Below, in pieces: positions 1-64,000 of a stretch of DNA of 64,000 bases. The DNA comes from Squalus acanthias (Eukaryota): positions 34,164,001 through 34,228,000 of the forward strand of contig CM059432.1 in NCBI GenBank assembly GCA_030390025.1, written 5' to 3'. A program made the translations under genes and the position numbers. The notes beneath the pieces were generated by a model, which was given only the letters and a program-made list of their open reading frames with translations, was not told where the DNA came from and did no database searches. Each line of letters opens with the position of its first letter. The first letter of the stretch is position 1.

Positions 1-905
1 GACTTCCCTACTTTTATACTCCATCCCCCTTGCAATAAGGGCCAACAGTCCATTTGCCTTCCTAATTATTTGCTGTACCTGCATGCTAACTTTTTGTGTT
101 TCGTGTATGAGGACCCCCAGATCCCTCTGTACTGCAGCATTTTGTACTCTCTCTCCATTTAAATAATAATTTGATTTTTTATTATTCCTACCAAAGTGGA
201 TAACCTCACATTTTCCCACATTATACTCCATCTGCCAAATTTGTGCCCACTCACTTAACCTATCTATATCCCTTTGCAGATTCTTTGTGTCCCCCTCACA
301 ACTTGCTTTCCCACCTATCTTTGTATCATCAGCAAATTTGGCTACAGTACACTCGGCCCCTTCATCCAAGTCATTAATAAAGATTGTAAATAGTTGAGAC
401 CCCAGCACTTAGCCCTGTGGCACCCCATTAGTTACAGTTTGCCCACCTGAAAATGACCCATTTATCCCGACTCTCTGTTTTCAGTTAGTTAGCCAATCCT
501 CTATCCATGCTAATATATTACCTCCAACCCCGTGAGCTCTTATCTTGTGCAGTAACCTTTTGTGTGGCACCTTATCGAATTCCTTCTGGAAATCCAAATA
601 CACTACATCTACTGTTTTCCCTTTATCAACCCTGTTTGTTACATTCTCAAAGAACTCTAGTAAATTTGTCAAACAAGATTTCCCTTTCATAAAACCATGT
701 TGACTCTGCTTGATTGTATTATGATTTTCTGAATGTCCTGCTATTACTTCCTTAATAATGGATTCCAGCATTTTCCCAATGACAGATGTTAGGCTAACTG
801 GCCTATAGTTTCCTGCTTACTGCCTCCCTCCTTTCTTGAATAGGGGCGTTACATTTGCGCAGGGACCTCTCCAGAATCCAGGGAATTTTGGTAGATTACA
901 ACCAG
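1..905 (-). mobile_element. CR1-clade LINE fragment (RT region of ORF2), runs off window start
   Basis: ORF 481-771 has SQHGFMKGKSCLTNLLEFF...DVVYLDFQKEFDKVPH; a KFADDTK motif lies near 325-340 on the minus strand; frames are broken. Confidence 0.9.
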
Positions 906-910
906 CGCGC

Positions 911-1327
911 GGCTGGCTGCTCAGAGATGAGGGCTATCCGCTCTCCACCTGGCTCATGAATCCCCTCTGCAACCCCTACACTCCTGCCCAGCACTCATAT
1001 AAATGAGAGCCATGCCGTGAACAGGAACATCATCGAGCAGACCATCGGAGTGCTCAAGCAATGGTTCCGCTGCCTTGACCGCTCGGGAGGAGCCCTCCAA
1101 TACTCGGCTGAGTGAGTGTCCCATTTTGTTGTGATCTGCTGTACGCTCCACAACTGGGCCATCAAGAGGGCCCAGCCCTTGTCACCAGGGATTGTAGGAC
1201 CACCTCAGGAGGAGGAAGAGGGAGAGGAGGAGGAGGAGGAGGAAAAGGGTTGAGGAGGAGGCAGCCACTCAATCGGCCTTCCAGAAGGATGGTCCGTGAT
1301 CACCTCATCAGACTGCGGTTCCAATAA
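911..1327 (+). pseudogene. Harbinger transposase C-terminal remnant
   Basis: Reads GWLLRDEGYPLSTWLMNPL...RNIIEQTIGVLKQWFRCLDRSGGALQYS plus a poly-E tail, homologous to 8009-9169; frameshifted. Confidence 0.88.
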
Positions 1328-1492
1328 ATTAAACCCCAGATCTCCGTTGCTCACCACATCCCCATCATTCCATCTCTGTCGCTGGCCAAATCACAGCACA
1401 AAGCTGAAATGAGAGACACCACAAAAGAATCCAAACTGAATTAATAAATTTATCAATAATCAGTGAACATATATTTACAACAACAATATGAA

Positions 1493-3382
1493 CTATTCAA
1501 CCTTGTGTAATCCCTTAGTGCCTCTCGTTACTGTGCCTTTGCCTACTCTAGTGCTCCTATGAAGTGTTGGCCCAGTGGCTGCAGCACAGGCGGGTGGAAG
1601 GCTGCTGAGTGTCCATGTGGGAGACTTCAGATGGCCATGCAGGACGCCCTTGACCACCTGTGGGCCTGGAAGGCCTGGCTGTAGACTGCACCATCTCAGC
1701 ATGGGCGGCAGCAGTCTGGGCTGGCTGGATGACAGGCAGCGACAAGGGCAATGGCGGAGTGGCAGTGGTGGGAGCAGGAATGCTGTCATCCTAAGAGAGG
1801 TCAGTAGGTTCCTGCTCCATTGACCCACTGCCACTCCCCCGGGGCAGCACTTCAGCATCCCTAGCAATCTGTTGGAGCACAGATTGCTGACCTGCTGCGA
1901 CACCGTGAAAGCCCCGGTGGACAGTGGTAGACCCAGCCACGATGGCAGCAGTCAGAACTTGCATGGCATCAAGCTGAGACTGCATGAGAGCAGTCTGAGA
2001 TTGGATGCCACCAAGCATAGACTCCATTACAGCACTAAATGTTGCATAGCTTCTGCCTGTGCTGCAATGGAAGCTGCCAGATCGCCCATCACACGTGGCA
2101 TCAGGTCTGGGTCGCCACGGTCTCTCTGGGAGTCTACCATCCTTTGTAGACTGGAAATGATGGGCTCCATGGTGTGCACAGAGCCTTGTGCAATGTTGGA
2201 AGTGGACTCCTCCATGCTCCTTATCATTGTCGAAAGGCTCTCGGGCACCCTTGCCATTGCACCTATCATCTCCGTGTGCATGGCCATCACCCTTCTAAAC
2301 ACCTCCCCATCGAGGTCCTCATCTGAGTCCTGTGTAGTAGAACTCGCACGTGAACTCGCCCTCTGGGTAGCTGGCCCCCGAGCTACCCTTGCCCCCTGGC
2401 CTTGCTGGAGCCCACTTGTCCCTGGTACCTCACCCTGAGCAGATCCCGCTACTATACTAACCTCTAAAGAATGCATAATGCCAGTATCTGAGCTGGTGCC
2501 TGTGGGTGAGAGATGTGTGTTCTTCCACCTCCTCTTCTCCCGCCTTGCTCGCTACGGTGCCCTCAGAGACAGGCTGCTCAGGTGCTTGCTCATTTTCTGA
2601 AAGCATAAAGGCACAAGAGTCGGGTTAAGGTGAGGGGAGGGGTGCAGGAAGGGCGAAATGCATGCATGCAGCATGATTAGCTGGAAAATGTGAAACACTT
2701 GTGGGGTGAGGGGGAAGTGGGATGTGAGAAGGAGGGGTAGGGATGAACATACCGTTGTTGTCCCCAAGGGGGGTCAACATCGCCTGTGGCCACGGCGCCC
2801 ACCACCTGGCACCCAATAATCTGTAGCACTCTTTCCTCCAGTGCAGACAGTGGTTCGGAGTCGGCTTGTCCCCAACTGTGCACTCCTGCTCCCTCCTGTT
2901 GTGAGCCACCTTGGACTGCAAGAGAAAGGAAAGTGTGTGAGTGAGTGTGGAGCAATGTGTTTGGGTGGTGTGCTTGCTATAGTTGAATAGCTGTCATTGT
3001 GTGCAAGGTGTGAGATGTGAGAATGAGTGTTGGTAGGTAGAGATGTTGGTGGGTGAGTGCTGGAGGTGTGGTGCTTTGGGCAGTGTGTGAAGATGGGCTC
3101 AGATGGTGGTATGTAGCATTTGTTGAAGGATTGACTCACCCTGACCACCCGAGTGAGGTCATTAAATTTCTTCCTCCACCATGTGTGGGTCTTGGGGGCC
3201 ACAGTGTTGCCCGAAATGTGCTGGGCTACCTCCCACCACATGGTGCGGAAGACTTGCAGCGAGGGCCTCCTGCCACTTGTCGGGTAGAGCACCGCCCTCC
3301 GTCTCTCCACAGCGAACACCAATGCCTCCAATGCTTGATCGTGGAATCTGCGGGATCTCTCCCTGGGGCGTGGATCTTCCAT
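1493..3382 (-). pseudogene. Harbinger Myb/SANT-like accessory gene remnant, 3 exons (about 3382-3140, 2915-2753, 2596-1493)
   Basis: MEDPRPRERSRRF...RKKFNDLTRVVR followed by a GTGAGT donor; exons 2 and 3 are homologous to the intact gene at 9464-11421; frameshifts and stops present. Confidence 0.85.
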
Positions 3383-3729
3383 CAGTACAGCTGCTTGAGT
3401 CGTCCGGCTCTTTCTACGTGACCTGCAGCAGCTTGTTCAGCTAGCAATGCTGGGAATGAGGTCCTGCAGCATCAATGAACCACCCCTTTAAGAACTGAGA
3501 AAAGCCTGTGGCAATGATGACTAGCGATTAGACTGCACCTGATATTGGTTCACCCGTTGAGTGTAACGCCAATGAGCTTGGGCTTTAAGGCTTGAATTAG
3601 CGCCCCAATCATTTCTTTGAGCAGTGAGATTTAATTTTGCGTCCAGTCTAAAGCATTAGCACCTGGCGCTAATTCTCCAGCTTTTCTAATTTGACTGCCT
3701 ATTCCTGGGCTATAATGAATTTCTAGCCC

Positions 3730-3932
3730 ATAGAATCTTACAGCACAGGAGCAGGCCATTCGCCCCATCATGGCTGTGCCAGCTCTTTGAAAGAGCTATC
3801 CAATTAGTCCAACTCCCCCACTGCTTCCCCATAGCCCTGTAAATTTTTCCTTTTCAAGTAATTCCCTTTAGAAATTTACTATTGAATCTGCTTCCATCAC
3901 CCTTTCAGGCAGTGCATTCCAGATCATAACAA
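3730..3932 (-). mobile_element. CR1 LINE 3' end fragment
   Basis: Reverse complement of the typical CR1 3' end (gaatggcc...ctcctgtgctgtaagattctatg), similar to 22105-22340. Confidence 0.65.
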
Positions 3933-4590
3933 AGTAATTCATTGTACGTGAAGCACTTTCAGATGTTCCTAAGGTACGAAATACAACTTCTTTCTATTTA
4001 CAGTTTAAGGTAAACTGGTACAACCGGGGGGGGGGGGGGGTCACCGGTAGAGGGCATCTGAACTGCAAGATTTATGTTAAATCACACAAGTGTTTGGTCA
4101 TTTATCTTCTGTATTTCATGCATTCACTTAGGTTTAAAGTTTTACACTCTATTGTTGTTTTCATTTTAAATTTTCTACCCCTGCCATCCCCCCCCACCCC
4201 ACTATCAAAAGATGATTTCTTGGATCTGACTCACGCAGAAATTATGCCAGAATCTACGCCAGTTTTTACACCGATCTTGCCGACAGGAACTTACACCCAA
4301 ATTTTTTTGGGAATTGCATCAGCAAATGCCGGCATGTAAACACTGGCGTAGAACAAGTGGGAATCAGCGTGAAAGAAAATAGAGCCTGAGGCAAGCTATG
4401 CTCAATTGGTAACACTCTCACCGCTGAGTCAGAAAGTTGTGGGTGTCAAGTCCCACTCCAGAGACTTTGAGCAAATAATCCAGGCTGACACTTCAGTGCA
4501 GTACTAAGGGAGTGTGGGAAGGTGCTGTCTTTCAGATGAAAGTGAGAAGTCGCACAACACCAGGTTATAGTCCAACAGCTTTATTTGAAA

Positions 4591-4628
4591 TCACAAGCTT
4601 TCGGAGCGGCTGCTCCTTCGTCAGGTGA
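4591..4628 (-). ncRNA. Minimal type I hammerhead ribozyme motif (Penelope pseudo-LTR type)
   Basis: Minus strand reads UCAC-CUGACGA-A-GGAGC-agcc-GCUCC-GAAA-GC-UU-GUGA: stem I UCAC/GUGA, conserved core, stem II GGAGC/GCUCC, palindromic AAGCUU in place of stem III. Confidence 0.7.
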
Positions 4629-4656
4629 AGTGAAGAAATACAAATGGGCACAGCAT

Positions 4657-4698
4657 ATACCTGAGGAAGGAGCAATCGATAGCTCCGAAAGCTTGTGA
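4657..4698 (+). ncRNA. Second hammerhead motif, stem I partly degraded
   Basis: auac-CUGAGGA-A-GGAGC-aaucgaua-GCUCC-GAAA-GC-UU-GUGA. Confidence 0.5.
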
Positions 4699-5055
4699 TT
4701 TCAAATAAAACTGTTGGACTATAACCTGGTGTTGTGCGACTTCTCACTTTTGTCCACCCCAGTCCAACACCGGCATCTCCGCATCTTTCAGATGAGACAT
4801 TAAACCAGGCCTCTCAGGTGGATGTAAAAGATCCCACAGTACTATGTAAAGAAGAACAGGGGAGTTCTCCCCAGTGTTCCAGCCAATATTTGTCCCTCTA
4901 CCAACACCTGAAACAGATGATCTGGTCATTTATTTCATTGCTGTTTGTAGGAGTTTGGTGTGTGCACATTGGCTGCTGTGTTTCCTACATTACAACAGTG
5001 ACTGCACTTCAAATGCATTGGCTGTAAAGCGCTTTGAGACGCCCTGAGGACATGA

Positions 5056-5293
5056 CATTTTTTTATGCAATGAGTGGTTAGGATTTAGATTGCACTTCCT
5101 AATAGGGTGGTGGATACAGATCTAATAGTAGCCTTCAAAATGGAATTGGATAAATACTTGAAGGAGAAAAAATTGCAGCTATGGGGATATAGGGAAAGAG
5201 TGGGGGAGTGGAACTAACTGGATTACTCTTCAAAAGAGCAGACTCAATGGAGCGAGTGGCCTCCTTCTGTGCTGTATTATTCTATGATTTTAT
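5056..5293 (+). mobile_element. CR1 LINE 3' end fragment
   Basis: Degenerate RVVRI...AFKMELDKYL coding remnant plus tail ggcctccttctgtgctgtattattctatgattttatga. Confidence 0.7.
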
Positions 5294-5918
5294 GAAAGGT
5301 GTTATATAAATGCAAGGTATTTCTTTGTTTAACATCTTCCTTCTTTAAGTCCCTCTTTATCTTAATAATGTTATGAAAATTAAGTGTGAAGGCATCAGAC
5401 CATCAGTTATGCACATTAAGCAAAGTATGTTAAAAAAGTGGGCATTTTTCTACATTAAAGATGCTATATAAATGCAAATCGTTGTTGCTATATATGAGTG
5501 TACAGCATAATTCTCAGATTTTTTTAAATTGTAATGAGGAACTGAAGATCCCTCCGACTGACAGCAAGCCCGAGATTGTCAACTCATTTGTTTTAATGTT
5601 TGTTGGGAACTAATAGGTGCTTCCTGCTAAACTTTGCACAAGGGAGCACCAGGTGCCATTAATGGGCTGCCAGAAATCACTTCAGCCTCTGTCCTATTGG
5701 GTGCGTTGGAAGAGATGATGCCTTAATTCCTGGATTATGGACTTCAATGCCAAGTGATCAAATTTGCAGATGATACCGAATGAGGAGTGGCGGTGGATTT
5801 GGTAGAACCAGCTCAGAAATTACAGAACGAGGTTAGTAAGTGGACACAACAGTGGGAGATGAAATTCAATGCAGGCAGGTGTAAAGGAAGGAAAAAGAGA
5901 CAATGCACGTGCTCTATG

Positions 5919-6007
5919 GGGGTGAAATCCGATGTCGGCGGCAGTGCAAGACAGGCAATAGCAAATCGGCAGCCCGTTTTACACCCCACCCAATTTTCTT
6001 TTCCATT
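5919..6007. mobile_element. Left half of a small palindromic Harbinger-type MITE (family of 43235-43406)
   Basis: Starts GGGGTGAAAT; shares aatcggcagcc.gttttacacc..cccaattttctt with the copy at 43235. Confidence 0.6.
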
Positions 6008-6319
6008 CACAGAATCCCCACAGTGCAGATAGAGGCCATTTCGGCCCATCGAGCCTGCACCGACACATATCCCACCCTATCCCCGTAACCCCACGTATTT
6101 AATCCCCCCTAACACTAAGGGTCAATTTTATCATAGCCAAATCAACGTAACCCGCACATCTTTGGACTGTGGGAGGAAACCGGGGCACCTGGAGGAAACC
6201 CACGCAGACACGGGGAGAATGTGCAAACTCCACACAGACAGTCATCCGAGGCCGGATTCGAACCCGTGTCCCTGGCGCTGTGAGGCAACAGTGCTAACCA
6301 CTATGCCACCATGCTGCCC
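6008..6319 (-). mobile_element. HE1-like V-SINE
   Basis: Reverse complement of a tRNA head (ggtggcatagtggttagcactgttgcctcacagcgccagggacacgggttcgaatcc) and V-domain (tgtggagtttgcacattctccccgtgtctgcgtgggtttcc). Confidence 0.85.
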
Positions 6320-6608
6320 TATGAACAGTGTTGAACTAGCCAAGAGTGAAGCTGAAAGAGACCGAGGAATCTTAGTAAACTCCACCCCAAACGGTCCAAC
6401 CAATGTAGAGCAGCAATCAACAAAGCCAACAGGATGTTGAACTGTATAGTGCAACAGTACAGTACAGATCAGAAGTGGTAATGATCAAGCTCTACAGGGC
6501 TCTGGTCAGACCACACCTTGCTCACTGAGCCCAGTTCTGGTCACTAAGAAATAAGAGAGATATTCGAGCACCAGCGGAAGTGCATAGAGAAGCCAAGGCT
6601 GATCCTTA

Positions 6609-7455
6609 GGGCTGGATTTTGTCAATGGGGGCGCGTTGGGGGCGGGACTGCTGGTTGTTGGGTTTCAGTCCCGCCCCCAACAACGTCTGGCCAACCCACG
6701 CTATTTTCCCTTGATTGACCTTGTTAAGCCCACCCTGCGGGCTTACCGGCCAATTAAGGGAAAGCCGGTGACATAGGACGTCAGCGAATAACGTTTCATC
6801 TGTCGAAAAATTTTTGACAGATGAATTGTCAGCATTTGACAGCTTTGAGAAGCTGTCAAACACTGACAATCTCTGTTCTAAGGTGAGCCCTTGCACAGAA
6901 GGCTCACAAAAACCTCTTTCCTCAGCAGAAATCAGATGGCTGCTGCATCTGAGAATGCAGCAGCAATTCTGTCATCTCTGCCATTGAGATGAGGCACCTC
7001 CGGATCCTCAAAGGTTGAAGCCTGCAGAAAAAAACAAAGGTGCGGAAACTTTTTCCAACACTTTGCACTCACCTCTCATACTTACCTCTCCACACTTGCA
7101 CCCATCACTCACCTCTACAGCGGACTTTTCGATCCCTCTCACCCCTGCAGACCCACTGCTCACCTCGCTGACCCTGGCGAGGTTCGCAGCCGTCGGGAAG
7201 CCCGCACTTGCAGGGGTAAAATGGGGATAAGTCTCAAAACTGCCTGTTAACTACCTGTTAACAGGCAGTTAATTGGCTCCAATCCCCTTCCCGCCTCGAA
7301 GAGACGGGTCCCTGCGAGAGTCGGGGACCCGCCTCCCGGGAAGATGGCCACGGAGGCGGTTTGGGAGCGGGGTCGGTAGCCGCTCCCAGTTTCTGCCATT
7401 TTCCCGGCAGTCCCGCCTCCAAACCCGCCTCCCCAGGGCTAGGAAAATTCCCCCC
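6609..7455. mobile_element. Harbinger-type MITE (related to 39628-40456 and 48322-49166)
   Basis: Ends GGGCTGGATTTT and AAAATTCCCCCC; body is homologous to the two other copies; flanks TTA/ATT do not match exactly. Confidence 0.8.
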
Positions 7456-8008
7456 ATTGTGTCAAGGGTCTGAGTTATGAGGAAAGACTCGAGAGACTTG
7501 GGGGTAAAAATTCAGTTGGTTGCGCCTCCCGTTAGCGCCTTAAATGGGTGCTAATGGGGCGTTAAGGCGCTAACGCCTGGGCGCAGCGCTGTTTGCGCCG
7601 CTCGAGAACTTAACTTGAGATTGTGCGGCGGCGCTAAAACTTACCGCTGCGACCACCTGCGCGCGCAGATTGTGACGTCATTCTGTGGTGCAACGCCCTT
7701 GGGGCGCCCCAGAGCGGAAATTGAGTGGCGCCCCCTGCCTTACCGCCTGGCGCTTCCAACGACCGGAAGACTGGAACGTTATCAATCGGTCTGGGGCTGG
7801 GGGGGGCGCTATTTAAAGGGGGCCTCTTCCTGTCTTTTTCTGTGGTCGACATTTATGCACCACTCGTTCTGAGAGAGAGAGAGAGATTCGGAGAGAGAGA
7901 GAGACTTCTACATTGACTCAACGCTTTGTGAGGTAGTTTTGCCTAGTTCATCCTAACTTTGCTGCTACTTTCGTTGCTGTACCTCATTACTTTTCTGGCA
8001 AAGAGAAG

Positions 8009-9169
8009 ATGGGGGCTGCAATGATTGGGGGCGTCGTCCTGCTCCAGCTCAATCGGAGCAGAGTGAGACGCAGACAGAGAGTGGCAATGATGGCCAGACG
8101 GAGGAGGCCCATCAGGCGCATGTACAGGAGAGCTTACCCTCCCAGGGTATATCGTGAACAGCTCTCCTACATCCACATGTCCGAGGAGCTGTGTTTGCGA
8201 AGGCTGCGATTCAGCAAGGAGGTGGTCACTGAGCTCTGCCACCTGCTGCAGCCAGATCTGCAGCCTCAGCTGAGGTCCAGGACGTCTCTGTCGGTGGCAG
8301 TGAAGGTCACAGTGGCCTTGAACTTCTACGCCACTGGCTCATTCCAAGCTGCTGTTGGGGACCTCGCCAATATCTCCCAGTTTGCGGTGCATCGCTGCAT
8401 TCGGCAGGTCACCAATGCCCTCTTCACAAGGAGACGAGACTTCATCTCCTTCCCTATGACCCCAGACAAGCAGCATGACCGTGCTATGGGCTTTGCGAGG
8501 GTAGCGGGCTTCCCCATGGTGCAGGGCGCCATTGACTGCACGCATGTGGCTTTGCGTGCTCCGCGAGAGAATGCAGAGGAGTTCCGGAACAGAAAGGGGT
8601 TCCATTCCTTGAATGTGCAGTTGGTCTGTGACCACAGACAGGTGATTCTCGCTGTCAATGCCCACTATCCGGGCAGCTGCCACGATGCTTTCATCCTGCG
8701 CCAGAGTACTGTGGCAGAAATTTTCGAGGCACCGCATCAGCCAGTTGGTTGGCTTCTGGGGGACAAGGGGTACGCATTGAGCACCTGGCTGATGACACCG
8801 CTCCGTGCGCCAAACACCCCTGCTGAGCTGCGGTACCAGGAAAGCCAACAAGCAACGAGGAACATTATTGAGCGCACAATCGGCGTGCTCAAACAACGAT
8901 TCCGCTGTCTGGACCATTCCGGAGGAGCCCTGCAGTACTCGCCTGAGCAAGTTTCCAAATTCGTAGTGGTGTGCTGCATGTTGCACAACATGGCAATCCT
9001 CAGGACGCAGCCAATGCCACCAGGCCTTGCAGCACCACAAGAGGAGGAGGAGGAAGAGGAGGAACAGGCCGAGGACGATGATCAGCAGCAGCACCAAGGC
9101 AGGAGGGCGGCCCACAATGGTCAAACTGCAAGGGCCGTCCGTCAACGACTAATAGCAAGCCGCTTCTAG
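8009..9169 (+). CDS. Harbinger DDE transposase (HARBI1-like family), 386 aa
   Basis: Uninterrupted ORF with HTH-type region (VTVALNFYATGSFQ) and motifs GAIDCTHV, NRKGFHSLNVQLVCD, YPGSCHDAFIL, LLGDKGY, RNIIERTIGVLKQRFRCL; TATTTAAA near 7810. Confidence 0.95.
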   Translation: MGAAMIGGVVLLQLNRSRVRRRQRVAMMARRRRPIRRMYRRAYPPRVYREQLSYIHMSEELCLRRLRFSKEVVTELCHLLQPDLQPQLRSRTSLSVAVKVTVALNFYATGSFQAAVGDLANISQFAVHRCIRQVTNALFTRRRDFISFPMTPDKQHDRAMGFARVAGFPMVQGAIDCTHVALRAPRENAEEFRNRKGFHSLNVQLVCDHRQVILAVNAHYPGSCHDAFILRQSTVAEIFEAPHQPVGWLLGDKGYALSTWLMTPLRAPNTPAELRYQESQQATRNIIERTIGVLKQRFRCLDHSGGALQYSPEQVSKFVVVCCMLHNMAILRTQPMPPGLAAPQEEEEEEEEQAEDDDQQQHQGRRAAHNGQTARAVRQRLIASRF

Positions 9170-9463
9170 GACCCCTGCCAGTGCTACAAACACGAATCAA
9201 CCCAGCACGCAACCCCTAAGCCGGCCAAGGCACCAATAATTCCAACCACCAGCCATGTATATTTTGAATACAGAAACTTATTTATTGTACAAACTCTGTG
9301 TGTGTCAATTCCTCATGAGAAACTCATAGAAATAAACACCAAAAAACAGTCAATAACATAACTGGTTCTCACAACCTGGAGATAATGTCCAAAACACTAA
9401 ACAAAAGTTGGGCCATGAACCTCGGCCTTTAATAAAAAAATGACCAGCATTTTGGCACACATC

Positions 9464-11421
9464 CTACTTTTTGCCCTTCGAGGGTGATCTCCTTCCCTTG
9501 CGCACTTCCCCCCTTCTAACCCTACTGCTCCTCCGTAATGGGACCTCAGTGGCTGCAGCAAGGCTGGTGGAAGGCTGCTGCTTGTCAGACCCTGACACTG
9601 CAGATGCCCCTGAAGGCCGGCCTCGACCACTTCTGGGCCTGGAGGGCCCGGCTGCAGACTGCACCAACTCTGCATGGGCGGCAGCAGTCTGTCCTACAGG
9701 CGGTGGCAAGTGCAGTGGAGAAGTGACAGTGTTGGCAGCAGGAATGCTGTCATCGTGAGAGAGGACAGCAACTCCCTGCTCGCCCGACACACTGGCACTC
9801 CCACGGGGCAGCACTTCAGCATCCGGAGCAATTTGCCTGAGAACAGATTGCTGGCCTGCTGCGGCGCGGTGACAGCCCCGGGGACATGTGCACGAACCAT
9901 CGAGGATGGCAGCAGTCAGTGCTCGCGTGGCCTCAATCTGAGTCTGCATGAGAGCAGGCTCAGATGGGTTCCTGGCAGCCAGTGACTGAATTGCAGCAGT
10001 AAGCTTTAGTGTGGCATCCGCCTGTGCTACAGCGAAGTGCTCCACACTCCTTGCCAGTGCCTCAATGCATTCGGGCACCCTTCCCACTGCACCCATGAGC
10101 TCAGTGTGCATGACCACCGCCTGGCTGTTCATTTCTGCAATCATCCGCTCCTCCTCTGCGTCCATTGCATTAGGAGTGTCTGGCATACTCTCCCTCTGGG
10201 GAGAAGGCTCCCGTTCTTCCCTCCCCCCCCCATGGCGTTGCTGCAGCCCGCTGGGTCCTGGAACTTCACCATCATCAGCCCCTTCCCCCCTGCTCCCCCG
10301 TTCTTCCCTCCCCCCCCCATGGCGTTGCTGCAGCCCGCTGGGTCCTGGAACTTCACCATCATCAGCCCCTTCCCCCCTGCTCCCCTCCGGGGAAGGCGTG
10401 TTCCCAGTGTGGCCATGGGCTTCCTCGGGAGAGGGTGGCACTGATGCTCCGGCTTCCTCCTCAGCTGCAGCATCACTCCCAGTGGCAGCTTCAGGGACCA
10501 TCTCCTCAGCTGGTGAATCACCATCTGAAAGCAGGGAGGTACAAGAGTGGCTTTAGCGTGAGGACAGGGTGGCAGTAAGGGAGGAATAAGTGCAGCGAGT
10601 TAGCAAGTTGGATTGAAAGTGTCAAAGGCTGGTATTGTGAGGGACAAGTGGAAGGACAGAGGACAAAAAGGTGATGACCTTACCATTGCTGTCCACAACG
10701 GGGTCGGCGTCTCCAGTGGCGACGGGACCGATCACCCGGCTTGCCACAATCCTGTGGACGCGCTCCTCCAGATCGCTGAGGGGTTGCAGCTGAAGCCGCC
10801 CTCCACCCGTCCGTTGCTGCTGTCTCCGATTATGAGCCAGCTTAGCCTGCAAGAAAAAGGACAGCATCTGAGTCAATATACAGCCATGGTCTTGCCTGAT
10901 GTGCCTCCCATAGGTGAATAGCCCTTACAATATGCAGCCATGGTCTTGCCTGATGTGCCTCCCATAGGTGAATAGCCCTTACAATATGCAGCCATGGTCT
11001 TGCCTGATGTGCCTCCCATAGGTGAATAGCCCTTACTGTATGCAAAGTGTGGAATGTGTGTGTGTGTTTGATGAAAGGGCCATAGGTGTTGGATGAGTGT
11101 TGTGCATTGGGGTTTTAAGACCCTCTGGCCATAGAGTGAGGTTGAGATGGAGGGATGGAGAGGTATTGAGAAAAAGCCACTCACCCTGACGACCCGAGTG
11201 AGGTCGTTGAACTTCTTGCGGCACTGGACATGGGTCCTGGGCACCATGCTCCTGGAGGAGACGCTCTGAGCCACCTCCCTCCACACTCTTCTGAACTCGC
11301 GTGGCAAAGGCCTCCTGCCACTCTCTGGGAACAGCATGCATCGTCTGCGCTCCACTGCGTCAACCAGAGCATCCAAGGCCCGCTCGGTGAAGCGATGAGC
11401 GCGTTCTCTCACCCTCTCCAT
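9464..11421 (-). CDS. Harbinger Myb/SANT-like DNA-binding accessory protein, 3 exons (11421-11185, 10846-10684, 10524-9464), 486 aa predicted
   Basis: Exon 1 MERVRERAHRFTERALDALV...VWREVA...RTHVQCRKKFNDLTRVVR; junctions AGG|GTGAGT, GCAG|GCT, AATG|GTAAGG, TTTCAG|AT; 237+163+1061=1461 nt, joining in frame with ORF 9464-10501. Confidence 0.88.
10210..10384. repeat. 87-bp in-frame tandem duplication in exon 3 of the Myb-like gene
   Basis: 29-aa unit GSRGEGADDGEVPGPSGLQQRHGGGREER occurs twice. Confidence 0.92.
10881..11036. repeat. 54-bp tandem repeat (about 3 copies) in intron 1 of the Myb-like gene
   Basis: Unit cagccatggtcttgcctgatgtgcctcccataggtgaatagcccttacaatatg at 10881, 10935 and 10989. 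Confidence 0.92.
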
Positions 11422-12197
11422 TCTTGGCAGCAAAATGGATTACAGGTCTCTCCAGGCTGAGATTCAAGGCTGCAATGAGCAGGGTGTGGCTGGGGAGCAA
11501 GTGGCCCCCCCCGCTTTAAGAAGTGTCCGGCGTCAGTGTGTCTGTGTTCCCGCGCTAACTGGCAGCAGCTGCGCTGCGCTCGTGCGCTGAGTTAGCGCCT
11601 CACTCCTAGGCCTTTGCGCCTTAAGAGAGGTGTGCAGCGCCTAATTTAGCGCTCCACTCACCTCCCGGGGCGGTAAAAGTGAAGTTTCCTGTCAGTGCCG
11701 ATAATTAGCGCCAGGCGCTAATATTTGCGCGCGGACGATATTTGCGCCCCAAATGGGGCGCGACCTAATTTCTACCCCTTGGGCTTTTAAACGTGGAAAG
11801 GTAGCGTCTGAGAGGTGATCTTATCGAGGTTTATGAGATTGTTAATGGTAGAGAGAAAGTTAACCTGGAAAATTACTTTAAATTAAACTGCGGGAATAGA
11901 GCAAAGGGATGCAGATTATAACTAGTAATAAGTAATTTTAGCACAAATGTCAGGAAATTCTTCACACAGAGAGAGGGATCAACGTGTGGAATAAACTTCC
12001 AGATAGAGCAACGGAGGCACTTAAACAATTGGCTGCTAAAATGAGGGGATCTCTTTGGATGGATGGATTAAGGTGGGTCAAATTGCTTTCCTCATTTGTA
12101 CCTGTCTTATGATCTTGTGAACCCTTTAACAATTATAAAGAGCAAAGCAAAAGGCCACAGAAAACAAACTGAAGGGCCCTCTGCAAGAGTTTCTCAC

Positions 12198-12276
12198 CTT
12201 GTCCATGTGGGGGCGTTGCGGTTCCACTGAATCAGTTCAGCCCAGCGCAGGTGGCTCAGGAGTGGCTGAGAAGGTT
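12198..12276 (-). other. Candidate host-gene exon (79 nt), possibly carrying a start codon (ATG GAC AAG, MDK)
   Basis: Unique sequence with a polypyrimidine tract plus CAG acceptor (cttctctctctgctcccatcag) and an AAG|GTGAGA donor; product not recognised. Confidence 0.45.
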
Positions 12277-12744
12277 CTGATGGGAGCAGAGAGAGAAGAT
12301 GGAGGGAGAGTTCATTCCAAGCTTATTCTGGGAGGAGGGAGGGGACAAGTTTCCATTTAAATAAAGGGTTGCTTTTTATGTTTTGAATGTGACATTGATT
12401 GAGTAAAGAATTCAAATGTTATGACTCCACCTCACAATTAGATATGAGGCTGTAAATAATGGTGTAAGTGTACGACCGTCTAACGTGCCTGTGTCGGGCT
12501 CCTCGCTCTGTTATTTTAAACCATTTATTTCAAATACAAATTTGAAACTTTATTAAATGTCTGCGTGATAACATCACAAACAGTAAATTCAGACTTAGAA
12601 TTCTCCAGGAAGTTACTAAACCCATTGGACACCAATCAAAACTAGGGATAACATTTCCAATCATTATTATTCATGAGAAAACTAGTCTCCCTTGTACAGG
12701 TTTAATATTTCTTCCTCCCTATCTCGAAGCCAACTCCAGCTGTA

Positions 12745-13625
12745 TAACTCAACTCACACCCCCATTTCTGTAACATTTTCCAACCCTACTCCCCAGGCTA
12801 TTCCCCTCCCCATCCTCTCTGTAACATCCTCCAGCGCTACCCCCCGGCTCACCCTCATCCTCTCCCCACCTCTGTAACATTCTCCAGCGCTACCCCCTGG
12901 CTCATCCTCATCCTCTCCCCACCTCTGTAATATTCTCCAGCGCTACATCCAAGGCTATACGCCTCCCCACCCTCTCGGTAATATTCTCCAACCCTACCCC
13001 CTAGCTCATCCTCTCCCCCTCCCTCCACCCGCAACCCCCCCCCACCGACACCTCCCACGGCCGTGACATTCTCCATCCCTACACCCCACTCATCCTCTCC
13101 CCACCTCTGTAACATTCTCCAGCGCTACACCCAAGGCTATACGCCTCCCCACCCTCTCGGTAATATTCTCCAACCCTACCCCCTAGCTCATCCTTTCCCC
13201 CTTCCTCCACCCACAACCGCACCCCCCTTCCACATCTCCCATGGCCGTGACATTCTCCATCCCTACACCCCGCTCATCCTCCCCCCCCACCACCCCAACC
13301 ATAACATCCTCCATCCCTACACCCCGCTCATCCTCCCCCCCCACCACCCCAACCATAACATCCTCCATCCCTACACCCCGCTCATCCTCCCCCCCCGCAC
13401 CACCCCAACCATAACATCCTCCATCCCTACACCCCGCTCATCCTCCCCCCCACCACCCCAACCATAACATCCTCCATCCCTACACCCCGCTCATCCTCCC
13501 CCCCCGCACCACCCCAACCATAACATCCTCCATCCCTACACCCCGCTCATCCTCTCCCCCCACCTTCCACGTAACATTCTCCACCCGGCTCATCCCCGCC
13601 CCACCTCTGTGACATCTTCCAGCCC
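12745..13625. repeat. C-rich degenerate minisatellite (about 54-57-bp units in the distal part)
   Basis: Recurring ccatccctacaccccgctcatcctcccccc...accccaaccataacatcct. Confidence 0.9.
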
Positions 13626-13736
13626 AGACCCTGGCTTTCACCCTCGGATCTCTTTGGCATTCAGCCATCACAACCTTTGACTTTCTCCACCTACAAAATT
13701 AATGAATAATTTAATATTATTTTCATGTTATTATTC

Positions 13737-14755
13737 AACAACAACTACTTGTATTTATATAGCGCCTTTAATGTAGTAAAACGTCCCAAGGCGCTTCACA
13801 GGAGTATTATAAGACAAAAAATTTGACACCGAGCCACATAAGGATAAATTAGGGCAGGTGACCAAAAGCTTGGTCAAAGCGGTAGGTTTTAAGGAGCGTA
13901 TTAAAGGAGGAAAGAGAGGTAGAGAGGCAGAGAGGTTTAGGCAGGTAATTCCAGAGCTTAGGGCCACGGCAACAGAAGGCACGGCCACCGATGGTTGAGC
14001 GATTATAATCAGGGATGCTCAAGAGGGCAGAATTAGAGGAGCGCAGATATCTTGAGAGGTTGTGGGGCTGAAGGAGATTACAGAGATAGGGAGGGGCGAG
14101 GCCATGGAGGGATTTGAAAACAAGGATGAGCATCTTGAAATCGAGGCGTTGCTTAACTGGGAGACAATGTAGGTCAGTGAGCACAGGGGTGATGGGTGAA
14201 CGGGACTTGGTGCGAGTTAGGACACGGGCAGCCGAGTTTTGGATGACCTCAAGTTTACATAGGATAGAATGTGGGATGCCAACCAGGAGTGCGTTGGAAT
14301 AGTCAAGTCTAGCGGTAACAAAGGCATGGATGAGGGTTTCAGCAGCGGATGAGCTGAGGCAAGGGCGGAGATGGGTGATGTATGGAGGTGGAAATAGGCG
14401 TTCTTAGTTATGCTGCGGATATGTGGTCGGAAGCTTATTTCAGGGTCAAATATGACACCAAGGTTGCGAACAGTGTGGTTCAGCCTCAGACAGATGTTAG
14501 GGAGAGGGATGGAGTCAGCGGCTAGGGAACGGAGTTTGTGGCGGGGACCAAAACAATGGCTTCGGTTTTCCCAATATTTAATTGGAGAAAATTTCTGCTC
14601 ATCCAGAACTGGATGTCGGACAAGCAGTCTGACAATTTAGAGACCGTGGAGGGGTCGAGAGAAGTGGTGGTGAGGTAGAGCTGGGTGTCGTCAGCGTACA
14701 TGTGAAAACTGACGCTGTGTTTTCAGATGGTGTCGCCAAGGGGCAACATGTAGAT
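13737..14755 (-). mobile_element. L2-clade LINE 3' fragment
   Basis: YADDTQLY near 14680-14700; ORF 13849-14184 (LHCLPVKQRLDFK...GGRAF...PKLWN); tail gcgctatataaatacaagtagttgttgttg. Confidence 0.88.
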
Positions 14756-15475
14756 ATTCATTTACATAATATTTATATCAGGTTTGAAATTAAGTTCTGA
14801 GATTGGTTAAAATAAAAATCTTTTGAAATGTTGATAGATTTCATCGTCCACTCTGTACCTACCCAGAAAAAAATTAATCTGTTTGATTTTGAGCTTTAAA
14901 TCTCTGAATTTATAATTTGGCAATGAGACAACAAATCCTAAATATATATAAAAAAAAATTATAAATCCAAATATAGAATCAGAAACCTAGAAATCTGATG
15001 GTTCGACACCTGTTTTCAGGCACAAAATGGACGCCTGTGCATCCAATATGGCGGGCGGGTGGGTGTGAAGGCTCATTACGTGCTGGAAGTGCGCTCCCCG
15101 CCATATTGGATCAGACTGCTCCATAATTGTCCAGGGCAAAAGCCAGGACAATTCAAAACACTTAATAAAATGTTCAAATTACGCTTATTCTGGAACGCTT
15201 CTCTGTAATTGGTCTGCCCCAGTGCCTGCCTCGCCACATGATAAACTCGCCCAGAATCCCATGCGCGAACAGGCAGGAAGGACCCTTCGCCAATGCTATT
15301 TAAAGGGCTCATGTACTACTTACAGGTTAGTTTCCGGTTTATTATTCGAGGCTGCTGGTTAACTGGGCGTTTTTGATCTGATTTCTAACTGAAAACTTAA
15401 TTCTGACTGCTATGAAGAAGATTTTGCTGGTGCTGTACTGTTGTTGGCTGCCTTCTAAACAGTTGTGCTGCAGTC

Positions 15476-17193
15476 ATGCATGGACTGGTAGGGCTAGAGG
15501 ATGAGGGGGAGCAGCATGGAAGACAGGAGAGAGCAGGAGCAGCTCGCAGAAGAGAGAGGAGGTGGAGGGCACTGCGCAGGAGGCCATACTCAAAGCAGGA
15601 CTTCAGAAAGCACTTCTCCTTCATTAAGTTTTCGGTGGATCAATGTCTGAGGTGCCTACGCTTCACCAAGGAGGCTGAGCTATGTCACCTGCTGCAGCTA
15701 CGACTCGAGCCTCGAACCAAGGTATGGACAGCACTGCCTGTGGCTGTCAAAGGCACCGTGGCCCTTAACTTTTAGGCCACAGGCTCCTTTCAGGCTGCAG
15801 CAGGTGACATCAATGATATTACATAGAATTACATAGAATATAAAAGCACAGAAACAGGCCATTCAGCCCAACCAGTCCATGACGGCGTTTATGCTCCACT
15901 TGAGCCTCCTCCCATCCTTCCTCATCTAATTCTATCAGCATAACCCTCAATTCCCTTCTCCCTCATATGCTTGTTTAACCTCCCATTAAATGCATCGATA
16001 CTATTCACCTCAACCACTCCCTGTGGTAGCGAGTTCCAGATTCTCACCACTCTCTGGGTAAAGAAGCTTCTTCTGAATTCCCGATTGGATTTCTTGGTGA
16101 CTATCTTATATTGATGGCCTCTAGGTTTGCTCTTCCCCACAAGTGGAAACACTCTCTCTGTATCCACTCTATCAAAACCTTTCATAATTTTAAAGACCTC
16201 TATTAGGTCACCCCTCAGCCTTCTCTTTTCAAGAGAAAAGAGACCCAGCCTGTTCATCCTTTCCTGATAGGTATAACCTCGCATTTCTAGTATCATTCTT
16301 GTAAATCTTGCTTGCACCCTCTCCAGTGCCTCTATATCCTTTTTGTAATAGGACGACCAGAACTGTGCACAGCACTCCAAGTGTGGTCTAATCAAAGTTC
16401 GATACAAGTTTAGCATAAAGTCACTACTTTTCAATTCTGTCCCTCTAGAAATAAACTCTAGTGGTTGGTTTGCTTTTGTTATGGCATTATTGACCTGAGT
16501 CACAACTTTTAGTTGACATATTACAGTTTACAGTACACCACTGTATCAGGGAGGTCACCACGATCTCTACAGCAGGAGAACACCTACATCTCTTTCCCAA
16601 TGGACAGAGCGAAGCAAGACGAGAGAGCACTAGGCTTCACCCACGTTGTAGACTTCTCCAGGGTCCAAGGTGCCATAGACTGCACCCACATTGCCTTGTG
16701 TGCTCCCCATCACCAGCCTGGCATCTTCATCAATAGAAAGGGATTAGGTTCCAGGCTGGCTACTGGGCGACAAGGGCTCTGCCCTTCAGACTTGGCTCAT
16801 GACTTCTGTCAGCTTCTCCCTTCGCTCCCTTCACATTAAAAGCTAACCCTCGTCCATCTCTTTCCTTTCAGATGCTAAAAATGTCGAGGCCCTGCAAAGC
16901 TGGCCTACAACGAGGCTATGCTGCCACCAGAAACATCCTCGAGCAGACAGTTACCGTGCTCAAGCAATGCTTCCGCTGCCTGGGCTGTTTGGGAGGAGCT
17001 TTGCAGTACACCCCTGAATGGTCATCTGCTGCATGCTGCGTAACTTTGCCATCATGAGGGATGAGCCTTTACCTGGGCAGCAACAAGAGGAGGAGGAGGA
17101 GGAGGAGGAGGAAGAGCGAAAACAACATCGACCACCAGTGCCCCAAGCTGCCAAAGCTCTTATAGAGCAGCTCATCTAAGAGCGCTTCACCTG
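15476..17193 (+). pseudogene. Harbinger transposase pseudogene interrupted by a CR1
   Basis: LRFTKE...ALPVAVKGTVALNF*ATGSFQAAAGD, then after the CR1 VQGAIDCTHIAL...INRKG and TRNILEQTVTVLKQCFRCL...GGALQY, with a poly-E tail. Confidence 0.88.
15824..16517 (-). mobile_element. 5'-truncated CR1 LINE
   Basis: ORF 15922-16503 is the CR1 ORF2 C-terminus; duplication ATATTACA at 15816-15823 and 16518-16525. Confidence 0.9.
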
Positions 17194-17424
17194 AACCATC
17201 CCTCCCATCCCCAATACACCAACGGTTCCTCAATCCTTATCACCACCATCTTTACTACCACTATCCGATTGCCTTCCTTCAGTACAACCTTATGGGTCTT
17301 GCCCTAACTTCATGAAAATATTAACAGCAACACCAAAACCCAGAACAAAAAACAAATTTTTCAAACAACTCAATTCCATCTGTGTCCAATAGTTAACAGA
17401 AATAATTATGAATCTCCATATGCA

Positions 17425-19035
17425 AGTCCTTAGTGCCTGTCTACTATGCTTATTTATTTATCCTAGTGCTCCTACAAAGCATTTCCCCAGTAGTTACAGC
17501 TTGAGTGATGGAAGGCTGCTGACGACACTTCAGATGGCCGTGGTGGGCAACCTCGGGCAGTTCTGGGCCTTGAGGGCCAGGCTGCAGGCTGCATCATCTC
17601 AGCGTGGGCTGCAGCAATCTGGCCCAGCTGGCTGTGTGGCACCAGCAAGAGCACTGGCGAAGTGGGTGGCGTGGGAGCAGGCATGCTGTTATCCTGAGGG
17701 ACTCTCCTGGATCTGCGACTCAGCACTCCTCCGGCTCTGCACGAGAACAGAATGCAGAAGTGACGTCTGGAAGCCCCTGTCAACACTGGCCCCCAGAGCC
17801 AAGGAGGCAGTTAGCTGAGCTTACATGGCAGCAGTGTGAGCTGCCAAGAAAGCTGTCAGAGCTGTCAGCAGAGGATCTATCATGGTGGGCACCACTGACA
17901 TGTTCATGGAGCCGACCGTGTTTGACAGAATGGTCTCCATGCTCTGCGTGAAGCCCTGATACAAGTTGGAAGTGGACTCCTCCATGCTCTGCGACATTGT
18001 ACACAAGCCCCCAGTGCACCTAGTATTTTCTGGTGTATGCCCATCAGCCTTCTTCGGTAGCCTGTGCCCTCAACATCAACATCTGAGTCCTCTGCAGCAG
18101 AGCTAGTATGCAATCTCGGCCTCCGGTGAGCTGGCACCACTTGCATCCTATCACCCTGCCCTAGCTCCTGCACAATTCTACCCGCTGAGTCACCATATGA
18201 AGACCCATCCTCTAGCCTCTAGTCTAAAGTACATGTGATGCCAGTCTCTGAGCTGGTGCTTGCTAGGATCAGATTGTGTGACGCTGCATCTTCAGGAAGG
18301 CTGGCCTCCTCTTCCTGAAGTGGCACAGGGCCTCGACATTTTTAGCATCTGAAAGGAAAGAGACGGACGAGGGTTAGCTTTTAATGTGAAGGGAGCGAAG
18401 GGAGAAGCGGCTGGTGAAAGCAGCTACAGGTTGTCATGCTGAGTGTGTAGGGTGAGATAGAAGTAAGAAGGAAAAAAGAAGATATGGTGTGAAAAATCCA
18501 TGAGTGATGTATCCTCCTGTGTTGTCACTTGCCATGGCCATGGCTATCCCACTACCCATGATGTTCAATATGTTTCCTTCCACAGGGGAGAAGTGTGCAG
18601 GCAGTCTCAGCCTCCTCAGGTGGCAGCCTCCTGTCTCAAGTTGTGCGCGACCCTCTCCTGCAAGAAAGAATGTAAGTGCGTTGGTGACAGTCGTGAAGTG
18701 TTTAGAGAATGTGCATGCCATGGTAGAATAGTTGCTCTGCAGTGTGTAATGTGTGAGGGAATGTTGTGAGGCTGGAGGTGGTGGAGGTGTGAGCAGAGAG
18801 TAAGAGAGCAAGATTCTTACCTTGATAACTGTGGTAAGGTCATTGAACTCTTTCCGGGATTGTAACCATGTCCTGGGAGCTAAGCTTTTGGCACTGTACT
18901 CCTCCGCAACCTCTTCCCACTGTTGGCGAATGTGTTGCCTGGAGGGGTCCCTGGGAGGGAACAGGATCTCCCTCCTCCTGTCCACCTGCTATACCAGGGT
19001 CTCGAATGTGACATTGGAGAACCTTGTTGCCCTAT
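17425..19035 (-). pseudogene. Harbinger Myb/SANT-like gene remnant of element C
   Basis: DRRREILFPP...WEEVAEE...RTWLQSRKEFNDLTTVIK|GTAAGA; exon-3 motifs SMEESTSN and QIAAAHAEMMQPAAWPSRPR; many lesions. Confidence 0.8.
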
Positions 19036-19384
19036 CTTGACCTCTTAAATCTGGGCCGATTCCCTGCTGTTCTGCAGTCAAAGTGCACTTCCCATTTAAG
19101 AGTTGCTGCCTGCCTTTAAGTGGCACCAGAGATCCCCAATTTCCCAGCCAATGAATAGCACTGGCTGCACACGTAAATCATTTTATTGAAGTCCCAGCTC
19201 AAATTTAACATGATGCCTGGGACCATGTGAAGAGGCGCGTGCAGCATGTGACCCGCCCTCCCCTTGCACGCCCATTTTTAGGCGCAATCAAAATTCTAGG
19301 CCATATATATTTGCCTGGGACTTGCAGCAAACCAGACAAGGAGGCTAATGTCAACGTGTGAACTATCAGCCAGTCCTTTATGTA

Positions 19385-19690
19385 AGTACAGTTTCCTAGA
19401 AGTAAAGGGCATTAAGGGTTACGGGGAGCGGGCAGGAATTTGGACATGAGTCTAGGTTCGGATCGGTCATGGCCCTGTGGGTAGTGGAGCGGGCCCAGGG
19501 ACTGTGTAGCCTGATTCTGCTCCTATTTTGTGTGTGCAATTCTGTTAGATGCAGGAGATGGTTCTGTGATAGATAGTAGATTGGCGGTTAGGATCAGATC
19601 AGCCATGATCTTATTGAATGGCGGAGCAGGCTCGAGGGGCCGATTGGCCTACTCCTGCTCCTATTTCTTATGTTCTTATGTTCTTATGTA
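19385..19690 (+). mobile_element. Two tandem CR1 3'-UTR fragments
   Basis: gatcagccatgatcttattgaatggcggagcaggctcgaggggccgattggcctactcctgctcctatttcttatg(ttcttatg)n. Confidence 0.75.
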
Positions 19691-20544
19691 CATGCGGGAG
19701 ACTCTGGCAGCACCTCAGGTGACTGGTCTTGTTCTCAGGATGTGAACAACGCTAGCATAGTTGCCGTAGTGATTGGCCTTCTTGATCAATTGGGTTTTTT
19801 GTAAGTGGTTTGCTAGGCACGTTCAGTCGATTAAGAATCAACCCCATAGGCCTGGCCCAAACCGCTGAAGGACAATCCAGCAGGTGTCATAGGAATCACT
19901 ATACTGAAAAAGACCAAGGTCCATCTAATTCGTCTTCTACCATCCTGGTAGTCGCATGATATAACGATAATGGAGTTGTTGATTGATCATTGCAATCAAT
20001 CTCCAGCAATTAGTTTACAACTGACCCAGACATGATGTGAAGAAAAACCCCAGTGGTGCAGAGCTTTGGGAACCATAGGTCCGAAGTCACTTGTCCTCCC
20101 AAGCACGCTACACATACCACATGTCATGTTTCAAGTTACTCATATGCTCTATCCCAAAATGTTATTTTCTGAAACAAATCTATCTGATTTGAATTTAATG
20201 AATCAACACTAACTGCTTCCTCCTCATGGTCAGATTTTTTTTCTCTGCTGCCAATTTACCAATTTTATTGAACTCACTTTCACAACTAGCCATGGTGGGA
20301 GTTGAACTCCCTATCCCTAGGCTCCGATTGTGCCTTGTTTTACAGACCATGATTAAGATGACAAAGAACAGAAGACACAGGCTGGGTTTTATTATGGAGT
20401 TGATAATCCTGTTTGTAATCTCCAATTTTCTGATGACAATCTCGGTTGTTTAGGGGCCACGTAACATGATGTCATGTCAAGGGTGTGGTTCAGGCAGAAA
20501 AGAGAGAAAGAAAATAGGGAGAAGAGGTAATATTATTCCAGAGA

Positions 20545-21151
20545 CCTGAGTCCATATCCAGGCCGACATTTCAGTGCAGTACACAAACCATCCTAACTTG
20601 GAAGTATATCGCCATTCCTTCATCGTCGCTGGGTCAAAATCCTGGAACTCCCTCCCTAACAGCACTGTGGGAGTACCTTCACCACATGGACTGCAGCGGT
20701 TCAAGAAGGCAGCTCACCACCACCTTCTCAAGGGCAACTAGGGATGGGCAATAAATGCTGGCCTTGTCAACGACGCCCACATCCCATGAACGAATACAAA
20801 AAAACTACTGAGGGAGTGCTGCAGTTTCGGAGTTGCCATCTTTCGGATGTGATGTGAAACTGAGGCCCCGACTACCCTCTCGGGTGGACGTAAAAGATCC
20901 CATGATACTATTCAGCGTGGAGCAGGGGTGTTCTCCCTGTTGTCATAGCCAACAACTATCCCTCAGTTACACCACTAAACAAAAAAGTTATTTCTGATTT
21001 ATCTCGTTGCTGTTTGTGGGATCTTGCTGTGCTCAAATTGGCAGCCTTGTTTTCCTACATTACAACAGTGACTACATTTCAAAAGTACTTCATTGGCTGT
21101 GAAGCACTTTGGGATGATCTGAGGACGTGAAAGGCGCTATATAAATGCAAG
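20545..21151 (+). mobile_element. Deu-domain SINE with nested LINE/SINE tail fragment (about 20583-20803)
   Basis: Deu body (ccatctttcggatgtgatgtgaaactgagg...taaaagatcccatg); tail gcgctatataaatgcaag is interrupted by the MITE at 21152. Confidence 0.75.
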
Positions 21152-21733
21152 GAGGGAAAAATTGAGTCGCGCCCCCTTTGGGGAGCTAACTTCGCCGGGG
21201 TGCTACTTTTAGCACCCCCGCGCTGAAATTCATCGGTAGTGCCCCAAGAGGGAAGCGAGGTGCTACTGGAAGTGCCCCGCCTCCCTCTTGGGGAGCTGCG
21301 AGCGAATATCGCGGCGCTACGTGCCGCGGTACTGCAGGCCTTCCTCCCCTTCTTAAAGGGGAGGGGCCTAGCGCAGCGCAACCTGGGTCCCAGCTGGGCC
21401 ACCAGGGATCGTAGTGCCGGCAAAAGAGCCCGGCACTCAAGCGAAGTGCCGGGCTCACGGAGCGCAGCCAGCACTCCGCTGGGGGGCTGAAGAAGAGGCC
21501 GGGGATGGCAACGGGGGCAGGTGCTGGCAGGCGGCCAGCAACAAAAATAGCCGCCCGGCACTTCACCTTTAATTAGCGCCGCCCTGGCTGCAGGTAGGCC
21601 CCCCTGACCCTGTCGGACATGGCGTCTGGCGGTAAGTCGGGGGCGCTACCAAAGATTGTGGCCAGGGCGCGAGCGGGGCGCTGCGCACGGCGATGACGTC
21701 ACAGGAGGCACAAAGCAACCGAATTTTTCCCCC
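21152..21733. mobile_element. Harbinger-type MITE (family of 45565-46245)
   Basis: Ends GAGGGAAAAATT and AATTTTTCCCCC; TSD AAG (21149-21151 and 21734-21736). Confidence 0.88.
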
Positions 21734-23996
21734 AAGTTCTTTCGTTCATTAAAATGTACTGGGATCGAAGGGTTTCGTTTAAACGGTGAAAGGCTTTTAG
21801 CATGAAGCAGCTAATAGTAGTGTGAGATTTTGCAATGCTGTAGAAATGCTCAGAGTTTTAGCTCTGAGCTGAGCTTGACTTCCTCCAAAAAATTTCATTT
21901 TTGAATGTGTTTTTCTGAAAGATCACGAACGAGAATAAAAACTGAATTCAAATTCTCAAACTGCCATGATAGGATTTGAACTCATATTCCCTCGATTATT
22001 AGTTCAGGCCTCTGAATTACCAGTCGAGTACTATAACTGCTACACTACTGTATCCTGTATGGTAAATAGATCATCAGATAATCTGAATTGAGAAAATTTG
22101 AATCATGGAATCACCGAATCTTATAGCACATAAGGAGGCCATTCAGCCCATCGTGCCTGTGCCAGCTCTTTGAAAGAGCGATCCAATTAGTCCCACTCAC
22201 CCGCTCTTTCCCCATAACCCTGCAAATTGCTCATTTTCAAGTATATATCCAGTTCCCTTTTGAAAGTTGCTATTCAATCTGCTTCCACCACGCTTTCAGG
22301 CGGCGCATTCCAGATGATAACAACTCGCTGCGTAAAATAATTTCTCCTGATCCCCCCCCCCCCGGTTCTTTTGCTAATTATCTTAAAATGAAGAGAAGTC
22401 GATTAAGGGATAAATACCCTCAATGCTTCTCTTAATTGTCCTTTGCAACTCCGGAGAAGAGCTGCAGGACCCTTAGAGAAAAAATGTAAAGGCTTTTTAT
22501 GCTGTTCTTCTGCTGAACTTACAGTGGATGAGCAGGAGACTCGCTGAGAAAATTCACCCTCTCATATTTGGTAATATTTTATATTAACTTTAAGAATTAC
22601 TACATCCACATTTATTAAGGGAACTGCCTATATAAACTTATCACACTGTATTTGCACCCTCCCGCCAGCAGAAGCACTGCATTGCCATCACTAACAAGTG
22701 GGTGTAATTACAGCATGAGAGGCTTCATAGGCAGTTCCCATTATTAATGTGGACAAAGGACTTTATAATAGAAATATAAAACTGATGACAGAACATATGA
22801 CTTTAAAATGGGAACCAAATTACATCTGCAAACCTTGGTCTGATCATCCCTCCACTCTGACCACACTTTACCTGAAGACTACACTGTGTTCTGACTCCCT
22901 GGGGGAAATTTTCAGAGGTAGGGACCCCGCTGTCAACCCGCCTCCACACTAGTCTCCCAGATATCGGATCTGTCATCGCTGAACAGGCCCGACACTAAGC
23001 GGCGGGGGAGCCAATTTAGATCATTAGAGAGATTGTTAAGAGGCAATTAGCTAGTATTTTATGCTTACCTTTAGATTTTTAGAATTCGCCAATGACTTCC
23101 CCGCTGCTCGGGGATCACGTCAGGTAAGGAGGTCGGGTGTTGTGTCAGCATGGGATGATTTCTTTACTTGACAGCTGCAAATGGTCTATAAAAGCTCCCA
23201 TTTCATAGCTGTTCACTTTCCAAGATTAGAAGCTGTTACTTACTGCATTTGGAAGACAGATTGAGCTTTATGCAGCTTGCAAGTGTTTGGAGCAAACTCT
23301 ATCCAGTGTCACCTCATTGGAACAACCTCTCTCACCATTGACAGATCACCTCTGTCATCTCAACTTCACCTGCCATCTCATCCATCAGCATTGGTGCCTT
23401 TGAAACTATCTCATCTTGGTCCTCAGAATCCCACCACGATCAGCCCCAACACCAGCAGTACCAGCACACCAGCAGCACCAATAACAACACCAACCTTCTC
23501 TGCAATCGGCTAGTGCTGCACAGGACACAGGGCATCAGCACCCGACCACGTTGTTGCCCGGGACGCCAGGGATGGCCTCCCCATGGCCACATTTACTTCA
23601 CTTGACGCTGTACACCCTGGCTGCCACATGATGCGACAGGTTGGCACCACCCCACACCAACACCATAAAGCATCCCTACAATGCCCAAGCCATTCCTTTC
23701 ACACTCAACGCGATTGCGGGGGGTACTGTTATGTCTCACCATTCACTGCAACTCACTAAGCCACTTCCAAAGATGCAGACAAATCTGTCCAAGAACGCAA
23801 AGTGTTGAAAATAAAGATTTCAATGTTTGACAGTACATTACCAGAAACTTCACATGAACATTGGCTAAAACACCCAAGTGCCTACCCTTGTAGGTTGTTA
23901 GTTAATATGATTGGACTAGGATGAGGGTGAGTGTGAGAGGTGGCTAGTGAGATGGGGAAGTAGATGGAGAGATATGGGTGGAGGTGCAAGGTAAGT

Positions 23997-25283
23997 TGGA
24001 TTATGAAAGGGAAATCGTGTTTGACAAACTTACTGGAGTTTTTTGAGGATGTAACTGGTAGAATAGATAAGGGAGAACCAGTGGATGTGGTGTATTTGGA
24101 TTTTCAGAAGGCCTTTGATAAAGTCCCACATAAGAGGTTAGTGTGCAAAATTAAAGCACATGGGATTGGGGGTAATATACTGGCATGGATTGAAAATTGG
24201 TTAACAGACAGGAAACAGAGAGTAGGAATAAATGGGTCTTTTTCAGGGTGGCAGGCGGTGACTAGTGGGGTACCGCAGGGATCAGTGCTTGGGCCCCAGC
24301 TATTCACAATATATATCAATGATTTGGATGAGGGAACCAAATGTAATATTTCCAAGTTTGCTGACGACATGAAACTAGGAGGGATTGTGAGTTGTGAGGA
24401 GGATGCAAAGAGACTTCAAGGCGATTTAGACAAGTTGAGTGAGTGGGCAAATACATGGCAGATCCAGTATAACATGGATAAATGTGAAGTTATCCACTTC
24501 GGTAGGAAAAACAGAAAGGCAGAGTATTATTTAAATGGTGATAGATTGGGAAATGTTGATGTACAAAGGGACCTGGGTGTCCTTGTACACCAGTCATTGA
24601 AAGCAAACATGCAGGTGCAGCAAGCAGTTAGGAAGGCAAATGGTATGTTGACCTTCATTGCAAGAGGATTTCAGTACAGGAACAAGGATGTCTTACTACA
24701 GTTATACAGGGCCTTGGTGAGACCACACCTGGAGTACTGTGTGCAGTTTTGGTCTCCTTACCTAAGAAAGGATATACTTGCCATAGAGGGAGTGCAGCGA
24801 AGGTTCACCAGACTGATTCCTGGGATGGCAGGACTGTCGGATGAGGAGAGATTGGGTCGACTAGGCCTGTATTCACTAGAGTTTGGAAGAATGAGAGGGG
24901 ATCTCATTGAAATGTATAACATTCTGACAGGGCTAGACAGACTGGATGCAGGGAGGATGTTTCCCCTGGCTGGGGGGTCTAGAACGAGGGGGTCACAGTC
25001 TCACGATACGGGGTAGGACATTTAGGACTGAGATGAGGAGAAATTTCTTCACTCAGAGGGTGGTGAACCTGTGGAATTCTCTACCACAGAAGGCTGTGGA
25101 GGCCAAGTCACTGAATATATTTAAGAAGGAGATAGATAGATTTCTAGACACAAAAGGCATCAAGGGGAGAGCGCGGGAATATGGTATTGATATAGAGTAT
25201 CAGCCATGATCATATTGAATGGCGGAGCAGGCTCGAAGGGCCGAATGGCCTACTCCTGCTCCTATTTTTCTATGTTTCTATGT
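23997..25283 (+). mobile_element. 5'-truncated CR1 LINE with a long open RT segment
   Basis: ORF 23964-25016 has YLDFQKAFDKVPH, GVPQGSVLGP, KFADDMKL; 3' tail tttctatgtttctatg. Confidence 0.93.
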
Positions 25284-25384
25284 ATGAGTAAGGATGTGCA
25301 TGAGTAGGGTAGGGAAGGCAGAATGATGGGGATGTGATCTATGGCACAGCAGGATGAGGTTGAGTGTGGCTTTGCAGTAATGTT

Positions 25385-25605
25385 TCGTGATCTACTGAGA
25401 TAATTGAAAGGTTTGCACCACTGCAGCCTGGTCCTCCTTACGACATCTCTGCTTGTGCCATCCTGTGCAATGTGCAACCAGGCTGCGTTGATCACCTGGG
25501 GAGGTCTCTTCCACCCATGGGAAGGGAATAGAACCTCCCTGCATGCTGTAACTCCCTCCATAAGCATATGGAGGGAGTCATGGGAGAGCCTGGGTGCAGC
25601 CGTGC
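25385..25605 (-). pseudogene. Myb/SANT-like domain remnant (Harbinger accessory gene exon 1)
   Basis: AAPRLSHDSLHMLMEGVTACREVLFPSHGWKRPP...AW...RTRLQWCKPFNYLSRS aligns by eye with exon 1 of element B. Confidence 0.7.
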
Positions 25606-26278
25606 ACCTCTGTGCAGTGCTTGTCAGTGTTTGCAGCACCTCAATGCTGTCGAACACTGACAGCACAAATGTCAAATTTGCGCATGGTCCCTTTAAGGAA
25701 ACCAGCTGATCATAGAGAATTACAGCATGGAAGGAGGCCATTTCGGCCCATCAAGTCCGCGCCGGCCAACAAAGAGCTATCCAGCCTAATCCCACTTCCC
25801 AGCTCTAGGTCCGTAGCCCTGCAGGTTACAGCATCCCAAGTGCACATCCAAGTACTTTTTAAATGTGGTTAGGGTTTCTGCCTCTACCACCCTTTCAGGC
25901 AGTGAGTTCCAAACCCCCACAACCCACTGGGTGAAGAAATCAAGTAACGTCATCAGACCCGCTTACTTCAATTGACCGGAAAACGCGCTGGGCGGGCTTA
26001 ACAAGCCCATTCAGCGTAAAATTCTTTTCACAGAGCGGGATGGAGCCAGCAGCAGGGTCGTACCCCGCCTCCGACCCCAGCCGCCCCGGACCCGCCTACC
26101 GAGGCGACATCATGGCCTGAGTGTGCAATGCCACAGGAGATCGACTAATATATAATAGATATACTTAGGTGCAATTATATATTTTACTCGGACTTTAAAA
26201 AGGATATTATTTTTTTCTGCATTTTACAATTTTAAAATAACTATTCCTTGAACAAATTTCCAACGGCTGCTACCCAGA

Positions 26279-27792
26279 CTCACACTCACACACTCACATA
26301 CTCACACACACACTCACTCACACACTCACATACTCACACACTCTCACTCACACACTCACACAAACACACACTCTCTCACACACACACACACACTCACTCA
26401 CACACACTCACTCACACACACAAACTCTCACACACACACTCTCACTCACACACAAACTCTCACTCACACACACTCACTCACACACACAAACTCTCACTCA
26501 CACACGCTCACTCACACACTCACTCACACACTCACTCACACACGCACACTCACTCACACACACACACACTCACTCACACTCACTCACACACACACTCTCA
26601 GTCGCACACACTCTCACACACTCACACAAACACACACTCTCTCACACACACACACTCACTCACACACACTCACTCACACACACAAACTCTCACACACACA
26701 CTCTCACTCACACACAATCACTCACACACACAAACTCTCACTCACACACGCTCACTCACACACTCACTCACACACTCACTCACACACGAACACTCACTCA
26801 CACACACACACACTCACTCACACACACTCTCACTCACATACAAACTCTCACTCACACACACTCACTCACACACAAACTCTCACTCTCACACACACACACA
26901 CTCACACACACACACACACACTCACACACACACTCTCACACACACACTCACTCACACACTCACACACACAAACTATCAGTCACACACACACACAAACTAT
27001 CAGTCACACACACACACACTCACACACACACACACTCTCACACACACACTCACACACACTCACTCTCACACACTCACTCACACACACACACACTCTCACA
27101 CACACACACTCACTCACACACACTCTCACTCACACACACACACACACACTCATTCACACACACACACTCTCACTCACTCACACACTCACACACACACTCA
27201 CTCACACACTCTCACTCACACACACACTCACCCACACTCCCACTCACACTCTCTCACACACTCTCACTCACACACACTCTCACTCACATACACACATGTT
27301 CACACACACTCTCACTCACACACTCTCACACACACACTCACACATACTCTCACACACTCACTCACACACACACTCTCTCACACACACACTCTCACTCACA
27401 CACACTCACACACACTCACTCACACAGACACTCACTCACACAGACACTCTCACTCACTCACACACGCTCACTCACACACACTCACAAACACTCACTCACA
27501 CACACTCACAACACTCACTCACACTCACTCACTCACACTCACTCACACACACACACATACTCACACGCTCACACACACATACACGCTCACTCACACACAC
27601 TCACAAACACTCACTCACACTCACTCACTCACTCACTCACACACACTCTCACTCACACTCACTCACACACACACACATACTCACACGCTCACACACACAT
27701 ACACACTCAATCACACTCATTCACACACACATACACTCACACACACTCACACACTGACACACACGCTCACACACGCAGACACACACTCACAC
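26279..27792. repeat. 1.5-kb compound (CA)n/(CTCA)n microsatellite
   Basis: Directly visible. Confidence 0.97.
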
Positions 27793-27809
27793 TCCACCTC
27801 TCTGCTCAC

Positions 27810-28570
27810 TCCCCTTCCCCACTCCTCAAAGCCCTCCAGTTTGACTCTGATACAGTTGAAGCTGGTGGTAGCCCAGGACAGGCTGTGATGTGTTCTATGA
27901 GACTTCTTTCCAGCTAGTTGTCTGGTGACGAGCTTTCTTCTGATTGACAGTTGCTGACTGTACAATCACCCTGCTCCCTGTGGCAATGGATCCTGATTGG
28001 ACACCCTTCGTCAACTCTCCTTTTTTGGGTTAATATTTTTCTCTGGTATAATTTAGTCCCTATTGTTGGATCCTGTGCTTTGCGAATCCCTGGCTATTCT
28101 AGATTTTTTTTAAATTTTTGAATGGGATTTACTGAACGATCACGAAAAGAGAATAGAGAAAAACATTAGCTCGGTTCCAAAGGGCTTTTATTTAAAGAGG
28201 AAGATTTACAACGCTGACTAGTTATGGAAATGCGGCTGTTTGGATATTACCTGGTTCTACTGAACGTGAAGCAAGTCATGGCAAGTTACCCAGTTTGGTG
28301 GTAAGTTGGGAAAAGTTTCTCAACGTTTTCTTGAAACTTTTTTTTTTACTTGGGGTGTATCTCTCACTAAATGTTGCGTTGTAGATTCTCTGCTGGGTAA
28401 AGCTAATGTAAAATATAGAGAGAGCTTGTACTTTAACCCTCAGCATCCTCCAGTTGTTTAGGTTACAGGATACAGTATCAGGTGTTTGAACTGCATGCCT
28501 CACTTTTTATCGGGAAGTCGGAGAGGGGAGAGCGGAGGTGGTAGAGGCTGACACCCGGTGCTGTGCAGTA
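27810..28570. promoter_or_regulatory. Candidate, possibly bidirectional, promoter / first-exon region
   Basis: Unique sequence between two microsatellites; CTGATTGG (CCAAT on minus) at 27993-28000; CpGs more frequent than in flanking unique DNA; outward-facing donor-like sites at 27809 (minus) and 28568 (plus). Confidence 0.35.
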
Positions 28571-28599
28571 ACTTTTTCTTGCGTGTGCATTTATTTGTT

Positions 28600-29300
28600 T
28601 TTGTGCGTGTATGATTTTGTGTGTCTGTGTGTGTGTCTGTCTGTGTCTGTCTGTCTGTCTGTGTGTGTGTGTGTCTGTCTGTCTGTGTGTGTGTCTGTCT
28701 GTCTGTGTGTGTGTCTGTGTCTGTCTGTGTGTATGTCTGTGTGTATGTATGTCTGTGTGTGTGTGTGTGTCTGTCTGTCTGTGTCTGTGTGTCTGTGTCT
28801 GTCTGTGTGTGTGTGTCTATGTGTATGTAGGTAGGGTATCTGTGTGTCTCTGTGTGTCTGTGTGCGTGTCTGTCTGTGTCTGTGTGTGTGTCCGTGTGTG
28901 TGTGTCTGTCTGTGTGCGCCTCTGTGTGTGTGTCTCTGTGTGTGTGTCTGTCTCTGTGTCTGTGTCTGTGTGTGTGTCCATGTGTGTGTCGGTCTGTGTC
29001 TGTCTGTCTGTGCCTCTGTGTGTGTGTGTGTCTCTCTCTCTCTCTCTGTGTGTGTCTCTCTGTGTGTGTGTGTGTGTGTCTCTCTCTCTGTGTCTCTGTG
29101 TGTGTGTCTCGCTCTCTCTCTGTGTCTCTGTATGTGTGTGTGTGTCTCTCTCTGTGTCTCTGTGTGTGTATGTGTGTCTCTCTCTCTGTGTCTCTGTGTG
29201 TGTGTGTGTGTGTCTCTCTCTCTCTGTCTCTGTATGTGTATGTGTGTGTGTCTCTCTCTCTGTGTGTCTCTGTGTGTGTATGTATGTGTGTCTATGCTGG
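28600..29300. repeat. Compound (TG)n/(TC)n microsatellite
   Basis: Directly visible. Confidence 0.97.
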
Positions 29301-29308
29301 TTTGTCAG

Positions 29309-29343
29309 GTGTTAGAACTATTTGCTTGGAGCAAAATAAGCAG
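29309..29343 (+). other. Candidate small exon (35 nt)
   Basis: tttgtcag acceptor and a perfect CAG|GTAAGT donor. Confidence 0.3.
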
Positions 29344-30419
29344 GTAAGTTGAGATTTGACGCCCAGGCGAGCTGAGAGCAAAAAAAAGGAAGAGAACTAC
29401 GAGAGCAGTAAATCTTGTATTTCTAATATCTCGGGCTGTATTGTGACGCCAGTTTGACTTTCTCCAGATATGGGATCGTTCTGTACCGAAAGGTCACTCG
29501 AGAACAAAGATAAAACATTGCGCTGTTACAGCCTGCTGTAAAGAGGGGATTTCGGAGATGAGAATGTGCTGAACTGAGCTTGAAAACTGTTTAAAGTGGG
29601 TCGCGAGAGTGAGCAGGTGTTAGAGACGGGCTTAGAGCCAAAGGCGGCGCAGTGTGTGTACCTCTCCCTCTCACATTATCACGCTCTGTCTCTATATAGG
29701 CACTCTCTCTACATAGTTACAGATTTAACGCCCTATTCTCTATTTATCTATTTCAGTATATCTGCATTTCTAGCTTTCTCTATACATTTCTCTCAATGCA
29801 TGTACATTTCCTTGTTTATTTCTCTCGGTTTTCCTACTACATTTAATTATTCTAGATCTATGTAGCTATATCTCTGTATCTATATATGTGTGCGTGTTCC
29901 GTCCGTTTCTCCGAAATATAGAATGAAAGGGGAATCGAGCATAGAGCAAAGCTTTAGATATAAGAGGGATAGAGTGTGAGAGGTGAACAGAGATATTTAG
30001 CCATGGGATTATTTTTCTCTATCCTCCTCACTTTCTCTATATTCTTTCCTCCCTCTGCTGTCTGGATCTTTATTCCACTCTCCCCGTTTCCCTATTTTTC
30101 TCTGTCTATTCTTTCATTACTTCTCCCTCTCGCTCTATCTCTGACTATTTATTTATTTATATGCCTGTCTCTCCTTTCAATATCGATTCCTCGCTCTATC
30201 TGTATTTTCGCGCTATCTGTTTTCCCGGAAAAATCTAGATCCCTCCCTTTACCATCTACCGTCCGCGCTGTCTATTTAAATTGTCAGCTTTACACTTCGT
30301 TTCTGTAATCGCGTTCCGACAGAGGCAGTATAACGGACAGTGCGAGTGTGAAGGGGAGCTGACCTTCAGCACAGTGAGAAATGAACTGGTCCCCCTGCGA
30401 GCGGGGCAGAGAAAGAAAG

Positions 30420-30780
30420 ACAGTGAGAGAATGAGAGATTGAGAGAGAGAGAGACACTCACAAAGATATGGAGAGCCACAGAGAGACAGAGAGGGGGAGA
30501 TTAAAAAATGATACCAAGAGAGAGAGACAGAGAGGGAGAGATACAGAGAGAGAGAGAGAGAGGGAGAGAGAGAGAGACAGAGAGAGGGAGAGATACACAG
30601 AGATATGGAGAGACAGAGGGAGGGAGAGATACACAGAGAGATGGAGAGACAGAGAGAGGGAGAGATACACAGAGAGATGGAGAGACAGAGAGAGGGAGAG
30701 ATATACCGAGACACACGGAGAGAGACAGAGAGGAAGAGATGTGTGTATCCCACACACACACACACACACATGCTAACACA
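30420..30780. repeat. (GA)n-rich low-complexity repeat with 36-bp units
   Basis: gagatacacagagagatggagagacagagagaggga repeated about 4 times. Confidence 0.9.
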
Positions 30781-31034
30781 TCCACCGAAATTGAGACACA
30801 GTCACACAGAGAGATTCACATAAAGATACATCAGATACATCTACTTATACCCGAACACACTCAGAGTCACATCTAACACATCTGCTTAAACCCAGATACA
30901 ACTATGCAGACCCGGACAATTTACTTATGCCCAGGCATACACAGCCACACACCACATATACATACATGTATCTGGACTCAGCCAGACGTACACACACATA
31001 CACACATACACAAACACACAGAAAAATATGTATG

Positions 31035-31572
31035 ATGCGTCAGTTGTATCGAGCCTTGGCCAGACCCCATCTGGAGCACTGCTTTCATTTTTGGGCACTT
31101 GACCTCAGGAAGGATATACTGGCCTTGGAGGGGGCGCAGTGCAGATTCACCAGAATAACAGGGCTTAAAGGGTTAAATTGTATAAACTCACCTTGTATTC
31201 TCTTGAATTTAGACGGGTGAGGGGTGATTTGATTGAGGTATTTAAAATGATACAAGGATTCAATAGGGTAGAAATGGTGGTGGAATCAAGAACAGGAGGG
31301 CACAATTTTAAAATTCGAGCTTGGCCATTTAGGTGCGAAATCAGGAAGCGCTTTTTCACACAAAGGGTAGTGGAAATCTGGAACACGCTCCCCCTTGATG
31401 CTGGGTCAATTAGAGCTTTCAAGACTGAGATTGATTGATTTTTGTTAAATAAGGGGTATTAAGGGATATGGAACAAAGGTGGGTCAATGGAGTTGAAGTA
31501 CAGATCAGCCATGGTCTGATGGAATGGTGAACCAGGCATGAGAGACTGAATGGCCTACTCCTGTTCCTATGT
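31035..31572 (+). mobile_element. CR1 LINE 3' fragment
   Basis: QLYRALARPHLEHC; LYSLEFRRVRGDLIEVFK; CR1 tail. Confidence 0.88.
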
Positions 31573-32654
31573 AACAGAGAGCATTCGTGTATATTTTAAC
31601 TAATCTCCCACAGTGTTGCTCACTGTAACTGAGAGGGTGCGCTGCTTTATGAAAACAGGAACACTGTCATGTGAAACGCAGTAAGCCTGCAATTCTGTGG
31701 GCTACCACTCGTCTCCCAACATAACTTTACCATGTAACTGACGGACAGCGCAAAGAAATGTCTGTTCTCAGCTGCTGACACTATTGCTAGGGGGTTTACA
31801 GGGCGCCCAGTAAGTAATCATGGGGTTCGCCATTTAGGAGCTCAGTTAAGAAGCTGCAGACATTCTGGCTTCGGCATTCTGTGTTTCTGGAAATATTCTC
31901 TTTAATTCTCTTTAAAACTTAAGGAGGAGACTTGAACCATGCCAGGGGAGTGTGATGGAGGGAAGATGTGCAGATATGTTGTAATAGTACTGGTTGGCTT
32001 CCTATGGCATTGCTCCTGGAGAGTTGGGGGAAAGTTGTTTAATACAGAGAGGGGGTTATCCGGTCTGATGGAGAATGTATTATTGTTAATTAGTTTAGTT
32101 CAAATGTTGACTAAAAACAAATAAATAAATATGAAATACAGCAAATGGTGACGAGAAATTGAAATTAAATAAAGGTAATTGAAAAAATCGATGAAATTGT
32201 ACATTAGAAAGTTTTTGTATAATTATAGAGATTGGGAAATATGGAACGAGATGTAAAACAAAGTAAGGTGAAATCTATCTGATTGTACATCACAATATGT
32301 TTACACATATATACTAGCAGATCTTCAGTGCTCATGCTGAGTCAGAGGATGCGTTGTTTTACAATAGGCTGCTGTGTTGTGTCACATAAGATGTGATCTT
32401 AGAACCATTGATTCACAGTAACTGACTAAGTCAAATTACATTTTAATTAGCTGGTATCTGGGATTCTGCCTGGTATTTTAGGAATGAAATTCCATGACTC
32501 AGGCCACTATTCTGTGAAAACCATAAATGAGTGACCTTTATTTATTCACATACACTCCTTTACTTATATGTGTTTAATGCTCATCCCAGTTTTAAAAACA
32601 AGGACATGTAACAAGGTTATATGCAAGATGTACCCAGTCGGAGACCAATACCAA

Positions 32655-32910
32655 ATAGCAGCACAGGGGCAGAGGAGTTAGCAGCATAGGGGCGGGGAGG
32701 AGTTAGCAACACGGGGGGGAGGGAGGAGTTAGCAGCACGGTGGGGGGGGAGGAGTTAGCACGGTGGGGGGGGAGGGGTTAGCAGCACAGGGGGGGAGGGG
32801 TTAGCAGCACGGGGGTGGGGAGGGGTTAGCAGCACGGGGGTGGGAGGGGTTAGCAGCACAGTGGGGGAGGGGTTAGCAGCACGGGGGTGAGAAGGGGTTA
32901 GCAGCACAGG
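32655..32910. repeat. G-rich minisatellite, about 24-26-bp unit
   Basis: ggggttagcagcacgggggtggga and variants, about 10 copies. Confidence 0.9.
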
Positions 32911-32913
32911 CTA

Positions 32914-34217
32914 GGGGTCCTGGAGTCTGGGTATAACTGGGGTGGGGGTCCTGGAGTTTGGGTATAACTGGGGTCGGGGTCCTGGAGTCTGGTATAACTG
33001 GGGTGGGGGTCCTGGAGTTCGATATAACTGGGTTGGGGGTCCTGGAGTCTGGTATAACTGGGGTGGGGGTCCTGGAGTTTGGGTATAACTGGGGTGGGGG
33101 TCCTGGAGTTCGATATAACTGGGTTGGGGGTCCTGGAGTCTGGTATAACTGGGGTGGGGGTCCTGGAGTTTGGGTATTACTGGGTTGGGGGTCCTGGAGT
33201 TTGGGTATAACTGTGGTAGGGGTCCTGGAGTTTGGGTATAACTGGGGTGGGGGTCCTGGAGTTTGGTATAACTGGGGTGGGGGTCCTGGAGTTTGGTATA
33301 ACTGGGGTGGGGGTCCTGGAGTTTGGTATAACTGGGGTGGGGGTCCTGGAGTTTGGTATAACTGGGGTGGGGGTCCTGGAGTTTGATATAACTGGGGTGG
33401 GGGTCCTGGAGTTTGGGTTTCACTGGGGTGGGGTCCTGGAGTTTGGGTATAACTGGGGTGGGGGTCCTGGAGTTTGGGTATAACTGGGGTGGGGGTCCTG
33501 GAGTTTGGGTATAACAAGGGTGGGGGTCCTGGAGTTTGGTATAACTGGGGTGGGGTCCTGGAGTCTGGTATAACTGGGGTGGGGGTCCTGGAGTTTGGTA
33601 TAACTGGGGTGGGGGTCCTGGAGTTTGGTATAACTGGGGGGGGTCCTGGAGTTTGGTATAACTGGGGTGGGGGTCCTGGAGTTTGGTATAACTGGGGTGG
33701 GGGTCCTGGAGTTCGGTATAACTCGGGGGGGGGTGGGGTCCTCTGGTTTGGTATAACTGGGGTGGGGGTCCTGGAGTTTGGTATAACTGGGGTGGGGGTC
33801 CTGGAGTTTGGTATAACTGGGGTGGGGGTCCTGGAGTTTGGTATAACTGGGGTGGGGGTCCTGGAGTTTGGTATAACTGGGGTGGGGGTCCTGGAGTTCG
33901 GTATAACTCGGGGGAGGGTGGGGTCCTCTGGTTTGGTATAACTGGGGTGGGGGTCCTGGAGTTCGGTATAACTGGGGTGGGGGTCCTGGAGTTTGGTATA
34001 ACTGGGGTGGGGGTCCTGGAGTTCGGTATAACTCGGGGGGGGTGGGGTCCTCTGGTTTGGTATAACTGGGGTGGGGGTCCTGGAGTTCGGTATAACTCGG
34101 GGGGGGTGGGGTCCTCTGGTTTGGTATAACTGGGGTGGGGGTCCTGGAGTTCGGTATAACTCGGGGGGAGGGTGGGGTCCTCTGGTTTGGTATAACTGGG
34201 GTGGGGTCCTCTGGTTT
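32914..34217. repeat. G-rich 30-bp minisatellite (about 40 copies)
   Basis: Unit ggggtcctggagtttggtataactggggtg with variants. Confidence 0.97.
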
Positions 34218-35348
34218 ATCAGAATGGACAGTGATCCTGCACCTTGACACGACTGTGCAGGGACAACCTCGGGTTTGGCAGAACCAAGATTAGGAATTTG
34301 GGTTTGTCTGTCTGGTGGATTCTTGGCCTTTGTCAACAGTTGGGAGCAGCAGGGTGTTGGCCTGATAGCATGGCTTTGCAAGATTCAAAGAGATCTCTGC
34401 GGACATTGATTGAAATGTTTTGTTTCCTGGAAAATAAGTAATTATTGTTTTCCTGCAAAAAATAAATGTCCTGGCTGCATAAATAAATATACAGATTGCA
34501 GTTTGTTTCTGTCTCTCTGAAACAGTAAATAAACACAGGACTGCTAGAATCATCAAGTCATTGAATTTCACAGCACCTACAGGTCCATTTGGCCCATTGT
34601 GTCTGTGCCAGCTCTCTGAAAGAGCTGCCCATTTAGTCCCATTCCTCTGCCCATTGCTCATACCCTTTAAAAAATGTATTTTACAAATATTTATCCACTC
34701 CTCTTTTAAAAGCGACTCGTCAATCGCCTGTGACTTTGCACATGGTTGGACTCTCTCTGTTAGCGTCTTTCGCTGTTTCCCTCTTTCCTCTTCTGCTCCT
34801 GTCTCACTCTTCTGCTCCTCTCCCCATAACTCTTCTGTTTGCTTCTTGCTGTCTTTTTCACCTTTTCTTTCCTTTCAGGTAGGAGGTGGTGGGTGTGGTG
34901 TGGGAGGGCAAGGAGCCACCAATGGCTGCTGGTGCTGTATTTGTGGCGGAGGTTGTAAGAAAAATGTGGCCCTCAGCAGCTCCCTTCCAATCCACTCCCC
35001 CAATCACTCGTGTGTCCCCACACCTCTCGTTTCCATTGCACTCTGTACCTCTTCACCTTCCCACTACCAATTTCCCAACCTACCACTCCCTTCACTCCCA
35101 TTACTACCCCTACCTCTTCCCCTTTGAACTACCCGCTCAACCTCTTGTATGCTCCCCTACCTCTTACACCACTGTGACCCTTAACCCTCCTTCCTCACCC
35201 CGCAATGACACTCATTCCCCCCCAGAGGCCACTAACCCTCAATCAGTTTCTGCCATTCATCCTCCTACCCTCCTGTTTCCTTCAAAAAGACTTTGCTTTC
35301 AAAATTCAACTTACATTTTTTTTTTAAAGAAACCAACTTAGAAGGGTA

Positions 35349-35740
35349 TGGGAGTGTAGTGGTCATGTTACTGGATGTAATCCAGAGAACATGAGTTCAA
35401 ATCCCACCATGGCAGTTTGAGAATTTGAATTCAAGCAATCGGGAATTAAAAAGCTGGTATCAGTAAAAATGACCATGAAGCTGTCGGATTGTCATACAAA
35501 CCCAAATGTTTCACTACTGTCCTTTAGGGAAGGAAACCTGCTGTCCTTACACGGTCTGGGCCTATATTTGACTCCAGTCCCACATCAACGCGATTGATTC
35601 TTACCTGCCCTCTCAAATGGCCTCGCAAGCACGCACCAGTTCAAGAAGGAGGCCCATCACCATCTTCTCAAGGCGACTAGGGACGGGTAATAAATGCCAG
35701 CCTTGCCAGCGACGCCCACACCCTGAGAATGAATTTTTTT
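35349..35740 (+). mobile_element. tRNA-derived SINE
   Basis: A/B-box-like head (tgtagtggtcatgttactgga...gagttcaaatccc); tail taaatgccagccttgccagcgacgcccaca shared with 20750-20790. Confidence 0.7.
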
Positions 35741-37744
35741 TGAAATGAGAAAAAAGCTGTCTGACTTTCTCTCAATTTGTGTCCGTCACTGCCTCTCCCT
35801 CTGCCAGGCGGCAGTGAGCAGGAGCAGTCCTGCTCCTCCTGGCTCCACAGGAAGGATTTCTTCAAAAATAAAAGTTCCTTTTGATGGAGGTTTCTGCTTA
35901 GGCTGCAGAGATCATTGAAGAATCCTGAGCGGTGCAGGCCCGGAGTCTGTTCCCCTCATCGGAATCCAATTTATCAAAGGGAGCCTAAAAAAGGTGCTCG
36001 GCCCTTCAGTGACATTCATAAGGGGCCGAACGCCTGTTTTAGGATATTGCCAGGGATGCCTGAAAAATGGCCCGATCTAATATAGGTTTATTTCGTTTGT
36101 CCTTGAGGCATCCTAGGGTATTAAAAGAAATAAAGGAAGAAATTGCAGATGTCACTCCGTTACTTAAGAAGGCTGAGCAGAACTGCCAGCACAAATACTT
36201 AAAGCATATCCAGCATACGTGGACTGCACTCAATTTCTCCCAGAAGAAACAAACGTCAATGAAATGCAAAGCAACCTATAGCCGCAGGCTCCTTGACCAC
36301 AAGCAGGCTTCTGACCAAAATTATTAATGAAATACAATTTTAATTGTAGTATTATAAGGATTACATTTTTCCTATATTTACTGTGTTAGTAAGCTTATTT
36401 TGAAGGTTAGAAATGATTACTGCAAAACAAAAGATGGTAGATGAAACTATTTTGATTGTTTTGACGTGATTGGTTGAGCTCCTGTTTCTTGTTTCTATTG
36501 GTAGGCTTCTGAATTATTCCCAGTAACCGAATTCTGATTTGTTGGAGCCAAAAGGAATTAAAGAAAAGTCATGGAATTTACATAAATTAGCCTCATTTCT
36601 TTATCATTAGCTAATCCAAGTGTGACGGATAATTGTGACTGGAAAGTGACAGTCACATGACAGGAAGTGTGCACAGATGTACTGTTTTATAATATAGGTA
36701 GATACGCAGACAGATACACGCAGACAGTCACATAGACATAGGAACAGACACAGACTGACAATCAGATACTATTGCAAAAAACAGCACGACATATATCGAC
36801 AGAATATCACTCGACCACGGTTTTTTTGCCCCGGAATAATGTGCACACAGTCAGTCGATTATAAGACAACCGTGCATTCCACAGTGTGCACTCAGAGTCG
36901 TGTGAGGCTGACAGAAGAGTTGGGCTTAAGATGAACTGTCACAAACTACTGGCATCAGGTACAAGAAAAACATTTTTTTTAAGGAAAATATGTAATTATG
37001 ATGCCCAGCTTGTCTGTTTAATACTGACACCTAAATATTTTGCTTCTGCAATTCAGACCAAAGTATGGCTGTTTATATAAGGACTTCAAGTTTATTACGC
37101 AAACAACTGAGACACCAGGGTCAATGATATGAGATGAAGCTCCGGGCATGAAAACTTGTTTGTTATCAGCAAGGATCAGAGAATCAGACACAGTGGTGAT
37201 TGCATCACATTTTACCCTGTTCCCAATTCCACAGTCATTCATTCTAATCAGGAGTGCTGTGAATCAGGCCTGCCAACCTCTGTGGCCAATTCTCCAATTG
37301 GCAGTGCCAGTGAGCGAGGCTCCATGTTGGGTCCTCAACGAGCACTAATGAACTTGTCTGAAGTCCACGGCTAGGCCTCGGGCACACCTGATTCGTGGCG
37401 CTCCTGAATAAAATTAATAAGCGCAGAATTGGGAGCACCATTAAATGATTCAGGGAGCCACAGTCAGAAAATAAACAAAACAAAGATTTTTTCTTTATTT
37501 AATGGTATCAGGACTTGCATTGATATTTCTGAACTTCTAATTGGTTAATTTCCTTCCCTCATCCCTGACAACGTCAACTCTTGGCCGGAGTACGATTCTA
37601 CAAGCACCGAGACGCCCTCTGCCAACTCCCCCAAGTGCTGTTCTTCACATTGGAGCAGTGAGAGTCGACAGACTGTTTGATTGTGGTGGGTCTCACAGCC
37701 GAGCCGGTTCCTGTGCCCAAGTCCACACACAAAACAAGCTTATC

Positions 37745-39402
37745 TTAGCCATGGAACCCAACTCCTGCTCTCTTGACGCTATTCCCACTAAACTGCTGAC
37801 CAAGCAACTTTCCTTTCTGGCCCCCAAGCTAGCTGATATTGTAAATGGTTCCCTCTCCTCTGGTTAAGTCCAGCTCCCTTTCAAATCTGCCATCATCACT
37901 GTGCTCCTCAAACCCTTAATCCTTAACTCCTCCGTCCTTGCAAACTACCGCCCCTTCTCCAACCACCCTTTCCTCTCTATGTCCTTGAACGAGTTGTCAC
38001 CTCCCAAATATGTGCCCACCTTTCCCGCAACGCCATGCTTAAACCTCACCAAACAGGTTTTCGCCCCTGCCACAGCACTGAAAGGACCCGAATCAAATTC
38101 ACAGATGACATCCTATGCGACCATGGTTGTAAAGCGCCTTGGGATGTCCTGCGGTCATGAAAGGTGCTATATAAATGCAAGTCTTTCTTTCTTTTGGTAC
38201 ACTATTCCTCCTTTTCCTTCCCCACCTGTCTCCAGCCTTTGGCATAGTTGACCACACCATCTTCCTCCATTGCCTCTCCTCCGTTATCCATCTGAGTGGG
38301 ACTGCCATCGCCTGCTTCCATTCTTATTGATCCAGGCAAAGCCAGAGAATCTCCTATAATGGCTTCTGGCTTCCCGCTCCATTACCTCTGGAGTCACACA
38401 CGGATCTATCCTTGGCCCCCTCATATTTCTCATCTACATGCTGCCCCTCATTGACAACATCTGAAAACACAATGCCAGGTTCCATATGTACACTCAATGC
38501 TACCACACCTCCACCTCTCTCAACCCCTCCCAATATCTGTGTTGTCAGGCTGCTTATCTGACATCCAGTACTGGATGAACAGATATTTCCTTCAATTAAG
38601 CATTGGGTAGAGCAAAGCCATTGTCTTCAGCCCCCACCACAAACTTCGTTCCATAACCACCAATTCCATTCCCCTCCCTGGCAGCTGTCTCAGGCTGAAC
38701 CAGACTGTTTGCAGCCTCGGCATCCTATTTGACCCGGAACTGAGGCTCTGACCCCATATCCTCTCCATCACCAAGACCGCCTACTTCCATCTCCATAATA
38801 TCGCCCACCTCCACCCCTGCCTCGGCCCATCAGCTGCTGAATCCCTCTTCCATGCTTTAGTTACCTCTAGACTCGACTATTCCAATGCCCTCCTGGCCGA
38901 CCTCCCATCCTCCATAAACTTGAGCTCATCCAAAACGCTGCTGCCCGTATCCTAACTCGAACCAAGTCTTGTTCACCTCTGCTCACTGACCAATGTTGGC
39001 TCCTGGTTCACCAATGCCTCAATTTAAAATTCTAATCCTTGTGTTCAAATCCCTCCCTATCTCTGTAACTTCCTCGAGCCGTACAACTTTCCGAAAACTC
39101 TGCATTTCTCCAATTTGGCCTCTTGTGCATCTCCCACTTCCTTCGCCCCAACATTGGCAGCTGTGCGTTCAGCTGTTTGGGCCACAAGCTCTGGAATTCC
39201 CTCTCTAAACTTCTCCGCTTCTCCACCTCTCTCTCTTCCTTTAAGACACTCCTTAAAACCTAGCTTTTTAACCAAGCTTTTGGTCACCTGTCCTAATGCC
39301 TCCTTTTTTAGCTCAGTGTCAATTTTTGTCTGATGACGCTCCTGTGAAGCACCTTGGGAAGTTTTCCAATGATAAAAGTGCTATATAAATGAAAGTTGTT
39401 GC
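37745..39402 (+). mobile_element. Old L2-clade LINE fragment
   Basis: [61 protein letters not shown]; tail gctatataaatgaaagttgttg. Confidence 0.85.
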
Positions 39403-39627
39403 TTTGCATTGAAGTATCAGCCCAAATTACCTGCTCAAGTCTCTGGAGTGGGGCTTGAACCCACATCCTTCTAACTCAGAGATGACATTAATGAGCCAAG
39501 GCCGATTCCTAGGCATTTATTCATTGTATTGAAACTAATCAGAAAGGCCTACCTTCATTAGACAAAGTGCCATGTAATAGAATATTACTTATGTCATGGT
39601 TTTGGTAATGTACCTGATGTACCTAAT

Positions 39628-40456
39628 GGGCTGGATTTTGTCAATGGGGACGTGATGGAGGCGGGACTCCCACTTTTTGGGTTGTAGTCCCGCCTCCATC
39701 GACTTGTGGCCAACCCACTGTATTTTCCCTTGATTGACCTTGTTAAGCCCGCCCAGCGGGCTCAGCAGGCCAATCAAGGGTCCCTTGGATACAGGTGACG
39801 TCAGCCATTGAAATTTCATCTGTCAAGAGCTTTTGACAGATGAAATTTCAGCGTTTGACAGCTCTGTGAAGCTGTCAAACACTGACAATATGATTTCTAA
39901 CTTGAGTCCCTGTACTTAGACTCAGTTAGAAATCAATCCAGCACAGAAAGCAGAGACTGCAGCTTTTGACAGCTCCGCGGCCATTCTGCTTTCTGTGCCG
40001 GTGAGCTGAGGGACTCCCGAGAACTGAAGGGAGGAAGCCTGGAGGAGAAGGTTAAGGTAAGTAAACACTTTACACTCACCAAACACACTTACCTCTGCAC
40101 TCATGCACCCATCACTCACCTACACACCGGACATCTCGACCCCTCCAAGCCCTCCAGACCGACGGTCCGCCTCGCTAAATCGGCGTGGTTCAGGACCTGT
40201 CGAGAAGCCCACACTTCAGGGCTAAAAATAGGGATTAGGCAAAAAACTGCCTGTTAACTACCTGTTAACAGGCAGTTTATTGGCACTAATCCCCTTCCCG
40301 CCTCGGGGAGGCGGGTCCCAGCACAGGTCGGGTACCCGCCTCCTGGGAAACTGGCATGGAGGCGGGGTGGGGATGGGTTCGGGACCCCCGAATCTGCTAT
40401 TTTCCCACCCCACACACCTCCAAACCCGCCTCCACGGGCCGGTGAAAATTGAGCCC
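39628..40456. mobile_element. Harbinger-type MITE
   Basis: Ends GGGCTGGATTTT and AAAATTGAGCCC; TSD AAT (39625-39627 and 40457-40459); near-identical inverted copy at 48322-49166. Confidence 0.92.
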
Positions 40457-40998
40457 AATGTCTTCGAAACAGTCTTGTATCCCCTCTTCCACTTTTAGCA
40501 TCTTGGAGACAGGAGTTTGTTTTTAGATTGAGAAAGCTTGCTGCATGGTACCATCAAAGTGGAAGAGAAGGTGGGAGAAATCAGCACACAAATAGTTAGG
40601 GAACTGACTCCCTCTGAGGCAATGCTGCAAACAAAGGCCAGTTCCTTCTTTGCTGTAAAAGAAGACAGTCGATCATATACACAGCATGAATCGATCGCCT
40701 TTTTTAATTACTGAGATACCAAGGTGAATGGTCAAGGCCCACAGTGTAGAAAAATACCGAAGTTGAGAGGAGTGGGAGAAAAGGAAAAGTAAGTTGTTAG
40801 GTAGATTCGTGCTTGGGTTTTAAAGTCTCGAGATTGTAGGAGAAAGGGTGACTGAGGGAGCTAAGCAGTTCTACGGTGTTGAGGTCCTGAGAAAGAATGA
40901 GTTGGAGTCGGGTCTTGTACCTTGAAAGTGAGCTGTTTGAAACCTTAATGTGTTTGTATGCAACTCCTTTGTCACCATTTTGCTAAAGTGAACATATT

Positions 40999-41753
40999 GG
41001 CCCAGAAATTTGACTCGGAGGCTTGCCGCGGGGGTAAGGATCGCGCGCGATATCACACTCCGCGCCGGCCGTTGTGTTTTGGGCCCACAGGAACTTCGGG
41101 TCCTGGGCCTCTCCCTAGTGCCGGCGCGCAGTGTGTGCGTGTCCCAGGGGCGCAGTTAGTGCGATGCGACCTCTGGGATCACGTGGGCCATGGAGAGCCA
41201 ATGGCAGCAGACCATCTTTCATTCATAGATTTGACAGGAGACCTGTCAAATCTGTGAATTGAAAGAGACCCCAAAAGAACAGCTAAACCTCAAATAAATT
41301 TTTTTTAAAACCCATCACATTAACAAAATAACAATAGTTAAATAAATTAACCACTTTAAACAAAAATGTAAATTTTTGAAAAAATTTAAAAAAAAATTAA
41401 AAGTTATAAAAATAAACTTACCTTTCTTTAAAGTCTCTAAAAAAGATAAACCTGTTGAAAAAAATTAAAAATTATACTTAATTAACTACTTACCTTGTTC
41501 AAAAGGGGTCTTACGCCTCCTTTTCTCTTGTGTAAAATCTTCCATACTTACCCTCGCGTTGAAACCTGAAAAAAAATCTAAGTTTGCTGCGTGCGCACAG
41601 CCTGTAGTGCGCACGCGGTTCACCTAGGAACCGCCCCCTTCGCCATACCGGAAGTGCCAGTTTCCCGCGCATGCGCAGTGCATGCAGGAAACCGGCACTT
41701 CGGGACCGAATACGGGTGAGTACACTCTCCGTATTCGGCCGAATTTTTGGGCC
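40999..41753. mobile_element. Harbinger-type MITE (family of 56170-56932)
   Basis: Ends GGCCCAGAAATT and AATTTTTGGGCC; TSD ATT (40996-40998 and 41754-41756). Confidence 0.92.
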
Positions 41754-41824
41754 ATTAAGGTGAGTTTGACTGATTATAGTCATACTGCAGTGATGCACAG
41801 CCAAAATGGTGCAAGACTAAATAA

Positions 41825-42275
41825 AGAACATTCATTTATATAGCACCTTTCATTACATCAGGACGTCCCAAAGTATTTTATAACCAATGAAGTACTCTTG
41901 AAGTGTAGTCACTGTTGTAATGTAGGAAATGGAGCAACCACTTTGTACACAGCAAGGTCCCACAAACAGCAATAGGATAATAACCAGATAATCTGTTTTT
42001 AGTGATGTTGTTTGAGGGATAGATATTCATCAGGGAGAACTCCCTTCCTCTTCTTAGAATAGTGCCATGGGATATTTTACGTTCACCTGAGAGAGCAGAC
42101 ATGGCCTCGGTTTAACATCTCATCTGAAAGACGGCACCTCCAACAATGCAGCACTCCCTCAGTGCTGCACTGGAGTGTCAGCCTAGATTTGGCCTCAAGT
42201 CTCTGGAGTGGGACTTGAACCAATAACCTTCTGACTTAGAGGCAAGAATGCTACCAGTTAGCCACGGCTAACACG
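41825..42275 (-). mobile_element. Deu-domain SINE
   Basis: Reverse complement of the SINE at 4389-5055, including tRNA-like head and L2-like tail. Confidence 0.8.
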
Positions 42276-42322
42276 ACTAACTCCTACTAAACCAATCACC
42301 CAGAGATAGATTACCACAGATT

Positions 42323-43216
42323 GGGGTAAAAATTCAGTTGGTTGCGCCTCCCGTTAGCGCCTTAAGAGGGCGCTAATGGGGCGCAAAGCCGCTAACGCCC
42401 GGGCGCAGCGATGTTTGCACCGCTCGAGAACTTAACTTGAGATTGTGCGGCGGCGCTAAAACTTACCGCTGCGACCACCTGCGCGCGCAGATTGTGACGT
42501 CATTCCATGGTGCAACGTCCTTGTGGCGCCCCGGAGCGGAAATTGAGTGGCGCCCCCTGCCTTACCGCCTGGCGCATCCAACGACCAGAAGACTGGAACG
42601 CTATCAATCGCTGTGGGGCTGGGGGGGGGCGCTATTTAAAGGGGGCCTCTTCCTGTCTTTTATTGTTGGTGGCATTTTTGAACTACGCATTCTGAGAGAG
42701 AGAGGGAGAGACTTCTGGAGAGATTCAACGTTGTGGGAAGGAGTTTTGGGTACTGAGCAGCACTTTGCAGGTTCATTTTGATTTGCCATTCCTTGTATCG
42801 ATTTAGCAGAGACTGTGGGAGCTGCACTCTGAGCTCTTTGCCTGGTACTCTCCATTGTTCTTTCCAGCACATTTGATGTGCAAGTCTCTCCAGGCCGAGA
42901 TTCAAGGCTGCAATGAACAGGATGTGGATGGAAAGCAAGATTAACCATCCCCTTTAAGGACTGGCCCGTGCCATTGTGTGTGTGTTCCATTGCTGACTGA
43001 CATTGCATGAGCTTCGCCAGCGCTCTGAGGTAGCGCCTCACTCCTTGGCCTTTGCGCCTTAAGACAGGTGTGCAGCGCCTGATTTAGCGCTCCGCTCACC
43101 TCCCGGGGCGGTAAAAGTGAAGTTTCCAGTCAGTGCCGATAATTAGCGCCAGGCGCTAATATTTGCGTCCAGACGATATTTGCGCCCCAAATGGGGCGCA
43201 ACCTAATTTCTACCCC
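42323..43216. mobile_element. Non-autonomous deletion derivative of element B (894 bp)
   Basis: Same TIRs as 7501-11778; about 400 bp left and 350 bp right are highly similar to B; TSD ATT (42320-42322 and 43217-43219); both ORFs absent. Confidence 0.93.
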
Positions 43217-43234
43217 ATTATTTCTTAAACCTGT

Positions 43235-43406
43235 GGGGTGAAATTGATATTCGGCAAAAACGCGAAATGGGAGATAACGAATCGGCAGCCTGTTTTACAC
43301 CATGCCCAATTTTCTTCTCCATCAAAGTCAATGGGCGTGGTATAAAACGGGCTGCCGATTTGCTATCAGCCATTGCGCATTTTCGCCAAAGGCCAATTTC
43401 ACACCC
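43235..43406. mobile_element. Small palindromic Harbinger-type MITE (172 bp)
   Basis: GGGGTGAAATT...AATTTCACACCC; internal arms aatcggcagcctgttttacacc / ggtataaaacgggctgccgatt; TSD TGT. Confidence 0.8.
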
Positions 43407-43875
43407 TGTTTGTTGTGCATCTTGCAGTTTTCAGTTTATGGGGTGTCTATGCTGGGGAATGGAACACTTTCCATGTCACAGCATCCAGTATCAGCACCAA
43501 GCACTCCCAGTTCAGGTATAGCATAATCTGTTTTATCAAGCTCTTCCAGTTCAGGTATCGTAGCATCAGTTGCAGAGTACATTTCCTCTACACTAACCAA
43601 CAGCATGCTTCAGTGCAAACCTCAGAAGCAGTGGGGCACTTCCATCTCCCGTCCTAGCCATCCTGTGCTCTCTCTGAGTAAGATTGTCAATTGCCAATTT
43701 TGTCAATGAGGAACTAGAAACTGGGTCAACACTACTTCACATCGGATCTTCACAGCAAGCAGAAACTTTCATCCATTACTCTGAGCTGGATGTGAACCCA
43801 GGTCTCCGATGTGAAACGTCAGTATTTAACCTACTGTACTGTCCAGTCTGCCCATCCACTACAGTTCTAGCCATT

Positions 43876-44062
43876 TTATTCTATATATAAACCATCTGAA
43901 CCCCTCGTTTAGATTCCAGCCTGTAACTCACTCCCAGGTATTCATTATTCTATATATAAACCACCTGAACCCCTCAATTAGATTCCAGCCTGTAACTCAC
44001 TCCCAGGTATTCATTATTCTATATATAAACCATCTGAGCGTTTTGATTGGATTTCAGCCTGC
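43876..44062. repeat. 69-bp tandem repeat (about 2.7 copies)
   Basis: Unit ttattctatatataaaccatctgaacccctcgtttagattccagcctgtaactcactcccaggtattca. Confidence 0.88.
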
Positions 44063-44487
44063 AATGCCTGCTTATCCATTGTTCCGAGAGTCTTTAGTAA
44101 CAGTTAATTACTGGTACTGTGTTACAGTGCTGCTGTAACCTGTATTTGCCCAGTTGAGTCATTGCATTGAGTTTACATTCCTACAAATCAGGTGTGTGAG
44201 TGTTAAACAGAATTAAGCAGTTATCTGATCAGACATCCAGCCTAAATAAACAAGGTACAGTCAAGGCTCAGGTGCTGTCGCTCAGTTTGAAAGGAGCATC
44301 TAAGAAAATGCTGTGTGCTTCTGCTCATTGGGGTTCAATTGCACATGTGTACAGTATATCTGCATTATAGACATCCCGTTAATCATCATTGATGATAGAG
44401 GGATTTGAAGGTGAGGCCAAGGATTTTAAATTCGATTTGTTGGGGGACAGGGAGCCTGATGTCCAAACAAGAACCTAATGTCCTCCT

Positions 44488-45282
44488 TATCACCGCATCT
44501 AGCAGTTTTTTTTTAATGATCCCAAAGATTTTGTCTCCACTACCATAACGCATGTTGACTACTCTTTGAGATAGAGCTTCCTGACACCAGTCCTACATCA
44601 GCCCTAAATTTGGCTTGAACCTGTGTCGCCTTACCCTCCTCTCGTAGCCTAATTTGAAGTAGTGTTTCAGAACTTTCATACTGTTTACTTTTTTTTTAAT
44701 TGATGTGGCTGTCACTGGCAAGGTTGACAATTATTGCCCATCCCTAGTTGCCTTCTTGAATTGTAACAGTTTGATACAACTGAGGTGCCTGCTAGGCCAC
44801 TTCAGAGTCAATCACGTTGGTGTGGGACTGGAATCACTGGGTAAAGACGGCAGGTTTCCTTCCCTAAAGGACATTAGTGAACCAGTCGAGTTTTGACAAC
44901 AATTCAACAGCTTCATGGTCGCTATTGCTGATATCATTTATTTTTATAAGATCCCCTCTAAATAGTCTCCTTTTAAACCTGAAGAGCTTTGGTTGCTCCG
45001 AAGATGATCTCTGACCTCAGGGGATCAGCCTCATGGTTCTCCTCTGCAGTTCCTCTGGAGTTTCAATGGCACCCCTGTCTCGTGACCAGGTTTGGGCACA
45101 GTCCTCCCTATCATCGCATCCAGCATTTAAAAAAAATGATCTCAAGGTTTTTGTCTCCACTACCATAACGCATGTTGACTATTCTTTGAGATAGAGCTTC
45201 CTAACAGCATTCCTACATCAGCCCTAAATTTGGCTTGAACCTGTGTTTCCTTGCCCTCCTCTCGTGGCCTAGTTTGAAGTAG
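44488..45282. repeat. Local direct duplication of about 175 bp (44488-44662 and 45110-45282), probably a decayed CR1 3' segment on minus
   Basis: Both copies share tttgtctccactaccataacgcatgttgacta.tctttgagatagagcttcct...gccctaaatttggcttgaacctgtgt. Confidence 0.8.
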
Positions 45283-45564
45283 CAATCTGGCCTGAGCACT
45301 GTACGGTTTAAGCATGCCTTACTCCGAGACAGTGGTGATGAATTGTAGCACTTTAATGTTCACTCAGTTTGAGTTCAGTGCCTCTGAACTGATCTGAGTC
45401 ACATCAGGGTGTTGGAGGTGGTAATCAGAGGTTGCAGTGTTGTCCCAGCAACAGGTAGGAAGCATTGAAGGGAGAGCCCTGGAAAGCCTAGCAGCTGTCT
45501 GCCCACCATTACGGCTGCATCAGGCCAACGGAGTGAAAAGAATTAGATAAAATATAAAGAAATA

Positions 45565-46245
45565 AGGGGCAAAATTGGGTCACGCCCCCTTTGGGGCGCT
45601 AACTTTGCCGGGGCGCTTCTTTTAGCGCCCCATGCCCGAAATTCACTGGTAGTGCCACAAGAGGAAGGCAGGGCACTACTGGAAGAACCCCGCCTCCCTC
45701 TTGGGGCACTGCGAGTGAATATCGCGGCGCTATGTGCCACGGTACTACAGGCCTTCCTCCCCTTATTGAAGGGCAGGGGCCCAGCGCAGTGCAACCCGGG
45801 GCCCAGCGCTGTGCCACCAGGGATCGGAGTGCCGGCAAAAGAGTCCGGCACTCAAGAGGAGTGCTGGGCTCATGGAGCGCAGCCGGCACCCCGCGGGGGG
45901 GCTTCACAGGAGGCCGGGGACGGCAACAGGGGCAGGTGCTGGCAGGCGGCCAGCAACAAAAATGGTCACCCAGCGCCTCCCCTTTAATTTGCGCCGACCC
46001 GGCCGCAGGTAGGCCCCCCTGACCCTGTCGGACATAGCGTCCGGCGGTAAGTCAGGGGGCGCTACCAAAGATCGCAGCCAGGGCACAGCGCCGCGGGGTG
46101 CTAACGGTTACCGCCACCGTTAACCTCCCACTGAATTTTGCGGGAGGCGTTAGCGGCGCCGCGCCCAGGCGCTAGTTGCTTTGCGCCCTGTTAGTGCTCT
46201 CTTAGGGTGCTAACGGGAGGCACTAATCAACCGAATTTTTCCCCC
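45565..46245. mobile_element. Harbinger-type MITE (family of 21152-21733); ends related to element B in inverted orientation
   Basis: Ends AGGGGCAAAATT and AATTTTTCCCCC; TSD ATA (45562-45564 and 46246-46248); right end reverse-complements to GGGGGAAAAATTCGGTTGATTAGTGCCTCCCGTTAGC, similar to the left end of B. Confidence 0.88.
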
Positions 46246-46249
46246 ATAA

Positions 46250-46380
46250 TGTTCTGACAAAGGGTCCCCGACTCGAAACGTTGACTCTGTTTCTCTCTCC
46301 TCGATGCTGCCTGACCTGCTGAGTGTTTCCAGCATTTTCTGTTGTTATTTCAGATTTCCAGCATCCGCAGTATTTTGCTA
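46250..46380 (+). mobile_element. Penelope-type pseudo-LTR fragment with degenerate hammerhead core
   Basis: gttCTGACAAagggtccccgactcGAAAcgttgact...gatgctgcctgacctgctgagtgtttccagcattttctg; the core lacks G8. Confidence 0.6.
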
Positions 46381-47127
46381 TTGTAAAGAAATAATGTACT
46401 TGCTGAGACTGAACCAGGTGAATTTCCCCTTCCTAGCTTAATGATATGAAAATGTGAAGGATGATTAAGCCTAGAAAGCAATGATAATTGGGAATGTCTA
46501 TTAGATGGGAATGAAACGTAAAAGAAAGAACTCAGGACATCCCAAAGCGCTTCACAGCCAATTAAGTATTTTTGAAGTGTAGTCACTGCTGTAATGTGGC
46601 AGCCAACTTGTGCCTAGCAGGGTCCCACAAACAGCAACAAGATAAGTGGCCAGATCAGCTGTTTTTTTGTGTTGTTAATTGAGGGATAAATACTGGACAG
46701 GACATGAAGTCCATACTCTTCTTTAAATCATGCCATGGGATCTTTTATGTTTACCAGAGTGGGCAGATGGGGCCCTTCTCGGACTTACCGCCTAACTTTG
46801 TCGGAAGTGCAGTGGAAACCCTGTTTACACGTAGAAATGGGGCTTCTGCCACCCTCAACAAAGTTTTAGTGGGGCAGTGGCAGAAGGTCCGATGAAATTC
46901 AGGGCCAGAGTTTATAATGCTGATGATGAAGTTCTATTAATAGGGATTGAACATAATGGTTCTCCCGATCTCCCACTGTTACTGCACTGGAAGATTGAGA
47001 GAAACCCTGCAGAAATGGCAGAAAAGAGCATTTACAGCATGACTCCAAGGTTTCTGCTGAACTCCTGGAAGATTGGGAGAATCCCCACGGAAATTCTAAT
47101 GGGCATGCAATGATGACGAGGAAGGTC

Positions 47128-47372
47128 TTTAATGGGGATTGAACATGGTGTGTATTGATAATAGGGAATGTCTATTAATTGGAATTTGGGAATCAAACAT
47201 GGTGTGTAATGATATTGCGGGATGACTATTAATGGGGATTGAACATGGTCTGTAATGATAATGGGGAACATCTGTTAATAGGGATTAAACATGATGTGTA
47301 ACGAAAATAGGGAACGTCTATTAATTGATATTGAATATAGTGTGTAATGATAATAGGAAAAGTCTATCAATT
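47128..47372. repeat. Degenerate 46-bp tandem repeat (about 5 copies, orphan units near 46480 and 46930)
   Basis: Consensus ttaatggggattgaacatggtgtgtaatgataatagggaatgtcta. Confidence 0.8.
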
Positions 47373-48321
47373 GTCTTGGAGGCAGGTTTTAACCAAGAAT
47401 CTCCCAACTCAGAGACAGGAGTGCTACCACATAATCATAATGGGATACAATTTCAACCCGCCAGGTAAATTCTGTTGATCATGTTCAACCCTTACAACAG
47501 TGAAATGGTTAATAATGTAGGTGGGGCAAAGAAGCACAAAACAAAAGGGGATTCTTCAATCCATAATACCATGGAACACAGTGCACGGTAATCCCTGGGA
47601 TTATTTTTTGTGCACTATAAATGATCTTCTCAGTCTTTGGGGATTAATGCTGCAAGACGTTGGATTCCTGCCAAACCATAGTGAGGCCTGTTTGACTGCA
47701 AAAAGCTTAAACACCCCTGCAAAATGAGCAAAAGTGTCCTTCAATCAAATTACTTCAAAATGATTTGAGGCTCCATTGTTCAGCTGATTACAACAGTCAG
47801 TAGCTGAGTCATACTAACCAAGAAGGTCCCAAATTCAACCCCAGATCTATGGTGAGTTTGTTGAACTTAGTTTCAATTGAGCCCAGCAGCTATGAACAAA
47901 AATGTGGGGGAAAACGCACTAGCGTTCCCACTGCTGATTGGGAGCGCCAAAAACTTGCATTTATATAGAGCCTTTAACAGGAGCGTAATCAGACCAAAAT
48001 TGGCACTGAGCCAAAGAAGGTGACATTAGGACAGGTCAAAGAGGTAGGTTTTAAGAAGCATTTTAAAGGAGGAGAGAGGGGTGGAGAGGTTTAGGGAGGG
48101 ATTTGCAGAGTTTAGGGCCGAGACAGCTGAAGGCTTGGCCACTAACGGTGAGGCGAAGAAAGTTGGGGATGCACAAGTATCGATAAACACCTCACACCTG
48201 TGTTGCGAGGTTCCTGGTACTGGGCACTCAACAGGGAATGTCAACAGACCCTCCCCCTCAGGTTGTGAATACTGGAAGATGAAAATATAGACAGAAACAT
48301 TCACTGGGAGTCAGAGTTTTA

Positions 48322-49166
48322 GGGCTCAATTTTCACCGGCCCGTGGAGGCGGGTTTGGAGGCGTGTGGGGTGGGAAAATAGCAGATTCGGGGGTCCCAAA
48401 CCCATCCCCGCCCCCAACCCGCCTCCATGCCAGTTTCCCAGGAGGCGGGTACCCGACCTGTGCTGGGACCCGCCTCCCCGAGGCGGGAAGGGGATTAGTG
48501 CCAATAAACTGCCTGTTAACAGGTAGTTAACAGGCAGTTTTTTGCCTAATCCCTATTTTTAGCCCTGAAGTGTGGGCTTCCCGACAGGTCCGAACCACGC
48601 CGATTTAGCGAGGCGGACCGTCGGTCTGGAGGGCTTGGAGGGGTCGAGATGTCCGGTGTGCAGGTGAGTGATGGGTGCATGAGTGCAGAGGTAAGTGTGT
48701 TTGATGTGTGTAAAGTGTTTTAAGAACTTTTACTTACCTTAACTTTGTCCTGCAGGCTTCCTCCCTTCAGGTCTCGGGAATCCCTCACATCCACGGCACA
48801 GAAAGCAGAATGGCCGCGGAGCTGTCAAAAGCTGCAGTCTCTGCTTTCTGTGCTGGATTGATTTGTAACTCAGTCTAAGTACAGGGACTCTAGTTAGAAA
48901 TCATATTGTCAGTGTTTGACAGCTTCACAGAGCTGTCAAACGCTGAAATTTCATCTGTCAAAAGCTCTTGACAGATGAAATTTCAATGGCTGACGTCACC
49001 TGCATCCAAGGGACCCTTGATTGGCCTGCTAAGCCCGCTGGGCGGGCTTAACAAGGTCAATCAAGGGAAAATACAGTGGGTTGGCCACAAGTCGATGGAG
49101 GCAGGACTACAACCCAAAAAGTGGGAGTCCCGCCTCCATCACGTCCCCATTGACAAAATCCAGCCC
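48322..49166. mobile_element. Harbinger-type MITE, inverted near-identical copy of 39628-40456
   Basis: Ends GGGCTCAATTTT and AAAATCCAGCCC; flanks TTA/AAA are not a perfect TSD. Confidence 0.9.
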
Positions 49167-49329
49167 AAAATCTGCAAGGACAAGGTTTTGCAGGATATAG
49201 AAGGTTAGAATGCAGGAGAGCAGTTAGGAGCTATTTTGTTTAAGTAAGATGATGCACTAATGTGAGGAAGCATGGCGTATCCATTGCTTTGTATTATTAT
49301 GCAAAGACAAGTTGTACTGATTCAGTTAA

Positions 49330-49615
49330 GTGAGCCCAATCTAAACTGTTGCTTTATATGCCCATTTACTGTCAAATAAAGCAGATTAATGATTTGTATC
49401 TGGCCTCATCTTACCAAGTGTTATCTTGGTCTGCCTTCAAAAAGTCTAGAGAGGAGTACATGGGAGCATGTGCAAAAGTAATGAATATCCAGATCAGATC
49501 ACGTTAGTAGCAATTCACCATCGGTTTATGCTAATGTATAGTTAGATATTGAGCAGTGCAGGCACACCCCTAAAACTAAGACACTCAGACCACTTATGGG
49601 AGTGACTAATACTGC
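49330..49615 (+). mobile_element. Fragment of the LTR-like family seen at 54479-55426
   Basis: Reverse complement aligns by eye with 54535-54810 (ccataag.ggtctg.gt.tctta..., actgctcaatatctaa, aacactt.gtaaga...ggcca, ctgctttattt). Confidence 0.6.
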
Positions 49616-49619
49616 TAGC

Positions 49620-50030
49620 ACCTTTGAAGGGGTGCACAGAAGATTTACCAGAATGATACCATGGATGAAAGACTTCAGTTATGTGGAGGTGTTCAAAATT
49701 ATGAAGGGTTTTGAGTAAATAAGGAGAAATTGTTTCCACTGACAGGTGGGTCGGTAACCAGAGGACACATCTTTAAGATAATTGACAATGACAGAAGGGA
49801 GATGAGATTTTATTTTACGCAGCAAGGTGTTATGATCTGGAATGTACAGCCTGAAAGGAGATGGAAGCAGATTTAATAGTATCTTTCAAATTGGAATTGG
49901 ATATATACTTGAAAAGGAAAAATTTGCAGGGCTATGGGGAAAGATGGGGAAATGGGATAAATTGGATAGCTCTTTCTAAGAGATGAGCCAAATGGCCTCC
50001 TTTTCTGCTATAAGATTCTTTGATTCTAAT
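49620..50030 (+). mobile_element. Decayed CR1 3' fragment
   Basis: EGVHRRFTRMIP...EVFKIMKG remnants and CR1 tail. Confidence 0.75.
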
Positions 50031-50388
50031 GTGATGTACTGAGAGACTATCTAAGGCAAGACCAAAACTTGTAAAATATTTTATTGTTGTATTTTATTTT
50101 TAATGTCTTCTTCTTCTTCTTTCCCTTTGGGGAACAGTGTGAAGTAGTTGAAGGATTTGCAGGCTGATTAACAGTCTGACTGGCCGCGTTAACACTCCTT
50201 CCATGACCATAACCATGGCCGATAGGGTGGTTAGTCCTATACAGCAGGAAGGTTTTATGGGCTCCCACAACCCATACAATGAGTGCCACCCACACCCACC
50301 GGATGCGAGTATCCCACTGGATGTCAACCCAGAATTCAAAGCCGGAGCTCTGACTCCACACGCCAGGACTTTCTGGAGTGGGGTTTGA

Positions 50389-51644
50389 AGCCAGCACAGA
50401 TTTGTTAAAGGCAAATCGTGTTGAACTAACTTGATTGAGTTTTTTGATGAGGTAACAGAGAAGGTTGATGAGGGCAATGTGGTTGACGTGGTGTATGTGG
50501 ACTTCCAAAAGGCGTTTGATAAAATGCCACATAATAGGCTTACCAGAAAAGTTGAAGCCCATGGAATAAAAGGGACAGTGACAGCATGGATACGAAATTG
50601 GCTAAGTGACAGGAAACAGTGGTGAACGGTTGTTTTTCAGACTGGAGGTAGGTATACAGTGGTGTTCCCCAGGGTTTGGTACTAGGACCACTACTTTTCT
50701 TGATATATATTAATGACTTGGACAGGGCACAATTTCAAAATTTGCAGATGACACTAAACTTGGAGGTATAGACTTCAAGAAGACATAGACAGGCTGGTGA
50801 AATGGGCGGACACGCGGCAGATGAAATTTAACGCAGAAAAGTGCGAAGTGATACATTTTGGTAGGAAGAACGAGGAGAGGCATTATAAACTAAAGGGTAC
50901 AATCATAAAGTGGGGGGTGCATGAACAGAGAGACCTGGGGGTATATGTGCACAAATCGTTGATGGTGGCAGGGCAGGTTGAAAAAGCGGTTAAAAAAGCA
51001 TACGGGATACTGGGCTTCATAAGTAGAGGCAGAGAGAACAAAAGCAAAGAAGTTATGATGAACCTTTATAAAACATTAGTTCGGCCTCAACTGGAGTATT
51101 GTGTCCAATTCTGGGCACCGCACTTTAGGAAGGATGTGAAGGCCTTAGAGAGGGTGCAAAAAAGATTTACAAGAATGATTCCAGGGATGAGGGACTTCAG
51201 TTATGTGGATAGACTGGAGAAGCTGGGGTCGTTCTCCTTAGAGCAGGGAAGGTTGAGAGGAGATTTGATAGAGGTGTTCAAAATCATGAGGGGTCTAGAC
51301 AGAGTAGATAGAGAGAAACTGTTCCCATTGGCGGAAGGGTCGAGAACCAGAGGACACAGATTAAGGTGATTGGCAAAAGAACCGAAGGTGACATGAGGAA
51401 AACCTTTTTACGCAGCGAGTGGTTAGGATCTGGAATGCACTGCCTGAAAGGGTGGTGGAGGCAGACTCAATCGTGGCTTTCAAAAGGGAATTGGATAAGT
51501 ACCTGAGGGGAAAACATTTTGCAGGGCTACGGGGAAAGGGCGGGGGAGTGGGACTAGCTGAAGTGCTCTTGCAGAGAGCCAGCACGGGCTCGACAGGCCA
51601 AATGGCCTCCTTCTGTGCTGTAACCATTCTATGATTCTATGATT
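50389..51644 (+). mobile_element. 5'-truncated CR1 LINE
   Basis: ORFs 50431-50625 and 50797-51369 cover RT and C-terminus; tail attctatgattctatga. Confidence 0.92.
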
Positions 51645-52816
51645 GTACCTTCTGGCCCAGAGGCAGGAATACTACCACTGCGCCAAGCTCACTCCTATTT
51701 TTAATGTGTTGATAGTATATATTATTATTATTATGTTGCTAGCATATTCTATGGGCATGGCAACCTAGTGGTTATGGTATGGACTAGCAACTAGATCTAG
51801 AGTTTGAATCCCACCGTAGTAACTTGTGAAGTTGAATTCCGGGTGAGGTCTACCATACAAAATGAATCATCAATCATGAGCAGGAATACGGCTACAAATG
51901 AAAGATCAGAATAACAACATAACAGTGAGGCAGGCTAAGGTGTGGCCCATGTGACAATTTATTTGTTTCTTTATCGGGGAACAAACTACCAGGAAAGGTT
52001 AGCACGGAAAAAGTAAACATTTATACCGTTGAAATTTAAAATTATATGAATTTTAAATCGTGAGTAGGCTTTGAAGTTGTTAGAGTAAGCAAATATGCTG
52101 AGACAAGTTTGCGAGGATGTAGGAGTGCCACAGCGCCATCAATGGACAAAGGATGCATTGCTGGCATTACCTGTAACAATGCTACCATTTCAAGCCAATG
52201 TATTGAAGCATTACTCAACCAATAACGTGGTCACAATCATGACGAATCCAAGGATTTTTATATATTACAGATGCATCGGTTGTCTGCTTAATTAATAGTA
52301 TGCTATTGGCACATTTTAATATTGCTGTGTAGCTGGTGTAATTTAGGATTCATCTGTTGATGGTCTATTTAATATTCATATATTGCCGCTATATTTTCTC
52401 GATGTGGTGCTAGTATATTTTAATGTTGGTGCTTTCTTGTTATATTTTAATATTTGTATGCTGCTAGTATATTTTTATTGTTGGTGTGTGGATAATATAT
52501 TTTAATATTTTTATGCTGCTGTTAAATGTATTGCTATTGTATTTTAATATTGGTATCTTGCTGGTATATGTAAGTATTGGTGTGTTGCTGATATATTTTG
52601 GTGTGGGCATGTTGCAGGTATATTTTAATATTAGGTGTGTTCCTAGTAAATTGTAGCTCACCGGTCTGATGTAAATGAGGTCTGGGCCTCAAAATCAAGG
52701 CTGCCTCGTCACTGCTGCGACATGGCTGTCAGCTACCAAAAACTTAAAAGCGACCCCAAAGGAATCTAGAAGTGGATTCAGGTGTGATGGGGTTAGAAGT
52801 CAGAGGATATTTGGCC

Positions 52817-53790
52817 CATAGAGTCATAGAGTCATAACGGCGCAGAAGGAGGCGATTCGGCCCATCGAGTCCATGCCGGCTCTCTGTAGAGCAATCCAGT
52901 CAGTCCCATTCCCCCGCTCTATCCAAGTGCCTATCCAGTCTCCCCTTGAAAACATTGAGTGTCTCCGCTTCCACCACTTCCGTCAGCAGCGAGTTCCAGG
53001 TCATCACCACTCGCTGCGTTAAAAAGTTTTTCCTCACGTCCCCCCGTATCTCTTGCCCAAAACCTTAAATCTGTGTCCCCTAGTCCTTGTACCATCAACT
53101 AGTGGGAACAGCCTTTCCCCGTCTAGCCTATCCAAACCCGTCATAATCTTGTACAACTCTATCAAATCACCCCTCAACCGCCTTTGCTCTAATAAAAACA
53201 AATCCAGCTTCTCCAACCTGTCCTTGTAGCTAAGATCCCCCATCCCCAGAAACATTCTGGTAAATCTCCTCTGCACCCTCTCAAGGGTCTTCACATCCTT
53301 CCTAAAGTGTGGTGACCAGAACTGGACGCAATACTTCAGTTGTGGCCTAACCAGCGCTTTATAAAGGTTCAGCATAACTTCTCTACTTTTGTACTCAATA
53401 TCTCTATTTATGAAACCCAAGATCTTATATGCTTTGCTAACCACTCTCTCAATATGTCCCGCCACCTTCAGGGACCTATGCACATTAACTCCCAAGTCCC
53501 TCTGTCTCTGCACACTCTTTAAAACTGTGCCATTAAGCGTATATTGCCTCTCCCTGTTCCTTCTGGCAAAATGCATCACCTCACACTTCTCTGTATTAAA
53601 TTCCATGTGCCACTTGTCTGCCCATTCTGCTAGCCTTTCTATGTCCTGTTGCAGTCGATTGGTACCATCCTCACTGTTTGCCACACCCCCAAGTTTGGTG
53701 TCATCAGCAAATTTAGAAATTCTACTCTCTATTCCAATATCCAGGTCATTTATATATATCAAAAAAGCAGTGGCCCCAGCACTGACCCTT
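52817..53790 (-). mobile_element. 5'-truncated CR1 LINE
   Basis: FLIYINDLD...KFADDTKLGG...LVRPQLKYCVQFWSP in ORF 53034-53948. Confidence 0.92.
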
Positions 53791-54246
53791 GGGGAACACG
53801 GTGGCATAGTGGTTAGCACTGGTGCCTCACAGCGCCAGGGACAAGGGTTCGAATCTGGCCTCGGGTGACTGTCTGTGTGGAGTTTGCACATTCTCCCCGT
53901 GTCTGCGTGGGTTTCCTCTGGGTGCTCCGGTTTCCTCCCACAGTCCAAAAATGTGCGGGTTAGGTTGATTTGGCTATGATAAATTGACCCTTAGTGTTAG
54001 GGGGGGATTAAATATGTGGGGTTACGGGGAAAGGATGGGATATGTTAGGGGGAATTAAATACGTGGGGATACGGGGATAGGGTTGGATATGTGTCGGTGC
54101 AGGCTCGATGGGGATTCTGTGTGAGAAAGCAGGGACAGGGTACTGGATTTGGATGATCAGCCATGATCGTATTGAATGGTGGAGCAGGCTCGACGGGCCG
54201 AATGGCCTACTCCTGCTCCTAGTTTCTATGTTTCTATGTTTCTATG
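53791..54246 (+). mobile_element. HE1-like V-SINE with CR1-derived tail
   Basis: tRNA head, V-domain, internal duplication of about 46 bp, tail (tttctatg)n; nearly the same as 61365-61800. Confidence 0.88.
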
Positions 54247-54478
54247 TAACACAACTTGGGGACCAGGGTGTGCAGACAGCAGTCAGTCGCCATGTTAAAC
54301 TCATACATCCTGTACTTATTATATTTCCATCATAAATTCCTATGTAAATCTGTTACCCTTCCACCACCATCAGTGGTGTAAAACATTGACCAGAAGAATG
54401 CACAGATATATTTTATTACTGATGTGTTTTTGGTATATTTCATTATTGTTGTGCAGCTGGTATATTTTAGAATTCATG

Positions 54479-55426
54479 TGTTATAAGTTTCAGGTCTACT
54501 TTAAATTTCTTTTTTGGGTACCGTGGTACTGGTCACTGCCATAAGCGGTCTGCGTATCTTATGTTCAGGAGTGTGCTCGTACTGCTCAATATCTAATTAT
54601 ACAGTAGTGTAACCCAGAGATGTAACAATAGGAACCCCCCCCCCATGTGATTTGACCTGGATGTCATGCCTTTCACATGTGTCCCCTCCATGTGCTTCTC
54701 CAACCTTTCCGCAGGTAGAAAGAAACACTTAGTAAGACAAGGCCAAGTAGGAATTGTTAAGCTGCTTTATTTCACAGCAAGGAAACATACAGAGTAACAG
54801 ATATAATCAAATCTCACCATGAGTCAACTAGCAACAGAAATCTCCTTGAGAAGAAGGAAAATCATAAAGAAATACACCACACCATTCCTATTAGTGAGCT
54901 CGTGTAGCCTTTCCGGTTTGCACTTCTGATTCTGAGAAGCTCTGGGCTTGAGATGAATGAGTTTCTATTCACTGGGACACGCTTCCTCCCACACTTAGTT
55001 GGCTGACTGAATGCCTATGTGTCTCTTTGTTCCTTTTCTTTGTATACCCAATCTTGGGAGGGCTGTCCCTCTGACTCCTTTCCCAATCAGTAATTCACCA
55101 GTAGCCTTGTCAAAAAAAATCTATCTCCTCCCCCTTGAACTGATGGTTTAAAGAAAACATTTCCTGCTATCTCAAAATGTGTGAGGAAAATACTGGCTTA
55201 ATGGGCTTGTGATACAATAATTAGCACCCATGGTATCATCTTGTAATAGACTGTAAGCAGTATCATTGTACAAACGGGCTTATCTGGTTTTAGTGCGCAT
55301 CTTCAATGCCTGAAACCTGCTGTTTTTTTAAAACCTATGTGAATTCACTTAAGTCACAACAGTTAAACATAGCTCCCAAATCCTTTCTGTGAAGATAAAA
55401 AGTATCAGCAATTCCAAAACCTCACA
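54479..55426 (-). mobile_element. Candidate solo LTR (about 950 bp)
   Basis: TG...CA termini; AATAAA on minus near 54770 downstream of a TATA-like site near 55045; flanks TCATG/TAATG form an imperfect 5-bp TSD; partial second copy at 49330-49615. Confidence 0.5.
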
Positions 55427-56169
55427 TAATGGGGATAATTTTGACCTTCATCCTTGGGTGGTAAACTAGCAGAGCAGATCACCTATTCATTATAGGCCTC
55501 ATTTGATTTGTGTATTAATATTTGTGGGTTTGTTGGCATATTTTTGGGAAGTCAGTTGTGTATGAAAGGTCAGTACAGTTTAGCCTTAGAGGGAGTTCAG
55601 CCTTGAGGTGCAGTTGGACAACAGTTTTTTTCTATGATTAATTTTAGTCTGAAGTGAGTAAGCAGGGTTTGATTCTGGCGAGAGTTTGGTGCTGTTGGAA
55701 ATTCAGGCGAAAACTATTTACATTTTTATGTTAGAAACAGTGGAATGACGTGTGTGGAGTACGAGACGTGAGCCATCATGGATCCTCAGTGTATCAAGGG
55801 GCAGCGTATTTGCACTAAGTACACTTGAGTCCTCATCTATGCTGACACTTCAGTGCAGTACTGTAAGAATGCTGCACTGTGTCGTCTGTCGGATGTGACG
55901 CAAACCGAGGCCCCGTCTGCCCTCTGAGATGGACGTAAAAGATCTCATGGTATTCGAAGAAGAGAAGGGGACTTCTCCTGGTGTCCTGGCCAATATTCAT
56001 CTCTCAACCAACATCACTAAAAACAGATTATCGAGTCATGGAACAGACTCAAGGGGTTGAATGGCTTCCTTCTGTTGATATGTTCCTATTGCTTCTATAC
56101 AGTAGAGGGATTAATATAATAGTTGTACCAGAGACATGGCGTGAATTTGCACAGGACTAGGAACTTAAT

Positions 56170-56932
56170 GGCCCAGAAATTCACGTGGCCGGCTTGCCGC
56201 GGGGGTAAGGATCGCGCGCGCTCTTACCCACCGCGCCTGCCGTTGTGTTTTGGGCCCACGGGAACTTCGGGTCCTGGGCCTCTCCCAAGAGCCGGCGCGC
56301 AGTGCTTGCGTGTTCCAGGGGCGCAGTTAGTGCGATGCGATCCCTGGGATCACGTGGGCCATGGAGAGCCAATGGCAGCAGACCATCTTTCATTCATAGA
56401 TTTGACAGGAGACCTGTCAAATCTGTGAATTGAAATCGGCCCCAAAAGAACAGCTAAACTTCAAATAATTTTTTTTTAAAAACCATCACATTTATAAAAT
56501 AACTATAGTTAAATAAATTAACCACTTTAAACAAAAATTTTAATTTGAAAAAATTAAAATACTTTTTAAAAGTTATAAAAATAAACTTACCTTTCTTTAA
56601 AGTATCTAAAAAAGATAAACCTGTTGAAAAAAATTTAAAATTATACTTAATTAACCACTTACCTTGTTCAAAAGGGGTCTTACACCTCCTTTTTATTAGC
56701 GTAATATCTTCAATACTTACCCTCGCGTAGAAACCTGAAAAAAAATCTAAGTGTGCTGCGTGCGCGCAGCCTCTAGCGCGCACACGGTTCACCTAGGAAC
56801 CGCCCCCTTCACCATACTGGAAGTTCCGGTTTCCCGCGCATGTGCAGTGCATGCAGGAAACCGGCACTTCGGGAAGCAATATGGGTGAGTACAGAGTGCG
56901 TACTCACCCGGGAAGGGCCGAATTTTTGGGCC
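56170..56932. mobile_element. Harbinger-type MITE, copy of 40999-41753
   Basis: Ends GGCCCAGAAATT and AATTTTTGGGCC; flanks AAT/ACT differ at one base. Confidence 0.92.
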
Positions 56933-56989
56933 ACTATTCCTAGTTATAATATTTTTAGGAGATAGGGAGAGGGAGAATAGGGTGGCAGA

Positions 56990-59052
56990 GTAGGTAAAGG
57001 ATTCTATCAGAGTACCAGAATGTAAGGATGTCCTTGGGAGTCATGTTAGGATGGAATCCATGTGGTTAAAGTTAAGAAATACAAATGTAAATCCTTGTTG
57101 TACATTACAGGCCACCAAACAGTGGAGTTGAGCTAGAAGAAGACATCTTCAGGCAGTTCAGAGAGATATGCAAGGACAACAGGGCAATAATATTGGGTGA
57201 TTTTAACTATCCCAAGATGGACTGGAATAAAGGTAAATCATGGGATCAGTCTGAGTGATGTTCTTATAATGCACCCAGCACTGCTTTGTGGATCACTGTG
57301 TATGAGAAGCAATACTTGATTTAGTTCTGTGAAATTAATTGGGGCAAATAACTGATGTCAGGGTAGGAGAACAATTGGAAAACTGTGACCACACATAGTT
57401 AGGTTCAATTTAAGAATAGAAAAGGGTAATGAAGAGTCTGGAAAAAGGCAAAGTTCAGTGAGAATAGAAAGGTTCTGGCCCAAATTAACTAGGTAGAAAA
57501 GTTAACAAAGAGTTTGACAGAACAGCAATGGGAAATCTTCAAATATGAGATGGCTCAAATACAAAATAAATATTTCTACAAAAAGAAAAGCGAGTCTGCA
57601 GATAAGTAGAAAAGTTAAAAGAAAGGCATATGATAAAATAAAATGGCAACAATACTAAAGATAATTATGAGGAATATAGAAAGTGTAAAAGAGAGGTCAA
57701 AAGGGAGATTAGAAGGACTACAAGGGAATATGAAAGAAGGCTAGTAGATAATATAAAAAGGAATAGTAAGGGCTTTTATAAGAATATATAATGTGAAAGA
57801 ATAGTTAAAGAGAGGATAGGGCCACTCAGGGATATAGGAGGGAGTCTAATTGTGGAGGATTTAGGTATGGCAAAGATACTAAATAAACATTTTCCATGAT
57901 GGTGGAAGTGCAACTGTCGATGTACTGGTGGAGGAGACTGAGTAAATATTAGAGATAATTGTAGAAAGGGAATTGGTTCTGAAAAAATTAGCAGAACTCA
58001 CGGTGGATAAGTCACTGGGCACTGATGGCATGGACCCTGTTGAAACGGTCATAGGCTTTGGCCACAAGCTTTCAATGTTCTTTAAATCTGCATATTATGT
58101 AATTGAGACTGGAGAGCAGCTTATATAACATCTTTGTTCAAGAGGGGAGCGAGGGATAAACCAGGTAACTATAGTTAGTCTAACTTGTGGGCAAACTCTT
58201 AGAATCCATAATGCATGATAAAATAAATGAGCATTTTGAAATGTATAGTCAATCAAGTACAGGCAGCAGGGAATTGTTAAAGGCAAGTCGTGATTGACAA
58301 ACCTAAAACTTTTTTGAAGAAGTTACTACTTAGATATTTAAAGGGAATTCAGCAGATATGCTGCATACAGACTTTCAGCAAACTTTCAATAAGGTGTCTC
58401 ACCAGAAGCTAGTTAGAAAAATTCAAGTGTATGGTATGAGAGGAAATGTAGCAGAATGGATAGAAAGTTGGTTGACGAACAGCAAATGAAGAGTTTGAGT
58501 AAATGAGTGTTGCCCAGATTGGAGAGGGGTTGGAAGTGGTGTACCCCAGGGTTCAGTGCTGGGTCTATTTTTTGTTCTCAGTTTACATAGATGATTTGGA
58601 CTTGGATATGGGGAGCACAATCTCAAAACTTGAGATACTGGGACTATTTCCACTGGAGCAGAGAAAATTAATAGGCGATTTAATAAAGGTTTTTAAAATT
58701 ATGGAAGGTTTTGATGGAGTGAATAGAGCAAGACTATTTGCTCTAATTATGGGGTTCAGTGATGAGGGGTCATCAATTTAAAATTGTCACTAAGAAAGGG
58801 AGGAGGTGAGGAGAAATTTCTTTAGGGTTTTTGGAGCACGTAATACTTTGCCACATAGAATAGTTGAGGCAGAGACCATTGTATGTTTTATTGGGGAAAA
58901 TTGGATAAATATTTGAAGCAGAGGAAGATACAGGGTTATGGGGAGAACGCAGAACAGTGATAGTAGTTTTGGATTGCACTAGCAAAAAGCTGACATAAGC
59001 TTGACGGGCAGAATGGGCTCCGACTGTGCTGTAAATTCCCATGTGTCTATGA
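56990..59052 (+). mobile_element. Old, heavily decayed CR1 LINE (endonuclease to 3' end)
   Basis: Remnants YRPPNS, ILGDFNYP, KPGNY, GVPQGSVLG, VYIDDLD, GDLIKVFKIM. Confidence 0.8.
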
Positions 59053-59059
59053 TGCAATG

Positions 59060-59290
59060 TAGGGGAGTTATTCTCGGTGCCCTGGCCAATATTTATCGCT
59101 CAATTAACATAACAAAAGCAGATTATCTGTCATTATCACATTGCTGTCTGTGGGAGCTTGCTGTGTGCAAATTGGTTGTCGTGTTTCCCACATTACAACA
59201 GTAACTACACTCCAAAAGTACTTCATTGGTTGTAAAGCACTTTGAGATGTCCGGTGGTCGTGAAAGGCGCTATATAAATGCAAGTTTTTT
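59060..59290 (+). mobile_element. Deu-domain SINE 3' half
   Basis: cctggccaatatttatc...cattggttgtaaagcactttg...ggcgctatataaatgcaag. Confidence 0.75.
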
Positions 59291-59492
59291 TTTGGTATAA
59301 TTTAATATTGGGGTTCCTGTGAGTAAAATAAAAAATATTGTAAAATAAAAACTGCAAATGCTGGAAATCTGAAATAAAAACAGCAGCTAGGAAGAGAAAA
59401 GGCAGCTTCAAGTGATGATTGGTCTTTTTTCTGTATTTGCAGCACTCTCAGTTTTTACTTGATATTTTGGTGTGTTGCTGGTGTATTTTAAT

Positions 59493-62400
59493 AAGAACAT
59501 AAGAAATAGGAGCAAGAGGAGCAACTTAAATCCTTGGCCCTTCAAGCCTGATCTCCCATTCAAAAGGATCATGGCTGATCTTCTACTTCAACTCCACTTT
59601 CCTGCACTATCCCCATATCCCTTGAATCCCTTAATATTCAATAATCTATCGATCTCTGTCTTGAATATACTCAACGAATGCCCTCCTGGGTAGAAAATTC
59701 CAAAGATTCACCACCTTCTGAGTGAAGAAATTTCTCCTCATCTCAGTCCTAAATGGCCGACCCCTTATTCTGAGACTGTGACCCCTGATTCTAGACTCCC
59801 CAGCCAGGGGGAACATCCTCCCTGCATCTACCCTGTCAAGCCCTGTAAGAATTTTGTATGTTTCAATGAGATCACCTCTCATTTTTCTAAACTCTAGAGA
59901 ATATAGGCCTAGTCTACTCAATCTGTCCTCCGAGGACAATCCCCCCATCCCAGGAACCAGTCTGGTGAACCTTCGTTGCACTCCCTCTATGGCAAATATA
60001 TCCTTCCTTGGGTAAGGAGACCAAAACTGTACACAATACTCCAGGTGTGGTCTCACCAGGGCCCTATATAATTGCAGTAAGACGTCTTTACTCTTATACT
60101 CAAATCTTCTTGTAATAAAGGCCAACATACTTTTTGCTTTCTTAACTGCTTGCTGTACCTGCATGTTAACTTTCAGTGATTCGTGTACAAGGACACCCAG
60201 GTCCCTCTGAACACCAACATTTCCCAATCTCTCACCATTTAAAAAATACTCTGCTTTTCTATTTTTCCTACCAAAGTGGATAACTTCACATTTCTCCATG
60301 TTATATTCCATTTGCCATGTTTTTGCCCACTCACTTAGCCTGTCTATATCCCCTTGAAGCCTCCTTGCATCCTCCTCACAACTTACATTCCCACCCAGCA
60401 TTGTATCATCAGCAAACTTGGATATATTACATTTGGTCCCCTCATCCAAATTATTGATGTAGATTGTGAATAGCTGAGGCCCAAGCACTGATCCTTGCGG
60501 TGCCCCACTAGTTACAATCTGCCAACCCGAAAATGACCAGTTTATTCCTACTCTCTGTTTTCTGTCCGTTAACCAATCCTCAATCCATGCCAGTCTATTA
60601 CCCCCAATCCCATGAGCCCAAATTTTGTTTAATAACCTCTTGTGTGGCACCTTATTGAATGCCATCTGAAAATCCAAATACACCACATCTACTGGTTCCC
60701 CCTTATCAATTCTGCTAGTTACAACCTCAAAAAACTCCAACAGATTTGTCAAACCTGATTTCCCTTTCATAAATCCGTATTGACTCTGCCCAATCCGATT
60801 ATTATTTTCTAAGTGCCCTGTTACCACGTCCATAATAATAGATTCTAGTATTTTCCCTGCTACTGATGTCAGTCTAACTGGTCTGTAGTTCCCCGTTTTC
60901 TCTCTCCCTCCTTTCTTAAATAGTGGGGTTACATTTGCTACCTTTCAATCCGCGGGAACTGTTCCAGAATCTATGAAATTTTGGAAAATGACAACCAATG
61001 CATCCACTATCTCTATAGCCAACTCTTTCAAAACCCCAGGATATAGGCCGTCAGGTCCAGGGGATTTATTGGCTTTCAGTCCCATTAATTTCTCCAGTAC
61101 TACTTTTTTACTAATACTAATATCTTTCAGTTCCTCATTCTCACTAGACCCTTGGTTGTCCGCTATTTTCAGAAAGTTTTTTGCGTCTTCTTCCGTGAAG
61201 ACAGACAAAGTATTTGTTTAATTTCTCTGCCATTTCCTTATTGCCCATTATAATTTATCCTGTCTCAGCCTGTAAGGGACCCACATTTACTTTTGCTAAT
61301 CTTTTCCTTTTTACATATCTATAGAAGCTTTTACAGTCTGTTTTCATGTCCCTCCCTAGTTTACAAAGACAACACGGGGCATAGTGGTTAGCACTGGTGC
61401 CTCACAGCGCCAGAGACCCGGGTTCGAATCTGACCTCGGGTGACTGTCTGTGTGGAGTTTGCACATTCTCCCCGTGTCTGCGTGGGTTTCCTCCGGGTGC
61501 TCCGGTTTCCTCCCACAGTCCAAAAATGTGTGGGTTAGGTTGATTTGGCTATGATAAATTGACCCTTAGTGTTTGGGGGGATTAAATATGTGGGGTTATG
61601 GGGATAGGATGGGATATGTTAGGGGGAATTAAATACGTGGGGTTACGGGGGTAGGGTGGGATATGTGTACTGTGGGGATTAAAGCAGGGACAGGGTACTG
61701 GATTTGGATGATCAGCCATGATCGTATTGAATGGCGGAGCAGGCTCGACGGGCCGAATGGCCTACTCCTGCTCCTAGATTCTATGTTTCTATGTTTCTAT
61801 GTTTACTCTCATATTCTATTTTCCCTTTCTTTATCAATTTCTTGGTTCTCCTTTGCTGAATTCTAAAATCCTCCCAATCCTCAGGCTTACTGCTCTTTTT
61901 GGCAGCATTGTAAGCCTCTTCCTTTGATCTAATACTATCTTTAACTTCTCTTGTTAGCCACGGTTGGACCACTTTTCCTGTGGGGTTTTTGTGCCTTAAA
62001 GGAATGTATATTTATTGTAAATTATGTATTAATTCTTTAAATGCTAGCCATTGTTCATCCACTGTCATACCTTTTAATGTAGTTTCCCAATCTACCTTAG
62101 CCAACTCACCTCTCATACCTACGTAGTTTGCCTTGTTTAGATTTAAGACCCTAGTTTCGGATTTAACTACGTCACTTTCAAACTCAATATAAAATTCTAT
62201 CATATTATTGTCACTCTTCCCTAAAGGCCCCTTTACTACAAGGTTATTAATTAACCCTTTCTTGTTGCACAATACTAGATCTAAAATAACCTGTTCCCTA
62301 GTTGGTTCCTCAACATACTGATCTAGAAAACTATCTTGCATACATTCCATGAATTTGTCATCCACACTATTACTGCAAATTTGGTTTGCCCAGTCTATAT

Positions 62401-62612
62401 GTAGATTAAAGTCCCCCATGATTACTGTATTACCCTTGTTACAGCGCCTCTAATTTCCTGATTTATACCCTACCCTACATTACAACTATTGTTGAAGGGC
62501 CTGTAAACAACTCCCACCAATGTTTTCTGCCCCTTGCTGCTTCTTAGCTACACCCAAACTGATTCTACTTCTTGATTTACGGAGCTAAGATCCTTTCTCT
62601 CTACTGTCTTTA
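59493..62612 (-). mobile_element. CR1 LINE ORF2 (partial endonuclease, RT, 3' UTR), interrupted by a SINE
   Basis: ORFs 62012-62419 (MGDFNLHIDW...LDLVL), 60945-61208 (KSPGPDG) and 59646-60833 (RT); tail ttcttatg. Confidence 0.93.
61365..61800 (+). mobile_element. HE1-like V-SINE inserted in a CR1
   Basis: tRNA head, V-domain, CR1 tail; GTTTAC duplicated at 61359-61364 and 61801-61806; the CR1 frame (EYESKL|GRDMKTDCKSFY) resumes across it. Confidence 0.88.
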
Positions 62613-64000
62613 TAAGAACATAAGAAATAGGAGCAGGAAAAGGCCATTCGGCCCTTCGAGCCTGCTCTGCCATTCAATGAGATCATGGCTGATCTTCTGC
62701 CTCAATTCCATTCACCGTCTTTATCGCCATATCCCTTGATGCCCTTACTAGTCAGAAATCTATCGACTTCTGTTTTGAATATACCCAATGACTGAGCTGC
62801 CACAGCCCTCTGGGGTAGAGAATTCCAAAGATTCACCACCCTCTGTGTGAAGAAATTTCTTCTCATCTCAGTCCTGAATGGCCTACCCTTTATCCTGAGG
62901 CTGTGGCCCCTGGTTCTAGACTCCCCAGCCAAGGGAAACATTCTCCCAGCATCCACCCTATTAAGCCCTGTAATAATTTTATATGCTTCAATGAGATCCC
63001 CTCTCATTCTTCTGAATTCAAGAGAATACAGGCCTAGTTTACTCAATCTCTTCTCATATGACAGTCCCGCCATCCCAGGAATCAATCTCGTGAACCTCCG
63101 TTGCACTCCCTCTATGGCAAGTATATCTTTTCTTAAGTAAGGAGACCAAAATTCTACACAGTACTCTAGGTGTGGTCTCACCAAGGCCCTATATAATTGG
63201 AGTAAAACTTCTTTACTCCTGTACTCAAATCCTCTTGTAATGAAAGCCAGCCTTCCTAATGGCTTGCTGCACCTGCACATTCACTTTCAGTGACTCATGT
63301 ACAAGGACACCCAGACCCTTTGAGCATCTGCATTCCCCAATCTTTCACCATTTAGGAAATACTCTGCCTTTCTGTTATTTCTACCAAATTGGATAACTTC
63401 ACATTTATCCACATTATAATCCATCTGCCATGTTCTCGCCCACTCACTGAGCCTGTCGAGATCCCCTTGAAGCCTCTTCACATCCTCTTCACAACTGACA
63501 CTGCCACCTCGCTTTGTGTCATCAGCAAATTTGGAAATGTTACATTTAGTCCCCTCATCCAAATCATTGATATAGATTGTGAATAGCTGGGGCCCAAGCA
63601 CCGATCCTTGTGGTACCCCACTAGTCACAGCCTGCCATCCTGAAAAAGACCCGTTTATCCCTACTCTTTGTTTTCTGTCTGTTAACCAATTCTCAATCCA
63701 TGCTAGTATATTACCCCCAATTCCATGTGCCCTAATTTTGTTCACCAACCTCTTGTGTGGGACCTTATCGAAGGTCTTCTGAAAATCCAGATACACCACA
63801 TCTACCAGTTCCCCTTTGTCTACGCCACTAGTTACATCCTCAAAGAACTCCAATAGGTTTGTCAAACAGGATTTCCCTTTCATAAATCCATGTTGACTCC
63901 CGCCACCCCGCTTCATTAGTTTAAAACCCTGTCCACTGCCCTAGTTATTCGGTTCGCCAGGACACTGGTCCCAGCCCGGTTTAAGTGGTGCCCGTCCCAA
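62613..64000 (-). mobile_element. CR1 LINE with internal deletion: ORF1 end joined directly to RT; runs off window end
   Basis: 64000-63916 reads WDGHHLNRAGTSVLANRITRAVDRVLN* (SGNH esterase-like ORF1 end); RT ORFs 63287-63916 and 62702-63280 follow. Confidence 0.88.

What the first reader, a model, noticed from the sequence alone, without database searches (positions are those of the whole stretch)
7501..11778. Structurally intact, potentially active two-gene Harbinger transposon in a jawed vertebrate
Seen: near-perfect 12-bp TIRs, an exact TTG duplication, an uninterrupted 386-aa transposase with the GAIDCTH, HD, GDKGY and IER motifs, and a convergent Myb/SANT-like gene. Three GT-AG-bounded exons of that gene join into one open 486-aa frame that the ORF track shows only in pieces. 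CpG-rich ends are preserved and the element cleanly splits an old CR1. Established: PIF/Harbinger transposition needs both a DDE transposase and a Myb-like DNA-binding protein, and amniotes mostly keep only domesticated copies (HARBI1, NAIF1/MSANTD-type). Inference: this may be a young, natively competent cut-and-paste system whose substrates lie in the same window.
Basis: partly seen in the sequence, partly recalled or inferred. Interest (0 to 1): 0.8.

Follow-up and report, generated by a model that had tools for sequence, protein, structure and literature searches.

The report
Intact shark Harbinger transposon, activity unshown
This is a structurally complete cut-and-paste "jumping gene" of the known Harbinger kind, with both of its genes unbroken, one copy of a very abundant family in what is likely a shark or ray genome; it is a plausible candidate for a mobility test, but nothing here shows that it still moves.

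Summary
The anatomy is confirmed: 12-bp terminal inverted repeats (11/12), a TTG duplication, an open 386-aa DDE transposase, and a convergent three-exon Myb/SANT gene that joins to 486 aa. All four splice sites are conserved in a diverged paralog, and homologues run across both junctions. The element splits an old CR1. The best 64 transposase homologues are all from sharks or rays, so the amniote framing does not apply. Public runs show a very abundant family under six organism labels. This copy is near the family majority (about 0.2-0.7%) but not identical to it. Open frames are expected at that divergence without selection. Expression, splicing and insertion polymorphism could not be shown. 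The transposase has Q at two conserved positions (N277, H280) on the catalytic helix, and the Myb protein lacks about 45 residues; both are probably family-wide. The 42323-43216 element belongs to a related non-autonomous family (91%/84%). Intact two-gene vertebrate Harbingers are published (269 in a sea krait). I found no study of shark families, which earlier surveys called absent. The scan already noted shark Harbingers elsewhere in this genome. Verdict: new member of a known kind; current activity about 20%.

The parts
7498..7500 (.). Left target-site duplication TTG
   Evidence: could be read as a 5-bp CTTGG with GGG ends, but the MITE (TSD ATT, same GGGG ends) fixes 3 bp
7501..7512 (+). 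Left terminal inverted repeat, 12 bp
   Evidence: 11 of 12 complementary to the right end
7513..7830 (.). Left subterminal region: CpG-rich, three GCGCTAA/TTAGCGC motifs (7532, 7567, 7631; predicted Myb-protein sites) and a TATA-like TATTTAAA at 7810-7817
   Evidence: function inferred
8009..9169 (+). Harbinger DDE transposase, 386 aa; D176, D226, E288 (D252 also conserved); R284-x3-E288-x6-K295 intact; unusual Q277 and Q280
9170..9463 (.). AT-rich spacer between the convergent genes, with AATAAA at 9331 and 9431 (+) and 9281 (-)
   Evidence: use as poly(A) signals inferred
9464..10524 (-). Myb-like gene exon 3; includes a perfect in-frame 87-bp duplication (10210-10385) and lacks about 45 codons present in relatives
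10525..10683 (-). Predicted intron 2 (159 nt, GTAAGG...TTTCAG)
   Evidence: both sites conserved in the paralog
10684..10846 (-). Myb-like gene exon 2 (163 nt)
10847..11184 (-). Predicted intron 1 (338 nt, GTGAGT...TTGCAG) with a 54-bp repeat x3.2 (10874-11044)
11185..11421 (-). Myb-like gene exon 1, Myb/SANT-like domain; its ATG is the first one downstream of the right end
   Evidence: PF13873 E=1.3e-9
11479..11766 (.). Right subterminal region, CpG-rich, five GCGCTAA/TTAGCGC motifs (11552, 11592, 11646, 11705, 11715)
11767..11778 (-). Right terminal inverted repeat
11779..11781 (.). Right target-site duplication TTG
7457..7497 (+). Old CR1-type ORF2 remnant left of the insertion (continues at about 6390-6607 beyond a second inserted element)
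11782..12010 (+). Old CR1-type ORF2 remnant right of the insertion, same frame as the left piece
42323..43216 (+). 894-bp non-autonomous relative (MITE): identical 12-bp ends, TSD ATT, 91% over 396 bp (left) and 84% over 365 bp (right) to the element
   Evidence: loose ends at 11441, 11501 and 11587 in X2, X17 and X19 resemble its sequence

Best explanation
This is an intact, fairly recent copy of a very abundant two-gene Harbinger DNA transposon family in what is likely a shark or ray, and it likely arrived by cut-and-paste transposition into an old CR1 and has likely drifted neutrally since. Shown: the ends, the 3-bp duplication, both open frames, the catalytic residues and the abundance of the family. 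Inferred from zebrafish Harbinger3_DR and rice Ping/Pong: the spliced Myb-like protein would bind the repeated GCGCTAA motif near both ends and bring the transposase into the nucleus and to the ends. The DDE transposase would then excise the element and insert it at a loosely palindromic 15-bp target with a 3-bp stagger. The same two proteins would also move the related MITE family in trans. Whether this copy or any sibling is still expressed and mobile is not shown; the bulk of the family's amplification likely lies in the past.
For: Anatomy. Catalytic D176/D226/E288 match the majority of 120 homologues, and the copy departs at only 5 of 136 conserved columns, tied best of 121. The predicted structure is confident (pLDDT 89.2); its top five structural matches are all transposases (piggyBac Z 10.1, rmsd 5.1, 229 aligned; Tn5 Z 8.8, rmsd 5.8, 245 aligned). 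Gene model: all four splice sites are conserved in a diverged in-window paralog; P0006, P0122 and P0129 align across junction 1, and P0122, P0123 and P0129 across junction 2. Motif: 8 hits in the two 300-bp ends against a shuffle mean of 0.29 (0 of 2000 shuffles reach 8); 18 of 19 hits in the window lie in Harbinger-related ends. Target: the empty site matches the Harbinger3_DR consensus (PMC3016246) at 11 of 15, reached by 4.4e-4 of window positions. Abundance: summed contig depth on the element is at least 4,600-fold (X1) and 13,500-fold (X2) that of the unique flank (not a copy number); 20 of 24 listed runs under six organism labels hold 0.37-0.89 of its words. Drift: 10 of 32 listed places inside the element show another letter in at least 75% of depth in both X1 and X2. 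At 0.23-0.72% random substitution each frame stays open in 90% to 72% of simulations.
Against: Age is weakly bounded. The unique flank also differs from X1 and X2 (6 of 420; 5 of 419 plus a gap), so those runs are probably another species or population, and a young subfamily limited to this genome would not be visible in them. Only 40 of 302 variant rows and 15 of 153 joints were displayed. Two of the 10 differing places may not be private: 10874 starts a tandem repeat, and 11643 carries the MITE's letter in the runs. The MITE's target scores only 7 of 15 (background 0.12). The DNA-binding, nuclear-import and excision steps are borrowed from other families and were not tested here. Q277 and Q280 and the 45-aa gap in the Myb protein are departures whose effect is unknown.
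Confidence: 0.65

Rival explanations
1. The family is still transposing in the source species, and this copy (or a near-identical sibling) is a natively competent source of both proteins.
For: Both frames are open, with catalytic residues, splice signals, TATA-like and poly(A)-like signals in place. CpG-rich ends are unmutated. Divergence from the family majority (0.23-0.72%) is no larger than about half the divergence of the unique flank from X1 and X2 (about 1.3%), so the insertion may postdate the split from those samples. Of five listed transposase places where both letters are common in the runs, four are synonymous (random expectation 0.23), which suggests selection on recent parent lineages; the numbers are small.
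Against: The window's letter at 8108, 8401, 8706 and 8959 is nearly absent from X1, and at 8401 and 9617 from X2; three of the four transposase changes alter the residue, as neutral drift would. At the epaulette shark mutation rate (7e-10 per generation, PMC10587355) 0.23% equals about 3 million generations (1.7-17 million over its interval), if that rate transfers and the differences are private. Near-identical sequence under six organism labels points to a main burst older than those lineages. Open frames alone are weak evidence.
Confidence: 0.2
2. The family is a full-length passenger: its transposase is impaired (Q277 and Q280 on the helix bearing E288; shortened Myb protein), and it amplified by borrowing the enzyme of a related Harbinger.
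For: Position 277 is N in 104 of 115 homologues and Q in none; position 280 is H in 96 of 117 and Q in 4. Both lie on predicted helix 271-297 with E288. The Myb protein lacks about 45 aa found in P0122, P0123, P0125, P0128 and the in-window paralog. Other Harbinger lineages occur in the same window.
Against: The transposase is otherwise among the two most consensus-like of 121 sequences, which a long-unselected gene would not be. N to Q needs two changes in one codon, and neither place is among the 40 listed variant rows, so it is probably an old family trait. High-depth X17 contigs (records 13, 14) run through the Myb gap without an insertion, so that too is shared by the family. Variation between sublineages is mostly synonymous.
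Confidence: 0.12
3. The two genes are host-domesticated (a HARBI1/NAIF1-type pair) and only look like a transposon.
For: Database homologues are named 'putative nuclease HARBI1'; both frames are open.
Against: The element has intact TIRs and a TSD, sits inside a CR1 remnant, and belongs to a family with thousands-fold excess depth. The database name is a family label: many of those entries are truncated or lack catalytic residues (E288 in only 75 of the aligned homologues).
Confidence: 0.03

Closest known systems
Harbinger3_DR / Harbinger3N_DR of zebrafish (reconstructed; Sinzelle et al. 2008, not held; known here through passages of PMC3016246, PMC2836001, PMC9710019)
   Same: Two genes (DDE transposase and Myb-like protein), 3-bp TSD, a repeated subterminal motif, a non-autonomous partner, and an insertion site matching its 15-bp target consensus at 11 of 15.
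   Different: Harbinger3_DR had to be rebuilt from consensus sequences, while this copy is open as it stands. The TSDs here are TTG and ATT, not CWG. No sequence comparison with Harbinger3_DR was possible.
Harbinger-Snek of sea kraits (PMC8437027, parts 1-2 of 4 read)
   Same: Massively amplified vertebrate Harbinger with intact two-gene copies (269 in L. colubrina, 1 in L. laticaudata), non-autonomous derivatives, and activity suspected but not demonstrated.
   Different: Snek arrived by horizontal transfer and has RNA-seq support. The present lineage has many diverged relatives across sharks and rays (45-66% protein identity), which fits long residence; expression is untested here.
NuwaI / NuwaII groups of the PHIS superfamily (PMC4482050, part 2 of 4 and passages read)
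   Same: DDE plus Myb/SANT genes, TIRs of 12 bp starting GGG, length about 4.3 kb (NuwaI mean about 4462 bp), same order of catalytic residues on strands and helices; C and G flank the TSD as in NuwaII.
   Different: TTG is one mismatch from both CWG (NuwaI) and TNA (NuwaII), and ATT fits neither. That survey reported PHIS elements absent from sharks.
Elasmobranch proteins annotated 'putative nuclease HARBI1' (e.g. P0001, P0002, Pristiophorus japonicus)
   Same: Nearest sequences found, 63-66% identical, same DDE_Tnp_4 domain.
   Different: Other families or decayed copies; none of the 115 aligned at position 277 has Q; no hit above 66% over the whole protein (77% over residues 240-340).
Rice Ping/Pong with mPing (PMC2836001, passages read)
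   Same: Two-protein requirement and MITE mobilisation in trans serve as the working model.
   Different: Naturally active and experimentally shown; plant elements, usually TAA targets.

Membership tests
Harbinger superfamily, broad sense (PHIS; includes Harbinger3_DR) | DDE transposase of the DDE_Tnp_4/HARBI1 type with intact triad | tested here: met
   PF13359 E=5.2e-38, full profile; D176, D226, E288
Harbinger superfamily, broad sense | First D in the strand region, second D between strand and helix, E within a helix | tested here: met
   Model: D176 in strand 171-182, D226 at the start of helix 226-232 after strand 213-221, E288 in helix 271-297; pattern from PMC4482050
Harbinger superfamily, broad sense | Second gene with a Myb/SANT-like domain | tested here: met
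   PF13873 E=1.3e-9; full-length homologue P0122 E=2e-85
Harbinger superfamily, broad sense | TIRs (5 bp or more, usually under 60, starting A or G) and 3-bp TSD | tested here: met
   criteria from PMC4482050
Harbinger superfamily, broad sense | Both proteins needed for transposition; Myb protein binds subterminal motifs and the transposase | not testable with these tools
   Only a candidate motif was found; needs binding and transposition assays
PIF/Harbinger group, strict sense (Han et al. 2015) | TWA target-site duplication | tested here: not met
   0 of 2 clean sites (TTG, ATT); two sites cannot define a family preference, so it is not filed in this subgroup
PIF/Harbinger group, strict sense (Han et al. 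2015) | HTH motif in the transposase | tested here: inconclusive
   Helical region 59-140 in the model; only weak matches to small helical domains (Z 4.3-4.4); no Pfam HTH hit
NuwaI | CWG TSD; TIR 12-61 bp starting GGG | tested here: inconclusive
   TIR criterion met; TSD 0 of 2 exact, TTG one mismatch; extended site 11 of 15 to the CWG-centred Harbinger3_DR consensus
NuwaII | Target C|TNA|G | tested here: inconclusive
   Element: C|TTG|G, flanks fit, one mismatch inside; MITE: G|ATT|A does not fit
NuwaI/II versus strict PIF/Harbinger | Placement in the DDE-domain tree | not tested
   No named reference sequences of these groups were available from the tools used
Currently active transposon | Near-identical copies at many sites; insertion polymorphism | tested here: inconclusive
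   No genome held; the copy differs from the majority in X1/X2 at 10 of 32 listed places, but those runs are probably not the source population; single-copy joints fall below the 15 of 153 shown
Currently active transposon | Both genes transcribed, Myb gene spliced | tested here: inconclusive
   See Tried and rejected
Domesticated HARBI1/NAIF1-type genes | No TIRs or TSD, no related copies (criteria from PMC9710019) | tested here: not met
   TIRs, TSD and a very abundant family are present

The most novel reading that the evidence does not exclude
Sharks, which earlier surveys listed as free of Harbingers, host a family of many thousands of copies that is still mobile, and this copy encodes a natively working two-protein system with an altered catalytic helix (Q277, Q280) and a shortened Myb partner. 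It would be a vertebrate Harbinger that jumps without reconstruction, with a 15-bp target preference and ready-made MITE substrates.
Probability: 0.2. Interest if true: 0.7.

Novelty: new member of a known kind. Interest (0 to 1): 0.38.

Why it matters
The mechanism is known and intact vertebrate copies are in print, so the element does not change how Harbingers are understood. Two things give it moderate value. First, surveys concluded that these elements are absent from sharks (PMC4482050) or absent from elephant shark with other cartilaginous fish untested (PMC9179366). Whale shark and grey reef shark genome papers mention the category only in repeat summaries. A family this abundant, with a complete autonomous-type copy, fills that gap. 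Second, the one vertebrate Harbinger that the papers I read report as mobilised was a reconstruction, so an unbroken pair of genes with native MITE donors is a cheap assay candidate. If active it would give a target-selective vertebrate transposon and a test of whether the conserved N and H on the catalytic helix matter. No solved structure of a close relative turned up.

Tried and rejected
Whole-genome copy count: no genome is held. Expression: no RNA holder listed. Two runs guessed to be RNA (X17, X19) were laid. None of the 15 of 153 joints shown is a splice joint, the list is led by high-depth DNA joints, and three contigs bridge exon-intron borders unspliced (X17 record 16, X19 records 22 and 23). 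These runs may be DNA or read-through of intronic copies, so this is no evidence either way. Polymorphism: X1 and X2 each have a 319-base low-depth contig that matches 11778-11888 and not the element end. With 12 other letters and 2 gaps it is a paralogous CR1, not the orthologous empty site; a true single-copy empty-site joint would fall below the displayed rows. Complex prediction of transposase 1-340 with the helical part of exon 3: no answer, score 0.01, alignments not used; no evidence either way. Foldseek against PDB gave no match at E<=0.001; the sequence search of solved structures gave one chance-level hit. The search with Myb exon 1 for longer proteins found only 1 of 158 candidates. 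The region search for closer transposases found none above 77%. A 5-bp TSD reading (CTTGG) was rejected by the MITE. The repeat finder over the whole window was swamped by simple repeats. Sinzelle 2008 and Smith 2012 are not held. The Squalomix preprint has no occurrence of Harbinger, PIF or 'DNA transposon' in its main text; its supplements are closed and may bear on shark repeat content. No supplements of any paper were read. Look-ups of earlier findings by sequence or relatives were empty.
Full report
Observation. The ends match at 11 of 12 bases, TTG flanks both, and removal restores one CR1-type reading frame (the CR1 label is recalled from the peptide). The transposase frame 8009-9169 is open for 386 aa and hits PF13359 over the whole profile at E=5.2e-38. 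The three minus-strand exons join to 486 aa, and exon 1 hits PF13873. CpG observed/expected is about 1.0-1.1 at both ends against 0.42 for the window. The boundary could also be read as a 5-bp duplication with GGG ends, an ambiguity described for NuwaII elements (PMC4482050). The related element at 42323-43216 has the same GGGG ends with TSD ATT, which fixes 3 bp.

Host. Of the 120 listed transposase homologues (356 passed the threshold), 112 are from sharks or rays, including the best 64; the best is 65% identical. The host is therefore likely an elasmobranch, which is an inference.

Gene model. The two donors used are two of three donor-like sites in the gene region, and acceptor 1 is one of two sites passing a strict pattern; acceptor 2 did not pass that pattern. 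All four sites are conserved in a decayed, diverged paralog at about 1500-3400 in the window. Independent proteins align across the junctions: P0006 at 46% over residues 2-113, and P0122 over nearly the whole product at E=2e-85, with P0123 and P0129. The model is supported by conservation, not by transcripts.

Transposase integrity. D176, D226, D252 and E288 agree with the majority of 120 homologues, and the copy departs at only 5 of 136 conserved columns, tied best of 121 with a median of 22. The predicted structure is confident (pLDDT 89.2) and its best matches are DDE transposases (piggyBac Z 10.1, rmsd 5.1, 229 aligned), though Foldseek found nothing at E<=0.001. Two departures deserve attention: Q277 (N in 104 of 115, Q in none) and Q280 (H in 96 of 117, Q in 4), on the helix that bears E288. 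N to Q needs two changes in one codon, and neither place is among the 40 of 302 variant rows shown, so it is probably a family trait; that is an inference from a cut table. The Myb protein lacks about 45 residues present in relatives and carries a perfect 29-residue duplication. X17 contigs run through the gap without an insertion, so the gap is shared, while an X2 joint skips the duplication, so that feature varies.

Cis elements. GCGCTAA or its complement occurs 8 times in the two terminal 300 bp (shuffle mean 0.29; 0 of 2000 reach 8), and 18 of its 19 occurrences in the window lie in Harbinger-related ends. By analogy with the 9-bp subterminal motif bound by the Harbinger3_DR Myb-like protein (PMC9710019, passages), this is the likely binding site; it accounts for part of the CpG richness. 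The empty site matches the Harbinger3_DR target consensus (PMC3016246, passages) at 11 of 15, which 4.4e-4 of window positions reach; the MITE's site scores 7 of 15, which is background.

Family size. Twenty of 24 listed runs, from 11 studies and six organism labels, hold 0.37-0.89 of the element's words. In the two DNA runs laid, summed depth over the element exceeds the unique flank by at least 4,600-fold and 13,500-fold (medians about 35,000 and 127,000). The tool warns that this is no copy number, and it includes relatives down to 90% and MITE ends, but the family is clearly very large. The window also holds two decayed autonomous-type relatives and further related MITEs.

Age and activity. 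Of 32 listed variable places inside the element, 10 show another letter in at least 75% of depth in both X1 and X2 (my count from its table). Two of these may not be private (10874 at a tandem repeat; 11643 matching the MITE). This gives about 0.2% as a rough floor, and the 0.80 word share gives about 0.7% as a rough ceiling. At such divergence each frame stays open in 72-90% of substitution-only simulations, so intactness is weak evidence of function. At the epaulette shark rate (PMC10587355, passages) 0.23% is about 3 million generations, with a tenfold range. Against that reading: the unique flank differs from X1 and X2 at 6 of 420 and 5 of 419 bases, more than expected at a diversity of 0.002 (P=0.002 for five or more). 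Those runs are thus probably another species or population, and a young subfamily limited to this genome would be invisible in them. The insertion may be as young as or younger than that split. Splicing and polymorphism could not be decided (see Tried and rejected). I put current activity at about 20%.

The MITE. It shares the 12-bp ends and the motif, but is 91% and 84% identical to the element's ends. Loose ends in X2, X17 and X19 resemble its diverging sequence, so it belongs to a separate abundant family. It is a plausible trans substrate, not a recent derivative of this copy.

Mechanism. Shown: the parts. Inferred from Harbinger3_DR and Ping/Pong (PMC2836001 and PMC9710019, passages): the Myb-like protein would bind the subterminal motifs, bind the transposase and bring it to the nucleus and the ends, and the DDE enzyme would excise the element and insert it with a 3-bp stagger.

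Comparison and novelty. It is a member of the Harbinger superfamily in the broad sense. Its subgroup is unresolved because TTG and ATT fit none of TWA, CWG or TNA exactly and no tree with named references was built. Intact two-gene vertebrate copies are published: 269 in Laticauda colubrina, with RNA reads over both genes in L. laticaudata (PMC8437027, parts 1-2 of 4). Expanded, expressed Harbingers are reported in a newt (PMC5741667, passages). A survey counted 88 PIF/Harbinger, 11 NuwaI and 22 NuwaII families with two intact frames (PMC4482050). A naturally mobile animal family is reported in a nematode (PMC13668399, passages). For sharks, that survey said absent, PMC9179366 (part 1 of 6 and passages) called for testing other cartilaginous fish, and two shark genome papers list the category in passing (passages). 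Searches listed no dedicated study, and searches listed no natively active vertebrate Harbinger. The library lacks most subscription papers, Repbase and Dfam were not searchable, and no supplements were read. The scan had already noted shark Harbingers elsewhere in this genome, including a near-intact copy with a frameshifted Myb gene; these are unchecked notes. Verdict: real, a new member of a known kind, interest 0.38.

Noticed in passing
window 6608-7456: A second Harbinger-like non-coding element (GGG...CCC ends) splits the same CR1 only about 44 bp upstream of the main insertion; two relatives at about 75% identity lie at 39628-40450 and 48328-49166.
   Followed up: partly
window 809-3729: Decayed two-gene Harbinger of another family, same convergent layout and same Myb intron positions, with frameshifts and stops; right end at 3729.
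   Followed up: partly
window 15608-19045: Third, more decayed two-gene Harbinger, fragmented and interrupted.
   Followed up: no
window 45565-46245: About 680-bp minus-strand MITE related to the element's ends (about 76-82% over the first 89 bp), carrying the GCGCTAA motif; TSD not clean.
   Followed up: partly
window 7501-7900 and 11410-11778 against 42323-43216; table 1: Transversions outnumber transitions between element and MITE (20 to 18 and 35 to 29) and among variable places in X1 (133 to 100, summed), which is unusual for neutral decay in a vertebrate genome (recalled expectation); unexplained.
   Followed up: no
window 7930-8008: A donor-like GAG|GTAGTT followed by a pyrimidine-rich stretch just before the transposase ATG could be a small 5' UTR intron; an upstream ATG lies at 7855.
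   Followed up: no
protein P0123: A predicted protein in which a RING/B-box-like N-terminal part (recognised by eye, not scanned) is joined to exons 2-3 of a Harbinger Myb-like gene; may be a gene-prediction chimera or a real fusion.
   Followed up: no
window 26163-29150 and 32909-34000: Long low-complexity arrays and a 30-bp G-rich tandem repeat.
   Followed up: no
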